64,000 nt of DNA from Candidatus Kaiserbacteria bacterium (GCA_028286585.1 JAQBRI010000009.1:28010-92009); one strand, 5' to 3'. Shown: positions 1 through 64,000, counted from the first letter of the stretch. Made by a program: numbers and translations. The notes: a model not told the origin generated them from the sequence alone.

Positions 1-415
1 TTCTGCACAAACAACAGCAGTTGTAACAGAGGCAACTACAACTTCGGGTACAATCGTTACACAACCACAAGGCACTTCTACTACTGGTAGTACTCCCCCT
101 ACTCCAACTCCGACCCCTAAGCCAGTTTCAATATATAAGGATGGTAGTTTTACGGGCGACAACGTTGACGCTGTGTACGGTCCAATGCAGGTAACTGCAG
201 TCATTTCGGGTGGCAAACTGACCGCAGTAACCATACTAAAAAAGCCAACTGGCCGAGGTGAGACAGATCAGATCAATGGAGCGGCATTGCCTACGCTTGT
301 TCAAGAATCAATTACTGCACAAAGTGCGAATGTTGACGGAGTTTCTGGCGCAACACAATCATCTGACGGTTTTAAAAGCTCTCTAACTTCTGCTCTTGTA
401 AAGGCAAAAGCATAA
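1..415 (+). CDS. FMN-binding domain protein, 5'-truncated by window edge. Carries the flavinylation motif D-G-V-S-G-A-T.
   Basis: Reading frame is open from the window start. C-terminal 'NVDGVSGATQSSDGF' matches the Dxx(S/T)GAT covalent-FMN attachment motif of FMN_bind domains (ApbE substrates). A Thr/Pro-rich linker lies upstream. Confidence 0.6.
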   Translation, partial: SAQTTAVVTEATTTSGTIVTQPQGTSTTGSTPPTPTPTPKPVSIYKDGSFTGDNVDAVYGPMQVTAVISGGKLTAVTILKKPTGRGETDQINGAALPTLVQESITAQSANVDGVSGATQSSDGFKSSLTSALVKAKA

Positions 416-428
416 TAACTGCAAAAGT

Positions 429-1967
429 TTGAAACAATTTATCACCATGTCTTATATCGATTTCTTTTTAAATAAGATAACGATGTACAGTCTGGTTTTG
501 TACTATCTGCTTACGCTTCTTGGTGTTGCAATAATCGAGAGTTTCTTACATATACTTTCGTATGATCCGCTCTACATTTTACTTTCTGCAATCTTTTTGA
601 GTGCAGTATGCTGGGGAACAAATCGCCTCTGCGCATACATCTGGAAGATTCCGGCAAACGCTGAGTCGTCGATCATCACGGCACTTATTATTGCGCTTAT
701 CGTAACGCCGGTTGCACCAATGATATCGTTTTTTCCGCTTCTTTGGATGGGAATATTGTCACAGGTAAGTAAATACATCCTTACGGTCCGCGGAAAGCAT
801 ATATTTAATCCGGTAGCTGTTGGAGTGGCACTGGTGGGCATATTGCTTGGCTCATACGCCTCATGGTGGGTTGGCGGGACAATCTATCTTATGCCGTTTG
901 TCATTATTGGCGGTCTGCTGATCGTTAGAAAAATTCATCGGTTTGATATGGTGCTGGTCTATATTGTTGTATCAATAGTCGTGGGACTTATTCCAACAAT
1001 TGTCCAAGCAGGTGACATTCCAAACATAGCGCTGCGTCTTGTAGAACACACGCCAATATTCTTTTTTGCCTTTATCATGCTCACTGAGCCGCTCACGACT
1101 CCGCCGCGAAGAGCTGCACGCATGACGTATGCAACAATTATTGCAGCACTTGCAGCACCATGGGTGCACTTTGGAGAGTTTATTTATTTCACTCCGGAAA
1201 CGGCACTCCTTGCCGGTAATGTTTTTTCATATTTTATGAGTTCCCCATTCAAAAAACTGGCAACTCTTACGCAAATCAACCAAATCTCACGCGGTACGTA
1301 CGAGTATGTATTTGATGCGCAGGCAAAATTTCTTCCTGGGCAATATGCAGAATGGACAATTCACACCAAACACGATGACTCACGCGGTAATCGACGATAC
1401 TTTACTATCGCATCCTCACCTGCCGAAGGCGATCTTCGTATTGGCGTCAAAGTCTACGACAAACCCAGCACCTACAAACAGTCGCTGATGCAGCTCAAAG
1501 TTGGTGACACGATTCTTGCTGGCAGTATCGCAGGAGATTTTACAATGCCGCATGATACAACTCAAAAAATAGCTTTCATTGCGGGCGGCATTGGCATCAC
1601 ACCATTTCGAAGTATGGTGCAGCATATGATTGATACGCAGCAAAAACGCGATGCAGTTCTTTTGTATTCAAATCGCTCGGAGGACGAAATTGCCTATTAC
1701 GACTTCTTTCAAAATGCCTCCAATGTCTTGTCTCCTTCGTTTCGAGTGATACATACGCTCACCGACCCAGGAATATCAAACACATGGAATGGTGAAAAAG
1801 GTTTTATCGATGGCGCATTTATCGAGCGCACCGTGCCAGACTACAAAGAAAGAAAGTTTTATATTTCGGGCCCGCAAGGAATGGTCTCGGCGTGTCTTTC
1901 GGCACTTCTTAAGTTAGGAGTACCTCGTACAAATATTCACACCGACTACTTTCCCGGCTTTGCATAA
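429..1967 (+). CDS. NqrB/RnfD-like polytopic membrane domain fused to a ferredoxin-NADP reductase-type FAD/NAD(P)-binding oxidoreductase domain
   Basis: 512 aa. The N-terminal half is hydrophobic with a 'MLTEPLTTPP' segment as in NqrB/RnfD. The C-terminal half has 'RYFTIASSP' (the RxYS FAD motif) and 'GGIGITPFRSM' (NAD-binding). It starts 13 nt after the FMN-binding ORF. Confidence 0.65.
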   Translation: MKQFITMSYIDFFLNKITMYSLVLYYLLTLLGVAIIESFLHILSYDPLYILLSAIFLSAVCWGTNRLCAYIWKIPANAESSIITALIIALIVTPVAPMISFFPLLWMGILSQVSKYILTVRGKHIFNPVAVGVALVGILLGSYASWWVGGTIYLMPFVIIGGLLIVRKIHRFDMVLVYIVVSIVVGLIPTIVQAGDIPNIALRLVEHTPIFFFAFIMLTEPLTTPPRRAARMTYATIIAALAAPWVHFGEFIYFTPETALLAGNVFSYFMSSPFKKLATLTQINQISRGTYEYVFDAQAKFLPGQYAEWTIHTKHDDSRGNRRYFTIASSPAEGDLRIGVKVYDKPSTYKQSLMQLKVGDTILAGSIAGDFTMPHDTTQKIAFIAGGIGITPFRSMVQHMIDTQQKRDAVLLYSNRSEDEIAYYDFFQNASNVLSPSFRVIHTLTDPGISNTWNGEKGFIDGAFIERTVPDYKERKFYISGPQGMVSACLSALLKLGVPRTNIHTDYFPGFA

Positions 1968-1985
1968 TACATTTGCTTAACTGTA

Positions 1986-2597
1986 TTAGTGAACCATTCC
2001 CGGCAGCATCATGCGCGGTATTACTCCTTGCGGCTGTCCTCCGTTTACACATTCTTGATTGATGAAATCACGAGTGAGCGGGCCCATAAATCCAGTTGGG
2101 GTCGTAATACCAAATTTTGCTTGGAATCGCATCACAGCACTCTTGGTAACAGGACCAAAGTAACCGGTAATGGCGCTTTTTGGAAATACTGGATCATTTT
2201 CAAAAATGATCTGTTGTAATCTTTTTATATCTTCTCCCTGCATTCCGATTCCTATGGCGCGATCAAATTGTTTGCATTGAAAAGCTGCCGGGACAACCGG
2301 AGGCATTGCGTCTGCGACAGCCGGGGTCGAAGTACCTATTCCGCCAAGCGCCATCACTTGCTGAACAAGAGCGGAAAGCTGTTTTTTAAGAATATCAATT
2401 TGAGAAAGGAGAACATTAATCTGCGTCGTTGTTGCGGAAACTGGAGTTGTCGAAGCGGTCGATGTTGCAAGCGTGAGCGTTGTCGAGGCCGTAATAGTGT
2501 CTGTCGCTACTGTTGTCTGTGCCCACGTGTGACCAGGTAGTACTATCGCAGAAATAATCACTAGTAAAGAAAGTGTTGCATGAATTTTGCTTTGCAT
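1986..2597 (-). CDS. Secreted Thr-rich protein with a C-terminal peptidoglycan-binding (PG_binding_1-like) domain
   Basis: Signal-like N-terminus 'MQSKIHATLSLLVIISAIVLPGHTWA' when the second in-frame ATG at 2597 is used. 'ITGYFGPVTKSAVMRFQAKFGI' matches PG-binding domain helices. The longer ORF runs to 2648. Confidence 0.5.
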   Translation of the reverse strand: MQSKIHATLSLLVIISAIVLPGHTWAQTTVATDTITASTTLTLATSTASTTPVSATTTQINVLLSQIDILKKQLSALVQQVMALGGIGTSTPAVADAMPPVVPAAFQCKQFDRAIGIGMQGEDIKRLQQIIFENDPVFPKSAITGYFGPVTKSAVMRFQAKFGITTPTGFMGPLTRDFINQECVNGGQPQGVIPRMMLPGMVH

Positions 2598-2664
2598 ATA
2601 CGTAAGTATACCTCTTGCCGCGCCATTTGGTATACTGATACATATCAATTAACCTTTTCTTTGT

Positions 2665-3432
2665 ATGATTTCAACACAAATTCTCCTGGGTATCGGTATT
2701 GTAGTCGTTTTGTATGCAATGAGCTGTATTCGAATTTTGCAGCAGTATCAGCGTGGCGTCATCTTTACGCTCGGTAAATTTACCGGAGTGCGAGATGCTG
2801 GGTTTCAATTACTTTTTACTCCATTCCAAACGATGACTCGTATATCGCTTCGCACCGTCACAATGCAAATTCCATCACAAAAAATAATTACAAAAGATAA
2901 CGTATCGATAGATATTGCAGCAGTCGCTTATTACAAAATTTCTGATCCAGAAAAGTCAGTTATAGCGATCGAAGACGTATACGGTGCAATCAATCAAATC
3001 AGTCAAACAACCGTTCGCAACGTAATTGGCCGATTCAGTCTTGATCAGCTGCTTGCAGAAACGGGCAAAATAAATGAACAGATCAAAACAGTTATCGATG
3101 TACATACCGAGGCGTGGGGCGTTTCGGTTACTGCGGTAGAAATAAAAGACATAACTCTTCCCGACAACATGCAGCGTGCCATGGCCAAAGAAGCCGAGGC
3201 AGAGCGTGAGCGCCGAGCAAAGATTGTTGCAGCCGAAGGAGAGTTTCAGGCTGCGAGTAAACTTGCCGATGCCGCAGACGTGATTAGTAAGCACCCTGTT
3301 GCACTGCAGCTGCGAACGCTCCAGACGATGGCAGAAATCGCAACAGAGAAAAATTCTACTATTATCTTCCCTGCTCAATTTATGAGTACGGTACAAGATG
3401 CATTTGCGACAATCGCAAAGGACCAAAAGTAG
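2665..3432 (+). CDS. SPFH/band 7 (stomatin/prohibitin-like) membrane protein
   Basis: N-terminal TM segment followed by 'YQRGVIFTLGKF...' and 'DNVSIDIAAVAYYKISDPEKSV', which are typical stomatin-family blocks. The C-terminus is a coiled coil rich in EAERERRAK. Confidence 0.85.
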   Translation: MISTQILLGIGIVVVLYAMSCIRILQQYQRGVIFTLGKFTGVRDAGFQLLFTPFQTMTRISLRTVTMQIPSQKIITKDNVSIDIAAVAYYKISDPEKSVIAIEDVYGAINQISQTTVRNVIGRFSLDQLLAETGKINEQIKTVIDVHTEAWGVSVTAVEIKDITLPDNMQRAMAKEAEAERERRAKIVAAEGEFQAASKLADAADVISKHPVALQLRTLQTMAEIATEKNSTIIFPAQFMSTVQDAFATIAKDQK

Positions 3433-3444
3433 TTGTCATTATCA

Positions 3445-3475
3445 AGCCCCGCACTTCGCGGGGCTTTTTGTTTTG
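3445..3475 (+). terminator. Rho-independent terminator after the SPFH gene
   Basis: GC hairpin 'aagccccgcacttcgcggggctt' followed by a T-tract. Confidence 0.7.
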
Positions 3476-3535
3476 TAGACGCGTCATACAGAATGCGCTA
3501 GTATCAAAAGAGGAACTGTAAAGTGGAGTATATTC

Positions 3536-3931
3536 ATGCGTATCCGTGTAAACAAAGACCAAAGAGATGCGAGCAATATTTTGGCTCTCCGGCTTACCGA
3601 AATGGGATATTTAATATTCCCCGTCGCGCCGTGGTATCGCAGGCACCATCTCGATCGCATCGCTATTTCAAAGTCGCAACAGCAATTTTTCTTTGTCTTT
3701 CGTCCGATGCGAAACGGAACAATTACGGTACGGCCATATAGCTATCACGGCAACGCCCCAATCCGTGACATGGTAAAGTCGCTCGGTATGGAGCAAACGA
3801 TCCGCTGCTGGAATCGCGCCCTTCCCAAGCTGAAAGATGGTGAGACGTGGTCAACATATCTTTCAAAAAGCGATGTTGTTACGTACTCGAGAATCATGGG
3901 CATGAGTCCGAGTGTGCGCAAAGCTGCATAA
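3536..3931 (+). CDS. hypothetical protein
   Basis: 131-aa ORF bracketed by an upstream terminator and its own downstream terminator. No motif recognised. Confidence 0.4.
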   Translation: MRIRVNKDQRDASNILALRLTEMGYLIFPVAPWYRRHHLDRIAISKSQQQFFFVFRPMRNGTITVRPYSYHGNAPIRDMVKSLGMEQTIRCWNRALPKLKDGETWSTYLSKSDVVTYSRIMGMSPSVRKAA

Positions 3932-3936
3932 CTTAC

Positions 3937-3960
3937 AAGCGGGAACCTTCCCGCTTTTTG
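3937..3960 (+). terminator. Rho-independent terminator
   Basis: Hairpin 'aagcgggaaccttcccgctt' plus 'tttt'. Confidence 0.65.
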
Positions 3961-4065
3961 ACTGTATTTCGAAATTACAAATGTAATACTTTGAATATGT
4001 ATCCGAAACGTAAATATGATATAATTACTTATAACAAGTTTTATTAGTTTCTAAATAATGTTTTT

Positions 4066-4608
4066 ATGTCACAAACGAACCTATACACCGTTACTATTCC
4101 GCCAATGATAAAAGGACTTACTGCCCTTTCAACCATTCTTGATAAAGCCGAAAGCTTTGCTGAGGCTCACAAGCTTAGCTGGATGTCATTTGACGAGGCA
4201 CTTCTGAATGATCGTATTGTATTTACTCAGTTTCCATTTGTACGCCAAGTACAGCTCGCATGTGATCATGCAAAGGGCGGTGCAGGACGGCTTGCACAAG
4301 TCGAGGTACCAAAGCATGAGGATACAGAAAAGACTTTTGCAGAACTAAAAGCTCGCATCGCAAAGACTCTCGAGTTTGTACAAAGCATCAAGCCAGAACA
4401 AGTAATTGGCAAAGAAGACATCAGCGTTACATTGGCATTTTTCCCAGACAAATACCTCACCGGTTTTGACTATGCTATCGAATACCTCATGCCAAACTTT
4501 ATGTTCCACCTTACTACTGCATACTCAATCCTCCGCAAAAATGGAATGGAGATTGGTAAAGTCGACTTTGTCGGTACAATGCCATTTAAAGAACTAGCAA
4601 AAGCATAA
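4066..4608 (+). CDS. DUF1993-family protein
   Basis: N-terminus 'MSQTNLYTVTIPPMIKGLTALSTILDKAESFAEAHK' resembles the conserved N-terminus of DUF1993 proteins. 180 aa. Confidence 0.5.
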   Translation: MSQTNLYTVTIPPMIKGLTALSTILDKAESFAEAHKLSWMSFDEALLNDRIVFTQFPFVRQVQLACDHAKGGAGRLAQVEVPKHEDTEKTFAELKARIAKTLEFVQSIKPEQVIGKEDISVTLAFFPDKYLTGFDYAIEYLMPNFMFHLTTAYSILRKNGMEIGKVDFVGTMPFKELAKA

Positions 4609-4610
4609 TC

Positions 4611-5360
4611 ATGGACGCACTCAAAATTCAAAACGTAACCAAGACCTATAACAACGGAGTTGTTGCTCTTAAAAACACAACCCTCACGATTCCAGCGGGT
4701 GACTTTTTTGCACTCCTTGGCCCAAACGGTGCTGGCAAAACCACGCTCATTGGTATCGCCTCTGGTCTCGTCAACAAAACAAGCGGCAGCGTCGAAGTGT
4801 TTGGCTACGATACAGACAAGCAAACAGAAATGGCAAAAACCCAAATCGGACTTGTAGGACAAGAAATAAACTTTAATCCATTTGAGAAACCAATCGATAT
4901 CGTTGTAAACCAGGGCGGCTATTATGGAATACCACGCGATGTTGCTATTCCTCGTGCAGAAACATTACTCAAAGACCTCGGACTTGGTGAAAAAATGAAC
5001 GATAAGGCAATGGCGCTCTCTGGAGGAATGAAGCGCCGACTCATGATCGCACGCGCATTGATTCACAAACCAAAATTTTTGATACTTGATGAACCTACAG
5101 CCGGAGTCGACGTTGAATTGCGTCGCGGCATGTGGGACTACCTCAAGCGTCTTACGACCGACGGCGTCACCATCCTTCTCACAACGCATTATCTCGAAGA
5201 AGCAGAGCAGCTTGCAAAGCATGTGGCTATCATTCGCAAGGGTGAGATTGTAGCCAACGGCACCATGGACGAAATTCTAGCGCTCGGCAAAGACACGTAT
5301 ACTGCAGGAGACTTTAATGGAGGACGCCTTGAGCAAGTCTTTATCGAACTAACCAAATAA
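4611..5360 (+). CDS. ABC transporter ATP-binding protein (ABC-2 exporter type)
   Basis: Walker A 'GPNGAGKTT', ABC signature 'LSGGMKRRL' and Walker B 'LILDEPTAGVD'. Confidence 0.9.
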   Translation: MDALKIQNVTKTYNNGVVALKNTTLTIPAGDFFALLGPNGAGKTTLIGIASGLVNKTSGSVEVFGYDTDKQTEMAKTQIGLVGQEINFNPFEKPIDIVVNQGGYYGIPRDVAIPRAETLLKDLGLGEKMNDKAMALSGGMKRRLMIARALIHKPKFLILDEPTAGVDVELRRGMWDYLKRLTTDGVTILLTTHYLEEAEQLAKHVAIIRKGEIVANGTMDEILALGKDTYTAGDFNGGRLEQVFIELTK

Positions 5361-5365
5361 GTATC

Positions 5366-6148
5366 ATGACACCATATCAACTCTGGACATCGTTCTATAC
5401 AATGCTTCGCAAAGATGTCGTCCGCATGTTTCGTATTTGGGTACAGACATTTTTGCCTTCTGTCATCACCTCGACACTCTACTTTGTCGTCTTTGGTACC
5501 GTTCTTGGATCACGCATTGGTACCATGGGCGGAGTAAAGTACATGGAATTTGTCGTGCCAGGACTTGTGATGCTCGCGATCGTTACGACGTCTTATGCAA
5601 ACACCTCATTCACATTTTTCTCCTCTAAATTCTTTGCTCGTTCAATCGACGAAATCCTCGTCTCACCTACCCCACCTTGGCTTATGATCGCTGGATTTGT
5701 AAGTGGCGGGATTGTCCGCGGCGTACTCGTTGGTTCGATCGTGCTCGCCGTATCGCTCTTTTTCACGGGGCTTGGAATTTCGATTCACAGTCTTTTGATT
5801 ATGCTTGGATTCGCCGTACTTACCTCGCTCGTGTTTGCACTTGCTGGACTGGTAAACGGAATTTACGCTAAATCAATTGATGGCATTAACATTGTTCCGA
5901 CATTTATTCTCACGCCGCTTGTATACCTTGGCGGAGTATTCTATTCGGTACATTCACTTCCAGCAGCATGGCAGCCGGTGGTCTATATAAACCCAATATT
6001 TTATCTCATCAATGGTTTTCGCTATGGCTTTATGGGTGTTGCAGATATTCCTATCGCTGTCTCACTTGCTGTTCTTGCGGCACTGGTTGTGTTACTGGTT
6101 GGAATCAACTGGTACCTTATTCGCACTGGCCTAGGACTAAAACAATAA
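5366..6148 (+). CDS. ABC-2 type transporter permease
   Basis: 260-aa polytopic hydrophobic protein immediately downstream of the ABC ATPase. Size and position fit an ABC-2 permease. Confidence 0.75.
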   Translation: MTPYQLWTSFYTMLRKDVVRMFRIWVQTFLPSVITSTLYFVVFGTVLGSRIGTMGGVKYMEFVVPGLVMLAIVTTSYANTSFTFFSSKFFARSIDEILVSPTPPWLMIAGFVSGGIVRGVLVGSIVLAVSLFFTGLGISIHSLLIMLGFAVLTSLVFALAGLVNGIYAKSIDGINIVPTFILTPLVYLGGVFYSVHSLPAAWQPVVYINPIFYLINGFRYGFMGVADIPIAVSLAVLAALVVLLVGINWYLIRTGLGLKQ

Positions 6149-6158
6149 CTCTACAAAT

Positions 6159-6482
6159 ATGCCCGAAAAACCAAAGATAATTCAATTTCCTACTGAGCGC
6201 ACAAAAGAAGGACGCGAAAAAACAGCTGCTCGAAAAGAGGCCGTGCAAAATATACTTCTTTCTATTTCACCAAGCGCAATGCAACAACAAATGATACCGG
6301 GTAGTGCCGAAATATACACGAGAGAATTCGCCCAAATGAGTGAAGCCGAACTAGAGCAGTGGGTCGACGAATATTGTATTGATAAACCACTCGACTCTGC
6401 TGGACGAACATTCGATGATCAGGCACGAATAATGATCGGCGCAACCGAATACTTGCTACGACAGGCACAGAAAAATCAATAG
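6159..6482 (+). CDS. hypothetical protein
   Basis: 107-aa ORF that abuts folA convergently. No motif recognised. Confidence 0.35.
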   Translation: MPEKPKIIQFPTERTKEGREKTAARKEAVQNILLSISPSAMQQQMIPGSAEIYTREFAQMSEAELEQWVDEYCIDKPLDSAGRTFDDQARIMIGATEYLLRQAQKNQ

Positions 6483-6484
6483 GG

Positions 6485-6997
6485 CTACCTCTCCAGATCA
6501 ATCCAATGATACTTAAGCCCGTTCCATTCACGGTCTTCTTTGTTCACCACATGCGTAAATTGTTCCTCATATCGAGGAAAGAAAGAATCTCCTTCTTTAT
6601 CATCATCAATCAGTGTGAGATATAGCTTGTCGACAAGCGGCAATGCTTGCGCGTAGACCTGCCCACCACCGATAACGAATATTTCGCTGTTCTCCATAGT
6701 TTTTGCGAGCTCAATTCCCTCTTTTACAGAATGGACCACATGCACATCAGGGTACGACCATGCTGAGTCGCGAGTGATTACAATGTTCGGCCTGTCTGGC
6801 AATGCCTTATGAAGATAGCTAACGATCGAATCGAATGTTTTTCGTCCCATAATCACAGGGTGTCCTTTTGTTAGTTGTTTAAACCGCTTCAGATCATCTG
6901 GGATGTGCCACAAGAGCTGATTATCCTTTCCAAGCACATGATTATGCACGCGACCATTTCCCACTGCTACAACGATACTGATTTTTGGTTTGTTCAT
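6485..6997 (-). CDS. folA: dihydrofolate reductase
   Basis: 'ISIVVAVGNGRVHNHVLGKDNQLLWHIPDDLKRFKQLTKGHPVIMGRKTF' matches the canonical DHFR N-terminal blocks (conserved LPW and GR.T motifs). 170 aa. Confidence 0.85.
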   Translation of the reverse strand: MNKPKISIVVAVGNGRVHNHVLGKDNQLLWHIPDDLKRFKQLTKGHPVIMGRKTFDSIVSYLHKALPDRPNIVITRDSAWSYPDVHVVHSVKEGIELAKTMENSEIFVIGGGQVYAQALPLVDKLYLTLIDDDKEGDSFFPRYEEQFTHVVNKEDREWNGLKYHWIDLER

Positions 6998-6999
6998 AT

Positions 7000-7707
7000 T
7001 TATTTTGTTTTTAACACGTGTTCAAACAAAGGAGCATATACATCCTCTGCAATATCAATCGCCAGTTCGCTTTTATCAACTGTATCAACATATTCAATCG
7101 TAGCACTTGTAATTATCGCAAGTGGCTGTTGCTCCTTCCCCTCTCCCATTTCAAGAACGGCAGCGGTTGCAAGTGCATCAGCTACATCGGTACGCGATAA
7201 TTTAAGAAGGCGACCAAATATATCCGGGGTTTCGCGGTAGTCGCGTACACCCTTAAACCCGGCATAACCAAGCGCAACTCCTACCACTCCGGCACGTAGA
7301 GGAAATAGTCGACTGTCAGTAATCAATATTCCCAAATTTTGAATGTTGTAATGTTTTTTTAATTCACTACGCAGGCCTTCTGCTGCAATGTAACTATCCT
7401 TAGGAAGTAAAATTAATTTGCCGTCTGCATTCGACTCGTCTACTCCGGCCGAGCACATAACCATTCCATCTTTAATGGTGAGCCACGTGTACTTGGTGCG
7501 CAAAACGAATTCACTCTCTTCTGCAATAATTGCTTCGCGCTCCTCTGGTGAACTACATTCTCGAACCCGCCCTTCGGCAAGAGCGACGATTTTTGAAGTG
7601 ACCACCACAATCGATCCATCTTCTAACTTTGGGATATATTCAGTAATAAACGAGAATAAATCTTCGGATTCCTTAAAAATACGTGTTTTAACAGGTTCTA
7701 TATTCAT
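7000..7707 (-). CDS. CofE-like (F420-0:gamma-glutamyl ligase family) protein
   Basis: 'VVVTSKIVALAEGRV' and the overall ~235-aa size resemble the F420_ligase/CofE fold. Its stop is 3 nt from the folA start on the same strand. Confidence 0.5.
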   Translation of the reverse strand: MNIEPVKTRIFKESEDLFSFITEYIPKLEDGSIVVVTSKIVALAEGRVRECSSPEEREAIIAEESEFVLRTKYTWLTIKDGMVMCSAGVDESNADGKLILLPKDSYIAAEGLRSELKKHYNIQNLGILITDSRLFPLRAGVVGVALGYAGFKGVRDYRETPDIFGRLLKLSRTDVADALATAAVLEMGEGKEQQPLAIITSATIEYVDTVDKSELAIDIAEDVYAPLFEHVLKTK

Positions 7708-7737
7708 AGTTTGGGCAAGTTTGCATAGTATATCATT

Positions 7738-8433
7738 TTGAAAATCTTACGATATAATTGCCTAATGGGAATTAACGCCGGCATTTTTGGGGACAAAACA
7801 AGCCTAAAAGATAGATACATTCCGGATCACAAAAAGCTCGGTGAACTTGTAAAACATTGGAAAAAGTTGGGGCTCAAAATTGTGCTTACATCAGGTACCT
7901 ACGACCTCTTTCATGTGGGTCATGCCGAATATCTCGAGCGGGCAAAAGATCTTGGCGATCTCTTGATCGTGGGAGTTGATAGTGACGCAAAGGTACGAGA
8001 GCGTAAAGGTCCTCACAGGCCAGTTGTGCCCGAAGAAGAGCGCGTGCGAATACTTTCACACCTGCGCCATGTTGATGCGATCACGCTCAAACCCGCAAAG
8101 GCAAGACCAAATTCGCTTATACGACTCATCAAGCCCGACGTGCTCGTGCTCTCAAAAAGTACCAAACACGACCCAAAATACATTGCAGAAAAACAACAGT
8201 ATTGCGGATCGATTGTACTGCTGCCTCCGCAGGCAGAAACATCTACAAGTGCAAAGGTGCGTCTTTTGCACGTAAGCGGCGCAGACAAGTTTGCAAAAGA
8301 ACTCGTCCCAAAGCTCTCAACTCTTGTCGAACTCAAACTCATGGATGGATCTCAGTCGCTTGCTCGCGCTATCGCTGCTGACATGCCAAAAATAATGGAA
8401 GATATCTTGCATGAACTCAATAACAAAAAGTAA
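7738..8433 (+). CDS. cytidylyl/adenylyl-transferase family protein (nucleotidyltransferase alpha/beta fold)
   Basis: 'LTSGTYDLFHVGHAEYLERAKDLGDLLIVGVDSD' contains the (T/H)xGH motif of the cytidylyltransferase superfamily, as in GCT/RfaE-II. Confidence 0.65.
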   Translation: MKILRYNCLMGINAGIFGDKTSLKDRYIPDHKKLGELVKHWKKLGLKIVLTSGTYDLFHVGHAEYLERAKDLGDLLIVGVDSDAKVRERKGPHRPVVPEEERVRILSHLRHVDAITLKPAKARPNSLIRLIKPDVLVLSKSTKHDPKYIAEKQQYCGSIVLLPPQAETSTSAKVRLLHVSGADKFAKELVPKLSTLVELKLMDGSQSLARAIAADMPKIMEDILHELNNKK

Positions 8434-9265
8434 TGAAAGTGTAATCGTTGCGTACGTACCAGTACTCCACGAAGGGTACCTGCGCTTTTTTCAAAAAAAC
8501 CCGGGTGTAAAAAAAATCTACATTTTGGGTGAGGAAATCATTGCAGATTACAAACCGCTTACAAAAGATATCCGCCAAATTCCCCCAGCGACGATGCAGG
8601 GCCTTGTAACAGCGCTCGGTATCTTTGACTCTGTTGAAGTTTTAGACAAAGATATGGCGCGATCTTTTAATACAAGAGACTTCATCATAATACTTCCTGA
8701 CGAAGACGTAAGTCGCGATGTCGCAGCAGTCTATTTTCCAGACGCAAAAATTCAGTTTGATTCAATATTTTTAATGTGGGACAGGCACAACGCGCTTGCC
8801 GAAAGACCAGTCGTACCAGACGAGCAAATTACTCGAGATGCATTTCATAAACAAATCTTGGAGCAAGCCCAAACCGAGTCCGAAAAATCATCAGACATTT
8901 GGCGGCATGTTGGAGCGGCAATTGTAAAGAATGGAAAGCTTTTGCTCACCGGACACAACGAACACGTTCCTTCGGCACATTCTCAATATGCCCATGGTGA
9001 TCCTCGAAATAACTTTTCAAAAGGTGAATACATAGAATATTCAACAGCGCTTCATGCCGAAGCCGGACTCATTGCAACGGCAGCGAGCCAAGGTATCTCA
9101 CTTGAAGGATCTGACATGTACGTAACAGTATTTCCCTGCCCGCCGTGCGCAAAACTTATCGCGTATGCTGGTATAAAAACATTGTATTGCACGGGAGGAT
9201 ATGCGGTACTCGACGGACAAGATATTCTAAAAAGCCGTAATGTAAAAATAATTTTTGTAGAATAA
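8411..9265 (+). CDS. dCMP/cytidine deaminase family protein with an extra N-terminal domain
   Basis: C-terminal 'HAEAGLIATAASQG...VTVFPCPPCAKLIAYAGIK' contains the H(A)E...PCxxC zinc-binding deaminase motif. Confidence 0.8.
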   Translation: MNSITKSNESVIVAYVPVLHEGYLRFFQKNPGVKKIYILGEEIIADYKPLTKDIRQIPPATMQGLVTALGIFDSVEVLDKDMARSFNTRDFIIILPDEDVSRDVAAVYFPDAKIQFDSIFLMWDRHNALAERPVVPDEQITRDAFHKQILEQAQTESEKSSDIWRHVGAAIVKNGKLLLTGHNEHVPSAHSQYAHGDPRNNFSKGEYIEYSTALHAEAGLIATAASQGISLEGSDMYVTVFPCPPCAKLIAYAGIKTLYCTGGYAVLDGQDILKSRNVKIIFVE

Positions 9266-9292
9266 AAGCCGGCAATTGTGCCGGCTTTCGTG
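9266..9292 (+). terminator. putative terminator hairpin
   Basis: Hairpin 'aaagccggcaattgtgccggcttt'. The T-tract is weak. Confidence 0.45.
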
Positions 9293-9325
9293 TTGATGAT
9301 CAAAGATCAGAATTTGTGAGTATTG

Positions 9326-9934
9326 CTAGGCGCCGATTTCAGGGAAGAGAAAATCTTTTCCGCCGCGGCCGCGGAGTTCGTTGCGATGATCAAGAAGGCG
9401 TGCGTAATTCTTCTCGCGATCACTAGCGTCTTTCGCGAGTGGCACGCGGTACTCCGCGTCGCCATGTGGCTGAATGATATTGATGTGAATATGCGGAATC
9501 GTACCTGCGTGGTAAAGCGGATCACCGAAGCGCATGAGAATACCGCCGCCCCTCAAATCAAACTGTTTAACGGCACAAGAAAATAAAAATCCGATGCATA
9601 TCCAATCGCTGTCGGTGAGCTCCCCAACATCGGTGATGTGTTCGTCCGGGACGATCAGAAACATATGCCTTGTCTCCTTGGCGGGGAAATCATTCTTCCG
9701 AAGTTTCCAGTCCCCTGCGGCAAGTATGTCCGACCCTCCTTGTTTACAAAAAGGACAATGTCGTCTCGGATCGATGAGCGCCTTGATCGTCGAGCTGAAC
9801 TGGTCGAAGCTTCGACACCCCATAAGGTACTTCATGTTCGTGCTGAGACTCTGTATCCCAGCAAACTCGTTCGGCAAAGCAAAAAGTTCGGTAAATACTT
9901 CGCATGACATCTTACATCTCCATGACCATGTCAC
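9326..9934 (-). CDS. HIT (histidine triad)-like family protein with a CxxC pair
   Basis: 'CPFC' zinc motif plus 'HIHINIIQPH' (HxHxHxx HIT motif). It is a paralog of the next gene. The true start may be the internal ATG at 9835. Confidence 0.55.
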   Translation of the reverse strand: MTWSWRCKMSCEVFTELFALPNEFAGIQSLSTNMKYLMGCRSFDQFSSTIKALIDPRRHCPFCKQGGSDILAAGDWKLRKNDFPAKETRHMFLIVPDEHITDVGELTDSDWICIGFLFSCAVKQFDLRGGGILMRFGDPLYHAGTIPHIHINIIQPHGDAEYRVPLAKDASDREKNYARLLDHRNELRGRGGKDFLFPEIGA

Positions 9935-9981
9935 CCATCTGTGACTACGGCGATACTATCCCAAATCTGTCTTTTTCGCAA

Positions 9982-10440
9982 TTACTTCTTTGATTTTCCA
10001 ATCTTCACTCGTACTGGTTCATAATCAGGACTTTCTATATCCGGCTCGATAAGTTGTGCATGAAGATGTCTAACTGTTCCTCCCGATTTTTCTGGTTCTC
10101 CAAATCTCATCGCAATGCCTCCCCCTGTAATATTTCTCTCTTTTATCGCCCAGCGAAAATGCTCCATTAGTTCGGCATATGCTTCGGGAGATAGTTCATC
10201 GATCGCTTCGACATGATTTTTTGTGATAGCTAAAAGATGGTTTTTTGTATGCTCATATGGCCATTGATTATCTGTGAGTATCCAAAACTCTCCTTCTCTC
10301 AAAATAGGTTTTTTATGATAGCGAGCGAGATATTCCGGACAAAACGGACAAACTCCGTCTTCTACGATTATGTTCATAACCGCCCGCTGTTCATCCAGTC
10401 GTGCGTTATCCAAATTAACAAAAGCCTTTTCATTTGCCAT
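9982..10440 (-). CDS. HIT (histidine triad)-like family protein
   Basis: 'CPFCPEYL' and 'GGTVRHLHAQLIEPD'. Block order is shared with 9326..9934. Confidence 0.6.
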   Translation of the reverse strand: MANEKAFVNLDNARLDEQRAVMNIIVEDGVCPFCPEYLARYHKKPILREGEFWILTDNQWPYEHTKNHLLAITKNHVEAIDELSPEAYAELMEHFRWAIKERNITGGGIAMRFGEPEKSGGTVRHLHAQLIEPDIESPDYEPVRVKIGKSKK

Positions 10441-10442
10441 AC

Positions 10443-11327
10443 TTATACAGCGACCGGAATGTCTTTCATTCCAGGATGTGGTTCATAGTCACTCAATTCA
10501 AAATCTTCTGAACGATATGCAAAGATGTCATCTTTTTTGTTGATCATCGTAACAGTTGGCAGTCGCAAAGGGGCGCGAGTAAGGAGCTCCTCCACGTTTG
10601 GAATCTGGTCGACATAAATATGCGCATCCGAAAAACTATGTACAAATTCGTGCGGAATTGTGTTTGTTACGTGTGCTAACATCATCAAAAGCGCGCTGTA
10701 TTGGATCATGTTTGAAGGCACTCCCACCGGAAAGTCAGCCGAGCGCTGAAACATGTGGAGCGTCAGTTTATTGTCGATAATTCTAAAGTGCATCCATCCA
10801 TGGCACGGCGCCACAACCACCTTTTGCTGTTTGCCAGTGCCGCGAATAATGTACTGTGGAATCCATGGCGAAATAAAGTGCGTTCGCAAATGCGGAAATT
10901 CGATCATCTGCTCGATAATATTTTTGATTTGGTTATAACTTTCGCCTTCGGCTGTTGGAAAATCATGAAATGCCGCACCATACGATCCGGGTCCTAAGTC
11001 TCCTACCGCAAGTCCGCGTTTTGCAGCTTTTTCAGGTGTACCCCACGGAGTCCAAAATTTACATCCATATGACTCAAGCCCTTCGAGCGTGCGTTCACCA
11101 TTTATAAACGCGCAAATTTCTCCAATAGAGCCTTTCCAAAAACCTTTTACGCTTCGCTCGGTAATCATCGGAAATCCGTTCTCAAGCTTAAAATGCATCG
11201 GAGGAGGAGCAATAACAGTAAGCGCATCCACTCCTTGCTGACTCGAAACCCGTTCGCCATGTTTGAGAATATATTCCAAATTGTCGCGATACTGCGTGTC
11301 TGGTGTTCGCTCTTCAAATGGCTTCAT
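10443..11327 (-). CDS. thyA: thymidylate synthase (ThyA family)
   Basis: C-terminus 'IFAYRSEDFELSDYEPHPGMKDIPVAV' aligns with E. coli ThyA '[26 protein letters not shown]'. The catalytic 'APCH' is also present. I placed the start at the internal ATG (11327), giving a 295-aa ThyA-sized product that does not overlap dut. The longer ORF runs to 11588. Confidence 0.85.
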   Translation of the reverse strand: MKPFEERTPDTQYRDNLEYILKHGERVSSQQGVDALTVIAPPPMHFKLENGFPMITERSVKGFWKGSIGEICAFINGERTLEGLESYGCKFWTPWGTPEKAAKRGLAVGDLGPGSYGAAFHDFPTAEGESYNQIKNIIEQMIEFPHLRTHFISPWIPQYIIRGTGKQQKVVVAPCHGWMHFRIIDNKLTLHMFQRSADFPVGVPSNMIQYSALLMMLAHVTNTIPHEFVHSFSDAHIYVDQIPNVEELLTRAPLRLPTVTMINKKDDIFAYRSEDFELSDYEPHPGMKDIPVAV

Positions 11328-11390
11328 ACGAGCAGTATAACAGAGTGAATCTGCCGTGCCAGGGACTCCAGAAAATGATAGGATTCGGGT

Positions 11391-11819
11391 ATGAAGTTGC
11401 AAATCCGGCGCCTCGACAAAACGCTCCCACTTCCAGAATATAAAACCGAAGGCGCGGCGGGGATCGATTTGTATGTTCGCGAGAAAACGCAAATTCCCGC
11501 TCGCAGCATTGCAGTTGTACCACTTAATGTATCCATAAAGCCGCCAACAGAGCATTTTGTTCTTCTTGCGCCACGTTCCTCGCTTCACAAGCGTGGGCTT
11601 ATGTTTGCAAACAGCGTTGGCATCATGGACGAGGATTATTGCGGTGATGATGACGAGTATAGAGCTATTTTATATAACTTTACAGACTCGGATGTACTTG
11701 TTGCCCGAGGCGACAGAATTGCGCAGGCGGTCATACTTCCTCGCGAAAAGGTTGCTATCGAAGAAGTCGAATCTATGGAAAGTGTGAGTCGTGGCGGCAT
11801 TGGCTCAACGGGTATATAA
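11391..11819 (+). CDS. dut: dUTP diphosphatase
   Basis: 'YKTEGAAGIDLYV', 'RSSLHKRG' and 'GIMDEDY', plus a C-terminal 'SRGGIGSTG' tail, fit trimeric dUTPase motifs. 142 aa. Confidence 0.85.
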   Translation: MKLQIRRLDKTLPLPEYKTEGAAGIDLYVREKTQIPARSIAVVPLNVSIKPPTEHFVLLAPRSSLHKRGLMFANSVGIMDEDYCGDDDEYRAILYNFTDSDVLVARGDRIAQAVILPREKVAIEEVESMESVSRGGIGSTGI

Positions 11820-11926
11820 TCTAGCGTATGATTTAATTTCGCACATAGTGATTTCTTTTACTACTTTACAACTAGCGTCGCATTTTAAAGGACAGTTACG
11901 CGACGTGATTTTGTCAAAATCAACCT

Positions 11927-13195
11927 ATGAACGACTACTCACACATTCAAAAACAAGACGAAGAGGTATTTGCATCACTTTTGGGCGAAGAAACACGCGA
12001 GCGAGAAGGTATCGAATTAATCCCTTCAGAAAATTACGTTTCAAAAGCAGTGCGCGAAGCCAACAGTTCGATTTTTACTAACAAATATTCCGAAGGCTAT
12101 CCGGGCAAACGCTATTACGGTGGGCAATTCTATACTGACATCGTCGAAAATCTTGCGATCGATCGTGCCAAGCAACTTTTTGGTGCACAATTTGTAAACG
12201 TACAACCGCACTCGGGAGCAAACGCAAACATTGCGATGTATTTTGCTTTGCTTGAACCAGGTGACACCATCTTGGGAATGGATCTTTCGCATGGCGGGCA
12301 CCTTACACATGGTCATCCTGTCACCTATCTCACCAAGATTTTTAAATTCATCCGCTACAAAATGAAGGACGTAGAAACGGGTGAAATTGATTATGACGAA
12401 ATGCGAGCAACTGCACTCGAACATAAACCAAAGATTATTCTTGCTGGATATTCTGCATATCCGCGCGAACTCGATTATGCAAAAATAGCAGCTATCGCAC
12501 ACGAAGTCGGAGCATACGCAGTGATGGATATGGCACACATTGCTGGGCTTATTGCCGGTGGTGTGATGAAAAATCCATTTGATTATGGGTTTGATGTCAT
12601 GACTACAACTACACACAAAACCTTGCGAGGACCTCGCGGCGGCATGATCCTTACTTACAACAATCCCGAGATTGCCAAAAAAATAGATAAATCAGTTTTT
12701 CCAGGTCTCCAGGGAGGTCCGCTTATGAATACAATCGCTGCAAAGGCAGTGTGTTTTGGCGAAGCGCTCAAGCCGTCGTTCAAAACATATGCTGCTCGCA
12801 TTCTCGAAAACGCAAAAGCAATGGAGACAGTTTTCAAAGCAAAAAATATTCGCATGCTGACTGGTGGAACAAGTAGTCATCTTATTCTCGCAGACGTTTT
12901 TGGATCACTTCAAGTCACCGGCAAAGAAGCAGAGAACTTGCTGGATTCTGTCGGTATTACGCTCAACAAAAATGCAATTGCTGATGATGTTCGCGGGCCA
13001 ATGGATCCTTCGGGAATCCGTTTTGGTACTCCGGCAATTACTACGCGCGGATTTGGCACAAAGGAATGCGCGCGAGTAGCAGAACTCATGATCGACACTC
13101 TCACAAACCGCGAAGACAAGACCAAACTCGAAGAAATACACAGCGAAATAAAATCTCTCTGCGAAGCATTCCCTATTCCCGATTCGTTCACATAA
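11927..13195 (+). CDS. glyA: serine hydroxymethyltransferase
   Basis: 'SHGGHLTHGHPV' and the PLP-lysine block 'TTTTHKTLRGPRGG' are canonical SHMT motifs. 422 aa. Confidence 0.95.
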   Translation: MNDYSHIQKQDEEVFASLLGEETREREGIELIPSENYVSKAVREANSSIFTNKYSEGYPGKRYYGGQFYTDIVENLAIDRAKQLFGAQFVNVQPHSGANANIAMYFALLEPGDTILGMDLSHGGHLTHGHPVTYLTKIFKFIRYKMKDVETGEIDYDEMRATALEHKPKIILAGYSAYPRELDYAKIAAIAHEVGAYAVMDMAHIAGLIAGGVMKNPFDYGFDVMTTTTHKTLRGPRGGMILTYNNPEIAKKIDKSVFPGLQGGPLMNTIAAKAVCFGEALKPSFKTYAARILENAKAMETVFKAKNIRMLTGGTSSHLILADVFGSLQVTGKEAENLLDSVGITLNKNAIADDVRGPMDPSGIRFGTPAITTRGFGTKECARVAELMIDTLTNREDKTKLEEIHSEIKSLCEAFPIPDSFT

Positions 13196-13312
13196 CCTTG
13201 GTTTGATTTATTGCCTCAACTGCTACCTCTGTACGCATTCTAACGACCGTTACAATGCGTACAGATTGTCATTTCATATGCGTGGCGAAGTAATCAGTAT
13301 TCAGCTATACTA

Positions 13313-13954
13313 ATGAACATGTTTACTACCGTTCTGTCGCTACTTCAAATCCCACACACTTCCCTAGCACATATCGTAACACTCATCGGTTATCCAGGTA
13401 TATTTGCTGCTATTTTTGCCGAAACAGGAGTCTTTTTTGGTTTTTTCTTGCCAGGATCTAGTCTTTTGTTTACGGCAGGTCTTCTTGCTTCGAAAGGAGT
13501 ATTTAATATTTGGGTCCTTTTTACTGTTGCATCTGTTGCAGCAATTTTGGGAGACAACGCAGGATACTGGTTTGGTTCAACTGTCGGTCACCAGCTGTAT
13601 AACCGTGCAGACTCGCGTTTTTTCAAAAAGAAATATTTGCTTGAAGCACATGCTTTTTATCAAAAATATGGATTACAAACTATTGTGCTTGCCCGCTTCA
13701 TTCCTGTAATTCGTACGTTTGTTCCGATCGTGGCAGGTATCGCAGAAATGGATTACAAACGATTCTTCTTGTACAACGTATTTGGTGGTTTTTTGTGGGC
13801 TGGTGGAATGTGTGTAGCCGGATATTATTTGGGCAAACATGTCCCATGGGTATCCACCTACCTTACTCCGATCATTTTGGTGATCATATTTATATCGATA
13901 CTTCCAGTTCTTGTGCAGTTTTACAAACAGTCTCGGACAAAATCACATTCTTAA
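13313..13954 (+). CDS. DedA/SNARE-associated family membrane protein
   Basis: 'FAAIFAETGVFFGFFLPGSSLLFTAGLLA' matches the DedA core motif. Confidence 0.75.
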   Translation: MNMFTTVLSLLQIPHTSLAHIVTLIGYPGIFAAIFAETGVFFGFFLPGSSLLFTAGLLASKGVFNIWVLFTVASVAAILGDNAGYWFGSTVGHQLYNRADSRFFKKKYLLEAHAFYQKYGLQTIVLARFIPVIRTFVPIVAGIAEMDYKRFFLYNVFGGFLWAGGMCVAGYYLGKHVPWVSTYLTPIILVIIFISILPVLVQFYKQSRTKSHS

Positions 13955-14007
13955 AGATTTGGAATTTAAGTATCGAAGCTTTTTCGTAATGCACAAGAGA
14001 AAATTTG

Positions 14008-14817
14008 TTATTGCTCGAGAAGCGCCAGCCCTCCGTACAACCCCCCATCATCTTTGAGCTGTGAGTGTATGAGTCGCGGTATCGTTGGGAATTTATGCAT
14101 AAGTAGTTTTAAGTGTTCCGTTACACTCTCAACAGATATTCCAATTTCATTAAACATGGATCCACCCAAGACGATAGTGTCTGGAGACCACTCGAGTATC
14201 ATGTTGTGCACCCCAATCGCAGTAATGCGTGCAAGATCTTCCCATACTGGAGAATCTTTGCCCAGATCGCGCGGATGCATTCCATATTTTTTGTGAATAG
14301 CTGAGCCGGATACGAGTTCTTCAAATGTTTCAAGACTATCGCCATGCGAAAGATACTGACCGCCTATTTCAAATCCTTCAGTTGAGCGGTCGATATGTCC
14401 GTCAATAATTCGCACTCCATTTACTCCAGTCGAAATGGTAAGATACGCCATGATCGCACTTCCTACACCTGCTCCATATTTATTTTCACCAAGCCCAACC
14501 AGCGCCGTATCATTCTCAAGCGTGACCGTACACTCAAGCGCTTGCGCCAAATCATCTGCCAGCGGCTTACCGATCCATTCCATGAGATGCTCTGCTGTTG
14601 CAAGTGAGCGCTTATCATGAGAAAGCACACCAGGTACCCCCGCAACAAAGCGATCAATTGCTCCGCCTTCTGCAAGTTGTTTTGCCATTTGAACTATCAA
14701 TTCCAAACCCTGTTCATATTGCTGAGGTGTTTCAACATGCGTTGAACTGATCGATGTGTGCGCATTTGAAGCAACGCGCATTTTTGTTCCTCCAATATCA
14801 GCAAGGATTGCACGCAT
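14008..14817 (-). CDS. ROK-family sugar kinase (glucokinase-like)
   Basis: N-terminal 'ILADIGGTKMRVA' ATPase phosphate-1 motif and a Gly-rich 'GAGVGSAIM' block. Confidence 0.6.
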   Translation of the reverse strand: MRAILADIGGTKMRVASNAHTSISSTHVETPQQYEQGLELIVQMAKQLAEGGAIDRFVAGVPGVLSHDKRSLATAEHLMEWIGKPLADDLAQALECTVTLENDTALVGLGENKYGAGVGSAIMAYLTISTGVNGVRIIDGHIDRSTEGFEIGGQYLSHGDSLETFEELVSGSAIHKKYGMHPRDLGKDSPVWEDLARITAIGVHNMILEWSPDTIVLGGSMFNEIGISVESVTEHLKLLMHKFPTIPRLIHSQLKDDGGLYGGLALLEQ

Positions 14818-14818
14818 A

Positions 14819-15799
14819 TTATTCGGACATACGTTTTTTAAACTCAGCTATAAGCGGCGTTTGAGGGAATGGTACTCCATAGCCTGTCGCAAGCTCTCGC
14901 GCAACTGCATCCCCCAGTAATATCGTTTTAAACGCCTTACTAAAGCCGGTATCCGATAACTCTACCGTATACACCCCGATACCTTTTTCGATGAGCATCT
15001 GGCTTGCAACCTGCATACGCTTTTGTATGCGCGGATTGTCATTTGGGTCCGCAAAAATGACAACGCCCATGGAATCTGTGATTTTACTCGTACTTTCTGT
15101 AACATCAAATCCGGATAAATCATTGTGACAAAGCTCTGGGCAGACATCAATAAATGCCGGTACCTTTGTTGTTTCATTAAAATGTACTTTCCAAATATAA
15201 GAGAGCGGCGTGTTTACGTTCGAAGCCCAAATAAGTGGTATTTTGTTTTTGAGAAAAAGTGCAATCGTATTTACTGTGTCTTGATGAGGAAAAAGATCTT
15301 CACGTACACCGGCAAGCAAAATTTCTTGTTGCAATGCATCATCTTCTAGTATCAATGCCAACGCCCGCATTCCAAAACCAATCGCAAGACGAGGCTCAAG
15401 TCCGATTTCTGGAAGAATAACGAGCGGTATGTTATGAGTGCGAGCAAAATCAGCCAACTCGCCACCTGTCGTGATAGCGGCAAGCGAGCATCCGCGTACC
15501 AAGGCCTCAGCAGCTGCATCCAAAATTTCTTCGGTATTACCAGAATACGAACTCAAAATAACTAATGTATCCTTGGGATCATATATTCCTGAGTCATACA
15601 TATACACTGGGAGTCCATAATCACGATGAATGCTCAGTTCGGGTTGATTATCAAAATTTTTGACAAGCCATGCCGGCAAATGCGACCCTCCCATACCGCA
15701 AACAATTGTATGTGGTTTATGCTGCAAAAAATGGCTTCTTTCAACCTTTAACTCAGTTGTGAATTGAGATTGAAATTGTATGTGTAAATCTTCATGCAT
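14819..15799 (-). CDS. bifunctional phosphoglucose/phosphomannose isomerase (SIS domain, archaeal-type PGI/PMI)
   Basis: 'TIVCGMGGSHLPA' SIS signature. ~326 aa, typical of the PGI/PMI family. The stop is adjacent to the ROK kinase start. Confidence 0.6.
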   Translation of the reverse strand: MHEDLHIQFQSQFTTELKVERSHFLQHKPHTIVCGMGGSHLPAWLVKNFDNQPELSIHRDYGLPVYMYDSGIYDPKDTLVILSSYSGNTEEILDAAAEALVRGCSLAAITTGGELADFARTHNIPLVILPEIGLEPRLAIGFGMRALALILEDDALQQEILLAGVREDLFPHQDTVNTIALFLKNKIPLIWASNVNTPLSYIWKVHFNETTKVPAFIDVCPELCHNDLSGFDVTESTSKITDSMGVVIFADPNDNPRIQKRMQVASQMLIEKGIGVYTVELSDTGFSKAFKTILLGDAVARELATGYGVPFPQTPLIAEFKKRMSE

Positions 15800-15843
15800 T
15801 TAATAATTGTACCATATTTTAGTATTTCAAAAACAGCGCCGTA

Positions 15844-17802
15844 TTATTTTTTTAAGTGCAGCATGCATTCCAAATATGCTTGTACTGTAAGTACATATGC
15901 CGCATGTGTCCACGCGAGCGGCGTTGCTCCTACCTGTTCGCCAGTGTAGGGATTTAACTGTTCAGACAGCACTCCCGAAGGCTGCGCGTGCAATACAACC
16001 CAATCAAAAATATCAGTAGCCTTTTTCATGTCTGCAATATTTTCTGCACTACGAATGATATATTCTGCATACCACAAAGTGGTGAGTACCCATGGATTTC
16101 CTGGAGCTGTGCTATCGATACGAAAATATTCATCATTCTCAAATCGTGCAACGCCTCCTGCAAGAATATTTTTTGTAAGTATTTTGATAGAAGTATTCCA
16201 CGCTCGAATCATGCGATCATCATGTACATCAAGTACTTCAAATTTCATAAGTCCATACACGCTCGAAATATCAACGGTACGATCGTATTCCATTTTTTCA
16301 CCAGTGTGAGTAATCATATTTATGAACACACCCTTTTCCTCATCCCACAAGTGTTCAAGAATCGCCGCTCGTATTTCATGTGCGACCGTCAGATACTGTA
16401 CTTCCAAATCCGATTTACCCAATATTTTTGCCATTTCGCTTGCGGCAACGAGAGCGCCATACACACTTGCGCTCGTGTATGTACTAGTTCCTCGTTTGCG
16501 CTCCCATAAATCATATGAAGGAAATGGCAGGTGTGTTCTCCCATCACGATAATGGATCATAAATTCAGCGGGCTTTTTTACCAGCACATCAAACATTGCT
16601 TCCAAAAACTCCAAATCACGACTCTGTTGAAAGTGATTGTAGAGCGCGACGACAACAATCGCCGTTTCGTCCTCTTGTATCGGAAGCTGCGGATGTCCGT
16701 CTTTGATCCATGGGTGCCACGAAGAGCCAAACGATCCGTCTGCCCAAAACTTATGCAAAAAATATCCATCTGCCGATATTACGCGTGCACAAAATTTAAA
16801 GAATCGTTTTGCTGCACTGGTGTCACCTACAATATCCAGCATGGTTGCCGCATATGCTGCGTCACGCGGCCATACATATGCATATGTATCGTATCCCCAC
16901 TGCAGCATGTCGGAATCAAGCGAGGCGATGATTCCGCCCTGACCATCGAGATGGGCGCGAACATACATTAATGATTTGGTATAGAGTTGAGATTGTACAG
17001 AAGACAATTTTGAAAGATCGGTCGTGTATGTCTTGATCCATGCGCGCCAATATTCGCGCGTACTTAACACAATGTGTGAAGCAGTTTTTTGTCGCACACT
17101 ATGATCAAGCGCACGTGCCTCATGAATTGAGTGTGCTGCAAGAAGCCAGTAATGACATACTCGTGATTGCCCTACAGCATATTGACCATAAAATCCTATT
17201 ACAGAGTCCGCGGGTCCATGTTCAATAGCGTTTTGTGACAGCATGCCATCATCACAATCTCGGTGTGTACCTTCTTGATTGTTATATCCTGCGCGCCCTG
17301 TCGCATAATCCTGAAATTGTTCGCCGTCCAAATTACCTGACATTAAAAAAGCTCGTTTGTCTTTGTAGTGCACGATTGAATGCGATTCAGGATCAAAAAA
17401 GGCAGTATCTCCGCCATGAGCTTTGTATATTTCAAACTGCTGCCCAAAATACAATTTGATTTCGCGGATACGGTCTGCACCGTTCGTGACTCGTACGCGC
17501 CGTACAAACACCGGTTGTTCATTATAAATAATATCGGTAAATAATAGTTCTATTTGTAGGTTATTATTTCGGGCAATGATACTTGAAGCAAGTGCATTAT
17601 TTTCGCAGGTGACGACGACGCTCCAATCAGGGTCTGATATCCAACTCATCACTCCTTCAACCCATACACCAACGCGATGCAAATAATGTCCGCGTACATG
17701 ATCCTCTTGTCCCACATGCGGATAATAAATATCCCGCACCTGGCCGACACTATCAAGTGCGACGGCAAGTTCGCCATTGGAAAGTATCATAGAGCGAGAC
17801 AT
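15844..17802 (-). CDS. glycoside hydrolase family 15 (glucoamylase/glucodextranase-like)
   Basis: 'GYDTYAYVWPRDAAYAATML' (GH15 W-x-RD block), (alpha/alpha)6-type C-terminal half and an N-terminal beta domain. 652 aa. Confidence 0.7.
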   Translation of the reverse strand: MSRSMILSNGELAVALDSVGQVRDIYYPHVGQEDHVRGHYLHRVGVWVEGVMSWISDPDWSVVVTCENNALASSIIARNNNLQIELLFTDIIYNEQPVFVRRVRVTNGADRIREIKLYFGQQFEIYKAHGGDTAFFDPESHSIVHYKDKRAFLMSGNLDGEQFQDYATGRAGYNNQEGTHRDCDDGMLSQNAIEHGPADSVIGFYGQYAVGQSRVCHYWLLAAHSIHEARALDHSVRQKTASHIVLSTREYWRAWIKTYTTDLSKLSSVQSQLYTKSLMYVRAHLDGQGGIIASLDSDMLQWGYDTYAYVWPRDAAYAATMLDIVGDTSAAKRFFKFCARVISADGYFLHKFWADGSFGSSWHPWIKDGHPQLPIQEDETAIVVVALYNHFQQSRDLEFLEAMFDVLVKKPAEFMIHYRDGRTHLPFPSYDLWERKRGTSTYTSASVYGALVAASEMAKILGKSDLEVQYLTVAHEIRAAILEHLWDEEKGVFINMITHTGEKMEYDRTVDISSVYGLMKFEVLDVHDDRMIRAWNTSIKILTKNILAGGVARFENDEYFRIDSTAPGNPWVLTTLWYAEYIIRSAENIADMKKATDIFDWVVLHAQPSGVLSEQLNPYTGEQVGATPLAWTHAAYVLTVQAYLECMLHLKK

Positions 17803-17846
17803 AATATGATTATTGTAACATCATAAAATTACGATATAGTGTTCGT

Positions 17847-18335
17847 ATGAATACGCCTCCTTCGCATTACACAGATGATCATCGCATTACGAGCGAAGAC
17901 TTGTTTAACGCTAGCTCATACGAGGAATTAGCACAAATTGCACTGGGCGAACTCAAGTCTCTTGGAAATGCAGTCTCAATTGTCTGCGGACCAATAACGA
18001 CAGGCGGCCGCGGATCGATCAAGGACAACGTTGCGGTATTTGGAGCAACCATCAAAAAATTATCCGAAACGAATATATTGTTTAACCAGGTGCCCTACGA
18101 GGGCTCAATCGCACGCCTACGGCAAATATGGCACAACGAAGGCAACACCGGATACTGTATGCCAATACTTGATGTGTTTTATGCCCAACTCTTTGAGAGC
18201 GGCAATATTACCAAAGCATATTTTATTCCAGGCTGGGAATCATCATTTGGTGCACGTTGGGAACATAACGAAATGAAATTACATGGAGTAGAAATCGTGT
18301 ACCTTACCGACGAATGGATCGATAGTATTATATAA
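17847..18335 (+). CDS. hypothetical protein
   Basis: 162-aa ORF. No confident motif. Confidence 0.4.
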   Translation: MNTPPSHYTDDHRITSEDLFNASSYEELAQIALGELKSLGNAVSIVCGPITTGGRGSIKDNVAVFGATIKKLSETNILFNQVPYEGSIARLRQIWHNEGNTGYCMPILDVFYAQLFESGNITKAYFIPGWESSFGARWEHNEMKLHGVEIVYLTDEWIDSII

Positions 18336-18342
18336 AAACTAT

Positions 18343-19536
18343 TTATTTTGCCCGCTCAACACGAAGCCTGAGATCCGAGAGTGCATTCATGTACGCAATG
18401 TATGCGTCATATGGTGATTCATAGGGAGAAAAATATGCGTGCACATCGCCGTCATTCGCATATTTGGTACACATATAGTAAAAGTGATCCGACGTCTGCA
18501 TTCGGCGCCAATCTTCGAGGATGCGACCGTCGTTTGCCAAGAGTACACCATCTTCAAGTGCATACACCGCATCAATTGCCGCACGCTGTAGCGGATTTCC
18601 TGTCCACGCAGACAAATCGCGGTCGGTGTCTGCCCACGTCACGATGTCTGGCATATCGATTTCATCTTTTGTATCAAAACTGCGCGAAACTTCGGATGGA
18701 GTCATAAATGTAATTCCTGGATTTTTGGCAACCTCTTGCGGCAGTGCCTCCAAAAAGTGAAAGATGCCAGTGTCCTCCCACTGGTGCTCACCAAACGTCT
18801 CATAGTCCATAAACAAATTTACAGTGTCTCCCGGCGCTTCACCAAGCCAAGCACCAAATTTTTCACTCGTGAGCGGCCATTCAGCCCAGTCTTGTGATGA
18901 AAAACGAAATGCGACATCATCAGAAAGTTTATAATTTTTAAGCAGTAGCTTTATCCGATTTGCTCCGACCGGTTTATATACATAATTTGGACTGCGCCAT
19001 CCCAAAACTGGATCCCATCCTTCTGCAAGAATAGTTTCATACCCGTTCTTGTCGGCCCAATGTGCCAAATCATTGCGATATGACAGTTCAGTGTTACGAA
19101 ATGTTCGTGGCCATACGCCAAAAAGTCGGCGTACAAGCTCGCGGTGCTTTGCTACCTGACGCTCAAACTCGGGCTGTGAATAAAAGAAGGAGAGCGAATG
19201 GTAATATGTCTCGCCAAGTACTTCGACTTGTCCTGTATCAATGACGCGCTTAAACAAATCAAGCGCTTCAGGGACATATTGCTCCAGCTGCTCGAGCGCA
19301 ATGCCAGAAAAAGAAAATGACACGTGCATTTCCGGATGCCGCTGCAAGAGCTTGAGCAATAACGACGTCGCAGGAATGTATGATTTGCGGGCAACTTTTT
19401 CGACAATACGTCGATTGTTCAAATCGGTCTCACTTCGATCATTAAAATACTCAGTATCGTGCCCAATATCAAATACTCGGTACTTTTTTACACGATAGGG
19501 TTGGTGAACTTGAAAATAAAAACAAAGTGCCTTCAT
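18343..19536 (-). CDS. glycoside hydrolase family 57 protein (alpha-amylase/glucan-branching-like)
   Basis: N-terminal 'LCFYFQVHQPYR' is the GH57 hallmark block. 397 aa. Confidence 0.75.
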   Translation of the reverse strand: MKALCFYFQVHQPYRVKKYRVFDIGHDTEYFNDRSETDLNNRRIVEKVARKSYIPATSLLLKLLQRHPEMHVSFSFSGIALEQLEQYVPEALDLFKRVIDTGQVEVLGETYYHSLSFFYSQPEFERQVAKHRELVRRLFGVWPRTFRNTELSYRNDLAHWADKNGYETILAEGWDPVLGWRSPNYVYKPVGANRIKLLLKNYKLSDDVAFRFSSQDWAEWPLTSEKFGAWLGEAPGDTVNLFMDYETFGEHQWEDTGIFHFLEALPQEVAKNPGITFMTPSEVSRSFDTKDEIDMPDIVTWADTDRDLSAWTGNPLQRAAIDAVYALEDGVLLANDGRILEDWRRMQTSDHFYYMCTKYANDGDVHAYFSPYESPYDAYIAYMNALSDLRLRVERAK

Positions 19537-19542
19537 GTCCGC

Positions 19543-20841
19543 TTATTGTACACCACTCTCACTTACTTCACGTATGATTCTATCCACATTTTGTGCCGCA
19601 CGATCCCATGTAATGCTTAATGCTTCGTTTTGTGCATAATCACTCAGCGTAGCGTGGAGCATCGGGTGCTCAATTACTGCCAAAATCTTGTTTGCCATCT
19701 CATCCGTGTCCCAAAAGTCTACTTTAAGTGCATGAAAGACGACTTCCGAGACGCCAGACTGCTTGGAAATAAGAACAGGGGTCCCCAATCGCATTGCCTC
19801 AAGCGGAGTGATTCCAAATGGCTCGGAAACAGATGGCATAACAAATAAATCGGCGACAGCGTATGCCATAGTCCGATCATCCCCTTGCAAAAAACCTGTA
19901 AACAGAACATTTTGCCCAATACCGAGCGCCGCAGACATTTCCATAACAGACCGATCCATATCACCCGAGCCAGAAATAACAAAAATAACCTTTTTGTTTT
20001 GCTGCAGTACTCGGGCAGCAGCCTTAAGAAAGTAGTCTGGGCCTTTTTGAAGCGTAATGCGTCCCAAAAACAGCACGATCGAATAGCCCGACGCCTTGAG
20101 TGCGCGCAAGCTTGCAATACCAGGTAGTGCCTTTGGCATTGTTGTTTCGTCGATTCCGTTATGTACAACCACTATTTTGTTTGGATCGATTCCGTAGTAT
20201 TTGACGATAATATCTTTGGTCAGTTGTGATACCGCTATTACCCTATCTGCTGTTTGCATACCGAGTTTCTCAAGTTCAAATACAACCGGGTTAACACCAT
20301 CAATACCACCACACCTGTCTACTTCTGTTGCATGCACGTGCGCAATGAGTGGACGCCCGGTAATACGTTTTGCCTCGATTCCTGCACCAAACGAAAGCCA
20401 ATCATGTGCATATATGACATCACATTCCTCAGATTTTGCGATTTCTCCCGCCTGCAATGAATAGCGCAATACTTGTCCCAACAAATCCTCACCATAGATA
20501 TTTGCATCAACGACAGTGCCGTTACTCAATGTTACCTTCCCCGATCGCGAGGTGTACGGAGTAATGGTCGAAGATATACCGATAGTCCTGATACTTTTGC
20601 CGCTTATTTCTTCTACTGAGTATTCGACACTGTCGGCAAAAAGTATTTTTGCAAAAGCAGATTCAACAGGCAGTTTTTTTGGCATGACAAACGTAACATC
20701 CATTCCTCGCGATGTAAGAGCCCGAGTCAGTCCCAAGCATGCGACGCCTAATCCTCCGCTATTAAACGGAGGAAATTCCCAGCCAAACATTAGTATGCGC
20801 ATAGTAGTAGTGATAGGTAATCCCCAACCCGATTTTACCAT
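19543..20841 (-). CDS. glycosyltransferase family 4 (glycogen synthase-like, archaeal type)
   Basis: 'MRILMFGWEFPPFNSGGLGVACLGL' N-terminus and a GT-B C-terminal 'EPFGITPLEAM' nucleotide-sugar block. Confidence 0.75.
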   Translation of the reverse strand: MVKSGWGLPITTTMRILMFGWEFPPFNSGGLGVACLGLTRALTSRGMDVTFVMPKKLPVESAFAKILFADSVEYSVEEISGKSIRTIGISSTITPYTSRSGKVTLSNGTVVDANIYGEDLLGQVLRYSLQAGEIAKSEECDVIYAHDWLSFGAGIEAKRITGRPLIAHVHATEVDRCGGIDGVNPVVFELEKLGMQTADRVIAVSQLTKDIIVKYYGIDPNKIVVVHNGIDETTMPKALPGIASLRALKASGYSIVLFLGRITLQKGPDYFLKAAARVLQQNKKVIFVISGSGDMDRSVMEMSAALGIGQNVLFTGFLQGDDRTMAYAVADLFVMPSVSEPFGITPLEAMRLGTPVLISKQSGVSEVVFHALKVDFWDTDEMANKILAVIEHPMLHATLSDYAQNEALSITWDRAAQNVDRIIREVSESGVQ

Positions 20842-20888
20842 GTATCTGCATCGCGCTGTCTATCCTATCCACTCTTTTCAGACTATTA

Positions 20889-21389
20889 TTATCGAGTGAC
20901 GCAAATCGGCGTCGGACTAGCCGAAACAGCAGTCTCACTCGCCGCTCCAGGCGCACAAACAGTAACTCGACCATTTGTGTCTACAGAAACCGTATAGCCC
21001 GTGCTTGGTGTAGTAGGCGCCGACGGATCGACTGGCAGCGTTGGAATGTATGTTGGTACCAAACAGTTGGTAGCAAGATCGGTATGTCCTGAAACTGTTG
21101 TTCCACCCGCATCTATGACAGATGCTGTGGCTCCAAGCGCTGGACATCCTCCAGTTGAAGCAAAAATACCTTTATTATCTGCTATTCGCTGCCCAATCGC
21201 GTTCAAAATTGCATTTACACTACTGGTTCTGTCTGTATTACGAGCCTGTGCAAATTGTCGCGCCGGATTAATCGCAATAATTACTATTGTTGCCAATATC
21301 GCAATGATGCCAATAACAACTAAAATTTCTATTAAAGTAAAACCACTCTGCGCTTGCGCGCTTTTAAACCGTTTTGTAACGGACCCCAT
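20889..21389 (-). CDS. type IV pilin (prepilin-type N-terminal cleavage/methylation domain), candidate major pilin
   Basis: 'KRFKSAQAQSGFTLIEILVVIGIIAILATIVIIAI' carries the G|FTLIE class III signal. Confidence 0.85.
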   Translation of the reverse strand: MGSVTKRFKSAQAQSGFTLIEILVVIGIIAILATIVIIAINPARQFAQARNTDRTSSVNAILNAIGQRIADNKGIFASTGGCPALGATASVIDAGGTTVSGHTDLATNCLVPTYIPTLPVDPSAPTTPSTGYTVSVDTNGRVTVCAPGAASETAVSASPTPICVTR

Positions 21390-21526
21390 ATTTTTATATC
21401 GTTACTAATAATATCTATAGTGTAGCAGTCGCTTCAAAATATTTGTGAGGTGACTTACACATGTGTTAATAACTTATAAACAAAAGCCCACTAGAGCGAG
21501 CTTTCGCCATAGTGGGTAAATCAAAT

Positions 21527-22015
21527 CTATAAAATGTGAGTCCATAATTCCTCGGATTCGTCGTTACTTACAACACGCTTGAGCAGCGTCGGTTTTTTAC
21601 CGTCGAGACATGCACGAAACACATCATCTCCCGATTTGAACCGTATCTCGGCCGGATCCAAATTAACCTTCTCGACATAGTGCAAACTGAGGCAAATTTT
21701 CCTTCCATCATCGACCGCAAGCACAACGCCCGTACCGTTGGCCTCGACTGAAACTTTAAATCGAGTGGCGACGTACGAAAGCAGCGCAAAACCCATCGAG
21801 TAATCATTCGTTTTTCGCAAACCCAGAATCGTCATTCCCATGTTTGCAATCGTGCGCGATGGAAAGTCGGTCAGCGGACAAAAAGGAGCGACTTCATCCT
21901 TTTCGATAACAGCCTGATCAACTATTCTGCATACGTACACGCCGCCACTATAGTACGTATAATTGGTGCAATCCTTGCATGCAGATACAAGTCCGACAAT
22001 CTTTGGCGTCGACAT
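21527..22015 (-). CDS. hypothetical Cys-containing protein inside the pilus operon
   Basis: 162-aa ORF with 'CKDCTNYTYYSGGVYVC' and 'CPLTDF'. No family recognised. Confidence 0.4.
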   Translation of the reverse strand: MSTPKIVGLVSACKDCTNYTYYSGGVYVCRIVDQAVIEKDEVAPFCPLTDFPSRTIANMGMTILGLRKTNDYSMGFALLSYVATRFKVSVEANGTGVVLAVDDGRKICLSLHYVEKVNLDPAEIRFKSGDDVFRACLDGKKPTLLKRVVSNDESEELWTHIL

Positions 22016-22126
22016 AATGGTATCTCTCTGTTGGCCCTACCAGACACGAATGTGGGCTAGTAACACATGTCCTACCGAGACAGTACACAACCAGTACCAA
22101 ATAGTCAACGATTATATGTCTTTGGT

Positions 22127-22525
22127 TTAAAATGCCGCAGTGTTCAGAATTTGCATATGCAGGGTAAGCGTCACGTAAGATTTTCTATGACTAATTGCAT
22201 TTCCCTCTTTTGCCATAGTGATAATAATAATCTTGTTACCCTCGTGAACAATTGAAACGATGGTACAGGCGTGATTACTGTTTAGAATTACATTTTGATT
22301 ATGTACTGTATATGTTGATGGGTCTGCTGCTGTTGCGATGATTCTTAGTGCAATATCTATGCATCCTTGTGATTCCATTTGTGCATCACGATACTGTTCA
22401 CTTGTCAGTACATCGGCCCTGGCAAACCAGCCTGAAAATCCCACGGTAACCATAAGCGTAAGCAATATCGCACTGATAATTAGAACTGATATGAGTGCAA
22501 TAAAACCTCTATTTTCTTTTTTCAT
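22127..22525 (-). CDS. pilin-like protein with a degenerate prepilin signal
   Basis: 'NRGFIALISVLIISAILLTL' has the G-F plus hydrophobic helix of a pilin but lacks Glu at +5. Confidence 0.5.
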   Translation of the reverse strand: MKKENRGFIALISVLIISAILLTLMVTVGFSGWFARADVLTSEQYRDAQMESQGCIDIALRIIATAADPSTYTVHNQNVILNSNHACTIVSIVHEGNKIIIITMAKEGNAISHRKSYVTLTLHMQILNTAAF

Positions 22526-22526
22526 A

Positions 22527-23009
22527 TTATTGATTCAATATGGAATGAAGATAAAATAATCGAGATACCATATGTCCATCACTAGTGGTCGCACTGGCGA
22601 CAAACTCTCCATCGAGGACGTCGAACGATTCATCTGAATTTGAAATTTTTGCATGCGTAAATGTAAGATCTTGCACAGAGATAGTGTCTGCATTAAGAAT
22701 GTGTGGATCATTACCGCCATCGATGATCAGATTTCCACCGGTACTATATATATTTGTTTCCGTTCCGGCGTCATCAACAACATTCAATGAAGCGCCCTGT
22801 GTCTGGGGAGCCGAAATAATTGATGATGATTGTACGATATAGGTTATTTTTGAAACAATAAAATCGCCTTCTTCCACTAAAAGAGCGATACTCTGATTGC
22901 GTACTTGTGATTCAAATAGTGAATAGAGCGCAACAATTACACCTCCCATAAGTATCGAATAAAGTGCTAAATACATAACAACTTCTATCAAGGTAAATCC
23001 CCGCCTCAT
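22527..23009 (-). CDS. minor pilin (prepilin-type N-terminal domain)
   Basis: 'MRRGFTLIEVVMYLALYSIL'. Confidence 0.8.
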   Translation of the reverse strand: MRRGFTLIEVVMYLALYSILMGGVIVALYSLFESQVRNQSIALLVEEGDFIVSKITYIVQSSSIISAPQTQGASLNVVDDAGTETNIYSTGGNLIIDGGNDPHILNADTISVQDLTFTHAKISNSDESFDVLDGEFVASATTSDGHMVSRLFYLHSILNQ

Positions 23010-24526
23010 AATCCGGCATGTATATCGCTGATAAATCCCCCACTTGCACTCGATCCGACATAGAGCGTGTTTTGTTCACAATCAATAGCGCGACCGTTTC
23101 CAGGTAAAGCGATGGTAGCAACACGATGTGGAGCGATTTGTAGTAAATCACTATCCACTTGTAACGATTGTCCCGTAGTGGTAAGTAAAAAAGCGTATTG
23201 TGGACGAACGATCATACCGATAATACTGCTGCTTGCTGTGGCAGTTGATATAACCATTGGCGTGCTGCGATCAATGGTGTTAAGAGTGTACAAATCCGGT
23301 GCTCCTGCAGCAAAAGTGAGTCCAAGGTATGTGGTAGTTCCAATTACGTTCACGCTGCTGCCGTTTCCCCAACCCTTGTTGTCATACACATTGTACTGAC
23401 TCACAAGCGTAGGATTAGTTGGATCATTAACATCAAGAATCAACAATTCGTGCGTCGAACTGTCTGTTGCTATATAGGCATAGCCGCGGCGTACATCAAT
23501 GTCACTTACTCCGGCACCGACAACATATCCACCCACCCATCTTGGATGCAGCGGATCGTGCACGTCTATAATATTAAACTCGGGACCGCCTGCAGATTTT
23601 GTAAGACCGAGATACACATAGCCACCAATCAAAATAATAGTTTTTCCAACTGCCTGGCCGCCGCTACCGTTGAGAAATGGAGTGCTACTGGTAGGTATTG
23701 TGAAATTGGCTACCACTGTAGGATTTACGGGATTTGTAATTGCTAGTACCTGCAACTGGGCGCAGCTGGCTGACGTATGACATGTTTTAAAGTTTGCCGC
23801 GTGACCATTCGCTGCAAACACATACGAACCATTTGAGGCGATATTTTCGAGTCCATCAATACTGGAAGAATTTGTGTCAATTCCGCCTTTGTAAATCCAA
23901 TTATTTGGATCTTGCACGTCAACGACAAAGAATGAATCGTTAAGCTTGTTGCTAGTCGTTCCTACCGCGATAGACATGATGCCTCGATAGACATCCACAC
24001 TGGTTACTGGATTCGATGTTGAATACGTATGTCCCGCCGGTTGCGTTGGGGGCAGCAGGTCACCAATACTTATTTTATGATTATTAATGCTTGCATGTGC
24101 CCAGTTTCCGCCAAGCGCTCCACAAGTATCATATGACAGAGCATTCATGTAGTCGGTAAGGGCAGATACCATGGTAACTGTCTGCAAAGCCCCACCACGA
24201 TCACTCCACGACACCTTTGTGGTCGCCAAGCGCACTGCGTATGGATCATACGATGAATCTCCAATTGTAAGAGTAGAGGTAAATACTCCATCGGAGGATG
24301 TTGCGAGATTAGCAAGAGATCTTTCATCTGCATGCGCAGCAACTTGTGCATTTTCAAGCATTGTTTCAGCGTGCACAATAGCTTGGTTGTGCATAGTACC
24401 TGATAACAGTATCGATTGTCCTTCGTACGATATCAAAGCCATTGAACCTACCGTGCATGAAATTATTGCAAGCGCTATGACTATCTCGATTGTGGAAAAT
24501 GCCCTCGAATAGACTAGCGACTCCAT
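23006..24526 (-). CDS. large pilin-like protein with LVIVD-repeat beta-propeller domain (candidate pilus tip adhesin)
   Basis: N-terminal 'RAFSTIEIVIALAII' (class III-like signal, E at +5). The C-terminal half has repeated 'Y.YLG...EF.IIDVHDP..P' and 'YAYIATD..ELLILDVNDPTNP' blocks typical of LVIVD repeats. 506 aa. Overlaps its neighbours by 4 and 13 nt. Confidence 0.65.
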   Translation of the reverse strand: MESLVYSRAFSTIEIVIALAIISCTVGSMALISYEGQSILLSGTMHNQAIVHAETMLENAQVAAHADERSLANLATSSDGVFTSTLTIGDSSYDPYAVRLATTKVSWSDRGGALQTVTMVSALTDYMNALSYDTCGALGGNWAHASINNHKISIGDLLPPTQPAGHTYSTSNPVTSVDVYRGIMSIAVGTTSNKLNDSFFVVDVQDPNNWIYKGGIDTNSSSIDGLENIASNGSYVFAANGHAANFKTCHTSASCAQLQVLAITNPVNPTVVANFTIPTSSTPFLNGSGGQAVGKTIILIGGYVYLGLTKSAGGPEFNIIDVHDPLHPRWVGGYVVGAGVSDIDVRRGYAYIATDSSTHELLILDVNDPTNPTLVSQYNVYDNKGWGNGSSVNVIGTTTYLGLTFAAGAPDLYTLNTIDRSTPMVISTATASSSIIGMIVRPQYAFLLTTTGQSLQVDSDLLQIAPHRVATIALPGNGRAIDCEQNTLYVGSSASGGFISDIHAGL

Positions 24527-24966
24527 AGTATTCGTCCAATGCTGCTAATTGTAATAGTAGCTGTCTTTCCAAATGAATCAGTAAGTAAAAAATTGCCCGA
24601 TGTTGCGACTGATCCGGAAAGAGAGGCGAATACCACTTCTGACAAACCTGTATATGTGGTGTGTTCACTCTTTTCAAAAGAAACCGAATATGATCCATCA
24701 CTATCTGCATATGAATTACCTTGAAAAACTACAATTTGATTTTGTGTGACGGCTACGCCATGAGCAGGAGAAATGTCGCAAGCACCGCTACAGACTCCCT
24801 GCATTGAAAGAGCACGCGCATGTTCGAAAAGAGTCACAAGCCTTTCCCTATCAGAGCGCAATTCTACACTTCGATATTCTCCAATGGAGGCTGCTATTGT
24901 TAGCCCGCCAATGATGAGTAACAAGGCTATTACAATAATAATTTCAATGATAGAAAAACCCCGCAT
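24514..24966 (-). CDS. minor pilin (prepilin-type N-terminal domain)
   Basis: 'MRGFSIIEIIIVIALLLIIGGL'. Confidence 0.8.
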   Translation of the reverse strand: MRGFSIIEIIIVIALLLIIGGLTIAASIGEYRSVELRSDRERLVTLFEHARALSMQGVCSGACDISPAHGVAVTQNQIVVFQGNSYADSDGSYSVSFEKSEHTTYTGLSEVVFASLSGSVATSGNFLLTDSFGKTATITISSIGRILWSR

Positions 24967-24967
24967 A

Positions 24968-26035
24968 TTAATGATTGCTAATGCTTTGTGTCAGCTGATA
25001 AATGGGAGTAATTATCGAAAGTGCAATAAACTCGACAATACTTCCCATCACAAGCATGAGGAGCGGCTCGATAAGCGTAGTAAGATTTTTGGTCATCTCT
25101 TTTACTTCTTGTTCATAATTTTCTGATATGTAACCAAAACTTTCTTGGAGTCGCCCTGTCATTTCACCAGAATGGATAATATGTACAAACATTGATGGGA
25201 ACAACCGAGGATGATGCGAAAGAGCATCTGCAACAGTGCTGCCCTCTTCTACACCAACTGCGATGAATGAAATAACATGCCTATACTGTGCAGATCCTGT
25301 CGTCGTACTAATAAGTTTTAAAACAGCTGCAGCTTGTATGCCGCTTAATAATAATGCACTGCCAGTGCGCGCAATTAGAGATAATTCGTAGCTTTGTAAT
25401 AGACCACCAATTATTGGTACGCGAAAAAGTATCCGTTCAAACAAATGTCTAAAAAATGGGACTCTTATGCACATTCCAAATACAACTAAACAGACAACTG
25501 CACCAAAAATTGCAATGTACCAATCGTGGATCAAAAAATCTGATACTCCTATTAAAATGCGGGTGGAAAGCGGCAATACGGTGTGAACACTTTTAAATAT
25601 CGGTGTAAGTTTTGGGAAAAGATAGACTGCCAAAAATAGGGATATGCACATCGTTGCGAGAATAATGATGATTGGATAGATAAGTGCGGCAATTACAGTA
25701 TTACGTAATTCTGCACGTTTTTTAAGCTCATCGGACACATATATAAGCGACTGATGCAGCGAACCTGACTCCTCTCCTATCTTCACCAGATTGATCGTCA
25801 GTGGAATAAATACTTTTGGAAACTTTTGCAAAGCCTGGGAAAATCGTATGCCATGCTGCACTTCGTGGAGGAGTGTTGTAATAATATATTTTGTATTTTT
25901 TGAGCTCTCCGAAAAACCTATCATCTTTAAAACTTCTCCTAATGGAATTCCAGCACGTAACATCATTGCAATACGTTTAAAAAGTACAACTTGCTGCTTG
26001 TTAGACAAACGCAGCATGTATGGCTTATCATTCAT
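24968..26035 (-). CDS. pilC: type IV pilus assembly platform protein PilC (GspF family)
   Basis: Two T2SSF-like repeats with three TM segments. 'FPKLTPIFKS' and 'LSGIQAAAVLKLIS'. Overlaps pilB by 8 nt. Confidence 0.8.
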   Translation of the reverse strand: MNDKPYMLRLSNKQQVVLFKRIAMMLRAGIPLGEVLKMIGFSESSKNTKYIITTLLHEVQHGIRFSQALQKFPKVFIPLTINLVKIGEESGSLHQSLIYVSDELKKRAELRNTVIAALIYPIIIILATMCISLFLAVYLFPKLTPIFKSVHTVLPLSTRILIGVSDFLIHDWYIAIFGAVVCLVVFGMCIRVPFFRHLFERILFRVPIIGGLLQSYELSLIARTGSALLLSGIQAAAVLKLISTTTGSAQYRHVISFIAVGVEEGSTVADALSHHPRLFPSMFVHIIHSGEMTGRLQESFGYISENYEQEVKEMTKNLTTLIEPLLMLVMGSIVEFIALSIITPIYQLTQSISNH

Positions 26036-27359
26036 GCGTAAGTCGAAGCGTTTCTTCGAGCGTGGTAATTCCCTGTCGTGCTTTGAGGAGTGCGTCAGTA
26101 ATCATAATTTCCATTCCTTGCTTACATGCTTGGATACGTATTTCATCAGCGCTCGCGCGCATAACAATGCGCTCCCGAATTACTTCATCGATCTGCAATA
26201 ATTCATATACGCCAATGCGCCCTCTGTATCCAGTTCCAATACATTCTCCACAGCCACGTCCCCGATAAAACTGGGGATTGGTGTGCAATAACGAAAGTGG
26301 AGTAAGTTTTGAGACTTGTAATAATTCTGAATCCGTCAATGCTATTTTTTCACGGCAACCAATACAAATTTTTCGTACCAGTCGCTGTCCTATGACGAGG
26401 GTAACTGTAGACGCAATCAAATATGGCTCTACGTCCATATCAAGAAGACGCACGATGGTTGCCGCCGCATCGTTCGTATGAATACTCGACAAGACAAGGT
26501 GCCCAGTGAGCGCAGTATTTACAGCAAGCCGTGCGGTCTCTGTATCACGCACTTCTCCAACCATTACAATATCCGGATCTTGCCGCACGACTGCACGGAG
26601 TCCAGTTCCAAAAGTGAAGCCAATGGCGGGATTTACTTGGATTTGCCGAACTCCATGTATTGAATATTCTATCGGATCTTCAAGTGTAATAATTGATACA
26701 TCAGGCGTATTCAGTTGTGAAATCAAGGTGTACAACGTTGTCGTTTTGCCCGAACCTGTAGGACCTGTCGCAAGTATCATGCCATGTGTACGAGCGAGTG
26801 CGCGCTGTATTATTTGCTGCTGCAGATTACTAAAACCCAATTCGGGAAGACCATTAGCATTATTCATATTAGTGAGTAATCGCAATACAGCATTTTCGCC
26901 ACAATAGGTGGGTGTAATCGATACTCGCACGTCTACAATTATCGGTAGGGTTGTAGATTGTTTTATGTGAATAATTTCAGAGCGAAATCGCCCATCATGC
27001 GGCATGTAATGCTCATCGATGCGCAAACCTGCCATAACCTTTATGCGCGATATCACTTCGGAGTGTAATCCGATTGGTATGGTGTAGACATCTTGCAGTA
27101 TTCCATCGATACGCATGCGCACCATGACTATTCCATCACGCGGATCAATATGTACGTCGGACACCTTTGCAAAATATCCGTGAGATATCAATGCATCAAT
27201 AATTTTGATTGCTGAATTACCTATAATTTTTGTTATGTCCACGGGTCCGCTCTCTCGCGTAGGAATTTGCGTCGTATCAAAACAAAAAACACCCTCGGTA
27301 GGTGTTTCAGACGTGCTTTTTGCACGCGTAACAAACGCATGGAGACCCCGAATATCCAT
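26028..27359 (-). CDS. pilB: type IV pilus assembly ATPase PilB (GspE family)
   Basis: Walker A 'ATGPTGSGKTTTLYT', 'RQDPDIVMVGEVRD' Asp box and C-terminal tetracysteine 'CIGCREKI...CGECIGTG'. Confidence 0.9.
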   Translation of the reverse strand: MDIRGLHAFVTRAKSTSETPTEGVFCFDTTQIPTRESGPVDITKIIGNSAIKIIDALISHGYFAKVSDVHIDPRDGIVMVRMRIDGILQDVYTIPIGLHSEVISRIKVMAGLRIDEHYMPHDGRFRSEIIHIKQSTTLPIIVDVRVSITPTYCGENAVLRLLTNMNNANGLPELGFSNLQQQIIQRALARTHGMILATGPTGSGKTTTLYTLISQLNTPDVSIITLEDPIEYSIHGVRQIQVNPAIGFTFGTGLRAVVRQDPDIVMVGEVRDTETARLAVNTALTGHLVLSSIHTNDAAATIVRLLDMDVEPYLIASTVTLVIGQRLVRKICIGCREKIALTDSELLQVSKLTPLSLLHTNPQFYRGRGCGECIGTGYRGRIGVYELLQIDEVIRERIVMRASADEIRIQACKQGMEIMITDALLKARQGITTLEETLRLTHE

Positions 27360-27441
27360 GGGTTAATTTTAGCTCACACTGACGACCCGTAAAGTTTTTC
27401 AAGTGGATAACTATTGATAACTATTACTAGATATTCAATCC

Positions 27442-27531
27442 GTACCTAACCTTCGCGGTCGCGAAGGTTAGGTACATAGCATACACATTCACGATTGTGA
27501 ATGTGTATCGAATGAATTTATTAATCAACTA
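27442..27531. promoter_or_regulatory. Three consecutive inverted repeats in the intergenic region between pilB and the FAD-linked oxidase gene
   Basis: Inverted repeats at 27442..27475 (16-bp arms, 2-nt spacer), 27482..27507 (11-bp arms) and 27511..27531 (8-bp arms). The region is AT-rich. Confidence 0.4.
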
Positions 27532-27574
27532 TATTGATTAATTGATTTGCGTTAATTATTGTTATACTTGGAGT

Positions 27575-29224
27575 ATGTTATTGAAAGAAGCTTTGCAAAA
27601 AATAATTCAGGGAGATGTTGTTGATGATCAAGAGTCAATAAAAAAGTACAGTCGTGACACCAGTATCTTCGAGAGAAGTCCAAAAGTTGTCGTGTTTCCA
27701 AAAAAAGCTGCTGATGTTCAGGCAGTTGTTGCGTATGTGCACGAAGCAAAACAGCGTGGAGAAGATATTTCTCTTGCCGGAAGGTCCGCTGGCACCGACA
27801 TGACAGGAGGCCCGCTCACAAAAGATATTGCACTGGTCTTTACAAAATACATGAATACTATTGGTACGATCGGGCTAAATACTGCAACAGCAGAGCCTGG
27901 TGTGTATTATCGCGATTACGAAAAGGCTACGCTTGCGGCAACAGGAATGATTACACCTTCTTACCCTGCCTCGCGCGAACTCTGTGCTATTGGTGGAATG
28001 GTTTCGAACAACTCAGGAGGTGAACTTACACTCAAATATGGCAAAACCAACAAATACGTTCGCTCATTAAATGTAGTACTTTCCGACGGAAGCAAAACTA
28101 CCATCAAGCCCCTCAGTCGCGTTGAGCTGTCCCAGCGGAAAGCACGGCAAGATCTGGAAGGTTCTATATATAGAGAGATCTCGGACCTATTGGATGCAAA
28201 CCGAACAGAAATTGAAGCGGCACGTCCTACAGTGAGCAAAAACTCTGCCGGGTACGCGTTGTGGAATGTTATAGACTCACAAAACGAAACGTTTGACCTC
28301 ACACAGCTTGTTGTAGGTTCACAAGGCACGCTCGCAATGGTAACCGAGGCAACACTTGGTCTTGTTAAAACAGCTGATCATCGGGCAATGTTGATTGTAT
28401 TTTTGTCAGACATTGCACTTTTGCCAGAAATCGTTGGGCGCGTTCTTAAGTACAATCCAGAATCATTTGAGTCCTATGACGACCAAACATTCAAACTTGC
28501 CGTGCGGTTTATTCCACAAATCGTTGGGCATTTTGGCTTACTACAAATGATTAAACTTGGATTCGCATTTATTCCCGAGGCCTGGATGGCGCTTACAGGA
28601 GGAGTGCCCAAGCTCGTTTTGATGGCAGAATTTGCAGAAAGCACTGCAGCGGAAGCTCTTGCAAAAGCAGTTGCTGCTCGCGCTGCACTCCACAACCTAT
28701 CTCTTAAAACCAAGATCGCACGATCGGAAACTGAAACCGCAAAGTATTGGACCATCCGACGAGAAAGCTTTGCACTTTTGCGAAAGAATTTGCACGGACT
28801 GTACGCGGCACCGTTTATTGACGATATTGTGGTACATCCTGCCGACTACCCTACTTTTTTGCCCGAACTTAATCTTATACTCGATCAACATAAACTTCTT
28901 TATACAATTGCGGGGCATATTGGAGATGGAAACTTTCATATCATTCCGCTTATGGATTTATCAAAAGAATCTCAGCGAAATGAAATAATCGAACTGCAGC
29001 CAAAGGTGTACGAACTTGTTGCCAAATACAAAGGCTCTACAACGGGCGAACATAATGACGGTATTATTCGGACTCCTTACCTTAAGTATATGTTTACACC
29101 AGCGATGCTCGATTTGTTTACACAAGTAAAAAAGATATTTGATCCACTTAATATATTTAATCCTGGGAAAAAAGTGGGCGGGACCATCGAGGACATTAAG
29201 TCGTCGATGATAACTCATACATAG
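27575..29224 (+). CDS. FAD-linked oxidase (FAD_binding_4; GlcD/D-lactate dehydrogenase-like)
   Basis: N-terminal FAD-binding PCMH domain 'AVVAYVHEAKQRGEDISLAGRSAGTDMTGG' and C-terminal 'GEHNDGI' block. The start is placed at the ATG preceded by GGAG; the ORF extends to 27542. Confidence 0.7.
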   Translation: MLLKEALQKIIQGDVVDDQESIKKYSRDTSIFERSPKVVVFPKKAADVQAVVAYVHEAKQRGEDISLAGRSAGTDMTGGPLTKDIALVFTKYMNTIGTIGLNTATAEPGVYYRDYEKATLAATGMITPSYPASRELCAIGGMVSNNSGGELTLKYGKTNKYVRSLNVVLSDGSKTTIKPLSRVELSQRKARQDLEGSIYREISDLLDANRTEIEAARPTVSKNSAGYALWNVIDSQNETFDLTQLVVGSQGTLAMVTEATLGLVKTADHRAMLIVFLSDIALLPEIVGRVLKYNPESFESYDDQTFKLAVRFIPQIVGHFGLLQMIKLGFAFIPEAWMALTGGVPKLVLMAEFAESTAAEALAKAVAARAALHNLSLKTKIARSETETAKYWTIRRESFALLRKNLHGLYAAPFIDDIVVHPADYPTFLPELNLILDQHKLLYTIAGHIGDGNFHIIPLMDLSKESQRNEIIELQPKVYELVAKYKGSTTGEHNDGIIRTPYLKYMFTPAMLDLFTQVKKIFDPLNIFNPGKKVGGTIEDIKSSMITHT

Positions 29225-29286
29225 TCGAAAAAGGAGTGTTCACAACTCTCCTTTCAAAAGTTGACAAATAAGCTATACTGGGTTGT

Positions 29287-38992: not shown

Positions 38993-41900
38993 TTATTTCT
39001 TCCAATGATACAGCAATATTGAGAAGTCGACTGAATCTACCTTTCCGTCGTGATTGAGGTCGACTTTATTATTTTTAAAAGGTGGCTTCGTCTTCCAATA
39101 TGCGAGAAGTATTGAGAAATCGATTCCATTCACTTTTCCATCTCCGTTGATATCGCCAATCACTTCAGTTGTAGCTGCTGGGGTAGCCACAGGTGGAGAA
39201 TTATCTCCTCCGCCTCCCCCACCTCCTCCACCTCCGCCACCGCCACCTCCATTACCTGGGTTTTGTACGGGAGCAGCAATTGCAGTAAATGACTGACTTG
39301 CACTTGATGATGCTGATCCATATTGTACTGCTACATGGAACCAATACGTTCCAATAACGGGAACAGTTGAAGAAAGTGTTGTATCAAAGTTCGCACCAGG
39401 CTGAATCAGTTTTGCTGCAGTTGAACTAAAAATATCATCACCACCTCCACAAGAATTGGTTGCAGAGTCGGTAACACACCACGTGTATTGATATTCGTAT
39501 GCTATAGAACCTTCGTTTGTTATACGCACTGCTGTGGCAATGCTTGGTACCGTCAATCCACTAAAACTCTGGATCAGAACTTGTGCTGGCGCTCCCGGTG
39601 TTGCACTCACAGGAATTGTTGTCGTGCCTCGTCCAACAAGATTTTTTGCTGATATACGGAAATCATATGAATTATTGTTGGATAGACTAGTTACCATGGT
39701 TGTTGGTGTCGTACTAATACCGTCAGAAAATATAGACCATGTTCCGCCCGAAGAAAGTTTGTATTCAACTACGTAATCAGTCACAGGTGAACCACCGTTT
39801 GATATTGGCGCCGACCATGAAAGGTTGATACTGCTGTCTTGTACAATTGCGGCGAGGTTTATTGGGGCACCGGGCACACTTGCTGGCGTCGCAGCATTAC
39901 TTGTACCGGAGCTGGTACTCGTGCCAACTGCGTTTGTTGCAGTGACAGTAAATGTGTATGTTGTTCCGTTTGTGAGGCCTTGTATAGTAGCTGAAGTTCC
40001 ATTTGTTGTAGTACTAAATACTCCACCATTTGAAGTGACGGTATAGCTTGTTATAGGAGATCCTCCATTAAAACCGGGCGCAGACCACGTAAGATTTACA
40101 CTACTGTCTGCAATTGCTGCAGCAAGATTTGTTGGCGCGTCAGGAACTGTAGCTGGGGTGACCGAATTCGTTGCGGCTGATGAAATACTTGTTCCAATTG
40201 CGTTGGTTGCCGTCACTGTAAACGTGTAGGCTGTTCCGTTTGTTAAACCAGTTACCGTTATTGGTGAACTTCCGCCAGTTGCGGTGAAGTTGCCGATATT
40301 TGAAGTAACGGTATAAGACGTAATTGCAGAGCCACCGGTAAATGATGGTGGGCTAAATGTAATAGTCGCAGTACCGTCACCGCCAACTGCCGCTACGCTC
40401 GTTGGTGCACTTGGCCCACCTGCAGGTACAACCGAATTACTTGTTCCAGAACTAGTACTTGTTCCAACATTGTTTGTTGCAGTTACTGTAAAGGTGTACG
40501 TTGTTCCATTCACGAGTCCAGTAATAGTGATCGGTGAACTTCCACCTGTTGCAGTAAATCCTCCTGTATTTGATGACACGGTGTAGTTAGTTATTGCAGC
40601 ACCGCCGTTACTAACGGGCGGTGTAAAGGAAACAGTTGCTTGGCCGTTTCCAGCAACTGCAGAAATCGAAGTGGGTGCATCAGGTACTGTGGCAGGAGTA
40701 ACGGAGTTACTTGTACCCGATGAAGTACTCGTTCCAATACTATTTGTTGCAGTGACAGTAAATGTGTATGTCGTGCCATTTGTGAGACCAGTAATTGTAA
40801 TTGGTGAAGAGCCACCTGTTGCCGTAAATCCTCCTGTATTTGATGACACGGTATAGTTTGTTATTGCAGCGCCGCCGTTACTTACAGGCGGAGTAAATGT
40901 AATTGTTGCTTGGCCGTTACCACCAACGGCAGAAATACCAGTCGGAGAATTAGGAACAGTTCCTGGTATTACTGAATTACTTGCGGATGATGCGGTACTT
41001 GTTCCTGCAGCATTCGTAGCAGTGACTGTAAATGTGTACGTAGTTCCGTTGGTAAGACCGGTCACAGTGATCGGAGAAGAACCACCTGTTGCGGTAAGGC
41101 CGCCACTACTTGATGTGACAGTGTAACTCGTAACGGCAGCTCCTCCATTATTTACTGGTGGAGTAAATGTAATTGTTGCCTGACCATTACCGCTAACTGC
41201 GGTCACGCTTGTCGGCGCGTTTGGCGTCGTCGCGGGAACAACGGTGTTACTTGTGCCCGATGGCGTACTGGTTCCAACTGCATTTGTGGCAGTCACAGTA
41301 AATGTGTAGGTTGTTCCATTTGTAAGACCGGTAATTGTAATTGGTGAAGATCCGCCGCTCGCGGTGAAGCCGCCGGTGTTTGATGACACGGTGTAGTTAG
41401 TTATTGCAGAACCGTTGTTACTTCCCGGTGTAAAGGAAACCGTAGCTTGACCATTACCGCTTACTGCCGTGACAGCAGTAGGTGCATTAGGAACAGTAAC
41501 AGGAGTAACTGAGTTACTTGCGGACGACGCAGTACTGGTTCCAACATTGTTTGATGCTGTTACGGTAAATGTGTAGGTTGTACCGTTAGTAAGGCCAGTA
41601 ATTGTAATTGGGGAGCCGCCGCCTGTTGCAGTAAAGCCGCCGGTGTTTGATGACACGGTGTAGTTAGTTATTGCAGATCCCCCGTTACTGACTGGCGGAG
41701 TAAATGTGATTGTTGCTTGGCCGTTTCCAGCAACTGCAGAAACGCTTGTTGGGGCACCCGGTGCAGTCGCAGGTGTCACAGAATTGCTTAGTGTCGAGGA
41801 GGTACTTGTGCCAACGCCATTAGTTGCAGTAACGGTAAATGTGTATGCGGTGCCATTGGTAAGACCGGTCACAGTGATTGGTGAGCCACTTCCGCTTGCT

Positions 41901-44900
41901 GTAAACCCGCCTGAGTTTGATGTCACCGTGTACGTTGTGATTGCAGCACCACCGTTACTAACAGGCGGAGTAAATGTAATTGTTGCTTGGCCGTTACCTG
42001 CTGTAGCGACTGCTCCCGTAGGTGCATTTGGAACAGTTGCTGGTGTCACAGAATTGCTTAGTGTCGAGGAGGTACTTGTGCCAACGCCATTAGTTGCAGT
42101 AACGGTAAATGTGTATGCGGTGCCATTGGTAAGACCGGTCACAGTAAGTGGAGAACTGATACCAGTGACATTAAAGCCGCCAATGTTTGATGTGACCGTG
42201 TAGTTTGTAATCGCAGAACCGTTGTTACTTCCTGGTGTAAAGGTAATTGTTGCCTGACCATTTCCACCAACTGCAGTAACGCTTGTTGGAGCACTCGGGA
42301 CACCTGCCGGCGTGATTGAATTGCTTATTCCCGAAGATGTACTTGTTCCTGCAGAATTATTTGCAGTTACAGTAAACGCATAGACTACTCCGTTTGAGAG
42401 ACCGGTCACTGTGATTGGTGAAGAACCACCTGTTGCAGTAAAGCCTCCAACATTTGAAGTAACAGTGTACGTTGTGATTGCAGCACCGCCATTACTTACG
42501 GGTGGAGTAAACGAAATTGTTGCCTGCGTATCCCCTCGCACTGCTGTCACACTTGTCGGAGCATCTGGAATTGTTGCTGGAGTGACCGATGCGCTCGCAC
42601 TCGAACTAGCACTCGTTCCAACTGAGTTAGTAGCAGTTACTGTAAATGTATATGCCGTTCCGTTTGTTAAACCAGTTACCGTGATTGGTGAAGATCCGCC
42701 GGTTGCAGTAAAGCCACCTGTGTTTGAAGACACTGTATATGTTGTGATTGCAGCGCCACCGTTACTTACAGGCGGAGTAAAGGTTACGGTCACTTCTCCA
42801 TTGCCTCTCGTGACGGTTCCTATTGTCGGCGCGTTCGGAGTAGTAGCAGGAACAACCGTGTTACTCGTTGCCGATGCGGTACTTGTTCCTGCTGAGTTAG
42901 TTCCCGTTACGGTAAAGGTGTACGTTGTTCCATTTGTGAGACCAGTAATTGTAATTGGCGAAGATCCGCCGGTTGCAGTAAAGCCACCTGTGTTTGATGA
43001 GACCGTGTACGTTGTGATTGCAGATCCCCCATTACTTACAGGTGGTGTAAAGGAAACAGTTGCTTGACCATTTCCAGCGACTGCAGAAACGCTAGTTGGG
43101 GCACCCGGTGCAGTCGCCGGAGTTATTGTATTACTGGTGCCAGAATTTGTACTCGTACCGATTGCGTTTGTTTCGGTGACAGTAAATGTGTATGCCGTTC
43201 CGTTTGTTAAACCTGTTACAGTTATTGGTGAAGAGCCACCAGTTGCAGTGAAGCCGCCGGTGTTTGATGAGACTGTATAGATCGAAATACTTGAACCATT
43301 GTTATTGCCAGGTGTAAACGAAATTGTTGCTTGGCCATTTCCGGCAACTGCGGTTACGCTTGTTGGAGCACTCGGGACTCCCGCAGGTGTGATAGCATTA
43401 CTCGTACCAGAGGCGGTACTTGTTCCCGCCGAGTTAGTAGCAGTTACTGTAAAAGTATAAATCGTACCGTTGGTAAGACCGGTTATTGTAATCGGTGAAG
43501 ATCCACCAGTTGCTGTGAGGCCTCCCACATTTGATGAGACTGTGTATGTTGTTACAGCAGAGCCGCCGTTATTCACTGGCGGAGTAAACGATATGGTAGC
43601 CTGCGTGTCGCCGCGAACTGCGCTAACACTTGTCGGCGCGTCCGGTACTGTAGCTGGTGTCACCGAACTACTAGCACTCGAACTTGCGCTCGTTCCAACC
43701 GCATTTGTTGCGGTTACTGTAAACGTGTACGCTGTGCCATTCGTTAGACCTATTAGTGTTATTGGTGAAGAGCCGCCAGATGTTGTAAAGCCGCCTGTGT
43801 TTGATGAGACGGTGTAAAGAGTAATTGGTGAACCGCCTGTATTTCCTGGTGTAAAAGAAATGGTTACCTGCCCATTACCCGCCGTCCCTATTACACTAGT
43901 AGGTGCATCAGGAATTGTCGCCGGTGTCGCAGAATTTGTTGCGTTCGAGGCCGTACTCGTACCAACTGAGTTAGTAGCAGTTACTGTAAATGTGTATGCC
44001 GTTCCGTTTGTTAAACCTGTTACAGTTATTGGTGAACTACCACCTGTTGCAGTGAATCCTCCTGTGTTTGATGTAACGGTGTAGCCAGTTATTGCAGAAC
44101 CTCCGTTACTTACGGGTGGTGTAAATGTAATTGTTGCCTGAGTGTTACCACGTGTCGCGGTTCCTATAGTTGGTGCGTCTGGCACAGTTGCAGGAACCAC
44201 ACTATTACTTGTACTTGATGGAGTACTCGTTCCCAACGCACTACTTGCCGTCACTGTAAACGTGTACGTTGTTCCGTTCACAAGTCCAGTTATTGTAATT
44301 GGTGAAGAGCCACCTGTTGCAGTGAATCCCCCAGTGTTTGATGAGACCGTGTACGTTGTGATTGCAGATCCCCCATTACTTACTGGTGGTGTAAACGTAA
44401 TTGTTGCTTGGCCATTACCGCCGGTTGCAGTGACACTAGTTGGGGCACCCGGTGCAGTCGCCGGTATCACACTGTTACTAGCAATTGACGCAGTGCTTGT
44501 ACCAACGGCGTTCGTTGCCGTAACTGTAAACGAATAGGAAATTCCATTGGTAAGGCCGGTCACAACAATTGGTGAGCCACTTCCCGTTCCAGTAAAGCCG
44601 CCAACGTTTGAAGTAACCGTGTACGTTGTGATAGCAGAGCCGCCGTTATTCACTGGCGGAGTAAACGATACAGTAGCTTGAGTATCACCGCGAACTGCAC
44701 TCACGCCGGTTGGCGCACCTGGCACTGTTGCAGGAACAACACTATTACTCGTTCCCGAAGGAGAGCTTGTACCAGCGGAATTAGTAGCAGTTACCGTGAA
44801 TGTGTACGTTGTGCCATTAACAAGTCCGGTAATCGTAATCGGAGAACTTCCGCCGGTTGCGGTAAAACCGCCGGTGTTTGAAGACACTGTATATGTTGTG

Positions 44901-47900
44901 ATTGCAGTGCCACCATTACTGACTGGAGGAGTAAATGTGATTGTTGCTTGGCCGTTACCACGTGTTGCCGTTCCTATAGTTGGTGCACCAGGCGCTGTAG
45001 CTGGTGTTACTGCATTACTAGTACCCGAAGAAATACTGGTACCTGACGCGTTCGTTGCCGTTACTGTAAATGTGTACGTTGTTCCATTTGTGAGACCAGT
45101 AATTGTGATTGGTGAGCTGCCGCCGGTTGCGGTAAAACCGCCGGTGTTTGATGAGACAGTATAATTTGTAATTGGTGAGCCTCCCGAATTTACTGGAGGT
45201 GCAAAAGTAATAGTTGCTTGTCCATTTCCGGGAACTGCCGTAACACTCGTCGGCGCATTTGGTACCGTTTGATAATTTAAATATGCATAAGTAGTTCCCG
45301 GCGTAATCGCCCAAACTGGCGAAACAAAATCCCAGTTTGTATATGTCGCCTGGGTCTTCAATGCAGTAGTAGTTGTACCTGTCATTCCTGCCGGATCGGC
45401 ACCATTACCAACACCATTACTTTTGCCAGATGTAACGTTGTCCCAATAATCAGATACGTAAGATCCACCGATTGGATTTCCAACAATGCCTCCCACATAT
45501 TGAAGTGCCGCAGCACCAGTTGCTCCTGAGGCGCCCGCGGCGCCTCCTGTTCCTCCTGTTCCTGCAGCGCCTCCTGTTCCACCTGTTGCACCACTCGTTT
45601 TGGTGCCTGTCGGCACACCTGTTGCGTATGTATTTGTAATCACCGCATTATTACTTCCAAACAATCCTCCAGCATACGCGTTTCCGCCAGCACCTCCGGC
45701 GCCGCCTGTTGCACCCGTACCATTTACACCAGCCACTCCGCCTCCTGCTGCTCCGGCGTTTCCGCCAGCACCTCCTATCGCACCGGTTCCCGGAGTTCCG
45801 GCCGTAATAGTGACGTTTCCACGTGCGTAAGTATTTGTTATAACTCCCGTGTTCTGACCAACAAGTCCTCCGCCTGTCACATCACCTCCAACACCTCCTG
45901 TGCCGCCAGTTCCTCCAGTGGCTCCTGCACCACCGTTTCCAGATCCACCCGATCCACCAACGCCTCCGTTTCCGCCCTTTCCGCCGACCGCACCATTGCC
46001 TCCGTTGCCTCCTGTTATGCTTACGTTTCCGGATGAATAACTCGTATTAAAAGTTCCGGTCGCAAGATCTGCTCCCATAAGCCCGCCCGCAAATGATGCG
46101 CCGCCGGCACCACCATTTCCTCCTGCTACAGAAGCACCACCTGCGCCACCGGCAAGTGTTCCGCCTGCGCCACCTGTACTAACGGTACCCGAGAGTCCTG
46201 CGGAGGCACCAGCGCCACCAACAAGTGAGACATTTCCTGATGACCACGAAGAGAGCACAGTACTTCCCGAAGCGTTTTGTCCGACAAGTCCGCCAGCATA
46301 TGCTGCGCCTCCGGCGCCTCCCGCCGCAGTTGCACCCATTGCTCCGCCTATACCACCTGCGCCGGTTGGACCACCCGCGCCGCCGTTTCCTCCGACACCA
46401 CCTGCACCACCTACGCCGCCAGCAGAGCCGTTTACGTTCACGGCTCCAGTTCCATATGAAGTAGAAATCGTTCCGCCATTATTTTGTCCAACAAAACCAC
46501 CGCCATACGCGATACCTCCAACACCTCCTGCAGTACGTGCGCCAGCAATGCCGCCAGTTCCGCCAGTTCCCGCAACAATTCCTGCGCCGCCCGCCGCACC
46601 ATTTCCTCCCAATCCGCCAACGCCTCCTGCGCCGCCGGTTACCGTAACAGAACTGTTTGCATATGAATCTTTAATCGTTCGCCCAGTATTGTTATATCCA
46701 TTAAATCCACCCGCGTATGCAATACCTCCAACACCAGCCGCGCCCGCTGAACCGCCCGCGCCGCCTGTCGCACCATTTGCAGCCGTTGCGATTCCGCCGG
46801 CAACTCCAGCGCCGCCAGTTCCTCCAACACCTCCTGCACCAGCCGAACCCAAAACTGTTGTTGACGCGTAGGACCCCGAAAGCACGGTTCCATCATTAAA
46901 GCCAATGAGTCCGCCCGTATAAAGAACTCCTCCAGAAACTGCTGCGCCGCCTGCACCACCTGCACCACCAACTCCGGCTGCTCCAGGTAATCCTCCTATG
47001 CCTCCTGTACCACCGGACCCGCCGACTCCACTCGTGCCAGTAACAGATGCGCCAATTGCATAACTTGTTGCAATAGTATTAAGCGCATTCACGTTGTTAC
47101 CAATGAGTCCGCCCGAGTAGGACGCGCCACCAATTCCTCCAGCACCTCCTGTTCCGCCAGTGCCTCCAACATGTGCACTTGTTCCGAGACTTCCATCGCC
47201 GCCCGCGCCGCCTGTCGCACCAGTTGCACCGTTTTTAGCAATCGAAACAACACTACCTAATGCAAACGAATTTAAAACAACTCCGATTGCGGTATTGTGT
47301 GCAATGAGTCCTCCAACATATGCTGCACCTCCTGCTCCTCCTGCTCCTCCTGCTCCACCCGAGGCGGCAGTACTACCCGATACACTTCCAGAAGCACCTC
47401 CCGCAGCTCCCGCTCCCGGTGTTCCTGCAGTGCCACTCGTTGAAGTAGCATTTCCTGTCGCGTATGAATTTCCTTGAATCGTACCAAAGTTAAAAGCGAC
47501 AAGTCCGCCGGCATATGCTGCACCGCCCACGCCGGTAGCGCCACCCAAGCCGCCGGTTCCTCCGATTGATCCAGATCCACCGGCGCCACCAATCACTCCC
47601 GCCGCGCCATTACCGCTGGTGCCGCCATTTGCAATAACATTGTCAGTTGAATAACTTGAAGTAATGATGAGGTTGTTACTCGCGGTAGCACTGGTGCGCC
47701 CTACCAACCCACCGGCATATGCAGCACCGCCAGCTCCCGACGTACCTCCACCGCCCGTTGCAGCACCAACTGCCGCGGATCCGCTGGTGCCAGAGGCTCC
47801 TGCGCTTCCTCCATTTCCTCCTGTGCCACTTGTCGAGGTTACAATATTGCCTGTTGCATATGAAGTAAGAACGTTATTGGCCCCGGTTGTCGCACCAGTA

Positions 47901-50900
47901 AATCCAGCTAATCCTCCTGCGTTACCGTCGCCTCCTGCTCCGCCAATTCCGCCGGCACCTCCCGCGCCGCCAACAGAACTTGCTGCACCATTTGCACCAA
48001 CTCCTCCTGTGTTTCCAGTGCTTCCAATACCACCCGTTGCGGAAACTGCTCCCGTTGCATAACTATTCACTATATCGCTTTGTCCCCCTGTTGTAACAAA
48101 ATTCAATCCAATCAAGCCGCCGGCAAAACCCGAACCGCCGGCTGCAGCAAGCACAGCGCCACCGCCAGCACCTCCTGCAACTGTTGTTCTAGATGCGCCA
48201 CCATTTCCGGACGTTCCTGCTGTTCCCGCATTTCCGCCGGTTGAAGAAGCATTCCCAGTAGCATAATCAAAACTATAATTTACGATTCCAGAAGTAACAT
48301 TAGTGTACCCAACCAAACCACCTGCGTTACCATCGCCTCCGATACCTGCCGAACCGCCAAGTGCTCCTGCCGAACCTGCATGAGTTACGGTTCCGGTTGA
48401 ACCATCACCTCCCACACCACCTGCTCCACCAGTGCCTCCAGTTCCGCCGGTGACCGTAGCATTTCCCGTTGCATATGAATTAAGTATTTGTAATGTTTGT
48501 GTAGTTGCATTTATACGTCCAACGAGTCCTCCGCCATACGTCACACCACCTGCACCACCGGCACCTCCTGCACCACCTGCAGCTGCAATACCACTTGCAA
48601 TTGTGCTACCACTCGTGCCTCCTGCTCCTCCCACTCCTCCCGTTCCTCCAGTACCTCCCGTGACTGAAAAAGAAATCGAGGAGTACGAATTATTCTGAAT
48701 TGTTCCAAGGTTATCACCAACAAGTCCACCATAACTACGAGCGCTTCCGGCGCCTCCTGCACCTCCTGCAGTTCCTGTACCTCCGGCAAAGGCGCCTACT
48801 CCAGTTCCGCCCGCACCGCCAATTCCGCCGGTTCCTGCCGTTTGCTCAGTTCCCGAAATCGCGATCGTATCAGAATACGATGTTGTAATAATTCCGGCAG
48901 CACTATTAAATCCCGCAAGACCTCCAACAAATGTACCGCCGCCCGCGCCTCCTACGCCTCCAACTCCGCCGGCACCTCCTGCACTTCCAGCTGCAAGTCC
49001 CGAGCCTCCAGCACCGCCATTTGCACCATTTCCCATTGCACCGCCCGCGACACTAATATTTCCTTTTCCAGATCCGGCATCAACACTTGCATACGACGCA
49101 ATAATTTCGGATGCGTTATTTCCTACAAGTCCACCGACATGAATCAAACTGGACGCGCCACCGGCTCCGCCTGCTGATCCCGCTGCACCACCACCCGCCG
49201 CTCCGCTTCTTCCAGCGGTTCCGTTTTGTCCTGCACCCCCAGTCACATTGAGTGCAGTCTTTGAATACGAAGTCTGAATAACTCCGATCGAATATCCCAC
49301 AAGACCACCGACATATACGCCGCCGCCAGCACCTCCTGCACCACCTGCGCCTGCAATACCATAAAGCGCTGTTCCTGTTCCAACTCCGCCCGCGCCGCCC
49401 TGCGCGCTTGCTCCGCCGGCACTCCCTGTCACGGTAACGGTTCCCGTTTGTGAGTATGAATTAGTAATTGTTCCAACAAAGTTTTGTCCAACGAGTCCGC
49501 CGGCCTGCAGTGCACCAGCAACGAGTCCGCCGCCAGCACCTCCGGCACCGCCCACTCCGCCAGTACCACCTAAGTGGTTGGTCGCGAGTGTTCCATCGCC
49601 GCCCGCACCACCGACACCTCCTGCACCACCTGACCCACCAGTTGCATTCACATCGGATGTTGCATATGAATTATTTATAATTCCAGCAACGGTATTGTTT
49701 CTTCCTACCAAACCGCCTACGTTAACTGCTCCGGCCACACCGCCAGAAGCACCTGCGCCGCCCGCTGCTGCTGTGCCAGCTGAAATATTTCCCGAAGCTC
49801 CTGCAGTACCTCCAGCGCCCGCGGCACCACCGGCACCAGAAAAAGCACTTACTGCTCCTGTTGTATGAAAACTGCTTTGAATTGTGGTTGGACTGTCTCC
49901 CACCAAACCTCCCGTATAGTTAACTCCTCCACCTCCACCGACTGCTCCATTACCACCAGCACCCCCAAGAGACGCGGACCCTCCTGCACCACCGGCACCA
50001 CCAGAGCCCGATGCTCCACCTGCTCCCGATGTTCCTCGGATAATTCCTGTTGAACTTGATGTCGCAATATTTCCTCCAGAAGCTGCTGCTGCTGCGACAA
50101 GGCCACCTGCGTAGGATGCGCCGCCCAATCCAGCAGCTCCACCAGTTGCACCCGCTCCTCCCGCCGAGGCTGTACCGCCAGCACCTCCGGCGCCGCCATT
50201 TCCTGCAGCACCGCCCACTCCGGCAAGGACAGTCACGTTACCTGATGTAAATGAATTTCCAATAAAAACGTTTGTGTTTGTAAATCCAAGGAGTCCACCT
50301 CCGTTTGCAAATCCTCCTGCGCCTCCAATTCCTCCTACTGCTCCCGCGCCGCCCGTTATAGAATTTGTTACCCCGCTTCCGCCCGCGCCACCTACTGCAC
50401 CTGCACCGCCCGCTCCGCCCGTTACTGTTATGTTTCCTGAAGCGCGAGAATTATTTATCGACTGTCCAGTTCCCGAGTTAAATCCTTCGAGTCCGCCTGC
50501 GTATGCACCAAAGTTAAGTGCTCCGCCGCCTCCGCCCGCGCCACCAGTTCCACCGACTGCTCCATTTGTACCGGCAACTGCCGCACCGCCCGCACCACCG
50601 CTGCCTTCTGTAATAGTGACATCGTCGGATGATGACAATGATTCAATAATCACATCTGCAAGCGAATTGAGTCCGATAGCTCCGCCACTATAGATTGGTC
50701 CGGCAACACCACCCGCGCCTCCGGTTCCACCAGTTCCATTTCTTCCACTTCCCGATCCGCCCGCGCCGCCAGTTCCGCCAGTTCCCCCAACACCACCCGA
50801 ACCGCCAAGAGTTACAGTAATTGTTCCTCCACTACTTGAAGAGGAGGCAATATTTCCATTACCTTGTCCTGCGAGACCGCCAATATATACCACGCCACCT

Positions 50901-53900
50901 CCGCCGCCGGTACCTCCAGTTCCTGCTACTCCGCCTGCATGCCCTCCTGTTCCCAATGTTCCGTCTCCGCCATTTCCACCTGCGCCTCCCGTTCCGCCAC
51001 TTCTTCCGCTTGCGGTAAGACTACCAATAACGATGTCATTAATAAGGACTCCTGAGTTATCGCCAACAAGTCCACCGATGTATTCGGCACCGCCAACTCC
51101 ACCGATACCTCCGGTCCCTCCCGTTGCACCGGTGCCTCCGGCAATATTTCCCGAAGCACCAGCGGCACCTCCCGCTCCCGCGCCACCCGCGGCTCCTCCC
51201 ACAACACTAATAGAAGTAATTGTGTATGTTACGTCTCGAATGATTCCAGTATTGAAACCCATGATGCCTCCGCCCGCAGCAAGTCCGCCGGTACCACCGG
51301 CACCTCCTGCGCCGCCCGCTCCACCAATTGCTCCGGCTGTACTGCCGCCGGCACCACCCACTCCACCTGTGACGCCAGTACCTCCGGCACCTCCCGTTGA
51401 AGAAATAGTTCCAGTAGTATTTGGAAGACTGATTGTTGTTCCTAGGACACTATCGTTACCAATCACTCCTCCTGCGTATGACGCACCACCGACTCCTCCT
51501 GCACCTGATGTAATTCCCGCAGCTCCTGCAACACCAGCGCCCGATGTTCCAGGAGTTCCGGCAAGTCCACCATTTCCCGCAGCTCCGCCAAGAGCAACAG
51601 CATTGCCCGCAGCATATGAATCAGGACTTACGACCGCTGCATTAAATCCAACAAGGCCGCCCGCAGCGGCAAGTCCTCCGGCTTCGCCACTCAATCCGGC
51701 GACACCTCCCGTTGTACCAGCCGATCCGCCGGCAAACGCACCCGAAGAATTTCCTCCGTTTCCGGTTGTCGCTCCCGCCGCTCCTACTCCACCGGTTGCA
51801 AGTGCGTTACCTGATGCGTGCGAACCATTTTGAATTATTCCGTTTGTCGTATTAAAACCGACGAGTCCGCCCGCGTACGCAAGACCTGCGGCGTTTGATG
51901 CTGCAGCACTAGCCGAAGTATTTCCTCCAGCGCCGCCTGTTGTACCAGCTCCACCATTTCCTCCGCTGCCGCCGGCACCTCCCGCCCCGCCCGTCGCTGA
52001 GGCATTGCCTGTTGCGTACGAACCATTAATTACTCCACTACTATTTCCCGCGAGTCCTCCTGCGTACGCTGCCTTACCCAAAGCAACAGCAGCGCCTGCG
52101 CCGCCCGCAGCACCAGTGCCTCCGACACCTCCGTTACCACCGCTTCCAGTTACACCCGCGGTTGAAGTTGCGTTAATAGTCGCGTGTGATCCCAAAATGA
52201 CACCGCTTGTTGAATTGTTTGCGACGAGTCCGCCGGCGTATGCAAACCCGCCAAGCGAAACACTTGTTCCGCCAACTCCACCAACTCCGCCCAAAGCACC
52301 ACTTCCACCTGTGCCCCCTGCTCCACCATTTGCGCCTATTCCACTTGCTCCACCTTGTGAGATTACAGAACCGGATTCTATATATGCATTTATTATTGTC
52401 GAAGTATTCAAGCCGACGAGACCACCAGCAAACGAGTCCCCACCCGCGCCAGCAGTTCCCCCTGTTGCACCCACCGCACCAACATGTGATGACCCTCCTG
52501 CTGATCCGTTTCCAGCAACACCCGCTGCTCCACCATTTTTTCCAGTTGATCCGGTTGCAACAATACTTCCGGACGCGTATGAATTTATTATTTCGTTTAA
52601 GTTGTTACCCACGAGTCCGCCCGCGTATGCAATAGCACCAGCGCCACCGTTTCCGCCAAGTCCACCTGCTGCTGCAGTACCCGAGTTAAACGTTGCAGTT
52701 GTAGCGCCTCCCGCACCACCTGCACCAGCATTTCCTGGCGTGCCTCCTACAGATGTGACATTGCCCGTTGAGTATGAAGTGGTTCGAATGATACCGCCGT
52801 TTTGTCCGACAAGACCTCCAGCCGTACTGATACCACCCGCGCCACCGTTGCCTCCGGTCGCTCCAACTCCACCAATCGCATTTGTTCCGCCGGTGCCTCC
52901 TGCACCACCCACTCCGCCAATGCCACCAGTTCCTCCGGTTACTGTCGTGCTACCGACCGCATAACTTGTAGTGACTGTTCCCAATGAAATGATACCAACG
53001 AGTCCTCCACCAAATGCGGCACCTCCTGCACCTCCCGTTCCACCCAATGCTCCAGCTCCACCTGTTGTACTTGCTGCTCCAGTTCCACCGGCACCTCCTG
53101 CACCTCCAATTCCGCCCGTGCCTCCAAGAGAATTAACGGTGCCCGTTGCGTAGGAAGTTAAAATTTCTCCAGTCGTCAAAAATCCAACCAAGCCTCCAAC
53201 ATACGCAATACCTCCGACAGCTCCTGTTCCTCCGGTAATGCCGGCCAAACTTGTACCACCCGCGCCACCTGCTGCTGCAGCACCGCCCGCGCCTGCTGTG
53301 CCGCTCACGTTCCCTGTTGAAAAATCATTGGTCAATGTTGATCCAGTGTTGTTTCCTACAAATCCGCCCGCATACACAATACCCCCCGCTGTTGCGGTAC
53401 CCGCAGCTCCGGCAAGTGCACCGGTGCCGCCCGCACCCCCTGCTCCTGCTGCACCTCCTGCGCCCGCAACACCTGTAACTGATCCAATAGTGTAATTACT
53501 ATCAGTAATTGTGAGTGCATTATTTCCAGCAAGTCCTCCAACATACAGAATTGCACCTGCTCCTCCAATACCACCCGCAAGACCGGCGAGTCCGGTGAGT
53601 CCTGTAACTCCGTTTGCTCCGGCACCTCCTGCGCCGCCGGTTCCATTTACAATATTTTGTGCACTCGATGTTTGAATGATTCCTGTATTACTTCCCACGA
53701 GTCCGCCGGCATATGTTGAAAGCACGTTTGCAGATCCGCCGGTGCCCGATGCACCGCCCGCACCTGACGTTCCACTTGAACCTTTGGTACCGCCCGCGCC
53801 TCCCGTGCCGCCAACTCCACCCGTGCCGCCAACAACAGTCACTAATCCAGTATTTGAAAAAGATGAAATAATTATTCCCGAGTTAAGACCAACAAGTCCT

Positions 53901-56818
53901 CCCGAATATGCTGCGCCTCCTGCGCCGCCTGCTGCTCCTCCTCCGCCTGTTCCTCCTATGTGTGCAGTTCCAAGAGATGCGTCACCTCCAGTTCCACCAA
54001 CTTGTCCAACTTTTCCCGTTGACCCAGTTGCAGTAACGGCGCCTGTCGCAAAGACCGCTGTTGTCGTACCAGTAATAATACCGCCAAGGTTATTTTGTCC
54101 AACGAGTCCGCCCGCATATGCTATAGCACCTGCTCCACCTACTCCGCCTGCACCACCAGTTGCTGCAGTGAGCGTAGTTGCAACAGCAGAAGCGCCGGCA
54201 GTTGCGCCAGCCGAACCATTGCCCGGTGTTCCTCCGGTTGATTGCACGACGCCTGTTGCGTTACTGCCCGTTTGAATTATTCCCAAGTTGTTTCCGACAA
54301 GTCCTCCGACATACGAAACACCGCCGGCTCCACCTGTGCCGCCGGCGCCTCCTGCTCCACCAATTGCAGCACCGCCTCCAGCACCACCTACGCCCGCAGT
54401 GCCGGCTGCTCCGCCCAATCCGCCGGTTCCGGTTACTGTTCCTGTTGCGGTAACAGAAGTCAGGATTCCTGCATTCACCCATCCGGCAAGGCCACCAACA
54501 TAATCAATACCTCCCGCTGCTGCAAGACCAACAGCTCCGCCTGCGCCTCCAATACCTGTTCCAGCATTAGCACCTCCGGCACCACTATTTCCAGAAGCAC
54601 CTCCTGCGCCTCCCGTTCCTATAACATTTACACCACTCGTTGCAGCTGTAATATTTCCTTGTTGAGAATAACCAACGACTCCACCAACGTAGACTGTTCC
54701 TCCCAATGCTGCCGCATTCGAAACACTTGCTCCGCCCGCGCCTGCCGTAGTCGCGCCGCTCGTTGTGTTTCCGCCTGCTGCCGCATTACCTGCTGCGCCT
54801 CCTGCACCTCCTACACCTGTTACATTTCCAGAAACACTTACGTTTGAAATCGTACCAATGTTGTATCCGACCAGTCCTCCCACATACATAGTTGCTGCAG
54901 CAGTTCCTGCCGTACCGGTTCCTCCAGCAGTTGGTGTCGTACCTGCAGTTCCAGCAGTTCCAGCGGTACCGGCAACACCCGCCGTACTTGTTGCACTAAT
55001 CAACTCGCCCGAGAGAATAACGTTTTTGATAGTGTTGTTAGAAAAACCAAAAAGACCAACATAGTTGAGCGTTGTCGTACTTATAAAAAGATTACTGATG
55101 GTAAAGTTTGCACCATCAAAGATTCCACTAAAGTTGGTTGTGTTATCGCCTATCGGCACAAAGCCTGCACCCAAGTTCCATCCCGATGTTACCGTCGCAT
55201 TAATATTATTATTAAGTTTGTATGAGTTGGTAAGTCCGGTTCGAATACCCTGCAAACCATATACGTCGTACGTAATAAAAGGATCGGTACTCACGCCAAT
55301 GCCGGTATATCGTCTAAAGGTTCCCGCTGTTACCGAAAAGTTTCCCGTCGCAGCAAATGTATTGGTGCCGGGATTGTTTGCAACAAAAGTTGCGGCTGAT
55401 GATTGCACATAATTTCCCGACAAACCTCCAGCGTTCGAAATCGTAAGACTCGCATTTTGTGTAATGGTACCAGTGTAGCCGGCGATCGTGAGCGATCCAA
55501 TAGTAAAAGCAGTATCAATGTTTGATGCGTTTGATCCTGTATCAAATATCACATCGGTGTTTACATCAGGAGTAGAAGCACCGGACGCGCCGTTAGATGT
55601 TGCCGACCAGCTTCCGGTCGAGCTCCACAAAGCGCCCGAAGCACCAACCCAGTATCGTGTCGTCGGGTCGACGACATAATCAATATCAACATTTCCAATA
55701 ATCTTAAGATCAAACTCGTCGGTCGGAGTTTGAAGATTGGTCAAAAGAATACGGTACTTTCCATCATGATCAATTGCATCAAACGTGCCGACAAGTACAC
55801 CATCAAGTGTGTACACTTCTACGCGCACCGATGCACCATCGTGTGACCGAGCATACAACGTAATGTCTTTTGTATTGTCGAGCAGCTGTGCAAACGTAAC
55901 GCGCACAAACTGTCCGTCAGAAATATTTGCATACTGCTGGTCTTGCGATTGCAAGAGTGGATACACATCGCCAATTGTATTTTTGTTTGCATCAAGTTGC
56001 AGTGCCTTCGAAATATAAATAATGGTAAATGTCTGAGTCGACAAGTGCGGCACGATCCACGCAACATGATCTATGTATCCGTTACCATCGTCATCAAACG
56101 ATTGAAACTCCATAACTTGATTTGCATTGTTCTGCCAATTTATTTTTATCTGATCTTCTTGACCAACCTTAAATATTTCTGGAATAGCAGTTCGCACCGG
56201 TACGTTCAAGATTGGTGTTATTTCATTTTCAAGATCCGCGACAGATACGACAACTGTCTTGCCATTGTCGTTTGTGTGTTCGGTGATCGTAGGCACCTGC
56301 ACCAGAATCGGTAACGCAAGATCCGAAGTCGATGCAGTATTTTGTGAATTTAAAAAAGTATCAGTCGACGTTGCTGTCAAAATTGCAGCACCACCTGAAC
56401 TAGTAAAAATATTTTGCACAGAACTCGATGCGCTGGTGTTATCAGAAATTATTTCTGTCGAAGATGCTTGAGTAAATGAAGTATCAGTTGAAGTTGCAAT
56501 ACTACTGCTCGCATTAATTACTTCACTTTGTAAACTATCGGTAGAAGTCGTTGCGGGGGGCTGTATTTTAGCATCACCCGAATCCTGTGAAACTTGGCTT
56601 CCCTGCCCAACCTGGTCGTCGGAGCTGGTAGCGACTGGCGCAGGAGTAGTCGCATCCTCTGTTGAAGTTACGATTACAGTATTTGTATCAGTGACAATTG
56701 GCGTTGCATCATCAGCATGCGTCGATACAACGTTTCCAAATAATATTCCAAGTACAAAAAAAACCCCTACAACAATTTGTAGCGGTAATCGGAATATTCT
56801 AAAAAATGGCTCAATCAC
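38993..56818 (-). CDS. giant (5,941 aa) surface protein with GLUG-like glycine-rich repeats, 21 FN3 modules, a poly-Gly linker and a C-terminal dockerin
   Basis: Single uninterrupted ORF. N-terminal TM 'LPLQIVVGVFFVLGILFGNVV'. Residues ~600-3800 are '(S/T)YA.GN...TGG.GG.GG...AYAGGLVG.N.G.I' repeats separated by Gly/Ala/Thr tracts. Then 21 ~90-aa 'P.AP..V.A..GNGQATI.FTPP...GG..IT.YTV.SNTGGF...G.SSPIT.TGLTNGT.YTFTVTATN' FN3 units. Then 'GGGGGGGGGGGGGGGGG'. Then 'GDINGDGKVNGIDFSILL...VDLNHDGKVDSVDFSILL', two dockerin Ca-binding segments. Confidence 0.9.
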   Translation of the reverse strand: MIEPFFRIFRLPLQIVVGVFFVLGILFGNVVSTHADDATPIVTDTNTVIVTSTEDATTPAPVATSSDDQVGQGSQVSQDSGDAKIQPPATTSTDSLQSEVINASSSIATSTDTSFTQASSTEIISDNTSASSSVQNIFTSSGGAAILTATSTDTFLNSQNTASTSDLALPILVQVPTITEHTNDNGKTVVVSVADLENEITPILNVPVRTAIPEIFKVGQEDQIKINWQNNANQVMEFQSFDDDGNGYIDHVAWIVPHLSTQTFTIIYISKALQLDANKNTIGDVYPLLQSQDQQYANISDGQFVRVTFAQLLDNTKDITLYARSHDGASVRVEVYTLDGVLVGTFDAIDHDGKYRILLTNLQTPTDEFDLKIIGNVDIDYVVDPTTRYWVGASGALWSSTGSWSATSNGASGASTPDVNTDVIFDTGSNASNIDTAFTIGSLTIAGYTGTITQNASLTISNAGGLSGNYVQSSAATFVANNPGTNTFAATGNFSVTAGTFRRYTGIGVSTDPFITYDVYGLQGIRTGLTNSYKLNNNINATVTSGWNLGAGFVPIGDNTTNFSGIFDGANFTISNLFISTTTLNYVGLFGFSNNTIKNVILSGELISATSTAGVAGTAGTAGTAGTTPTAGGTGTAGTAAATMYVGGLVGYNIGTISNVSVSGNVTGVGGAGGAAGNAAAGGNTTSGATTAGAGGASVSNAAALGGTVYVGGVVGYSQQGNITAATSGVNVIGTGGAGGASGNSGAGGANAGTGIGGAGGAVGLAAAGGIDYVGGLAGWVNAGILTSVTATGTVTGTGGLGGAAGTAGVGGAGGGAAIGGAGGAGGTGGAGGVSYVGGLVGNNLGIIQTGSNATGVVQSTGGTPGNGSAGATAGASAVATTLTAATGGAGGVGGAGAIAYAGGLVGQNNLGGIITGTTTAVFATGAVTATGSTGKVGQVGGTGGDASLGTAHIGGTGGGGAAGGAGGAAYSGGLVGLNSGIIISSFSNTGLVTVVGGTGGVGGTGGAGGTKGSSGTSGAGGASGTGGSANVLSTYAGGLVGSNTGIIQTSSAQNIVNGTGGAGGAGANGVTGLTGLAGLAGGIGGAGAILYVGGLAGNNALTITDSNYTIGSVTGVAGAGGAAGAGGAGGTGALAGAAGTATAGGIVYAGGFVGNNTGSTLTNDFSTGNVSGTAGAGGAAAAGGAGGTSLAGITGGTGAVGGIAYVGGLVGFLTTGEILTSYATGTVNSLGGTGGIGGAGGAGGTGAASTTGGAGALGGTGGAGGAAFGGGLVGIISLGTVTTSYAVGSTTVTGGTGGIGGVGGAGGTGGTNAIGGVGATGGNGGAGGISTAGGLVGQNGGIIRTTSYSTGNVTSVGGTPGNAGAGGAGGATTATFNSGTAAAGGLGGNGGAGAIAYAGGLVGNNLNEIINSYASGSIVATGSTGKNGGAAGVAGNGSAGGSSHVGAVGATGGTAGAGGDSFAGGLVGLNTSTIINAYIESGSVISQGGASGIGANGGAGGTGGSGALGGVGGVGGTSVSLGGFAYAGGLVANNSTSGVILGSHATINATSTAGVTGSGGNGGVGGTGAAGGAGAAVALGKAAYAGGLAGNSSGVINGSYATGNASATGGAGGAGGSGGNGGAGTTGGAGGNTSASAAASNAAGLAYAGGLVGFNTTNGIIQNGSHASGNALATGGVGAAGATTGNGGNSSGAFAGGSAGTTGGVAGLSGEAGGLAAAGGLVGFNAAVVSPDSYAAGNAVALGGAAGNGGLAGTPGTSGAGVAGAAGITSGAGGVGGASYAGGVIGNDSVLGTTISLPNTTGTISSTGGAGGTGVTGGVGGAGGSTAGAIGGAGGAGGAGGTGGLAAGGGIMGFNTGIIRDVTYTITSISVVGGAAGGAGAGGAAGASGNIAGGTGATGGTGGIGGVGGAEYIGGLVGDNSGVLINDIVIGSLTASGRSGGTGGAGGNGGDGTLGTGGHAGGVAGTGGTGGGGGVVYIGGLAGQGNGNIASSSSSGGTITVTLGGSGGVGGTGGTGGAGGSGSGRNGTGGTGGAGGVAGPIYSGGAIGLNSLADVIIESLSSSDDVTITEGSGGAGGAAVAGTNGAVGGTGGAGGGGGALNFGAYAGGLEGFNSGTGQSINNSRASGNITVTGGAGGAGAVGGAGGSGVTNSITGGAGAVGGIGGAGGFANGGGLLGFTNTNVFIGNSFTSGNVTVLAGVGGAAGNGGAGGAGGTASAGGAGATGGAAGLGGASYAGGLVAAAAASGGNIATSSSTGIIRGTSGAGGASGSGGAGGAGGSASLGGAGGNGAVGGGGGVNYTGGLVGDSPTTIQSSFHTTGAVSAFSGAGGAAGAGGTAGASGNISAGTAAAGGAGASGGVAGAVNVGGLVGRNNTVAGIINNSYATSDVNATGGSGGAGGVGGAGGDGTLATNHLGGTGGVGGAGGAGGGLVAGALQAGGLVGQNFVGTITNSYSQTGTVTVTGSAGGASAQGGAGGVGTGTALYGIAGAGGAGGAGGGVYVGGLVGYSIGVIQTSYSKTALNVTGGAGQNGTAGRSGAAGGGAAGSAGGAGGASSLIHVGGLVGNNASEIIASYASVDAGSGKGNISVAGGAMGNGANGGAGGSGLAAGSAGGAGGVGGVGGAGGGTFVGGLAGFNSAAGIITTSYSDTIAISGTEQTAGTGGIGGAGGTGVGAFAGGTGTAGGAGGAGSARSYGGLVGDNLGTIQNNSYSSISFSVTGGTGGTGGVGGAGGTSGSTIASGIAAAGGAGGAGGAGGVTYGGGLVGRINATTQTLQILNSYATGNATVTGGTGGTGGAGGVGGDGSTGTVTHAGSAGALGGSAGIGGDGNAGGLVGYTNVTSGIVNYSFDYATGNASSTGGNAGTAGTSGNGGASRTTVAGGAGGGAVLAAAGGSGFAGGLIGLNFVTTGGQSDIVNSYATGAVSATGGIGSTGNTGGVGANGAASSVGGAGGAGGIGGAGGDGNAGGLAGFTGATTGANNVLTSYATGNIVTSTSGTGGNGGSAGASGTSGSAAVGAATGGGGTSGAGGAAYAGGLVGRTSATASNNLIITSSYSTDNVIANGGTSGNGAAGVIGGAGGSGSIGGTGGLGGATGVGGAAYAGGLVAFNFGTIQGNSYATGNATSTSGTAGTPGAGAAGGASGSVSGSTAASGGAGGAGGAGGAAYVGGLIAHNTAIGVVLNSFALGSVVSIAKNGATGATGGAGGDGSLGTSAHVGGTGGTGGAGGIGGASYSGGLIGNNVNALNTIATSYAIGASVTGTSGVGGSGGTGGIGGLPGAAGVGGAGGAGGAAVSGGVLYTGGLIGFNDGTVLSGSYASTTVLGSAGAGGVGGTGGAGVAGGIATAANGATGGAGGSAGAAGVGGIAYAGGFNGYNNTGRTIKDSYANSSVTVTGGAGGVGGLGGNGAAGGAGIVAGTGGTGGIAGARTAGGVGGIAYGGGFVGQNNGGTISTSYGTGAVNVNGSAGGVGGAGGVGGNGGAGGPTGAGGIGGAMGATAAGGAGGAAYAGGLVGQNASGSTVLSSWSSGNVSLVGGAGASAGLSGTVSTGGAGGTLAGGAGGASVAGGNGGAGGASFAGGLMGADLATGTFNTSYSSGNVSITGGNGGNGAVGGKGGNGGVGGSGGSGNGGAGATGGTGGTGGVGGDVTGGGLVGQNTGVITNTYARGNVTITAGTPGTGAIGGAGGNAGAAGGGVAGVNGTGATGGAGGAGGNAYAGGLFGSNNAVITNTYATGVPTGTKTSGATGGTGGAAGTGGTGGAAGASGATGAAALQYVGGIVGNPIGGSYVSDYWDNVTSGKSNGVGNGADPAGMTGTTTTALKTQATYTNWDFVSPVWAITPGTTYAYLNYQTVPNAPTSVTAVPGNGQATITFAPPVNSGGSPITNYTVSSNTGGFTATGGSSPITITGLTNGTTYTFTVTATNASGTSISSGTSNAVTPATAPGAPTIGTATRGNGQATITFTPPVSNGGTAITTYTVSSNTGGFTATGGSSPITITGLVNGTTYTFTVTATNSAGTSSPSGTSNSVVPATVPGAPTGVSAVRGDTQATVSFTPPVNNGGSAITTYTVTSNVGGFTGTGSGSPIVVTGLTNGISYSFTVTATNAVGTSTASIASNSVIPATAPGAPTSVTATGGNGQATITFTPPVSNGGSAITTYTVSSNTGGFTATGGSSPITITGLVNGTTYTFTVTASSALGTSTPSSTSNSVVPATVPDAPTIGTATRGNTQATITFTPPVSNGGSAITGYTVTSNTGGFTATGGSSPITVTGLTNGTAYTFTVTATNSVGTSTASNATNSATPATIPDAPTSVIGTAGNGQVTISFTPGNTGGSPITLYTVSSNTGGFTTSGGSSPITLIGLTNGTAYTFTVTATNAVGTSASSSASSSVTPATVPDAPTSVSAVRGDTQATISFTPPVNNGGSAVTTYTVSSNVGGLTATGGSSPITITGLTNGTIYTFTVTATNSAGTSTASGTSNAITPAGVPSAPTSVTAVAGNGQATISFTPGNNNGSSISIYTVSSNTGGFTATGGSSPITVTGLTNGTAYTFTVTETNAIGTSTNSGTSNTITPATAPGAPTSVSAVAGNGQATVSFTPPVSNGGSAITTYTVSSNTGGFTATGGSSPITITGLTNGTTYTFTVTGTNSAGTSTASATSNTVVPATTPNAPTIGTVTRGNGEVTVTFTPPVSNGGAAITTYTVSSNTGGFTATGGSSPITVTGLTNGTAYTFTVTATNSVGTSASSSASASVTPATIPDAPTSVTAVRGDTQATISFTPPVSNGGAAITTYTVTSNVGGFTATGGSSPITVTGLSNGVVYAFTVTANNSAGTSTSSGISNSITPAGVPSAPTSVTAVGGNGQATITFTPGSNNGSAITNYTVTSNIGGFNVTGISSPLTVTGLTNGTAYTFTVTATNGVGTSTSSTLSNSVTPATVPNAPTGAVATAGNGQATITFTPPVSNGGAAITTYTVTSNSGGFTASGSGSPITVTGLTNGTAYTFTVTATNGVGTSTSSTLSNSVTPATAPGAPTSVSAVAGNGQATITFTPPVSNGGSAITNYTVSSNTGGFTATGGGSPITITGLTNGTTYTFTVTASNNVGTSTASSASNSVTPVTVPNAPTAVTAVSGNGQATVSFTPGSNNGSAITNYTVSSNTGGFTASGGSSPITITGLTNGTTYTFTVTATNAVGTSTPSGTSNTVVPATTPNAPTSVTAVSGNGQATITFTPPVNNGGAAVTSYTVTSSSGGLTATGGSSPITVTGLTNGTTYTFTVTATNAAGTSTASSASNSVIPGTVPNSPTGISAVGGNGQATITFTPPVSNGGAAITNYTVSSNTGGFTATGGSSPITITGLTNGTTYTFTVTATNSIGTSTSSGTSNSVTPATVPDAPTSISAVAGNGQATVSFTPPVSNGGAAITNYTVSSNTGGFTATGGSSPITITGLVNGTTYTFTVTATNNVGTSTSSGTSNSVVPAGGPSAPTSVAAVGGDGTATITFSPPSFTGGSAITSYTVTSNIGNFTATGGSSPITVTGLTNGTAYTFTVTATNAIGTSISSAATNSVTPATVPDAPTNLAAAIADSSVNLTWSAPGFNGGSPITSYTVTSNGGVFSTTTNGTSATIQGLTNGTTYTFTVTATNAVGTSTSSGTSNAATPASVPGAPINLAAIVQDSSINLSWSAPISNGGSPVTDYVVEYKLSSGGTWSIFSDGISTTPTTMVTSLSNNNSYDFRISAKNLVGRGTTTIPVSATPGAPAQVLIQSFSGLTVPSIATAVRITNEGSIAYEYQYTWCVTDSATNSCGGGDDIFSSTAAKLIQPGANFDTTLSSTVPVIGTYWFHVAVQYGSASSSASQSFTAIAAPVQNPGNGGGGGGGGGGGGGGGDNSPPVATPAATTEVIGDINGDGKVNGIDFSILLAYWKTKPPFKNNKVDLNHDGKVDSVDFSILLYHWKK
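39610..45250 (-). repeat. Tandem array of 21 ~270-nt FN3-encoding repeats inside the giant gene
   Basis: Near-identical peptide units are visible in the translation. The same periodicity shows up in the plus-strand junk ORFs ('VAVTVNVY.VPFVRPV.VIGE.PPVAV.PPVF'). Confidence 0.8.
45400..55000 (-). repeat. GGN-codon-rich degenerate tandem repeats (GLUG-like/Gly-Ala tracts) inside the giant gene
   Basis: Coding strand is dominated by GGx/GCx codons, giving Pro/Arg-rich spurious ORFs on the plus strand. The 'YAGGLVG' motif recurs more than 60 times. Confidence 0.75.
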
Positions 56819-56953
56819 TGGGTAATTATACTATGTACCCTGCCCTAGATAGGGGGTCAAATGTTGATAAGTGTATAAGTCCTAATGCACCTTCTCTACG
56901 CCTTTTTGTATTCGTTCCAAACAGTAGTTGTTGGGCTTGTCTAACTAGTCGGA

Positions 56954-57439
56954 TCAATCAACCTCCTCATTGTCGAGCGACAAATCTTTGCTGTTTTCAG
57001 AAATTTGAGCCGATGTTCGTAGGTACCCGATAAGGTCTCGAGTCGCTACATTTGCGATTAGCGGCTTCATTGCGAGCTTCATTAACTTTTCGATTCTAAA
57101 GATGCCATCTTCTCCTTTTTCGGTAAGAGCAAGTACCCGCTCACGCCGGTCTTCACCCTGAGAAACTTTTATCCATTTGTTTTTCTCCATCGAAATAATC
57201 GCTCTACTTACTAGTGATGGCTGTACTCCAAGCGCTGCTGCAACTTCGCTCGCGCGCATACTTGTGTGTGAGTGCGAAAGAATACCAAGGATGGCCCATT
57301 CCAAATTCGTAAGACCTTGCGGCTTGAGGACCTCGGCACTCACCTGCTTGAACACTCGATACCCTTTCGCCTGGATAAGACCAATGTCGTACGTTGTGTG
57401 ATCTTTAAACAAAAGTGCGATATCAGAAAATATACCCAT
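56954..57439 (-). CDS. MarR-family transcriptional regulator
   Basis: 'LTNLEWAILGILSHSHTSMRASEVAAALGVQPSLVSRAIISMEKNKWI' winged-HTH of MarR type. It sits directly upstream of the giant gene on the same strand. Confidence 0.75.
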   Translation of the reverse strand: MGIFSDIALLFKDHTTYDIGLIQAKGYRVFKQVSAEVLKPQGLTNLEWAILGILSHSHTSMRASEVAAALGVQPSLVSRAIISMEKNKWIKVSQGEDRRERVLALTEKGEDGIFRIEKLMKLAMKPLIANVATRDLIGYLRTSAQISENSKDLSLDNEEVD

Positions 57440-57549
57440 AGAAATTTATTATACAGCATGTGCGTGAGTAATCTTTTTAATACAAAAACCCACAAGACCA
57501 GCCAAAGGCGATCTTGTGGATTTTTCTGCAAAAGAGAATATCAAAAACG

Positions 57550-57738
57550 TTAATGTCCAACCGAGAAGGCGAATGCAATCGCAAAAATTACGACGAACAC
57601 TGCAATTTCAACAAGTATAGCTACTATAATCAATCGCCAATACATTGCCCACATCATACCGATGAGAGTTTTGTTTGGATACTTTTCGACAAACTCTTTA
57701 AACGAAGGATTCAAACCGCCCAGATTCCACCAAGTCAT
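57550..57738 (-). CDS. small hydrophobic protein (hypothetical)
   Basis: 62 aa with two predicted TM helices. Confidence 0.3.
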   Translation of the reverse strand: MTWWNLGGLNPSFKEFVEKYPNKTLIGMMWAMYWRLIIVAILVEIAVFVVIFAIAFAFSVGH

Positions 57739-57877
57739 ACTGTATATATATTATGTTTCTAAATAAGAGCTAAACCAAAGTGCGTGAGCCATGCGACTCA
57801 CGTACGTATTGTGACATGTGTTTAGCGGATTGATTATATTTGTCCCCTATCTTATATGACAAATATATTTTTACACA

Positions 57878-58477
57878 CTATTTGACTGCCTGCTTTTTTA
57901 TTACGTACCTGCCAAAAAAAGCCAATGTACCTGTAAGTCCATTTACTAAAAGTAGATAGATAGGAAAAATAAGATTTGCCGGATCAAAAATTGTAGTCGA
58001 TATAACAGCAAGTCCAGATGCAAAAGCAATCAGCAGCCATTGAGTAGGTGCTTCCGACCAAGGATCCTTAAAAGCTTTTATAACAGTCGGGACCGCGGCC
58101 ATTGCATCTGCCAAGACTGCGAACAAAATTGCCAAAATCGGCTGCTGCGTTAGTAGCCAAGAAAACATCGCCAGTACTGCCAGAGCGGTGCATATCCATT
58201 CAAGCCGACCATATTTACCATATCCATAACCAAACAGACAAAGAATAACTACCGAACATGTACCGATAAAATCCCCTATCAAAAGTGCCAATGACCATGA
58301 TGCTCCAGAACTAAATTGAGCCAGGATGGAAATAAAAAGCAAAAGTGCCCACAGTGAAAATGAGAAAAAATTGGGACGAGTAGTGCCGTGCAAAATATCC
58401 TTAATGTATGGAATCACGGCCAACATTGCGATGAGACCTGCGACACTTCCAACTATTACATGCCAGTCGAAAATCAT
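57878..58477 (-). CDS. integral membrane protein (hypothetical, ~6 TM)
   Basis: 199 aa and highly hydrophobic. Its stop is 3 nt from the next gene. Confidence 0.5.
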   Translation of the reverse strand: MIFDWHVIVGSVAGLIAMLAVIPYIKDILHGTTRPNFFSFSLWALLLFISILAQFSSGASWSLALLIGDFIGTCSVVILCLFGYGYGKYGRLEWICTALAVLAMFSWLLTQQPILAILFAVLADAMAAVPTVIKAFKDPWSEAPTQWLLIAFASGLAVISTTIFDPANLIFPIYLLLVNGLTGTLAFFGRYVIKKQAVK

Positions 58478-58479
58478 AT

Positions 58480-58800
58480 TTATTCAACAACCTCTATCGG
58501 GTACACATCGGTTGCGGGCTCTTCGTATGGATGAACTTCTTTAATTGCCTTTAAGATGCCCTTTAGCTTTTCCTCCGAGCACACTGTCTCGATGCGCTCC
58601 TCTGCCGTTTTTTCAAGCTTTCCTACTTCGCCAACGGTTGGATTACTTCCTTCCCCTGGCATAAATTGGCCCGTACCTTTGATGGTGAACATGCAGTGCG
58701 TATAGTTGCCTATAACGCCGGCCCCCGCATTCCCCATCGCCTCTCGCAACTTGTCTGCATGCGATTCTGGAACATATACGACGATCTTAAACTTTTTCAT
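58480..58800 (-). CDS. small PII/CutA-like fold protein resembling the NIF3 (YqfO) insert domain
   Basis: 106 aa. 'KIVVYVPESHADKLREAM...VHPYEEPATDVYPIEV' resembles the 'HPYEE.AYD.YPL' C-terminal block of NIF3-family proteins. Confidence 0.35.
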   Translation of the reverse strand: MKKFKIVVYVPESHADKLREAMGNAGAGVIGNYTHCMFTIKGTGQFMPGEGSNPTVGEVGKLEKTAEERIETVCSEEKLKGILKAIKEVHPYEEPATDVYPIEVVE

Positions 58801-58920
58801 ATATCTCCATAGTAGCGCTTTTATCTGGATGTGGAAATGCCATTTTTAAAAAGTAGACAAGGGTGTCATCTAGGAGTACTGTTTTCTTAGGAATAAGTTC
58901 CTAACAGAAAGGCAATAGCA

Positions 58921-59655
58921 ATGAGTGACCTGGATCTCTCTGCCGAGCTGAACGCCTTCATTGAGAAGGTAGGTGTCAAAAACGGTTTCGAGCTCAGTAA
59001 CCTGCCCGAGAACGCGCTGTTCGAAATTCATACGCGGAACAGCGTGTACACCATCGTCGTCCTCGATCCTCAAAACGGCGCCATCGCGCTTATGGGCTCA
59101 CGGCCTGATTACAAGGAACCCGACATCTTTGCCTTTTTCGGTTCATCCTTTGGGATGAGCACGTCGGTAACCAGAGTCGGCTGGGTTGGCATCGGTCTTC
59201 ATTTCCGTATGCGATCACTGGATGGTGGACTTTTCACGACCACCGAGGTCAAGCATTTCGTAATGCTCAATGATCCAAGCAAGGCGCTCAGTATCAGAAA
59301 GAGGGCGGAAGCGAAACGTCCTGACGCCCTGATACCTGAGACCGAAGATGAACTAGCTCTGTGGCAAAAGAATTTCGATAAAGAGATCGAGTCCAACTTC
59401 GCAGGAGAATATCTTCCAATCGTGCAGAAGTGGCTTGCCAAGTTCTGCATAAATGGCAAATGCAGGGCGGCGACATTCTTCTTTGCAGCCAAAAGCGCCG
59501 GCAGGCTCAAAGAGGCACTTCTTCTTATGCCTCGTCACTACAAAGAGCATTGGATGTACAAGCATCCAGATATTTGCGGTGACTTGATAACACCATCGGA
59601 CACCTACCAGTGGGAAAAGGCTTACAAGGAAGCGGGCATTCCAGCTCCCTCGTAA
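58921..59655 (+). CDS. hypothetical protein
   Basis: 244-aa ORF followed by a strong terminator. Confidence 0.45.
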   Translation: MSDLDLSAELNAFIEKVGVKNGFELSNLPENALFEIHTRNSVYTIVVLDPQNGAIALMGSRPDYKEPDIFAFFGSSFGMSTSVTRVGWVGIGLHFRMRSLDGGLFTTTEVKHFVMLNDPSKALSIRKRAEAKRPDALIPETEDELALWQKNFDKEIESNFAGEYLPIVQKWLAKFCINGKCRAATFFFAAKSAGRLKEALLLMPRHYKEHWMYKHPDICGDLITPSDTYQWEKAYKEAGIPAPS

Positions 59656-59681
59656 CTTCAAACCCTGAATTGTGAACCTAG

Positions 59682-59714
59682 AATCCGCGCAAGAAATTGC
59701 GCGGATTATTTTTG
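59682..59714 (+). terminator. Rho-independent terminator
   Basis: 'aatccgcgcaagaaattgcgcggatt' plus 'attttt'. Confidence 0.7.
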
Positions 59715-59912
59715 TAATTATATGTAACTTGACAAGTGTTATACATATGTCATTATGAAATATATGAATCACTTAATGCGCAGAATTATTACATGTAATT
59801 CCACCTACTCCAGTGGGTTGTCTTTTGCTATGCAGAATGACAAAAACACCATGTTTATATTCAGCCGTGATTTCTCTACTCAATCGTAAAGCAAGACGAT
59901 ACCAAAATTAGA

Positions 59913-59949
59913 AAGACCTCGGCTGAATAAAAGCCGAGGTCTTTTATTT
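59913..59949 (+). terminator. Second intrinsic-terminator-like hairpin, 40 nt upstream of the GNAT gene
   Basis: 'aagacctcggctgaataaaagccgaggtctt' plus 'ttattt'. Confidence 0.6.
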
Positions 59950-59989
59950 AGCAGAACAAAAATGCTCTTTCATATAAGGATATTCAAAG

Positions 59990-60571
59990 ATGAGCGACAT
60001 CGTATTTAGACAAGGTAAGCGTGTATTGCTTCGCCCATTGGAGCGAGCAGACATCCCTACCCTTCGGCGGTGGATGAATGATCCCGAGATAACCCAGTTC
60101 CTGATGCGAGCCTTTCCACTCATGGAAAAAGAGGAGGAGGAATGGATCGAGAACAAGCACATGAACCAGAATGATGTTGCTTTGGGAATCGTTACGGTTG
60201 AGAATAAGAAACTCATCGGCTCGATAGGACTCCACGGTATCAACTGGCAACATCGCACAGCAACAACTGGCACTGTACTTGGCGAAAAGGAATGTTGGGG
60301 AAAGGGTTACGGAACTGAAGCAAAAATGCTTCTGCTTGATTTTGCCTTCAATACCCTCGACCTGTACGGTGTTGTCTCTCGTGTTCTCTCCCACAACGGG
60401 CGCAGTCTCGCATATGGAAAAAAGTGCGGATACGAAGAAGTCGGCCGATTACCGCAATGGATACGCAGACAAAACGGTGAGCGGTGCGACGAAGTACTAC
60501 TCATCGTTACGCAAGAAAAGTGGGGGCCATTGTGGCAGGAATATCTAAAAAATAGAAAAGCTGCCGAATAA
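59990..60571 (+). CDS. GNAT-family N-acetyltransferase (RimJ/RimL-like)
   Basis: 'VLLRPLERADIPTLRRWMNDPEI' N-terminus and 'WGKGYGTEA' acetyl-CoA-binding motif A. Confidence 0.8.
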   Translation: MSDIVFRQGKRVLLRPLERADIPTLRRWMNDPEITQFLMRAFPLMEKEEEEWIENKHMNQNDVALGIVTVENKKLIGSIGLHGINWQHRTATTGTVLGEKECWGKGYGTEAKMLLLDFAFNTLDLYGVVSRVLSHNGRSLAYGKKCGYEEVGRLPQWIRRQNGERCDEVLLIVTQEKWGPLWQEYLKNRKAAE

Positions 60572-60577
60572 GTACTT

Positions 60578-60606
60578 AGGGACGGTCACCACCGTCCCTT
60601 TTTTAT
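60578..60606 (+). terminator. Rho-independent terminator
   Basis: 'agggacggtcaccaccgtccct' plus 'ttttttattt'. Confidence 0.75.
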
Positions 60607-60628
60607 TTCTTAATATTATATTTGGCAA

Positions 60629-62635
60629 TTACTCTAAAACTTCTTGAACGATTCCTTGTACAGAATCACCTTCTTCAGGAATTATAGGTTGATGACTTTT
60701 GTTGGTACTTTTTGGTAACAAAATTCTGCGTCCATCTTTTTTGTCATACATTTTAATAGTCACGTTATCACCAAGCAATGCAACTACCCTATCACCAGTT
60801 TCTCCTTTTTCCGCAAATCTACACAGAACCAGATCTCCATCATTTATGCCTGCCAAGTCCATAGAATCCCCGTTCGCACGCAGTATAAAGTAAGTGGCAC
60901 CTGCCCTAAGTTTCGACTTTGGAACCATTATTTCATCTTCAATATTTTCTTCTCCGAGCAAGGGACTTCCGCACGGTGCCGAACCCACGATCGGCACTTG
61001 AACCATTGCAACCGTAATTGGAGATTTTATAGGTTGATACTCGTTATCTGATAAAACCGCCTGCTTATCGGAAAACATTGACGAAAAATATTTTCTTAAT
61101 TCCTCATCCACAACATAAACAAATGTGCCTTTTATTCCTCGTGTTAACAATGTCTTATAGATATTTGTAATATATCCCTTGAGTTCTTCAGGGTCCGATA
61201 TTGATCTCTTCCCGTTAATATCTTTGTATTTCTTTTCATCAATAATAATGCGTTTTGCTATTGGATCATATGAAAATTCAGGTCCTATGATTACGCCGGT
61301 GTAATTTAGATCATATCCCTGTACAGTGTGAATACATCCAACTTCATTTAGAGAGTTTTTTGAATTAACCCAATCTATATTCGTGCTATTCCAGGTAAGT
61401 TGTAAGCCATCAATCTCGATATCATGACCCGGTTTGTTTCCTTTTGTTTTCCACGACCAGGCATATCCTGCAACGAGACGCGCTAATTTATGCTCTGCGT
61501 CCTTGGTTTTGATATCTTCAACCATATCGCGAATTGAGTCGTACATTTTAAATTCATAGTTTGAAAATCGAGGCTGTTCTACATGACGGCCTTCAAGTAA
61601 ATTGTCTACGAATCGCAAATAATCTTCACCTGCATTGATACGCATCTGGCTTACCAATTCAAACTCTTTTGCATCAAGTTTAGAAAAATCTGTAGCTTGT
61701 ACGTCTCCCGGGACGACATTTTGTTTTTTGTCGTAGAAGAATATTTGTTTTTTAGAGCACTTCATTACCCAATCAAGCTGTGTACCTTCCTTTGCCAGGC
61801 CTAACGCACGATTCGTTTGATCATAGGAGCCAAAGTTTGCTAGATTTACTCTTCGTCGAAGCCTATGTGCTTCATCAACAATAAGTAAATCATATTCTTT
61901 TTTCACAACATCACTCGGTCCAATCACCATTTCGACCCCAAGACCTGGAACTCTTTTTACTACTCTTTGTAGTGTTGCTCGTAAACCTGTCATTGGAACA
62001 ACAAGGGCAATCTTAAGATGACTTGTTTCCGAGGTTTCCTTAAGATGTTTGAGCAAATACATTGCGAGTATCGATTTACCAGTACCCGGATTACCATGGA
62101 CGATATGGGTCGAAACTTTATTTGCTTTTATACTTTCCTCGAGTGCTGTTGCAACTTCAAGCTGATCTTCTGTAAGTGCTTTATATGGAGAGTACTTAAA
62201 AAACTCACTGTTTTTTATCGAATGTAAATCTTCTTTAACGAGCCCGAGTTCTTGTAGTTTTGGCCATATAACATCCAATTTGGCTTGATATTTTTCCTTT
62301 TCGAAATAGTTATGATTTATTAAACCACCATTCCCATTTTGCAGTTTAAATACACCATCAGCAGAAACATATTGGATAAGTAAGGATTCGAAATCAAAGG
62401 CAGAGGAAAGATTAAATTCTTCATCTGTAAGTACGTGGATTCTTTTTAAGCGACGTCTATTCTCATTAAGGTCGTAATGTTGTTTACTTCTTGAGTAAAG
62501 AGTGGTCGTCTGTCCAATATACATCTCACTACCATTTTCTTGGATGTATACGACTGGCCAATTTAGGCCATAGTGAAAATCTCTGAGTTTATCAAAGTCT
62601 TTGCGATCAAAGGGGAAAGTTTTGATCTCTACCAT
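60629..62635 (-). CDS. three-domain protein: N-terminal GIY-YIG nuclease, central DUF2075-type P-loop ATPase, C-terminal LexA-like S24 peptidase domain
   Basis: 'VVYIQENGSEMYIGQTTTLYSRSKQH' (GIY-YIG). 'VHGNPGTGKSILAMYL' Walker A and 'LLIVDEAHRL' Walker B (DUF2075/Schlafen-like ATPase). C-terminal 'ILRANGDSMDLAGINDGDLVL...VALLGDNVTIKMY' has the GDSM serine motif of S24 peptidases. Confidence 0.65.
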   Translation of the reverse strand: MVEIKTFPFDRKDFDKLRDFHYGLNWPVVYIQENGSEMYIGQTTTLYSRSKQHYDLNENRRRLKRIHVLTDEEFNLSSAFDFESLLIQYVSADGVFKLQNGNGGLINHNYFEKEKYQAKLDVIWPKLQELGLVKEDLHSIKNSEFFKYSPYKALTEDQLEVATALEESIKANKVSTHIVHGNPGTGKSILAMYLLKHLKETSETSHLKIALVVPMTGLRATLQRVVKRVPGLGVEMVIGPSDVVKKEYDLLIVDEAHRLRRRVNLANFGSYDQTNRALGLAKEGTQLDWVMKCSKKQIFFYDKKQNVVPGDVQATDFSKLDAKEFELVSQMRINAGEDYLRFVDNLLEGRHVEQPRFSNYEFKMYDSIRDMVEDIKTKDAEHKLARLVAGYAWSWKTKGNKPGHDIEIDGLQLTWNSTNIDWVNSKNSLNEVGCIHTVQGYDLNYTGVIIGPEFSYDPIAKRIIIDEKKYKDINGKRSISDPEELKGYITNIYKTLLTRGIKGTFVYVVDEELRKYFSSMFSDKQAVLSDNEYQPIKSPITVAMVQVPIVGSAPCGSPLLGEENIEDEIMVPKSKLRAGATYFILRANGDSMDLAGINDGDLVLCRFAEKGETGDRVVALLGDNVTIKMYDKKDGRRILLPKSTNKSHQPIIPEEGDSVQGIVQEVLE

Positions 62636-62637
62636 AT

Positions 62638-63003
62638 CTACAACTGTGTATACTTTGTGTGCCGCCCTTTGGCCTTTGCTACCGGGTATTTCTCACCATT
62701 TTTCTTCATCTTTTTTTCAAGTGCATCAGAAATATCAATTTTAAGATCATTACACATTAGCAGTACCCAATAGAATACATCGGCTAACTCTTCGGCAACA
62801 TCTTCTTTATTTGTCTTTATGTGTGCCTCCATTTCTTCTTTATTTTTCCATTGAAAATGTTCCATGACTTCGGCAGCCTCTAAAACCAAGGAAATGGCTG
62901 TGTCTTTTGGGTTATGAAATTGTTTCCAATCACGAGCGTCACGAAATGAGACCACGAGCTTTTTGAGCTCCGCAAGGCTCTTTTGGGTCTTTTTTGTCGT
63001 CAT
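62638..63003 (-). CDS. MazG-like nucleotide pyrophosphohydrolase (all-alpha NTP-PPase)
   Basis: 'ISLVLEAAEVMEHFQWKN' and 'EELADVFYWVLLMCNDLKIDISDALEKKMKKN', the EExxE and ELAD motifs of the MazG fold. Its stop is 3 nt from the upstream gene. Confidence 0.7.
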   Translation of the reverse strand: MTTKKTQKSLAELKKLVVSFRDARDWKQFHNPKDTAISLVLEAAEVMEHFQWKNKEEMEAHIKTNKEDVAEELADVFYWVLLMCNDLKIDISDALEKKMKKNGEKYPVAKAKGRHTKYTQL

Positions 63004-63076
63004 AGATAGTCAAATAATACTCTTTTTATGAGATAAAGCTAAAGTGTATTCATAATGATGACTGACCCTATTTCTC

Positions 63077-63985
63077 CTAGTATTTCGTACCGATATATAT
63101 ACCGTAGGTACCATAGCATTGATATCCGCCCTTGCCTTTGTGGGGGCGCATGGACGAGTCATGATTATTTCGAGTGAAGCGTTTACCACAAACACCGCAC
63201 TTAAAGATATACTTTAACCCTCCAGAAAAACGTTGCCCTTGTGGACGAAGTGTACGGACAGTCTGCATACGGGGCGCTCTCGGGGCTTTCTCCGGTTTGT
63301 TTGGATCAAACAAGTATCGATCTTCCGGTATTTCACCCGACTTCGACAGTTCAATCGGATACTGCGGTATAAATTTCACATCTGTATTTTCCAGCGTTTC
63401 CACCTTGTCGGAAATGAAGCTACGCATCCCAGGTGGATTGGTGCCTCCACTTTTGTTGTACGCAAAAAAATACTCACGTTCGCTCCCGTCCCTCTTCTGC
63501 ATGTACTTGAGCGAGTACGGCTCCACAGTGCGGTCCGCACCGTTATAGCGGAAGCGCAGAAGCGTTTGGGTACGTGCTGCGTGCATAATAGTAGCGCGAT
63601 GATCAGCATTGAAATAGGCGAATTGGGCGAAGCCGCTGTCAGAATATCCTGCGAACAGCAGTTCTAGATCTGTGGTAAATGCGATGATTGCATCCTCGAC
63701 ACCAATTAAGAATTCCTTGGCACACACCACAGACTTTGCCCATTCCTGCCGATAGTAGTCAAAACCGGTTTTCAACAGGATGCTTTTGAGTACAAAAGGA
63801 TTTCGAGAGAAGATTGTTTTTTGTATTAGCGTGCGCATCACTTCTCCCCTGTCGAGGCTGCCACCCAACTTCTGAATGGAGTAAGCATAGTCAAAAAGAT
63901 CTGGCGCGTGCTGGCGCTGCATCATACATTTCAGCTTTGTGGCGATAATCTCTTCGAGCTTCATACAGCGAATAGTGCATGCCAC
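63077..63985 (-). CDS. AbiEii-like (DUF1814 nucleotidyltransferase toxin family) protein with C-terminal zinc ribbon; may extend past window end
   Basis: 'LEEIIATKLKCMMQRQHAPDLFDYAYSI' resembles the conserved 'EEILAEKL.A...R...RDLYDL' block of AbiEii/DUF1814 proteins. The C-terminus has 'CGVCGKRF...QCYG'. The ORF start is within 15 nt of the window edge. Confidence 0.4.
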   Translation of the reverse strand: MACTIRCMKLEEIIATKLKCMMQRQHAPDLFDYAYSIQKLGGSLDRGEVMRTLIQKTIFSRNPFVLKSILLKTGFDYYRQEWAKSVVCAKEFLIGVEDAIIAFTTDLELLFAGYSDSGFAQFAYFNADHRATIMHAARTQTLLRFRYNGADRTVEPYSLKYMQKRDGSEREYFFAYNKSGGTNPPGMRSFISDKVETLENTDVKFIPQYPIELSKSGEIPEDRYLFDPNKPEKAPRAPRMQTVRTLRPQGQRFSGGLKYIFKCGVCGKRFTRNNHDSSMRPHKGKGGYQCYGTYGIYIGTKY

Positions 63986-64000
63986 CTCTTCCGCATCCGA

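Follow-up and report, generated by a model that had tools for sequence, protein, structure and literature searches.

A conserved compact type IV filament cassette in Candidatus Kaiserbacteria encodes a modular minor pilin with a predicted LVIVD β-propeller

Modular pilins consist of a small N-terminal pilin module and a bulky, non-pilus-specific C-terminal module that is predicted to be exposed at the tip of the filament. Well-known examples are those of Streptococcus sanguinis, in which PilB carries a vWA module and PilC a lectin module (Raynaud 2021, PMC8179133). About 30 of the 1219 catalogued modular pilins combine N_methyl (IPR012902) with LVIVD (IPR013211) (PMC8179133 Dataset S1), a Falkowbacteria example of this architecture is given in the text of that study, and PilY1 of P. 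aeruginosa also contains a vWA module (PMC8179133). In the saccharibacterium Nanosynbacter lyticus TM7x, deletion of the minor pilin PilX2 of the T4P-2 system approximately halves host binding while pili remain, and PilX2 has been proposed to be a tip adhesin (PMC11623550). The Com pilus is built from exactly five pilins (one major, four minor), an ATPase, and a platform protein, plus a peptidase, and tip complexes in general are capped by a subunit lacking Glu5 and are the structures from which assembly starts (PMC10191384).

The locus described here belongs to Candidatus Kaiserbacteria (CPR/Patescibacteria) and covers positions 20889-27359 on the minus strand of a 64-kb window, which is the whole stretch of DNA that was analysed. 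It encodes a PilB/GspE-type ATPase, a PilC/GspF-type platform protein, four minor pilins, an ORF with four cysteines, and a major pilin. We consider it likely that these genes form a conserved, compact cassette for a type IV filament, in which a modular minor pilin of 506 residues presents an acidic, ligand-binding propeller at the filament tip.

Gene order and conservation of the cassette

All eight ORFs were found, and their families agree with the initial annotation, which had placed PilB, PilC, the minor pilins, a large pilin, and the major pilin together on the minus strand (arrows denote the predicted cleavage sites):

26028..27359, minus: extension ATPase (PilB/GspE-type), 443 residues; PF00437 T2SSE, E 4e-112
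24968..26035, minus: platform protein (PilC/GspF-type), 355 residues; PF00482 T2SSF in two stretches, E 3e-46
24514..24966, minus: minor pilin 1, 150 residues, MRG↓FSIIE, candidate for the GspH/FimU-like slot; TIGR02532 exactly at the cut-off
23006..24526, minus: modular minor pilin (the second), 506 residues, SRA↓FSTIE; PF08309 LVIVD 37 bits and AF2 model
24122-24526, minus: leader and pilin module of the 506-residue protein, residues 1-135
23009-24121, minus: seven-bladed LVIVD β-propeller of the 506-residue protein, residues ~136-506
22527..23009, minus: minor pilin 3, 160 residues, MRRG↓FTLIE; PF07963 23.4 bits
22127..22525, minus: minor pilin 4, 132 residues, NRG↓FIALIS, without Glu5, candidate cap in the GspK/PilX-like slot; NF037980 GspK E 0.0019, weak
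21527..22015, minus: four-cysteine ORF, 162 residues; C13, C16, C29, and C46 conserved in its family
21477..21516, minus: terminator-like hairpin with U-rich tail (RNA fold), between the four-cysteine ORF and the major pilin gene
20889..21389, minus: major pilin, 166 residues, 16-residue leader, QSG↓FTLIEILVVIGIIAILA; PF07963 30.9 bits

The five pilin-like genes of that annotation are all recognisable by their N-termini (that of the major pilin has QSG↓FTLIE around the cleavage site, and only NRG↓FIALI lacks Glu5), and the cysteine-containing ORF is present between the major and the minor pilins. Translational coupling through overlaps of 4-13 nt had been proposed for the whole operon. Tight coupling holds for the first six genes, where the ATPase and platform genes overlap by 8 nt, minor pilin 1 and the 506-residue gene by 13 nt, and the latter and minor pilin 3 by 4 nt, with two 1-nt spacers in addition, but not for the four-cysteine ORF, which is set apart from its neighbours by 111 and 137 nt. 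The second gap (137 nt) contains the hairpin (-19 kcal/mol, z -3.4; an equally stable fold in none of 200 shuffles), which was missed by a simple terminator scan on account of its long loop.

About 40 of 45 distinct loci share one gene order, namely ATPase, platform, minor pilin 1, LVIVD pilin, minor pilins 3 and 4, and finally the major pilin, and the propeller pilin has a fixed place as the second of the four minor-pilin genes. Since this order is conserved in dozens of genomes, the seven-gene set is not a chance arrangement. The 43 loci from the genome collection are almost all labelled Patescibacteria (Kaiser-, Doudna-, Adler-, and Lloydbacteria, Paceibacterota, Minisyncoccia, Saccharibacteria). 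When all flanking ORFs were clustered, the seven pilus families alone recurred. The most conserved cassette gene is the major pilin, which is 95% identical in the related locus L001. The four-cysteine ORF is present only in the closest relatives L001 and L002 (56% identity). Its family comprises 113 clusters of ~160-residue proteins sharing the four cysteines, and no Pfam or PDB match was obtained for it. Because family members elsewhere are found in genomic contexts without pilus genes, the ORF is probably a lineage insertion and not a part of the pilus; its GAST content of 26.5% is like that of cytoplasmic proteins.

Machinery and minor pilins

The ATPase does not contain the roughly 130-180-residue N-terminal domain of PilB/GspE. 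It is matched by TIGR02533 (GspE, 456 bits) from model position 109 and by TIGR02538 (PilB, 438 bits) from position 182, both below the equivalog cut-offs, and has a Walker A motif (GPTGSGKT, at residue 199) and a tetracysteine motif (C332/C335/C370/C373). The platform protein matches TIGR02120 (GspF) with 272 bits, also below the cut-off. Among the ORFs of at least 110 residues in the window we found no Peptidase_A24 (PilD), no second T2SSE (PilT), and no PilM/N/O, as had been noted initially, and none of these were found within ~7-10 kb on either side of the related loci, for which all flanking ORFs were clustered. Of the two options left by the initial annotation, genes located elsewhere or a minimal system, the latter is favoured because the seven-gene set recurs in about 45 loci without PilD, PilT, or PilM/N/O nearby; the parts list of the Com pilus is matched as well. 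The machinery would operate as a Com-type minimal filament powered by the ATPase and the platform alone, with a prepilin peptidase encoded elsewhere processing all five pilins.

An identical parts list could also mean that this is a competence pilus, which takes up extracellular DNA caught by its tip, propeller included, given that the minor-pilin tip complex of Com pili binds DNA (PMC12153270). The ComGA and ComGB models align with the ATPase and the platform, respectively, along almost their entire length. However, the scores stay below the cut-offs (ComGA 228 bits, cut-off 300; ComGB 132, cut-off 240; ComGC 23, cut-off 75) and well below those of the GspE/PilB and GspF models. The Foldseek matches of the 506-residue protein include E. 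coli YncE, a seven-bladed propeller that binds ssDNA, but all 61 homologs have an acidic propeller and the five mature window pilins are neutral to strongly acidic. The gene order is also unlike that of comG, in which the genes for the ATPase and the platform are immediately followed by the major pilin gene in third place. In addition, the window yielded no competence genes, and T4P-2 of TM7x does not contribute to competence (PMC11623550). We therefore regard DNA capture as quite unlikely.

Concerning the minor pilins, the cassette has four contiguous genes with the fourth lacking Glu5, which matches the capping rule of tip complexes (PMC10191384). The best equivalog scores are all below the cut-offs (GspH 27 bits, cut-off 80; GspK 18, cut-off 130; PilV 13, cut-off 52), the weak matches being to GspH for the first, to GspK for the fourth, and PilV-like, together with JGI 'PilV' names, for the second. 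PDB profile searches with the minor pilins returned only the generic N-terminal pilin helix. Judged by gene order, the missing Glu5, and the weak HMM matches, the four proteins are candidates for the H, I, J, and K slots. The GspH match of minor pilin 1 (TIGR01708, E 3e-6) covers the N-terminal part only; the consensus of its family is G↓FTLIE (n=39) and its GAST content is 39%. The family of minor pilin 3 has the consensus G↓FTLIExLIYLAL (n=44), and that of minor pilin 4 G↓F(I/V)AL(I/M)S without Glu5 but with two invariant cysteines; an alignment of 24 of its sequences, Glu5-less throughout, gives G↓FIALIS. The major pilin has a GspG-like N-terminus (TIGR02532, E 1.5e-7), a GAST content of 44%, and four cysteines. 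All window pilins apart from the 506-residue protein have Gly at -1 and Phe at +1. The four minor pilins would form a priming complex on the platform, with the Glu5-less subunit as cap, and would end up at the tip of the pilus. Related cassettes encode a larger version of the Glu5-less pilin, for which Pfam matches to vWA (four above and one below the gathering score) and SpaA-like domains were obtained.

The 506-residue pilin and its propeller

The NCBI MAG protein JWO50_713 (Candidatus Kaiserbacteria) and the 506-residue protein are 100% identical, and homologs of the latter form 74 clusters, mostly of ~500 residues, with the consensus G↓FSTLE. A class III signal was defined by a short leader, Gly (rarely Ala) at -1, Phe or Met at +1, Glu at +5, and about 20 hydrophobic residues thereafter. 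These features are present in MESLVYSRA↓FSTIEIVIALAIISCTVGSMAL, with Ala at -1. Family members carry Gly (49 sequences) or Ala (7) at -1, Phe at +1 in 51 of 56 cases, and Glu at +5 without exception (57 of 57), so that the prepilin-like N-terminus A-F-S-T-I-E of the initial annotation stands. The proposed N_methyl search recovered only part of the set: the 166- and 160-residue pilins score above the cut-off and the 150-residue pilin exactly at it, but the 132-residue pilin has no N_methyl match and the 506-residue protein none to PF07963 or TIGR02532. With its 27 positions the model has low sensitivity, and it matches 4 of 61 homologs of the 506-residue protein at E up to 0.01.

The missing N_methyl match and the Ala at -1 could be taken to mean that the N-terminal helix is not cleaved and that the protein stays outside the filament, anchored in the membrane at the cell surface and only co-expressed with the pilus. 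An Ala at -1 of the Pseudomonas pilin is reportedly still cleavable, however, and the conservation of Glu5, Phe1, and a -1 position restricted to Gly or Ala would be difficult to account for if the protein were neither processed nor packed into filaments. The gene is also translationally coupled inside the minor-pilin block. Although PilX1 and PilX2 of TM7x lack predicted PilD signals as well (PMC11623550), an uncleaved anchor seems highly improbable to us.

The AF2 model of the protein (pLDDT 91.5, pTM 0.87) contains a helix (residues 3-66) and a four-stranded sheet (74-124) with block-averaged pLDDT of ~75-95, followed by a seven-bladed propeller. The N-terminal part is thus predicted to have a pilin fold, a long α-helix packed on an antiparallel β-sheet, and the protein conforms to the definition of a modular pilin (sensu Raynaud 2021). 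The C-terminal domain is an LVIVD β-propeller: PF08309 scores 37 bits against a gathering score of 20.2 and matches 58 of 61 homologs, which bears out the LVIVD-type blades of the initial annotation. Five LVIVD-like blade-end motifs are found (residues 199, 258, 317, 361, and 412), only one of which exceeds the Pfam threshold. Cys135 and Cys483 co-occur in 58 of 61 sequences, and the propeller has a pI of 4.1-6.3 in all 61 homologs with a median charge of -10.5. A C-terminal domain without propeller prediction, or N-termini incompatible with prepilin peptidase processing, had been named beforehand as speaking against this reading; a propeller is predicted and the N-termini are compatible.

Foldseek searches with the model returned seven-bladed propellers. 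Among solved structures, an enzyme, the propeller phosphotriesterase Sb-PTE (5hrm; profile E 0.0045, Foldseek E 5e-11), comes closest in sequence as well as in fold, and lactonase-like propellers are among the matches too. As pilins with peptidase modules have been catalogued (PMC8179133), the propeller could be a hydrolase delivered on the pilus instead of an adhesin. However, identity to 5hrm is ~12%, the sequence match spans only ~68 residues, and WD40 and other non-catalytic propellers score equally high. The invariant and near-invariant positions of the family include no histidine and few acidic residues, and a conserved binuclear-metal site is therefore not evident. An enzymatic role is very unlikely. 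A weak match to a 'choice-of-anchor B' surface domain fits a surface-displayed module.

The propeller could also mainly control assembly or retraction, as a plug stabilising the priming complex, by preventing slippage through the wall, or as a surface-contact sensor. Such plug, anti-slip, and contact-sensing functions are among the roles ascribed to PilY1. The invariant presence of the propeller pilin in the core minor-pilin block of ~45 loci suggests a structural or assembly role, unlike that of variable accessory adhesins, the highly conserved third blade (mean column identity 0.68, compared to 0.43-0.55 in the other blades) could be an inter-subunit interface, and there is no retraction ATPase in the window or the flanks of related loci. 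On the other hand, an exposed propeller of 370 residues would be costly if purely steric, neighbouring tip pilins of relatives carry adhesion-type modules, and TM7x still makes pili without PilX2 but needs it for normal host binding (PMC11623550). Overall a role in assembly appears unlikely.

The propeller probably acts as an adhesin at the tip, a reading for which the vWA and SpaA-like modules on the neighbouring tip pilins of relatives were also counted. The prepilin-type signal and the small pilin module would anchor the protein in the filament, the acidic propeller grafted onto the C-terminus would be displayed at the tip as a putative ligand-binding module, and its ligand would most likely be a glycan or protein of a host cell or surface, for attachment.

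Comparison with known systems

The initial annotation had regarded the protein as a candidate tip adhesin analogous to PilY1. The propeller on its own pilin module was found, and a tip role is likely, but the protein does not belong to the PilY1 family: LVIVD is the sole Pfam match at E up to 1, so a PilY1-type domain (IPR008707) is not detected, and there are no PilY1 chains among the best 50 Foldseek PDB matches. PilY1/PilC of type IVa pili likewise present a β-propeller at the tip alongside four core minor pilins, but PilY1 is a non-pilin that docks onto the minor pilins, whereas a pilin module and a class III signal are part of the 506-residue protein itself. The vWA-like module of related CPR cassettes is found on the Glu5-less pilin. 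The tip complexes GspH-I-J-K and PilH-I-J-K share the four contiguous minor-pilin genes with the last one lacking Glu5; the matches of the cassette are, however, far below the equivalog cut-offs.

The Com pilus (T4dP, comG) of monoderm bacteria has the same parts list, without PilMNO(P), secretin, or PilT, and also a short ATPase without the long N-terminal domain. Its prepilin peptidase gene comC is usually located outside the comG operon, and the cassette likewise has no prepilin peptidase gene nearby. It differs in that the major pilin gene comes last, one minor pilin carries a propeller of 370 residues, and the pilins are acidic. PilX2 of TM7x, compared by its description, is also a minor pilin of the Patescibacteria with a C-terminal seven-bladed propeller, but is built from RCC1 and not LVIVD repeats and has no predicted PilD signal, and its T4P-2 machinery includes PilM2/N2/O2 and is spread over separate loci (PMC11623550).

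Because the architecture has been catalogued (PMC8179133) and work on TM7x has dealt with a propeller pilin of analogous function (PMC11623550), the novelty is modest and less than the initial annotation implied: the protein is a well-supported yet expected variant of known modular pilins. In the catalogue LVIVD is only a 'motif of unknown function', without structure, operon context, or function (Raynaud 2021, PMC8179133), whereas here it forms a complete seven-bladed propeller on a fixed second minor pilin of a conserved cassette.

Gene content and organization of the pilus cassette

The cassette comprises eight ORFs on the minus strand of 20889-27359, and their positions are exactly those of the initial annotation.

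Genes of the cassette, in gene order
26028-27359, minus strand: T2SSE-family ATPase, 443 aa (PF00437, E 4e-112)
24968-26035, minus strand: T2SSF platform protein, 355 aa, domain in two copies
24514-24966, minus strand: minor pilin 1, 150 aa, prepilin-like N-terminus MRG↓FSIIE
23006-24526, minus strand: LVIVD pilin (second minor pilin), 506 aa, prepilin-like N-terminus SRA↓FSTIE
22527-23009, minus strand: minor pilin 3, 160 aa, prepilin-like N-terminus MRRG↓FTLIE
22127-22525, minus strand: minor pilin 4, 132 aa, prepilin-like N-terminus NRG↓FIALIS, without Glu5
21527-22015, minus strand: four-cysteine ORF, 162 aa, nothing matched in Pfam or NCBIfam
20889-21389, minus strand: major pilin, 166 aa, prepilin-like N-terminus QSG↓FTLIEILVV

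From the ATPase to minor pilin 4 the genes are joined, in this order, by an 8-nt overlap, a 1-nt spacer, overlaps of 13 nt and 4 nt, and another 1-nt spacer. Because of these short junctions the six upstream genes are tightly coupled. The tight coupling that had been proposed for the operon thus holds for these six genes but not around the four-cysteine ORF, which is flanked by gaps of 111 nt and then 137 nt. A hairpin (-19 kcal/mol, z -3.4) with a U-rich tract behind it lies in the second (137-nt) gap, and transcription of the major pilin gene may be separate from that of the upstream six. A promoter scan returned sites no more numerous than in shuffled sequence.

As initially reported, PilD, PilT, and PilM/N/O are absent from the window (ORFs of at least 110 aa). 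The ATPase is short, being matched by the PilB model only from position 182 on and by the GspE model from 109 on, and retains the Walker A and tetracysteine motifs. In known systems, the N-terminal domain of PilB/GspE contacts a partner of the PilM/GspL type. The loss of this domain would fit a system that works without such a partner.

Within cassettes, the four-cysteine ORF is found only in the closest relatives (the loci L001 and L002, 56% identity). An exhaustive search retrieved a family of 113 clusters of ~160-aa proteins, 62 of them at E up to 1e-10, while a word-indexed search gave just two clusters. The four cysteines are conserved within SCxxCPN...SGG..C...APFCPLxDYPS, and searches of Pfam and the PDB found no relatives of the family. 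The family sits in variable genomic contexts (homologues at L050:7101-7586, L051:6001-6507, and L052:6001-6495); on three contigs besides those with the cassette the gene lies amid unrelated genes, once adjoining an integrase, and pilus genes are absent from its neighbourhood. Because these relatives sit in contexts without pilus genes, we rejected a role as pilus accessory and read the ORF as an unrelated gene that entered the operon of this lineage by insertion. With a GAST content of 26.5%, compared to 39-44% for three pilins, the composition of its product is cytoplasmic-like. AlphaFold2 on two sequences gave no usable structure (pLDDT 36). The family may represent a new family of small metal-binding proteins.

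The LVIVD pilin and its propeller

The LVIVD pilin is 100% identical to JWO50_713, a hypothetical protein from a Candidatus Kaiserbacteria MAG, and its homologues form 74 clusters, mostly of ~500 aa and matched over the full length. In Pfam, a single LVIVD repeat exceeds the threshold (37 bits versus 20.2), five LVIVD-type motifs at blade ends were found by simple inspection (residues 199, 258, 317, 361, and 412), and LVIVD is matched by 58 of the 61 aligned homologues. The AlphaFold2 model built from the family alignment (pLDDT 91.5, pTM 0.87) consists of a helix (residues 3-66), a four-stranded sheet (74-124), and seven four-stranded blades from ~141 to 505. The Pfam match and the seven-bladed model bear out the fusion of a beta-propeller to a prepilin-like N-terminus that had been suggested for this protein. 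Cys135 and Cys483 occur together in 58/61 sequences, and Cys249 and Cys255 are both present in 47/61 with both positions lacking cysteine in 13 others, a co-occurrence in the alignment that is typical of disulfide pairs. Longer variants of 660-830 aa with extra sequence are those encoded at L045:7001-9010, L046:5966-7957, L048:284-2326, and L049:4232-6247 and the proteins P0025, which has an I-set immunoglobulin-like Pfam match, and P0033.

The N-terminal consensus of the homologues is G↓FSTLE, with glycine (49 sequences) or alanine (7) at position -1, phenylalanine at +1 (51), and glutamate at +5 (57/57). The alanine at -1 of the window protein recurs in close and distant relatives and therefore seems to be tolerated. 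That the LVIVD pilin is instead an uncleaved membrane anchor is unlikely, as Phe1 and Glu5 are strictly conserved.

Comparison of the model with the PDB by Foldseek retrieved generic seven-bladed propellers (among them Sb-PTE 5hrm, the WD40 domain of beta-TrCP, YncE, and lactonase-like structures), and there was no PilY1 chain among the best 50 matches. 5hrm was the sole and weak match (E 0.0045) of the family profile to solved sequences. The similarity to Sb-PTE hints at an enzyme, but the identity to 5hrm is ~12% and none of the invariant or nearly invariant positions of the family is a histidine.

The Com-like parts list of the cassette points to DNA capture and suggests that the propeller could be a DNA receptor on a Com-like pilus. 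Against this stands the acidity of the propeller, seen in all 61 homologues (pI 4.1-6.3, median charge -10.5), for which reason we have marked down this role. In addition, the five mature pilins of the window range from neutral to strongly acidic, and the ComG equivalog scores are not reached.

Conservation and surroundings of the cassette in Patescibacteria

Related loci were collected by contig look-ups for four homologues and by a scan of one genome per species, seeded by a 15-sequence alignment, the 61-sequence alignment being too divergent as seed. Together, 49 loci were obtained, of which 45 are distinct. The genome scan contributed 43 loci, whose labels are almost entirely Patescibacteria, and the lineages include Kaiser-, Doudna-, Adler-, and Lloydbacteria, Paceibacterota, Minisyncoccia, and Saccharibacteria. 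About 40 loci encode on one strand, in this order, the ATPase, the platform, minor pilin 1, the LVIVD pilin, minor pilin 3, minor pilin 4, and the major pilin. The locus L043:2058-8437 is rearranged and is the sole one with the LVIVD pilin gene after the major pilin gene; most of the other deviations are loci truncated where their contig ends. In a clustering of all flanking ORFs, the seven pilus families alone recurred, and PilD-, PilT-, or PilM/N/O-like genes were not found beside the cassette at any related locus. As an invariant core member of the cassette, the LVIVD pilin might serve mainly in assembly or against retraction, which we regard as improbable.

Each pilin family keeps its own conserved N-terminus, namely G↓FTLIE in minor pilin 1, G↓FTLIExLIYLAL in minor pilin 3, G↓F(I/V)AL(I/M)S without Glu5 in minor pilin 4, and G↓FTLIEILVVIGIIA in the major pilin. 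Between the window and its closest relative, L001, the major pilin is the most conserved cassette gene (95% identity to L001:13123-13623, versus 62-88% for the remaining six). By contrast, it is the major pilin that evolves fastest in many pathogens.

Directly downstream of the cassette (14008-20841, minus strand) there are glycogen/starch genes encoding GT4/GT5 glycogen-synthase-like, GH57, GH15, and PGI-like proteins and a ROK kinase. This synteny is kept in Kaiserbacteria relatives down to 44% LVIVD pilin identity (flanks of L001 and L003) and is not found at more distant loci. Elsewhere in the window, 38993-56818 (minus strand) is a single ORF of 5941 aa, whose C-terminal half contains 21 fibronectin type III domains and a dockerin and whose N-terminal half is without Pfam match; this ORF probably encodes a giant protein of the CPR cell surface. 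The DNA at ~46-54 kb has a GC content of 0.55-0.58 versus a background of ~0.44 and a strong negative GC skew of ~-0.3. The region 60629-63985 (minus strand) encodes a 668-aa protein in which a Schlafen-group-3-like helicase is fused to a Peptidase S24 (LexA-like) domain; an AbiEii-like nucleotidyltransferase fragment is close by, and these genes may form a defence or stress-response cluster.

The predicted minor-pilin tip and known systems

In type IV filaments, the core minor pilins make up a complex at the tip that has a Glu5-less subunit as cap and from which filament assembly begins (PMC10191384). The four minor pilins of the cassette fit this pattern because they are contiguous, the last one is without Glu5, and weak matches to GspH-type (minor pilin 1), PilV-type (LVIVD pilin), and GspK-type (minor pilin 4) proteins are found. 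PDB profile searches with the alignments of minor pilin 1, minor pilin 3, and the pilin module retrieved generic pilin N-termini alone and did not establish an H/I/J/K identity. By analogy to the core complex, the four minor pilins would prime filament assembly on the platform and end at the pilus tip, carrying the propeller along.

Enlarged versions of the Glu5-less pilin, 650-1020 aa long, are encoded in seven related cassettes.

Enlarged Glu5-less pilins, examined with Pfam
L012:9002-11506
L013:9006-10979
L021:5488-7740
L023:7037-10105
L041:9132-12131
L045:9548-12316
L048:2865-4898

Five of the seven have a vWA match of ~20-33 bits (the gathering score of 23.8 bits is exceeded in four and missed in one), and three of these five also match SpaA-like (prealbumin-fold) domains. 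The vWA assignment from these Pfam matches is putative, and a simple DxSxS search of the enlarged fourth pilins found no canonical MIDAS inside the vWA-like regions.

The minor pilin PilX2 of TM7x (Nanosynbacter lyticus) carries a seven-bladed RCC1-type propeller, and its deletion approximately halves host binding without abolishing pili (PMC11623550). Because of this analogy, the enlarged cap pilins with vWA matches, and a weak match of the LVIVD propeller to the "choice-of-anchor B" surface-protein domain, we infer that the propeller functions in binding. Overall, the observation of the initial annotation is confirmed, and its interpretation finds support within the reach of the analyses. 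Going further, the cassette could encode a Patescibacteria-specific, self-sufficient Com-like filament in a genome without PilMNO/PilT, with PilY1 modules moved onto the core minor pilins (the propeller always, vWA-like modules in some lineages) and the LVIVD propeller as host-recognition determinant of Kaiserbacteria/Paceibacteria episymbionts; we consider this combined reading tentative and rather doubtful. We know of no attachment factor of these episymbionts, and most Patescibacteria lineages outside Saccharibacteria have, to our knowledge, no cultured representatives. Residues 136-506 of the LVIVD pilin are a concrete, clonable candidate for host-binding studies, and the cassette would lend itself as a compact model for minimal type IV filaments that need only an ATPase and a platform.

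The LVIVD pilin falls under the definition of a modular pilin by Raynaud et al. (2021), whose Dataset S1 contains ~30 proteins with architectures of N_methyl and IPR013211, the LVIVD repeat, and whose text cites a Falkowbacteria example and calls LVIVD a "motif of unknown function" (PMC8179133). Full-text literature searches gave no discussion of LVIVD pilins beyond this catalogue. Modules on pilins and a propeller pilin for CPR host binding have both been published already, and the advance is therefore incremental. What is gained comes from comparing loci, namely a seven-gene cassette that is fixed over many Patescibacteria, with the propeller on the second core minor pilin and vWA-like modules optional on the cap pilin. 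As in the Com pilus, which does without PilMNO(P) and PilT, there are five pilins, an ATPase, and a platform, but the cassette is below the ComG equivalog thresholds; by this likeness it would work as a Com-type minimal filament. From the tip adhesin resembling PilY1 that had been proposed, the propeller on the pilin itself stands, but the protein is not a PilY1 member, and no PilY1-type domain was detected in it. Like PilY1, the family combines propeller and vWA-like modules, which are here split between two predicted tip pilins.
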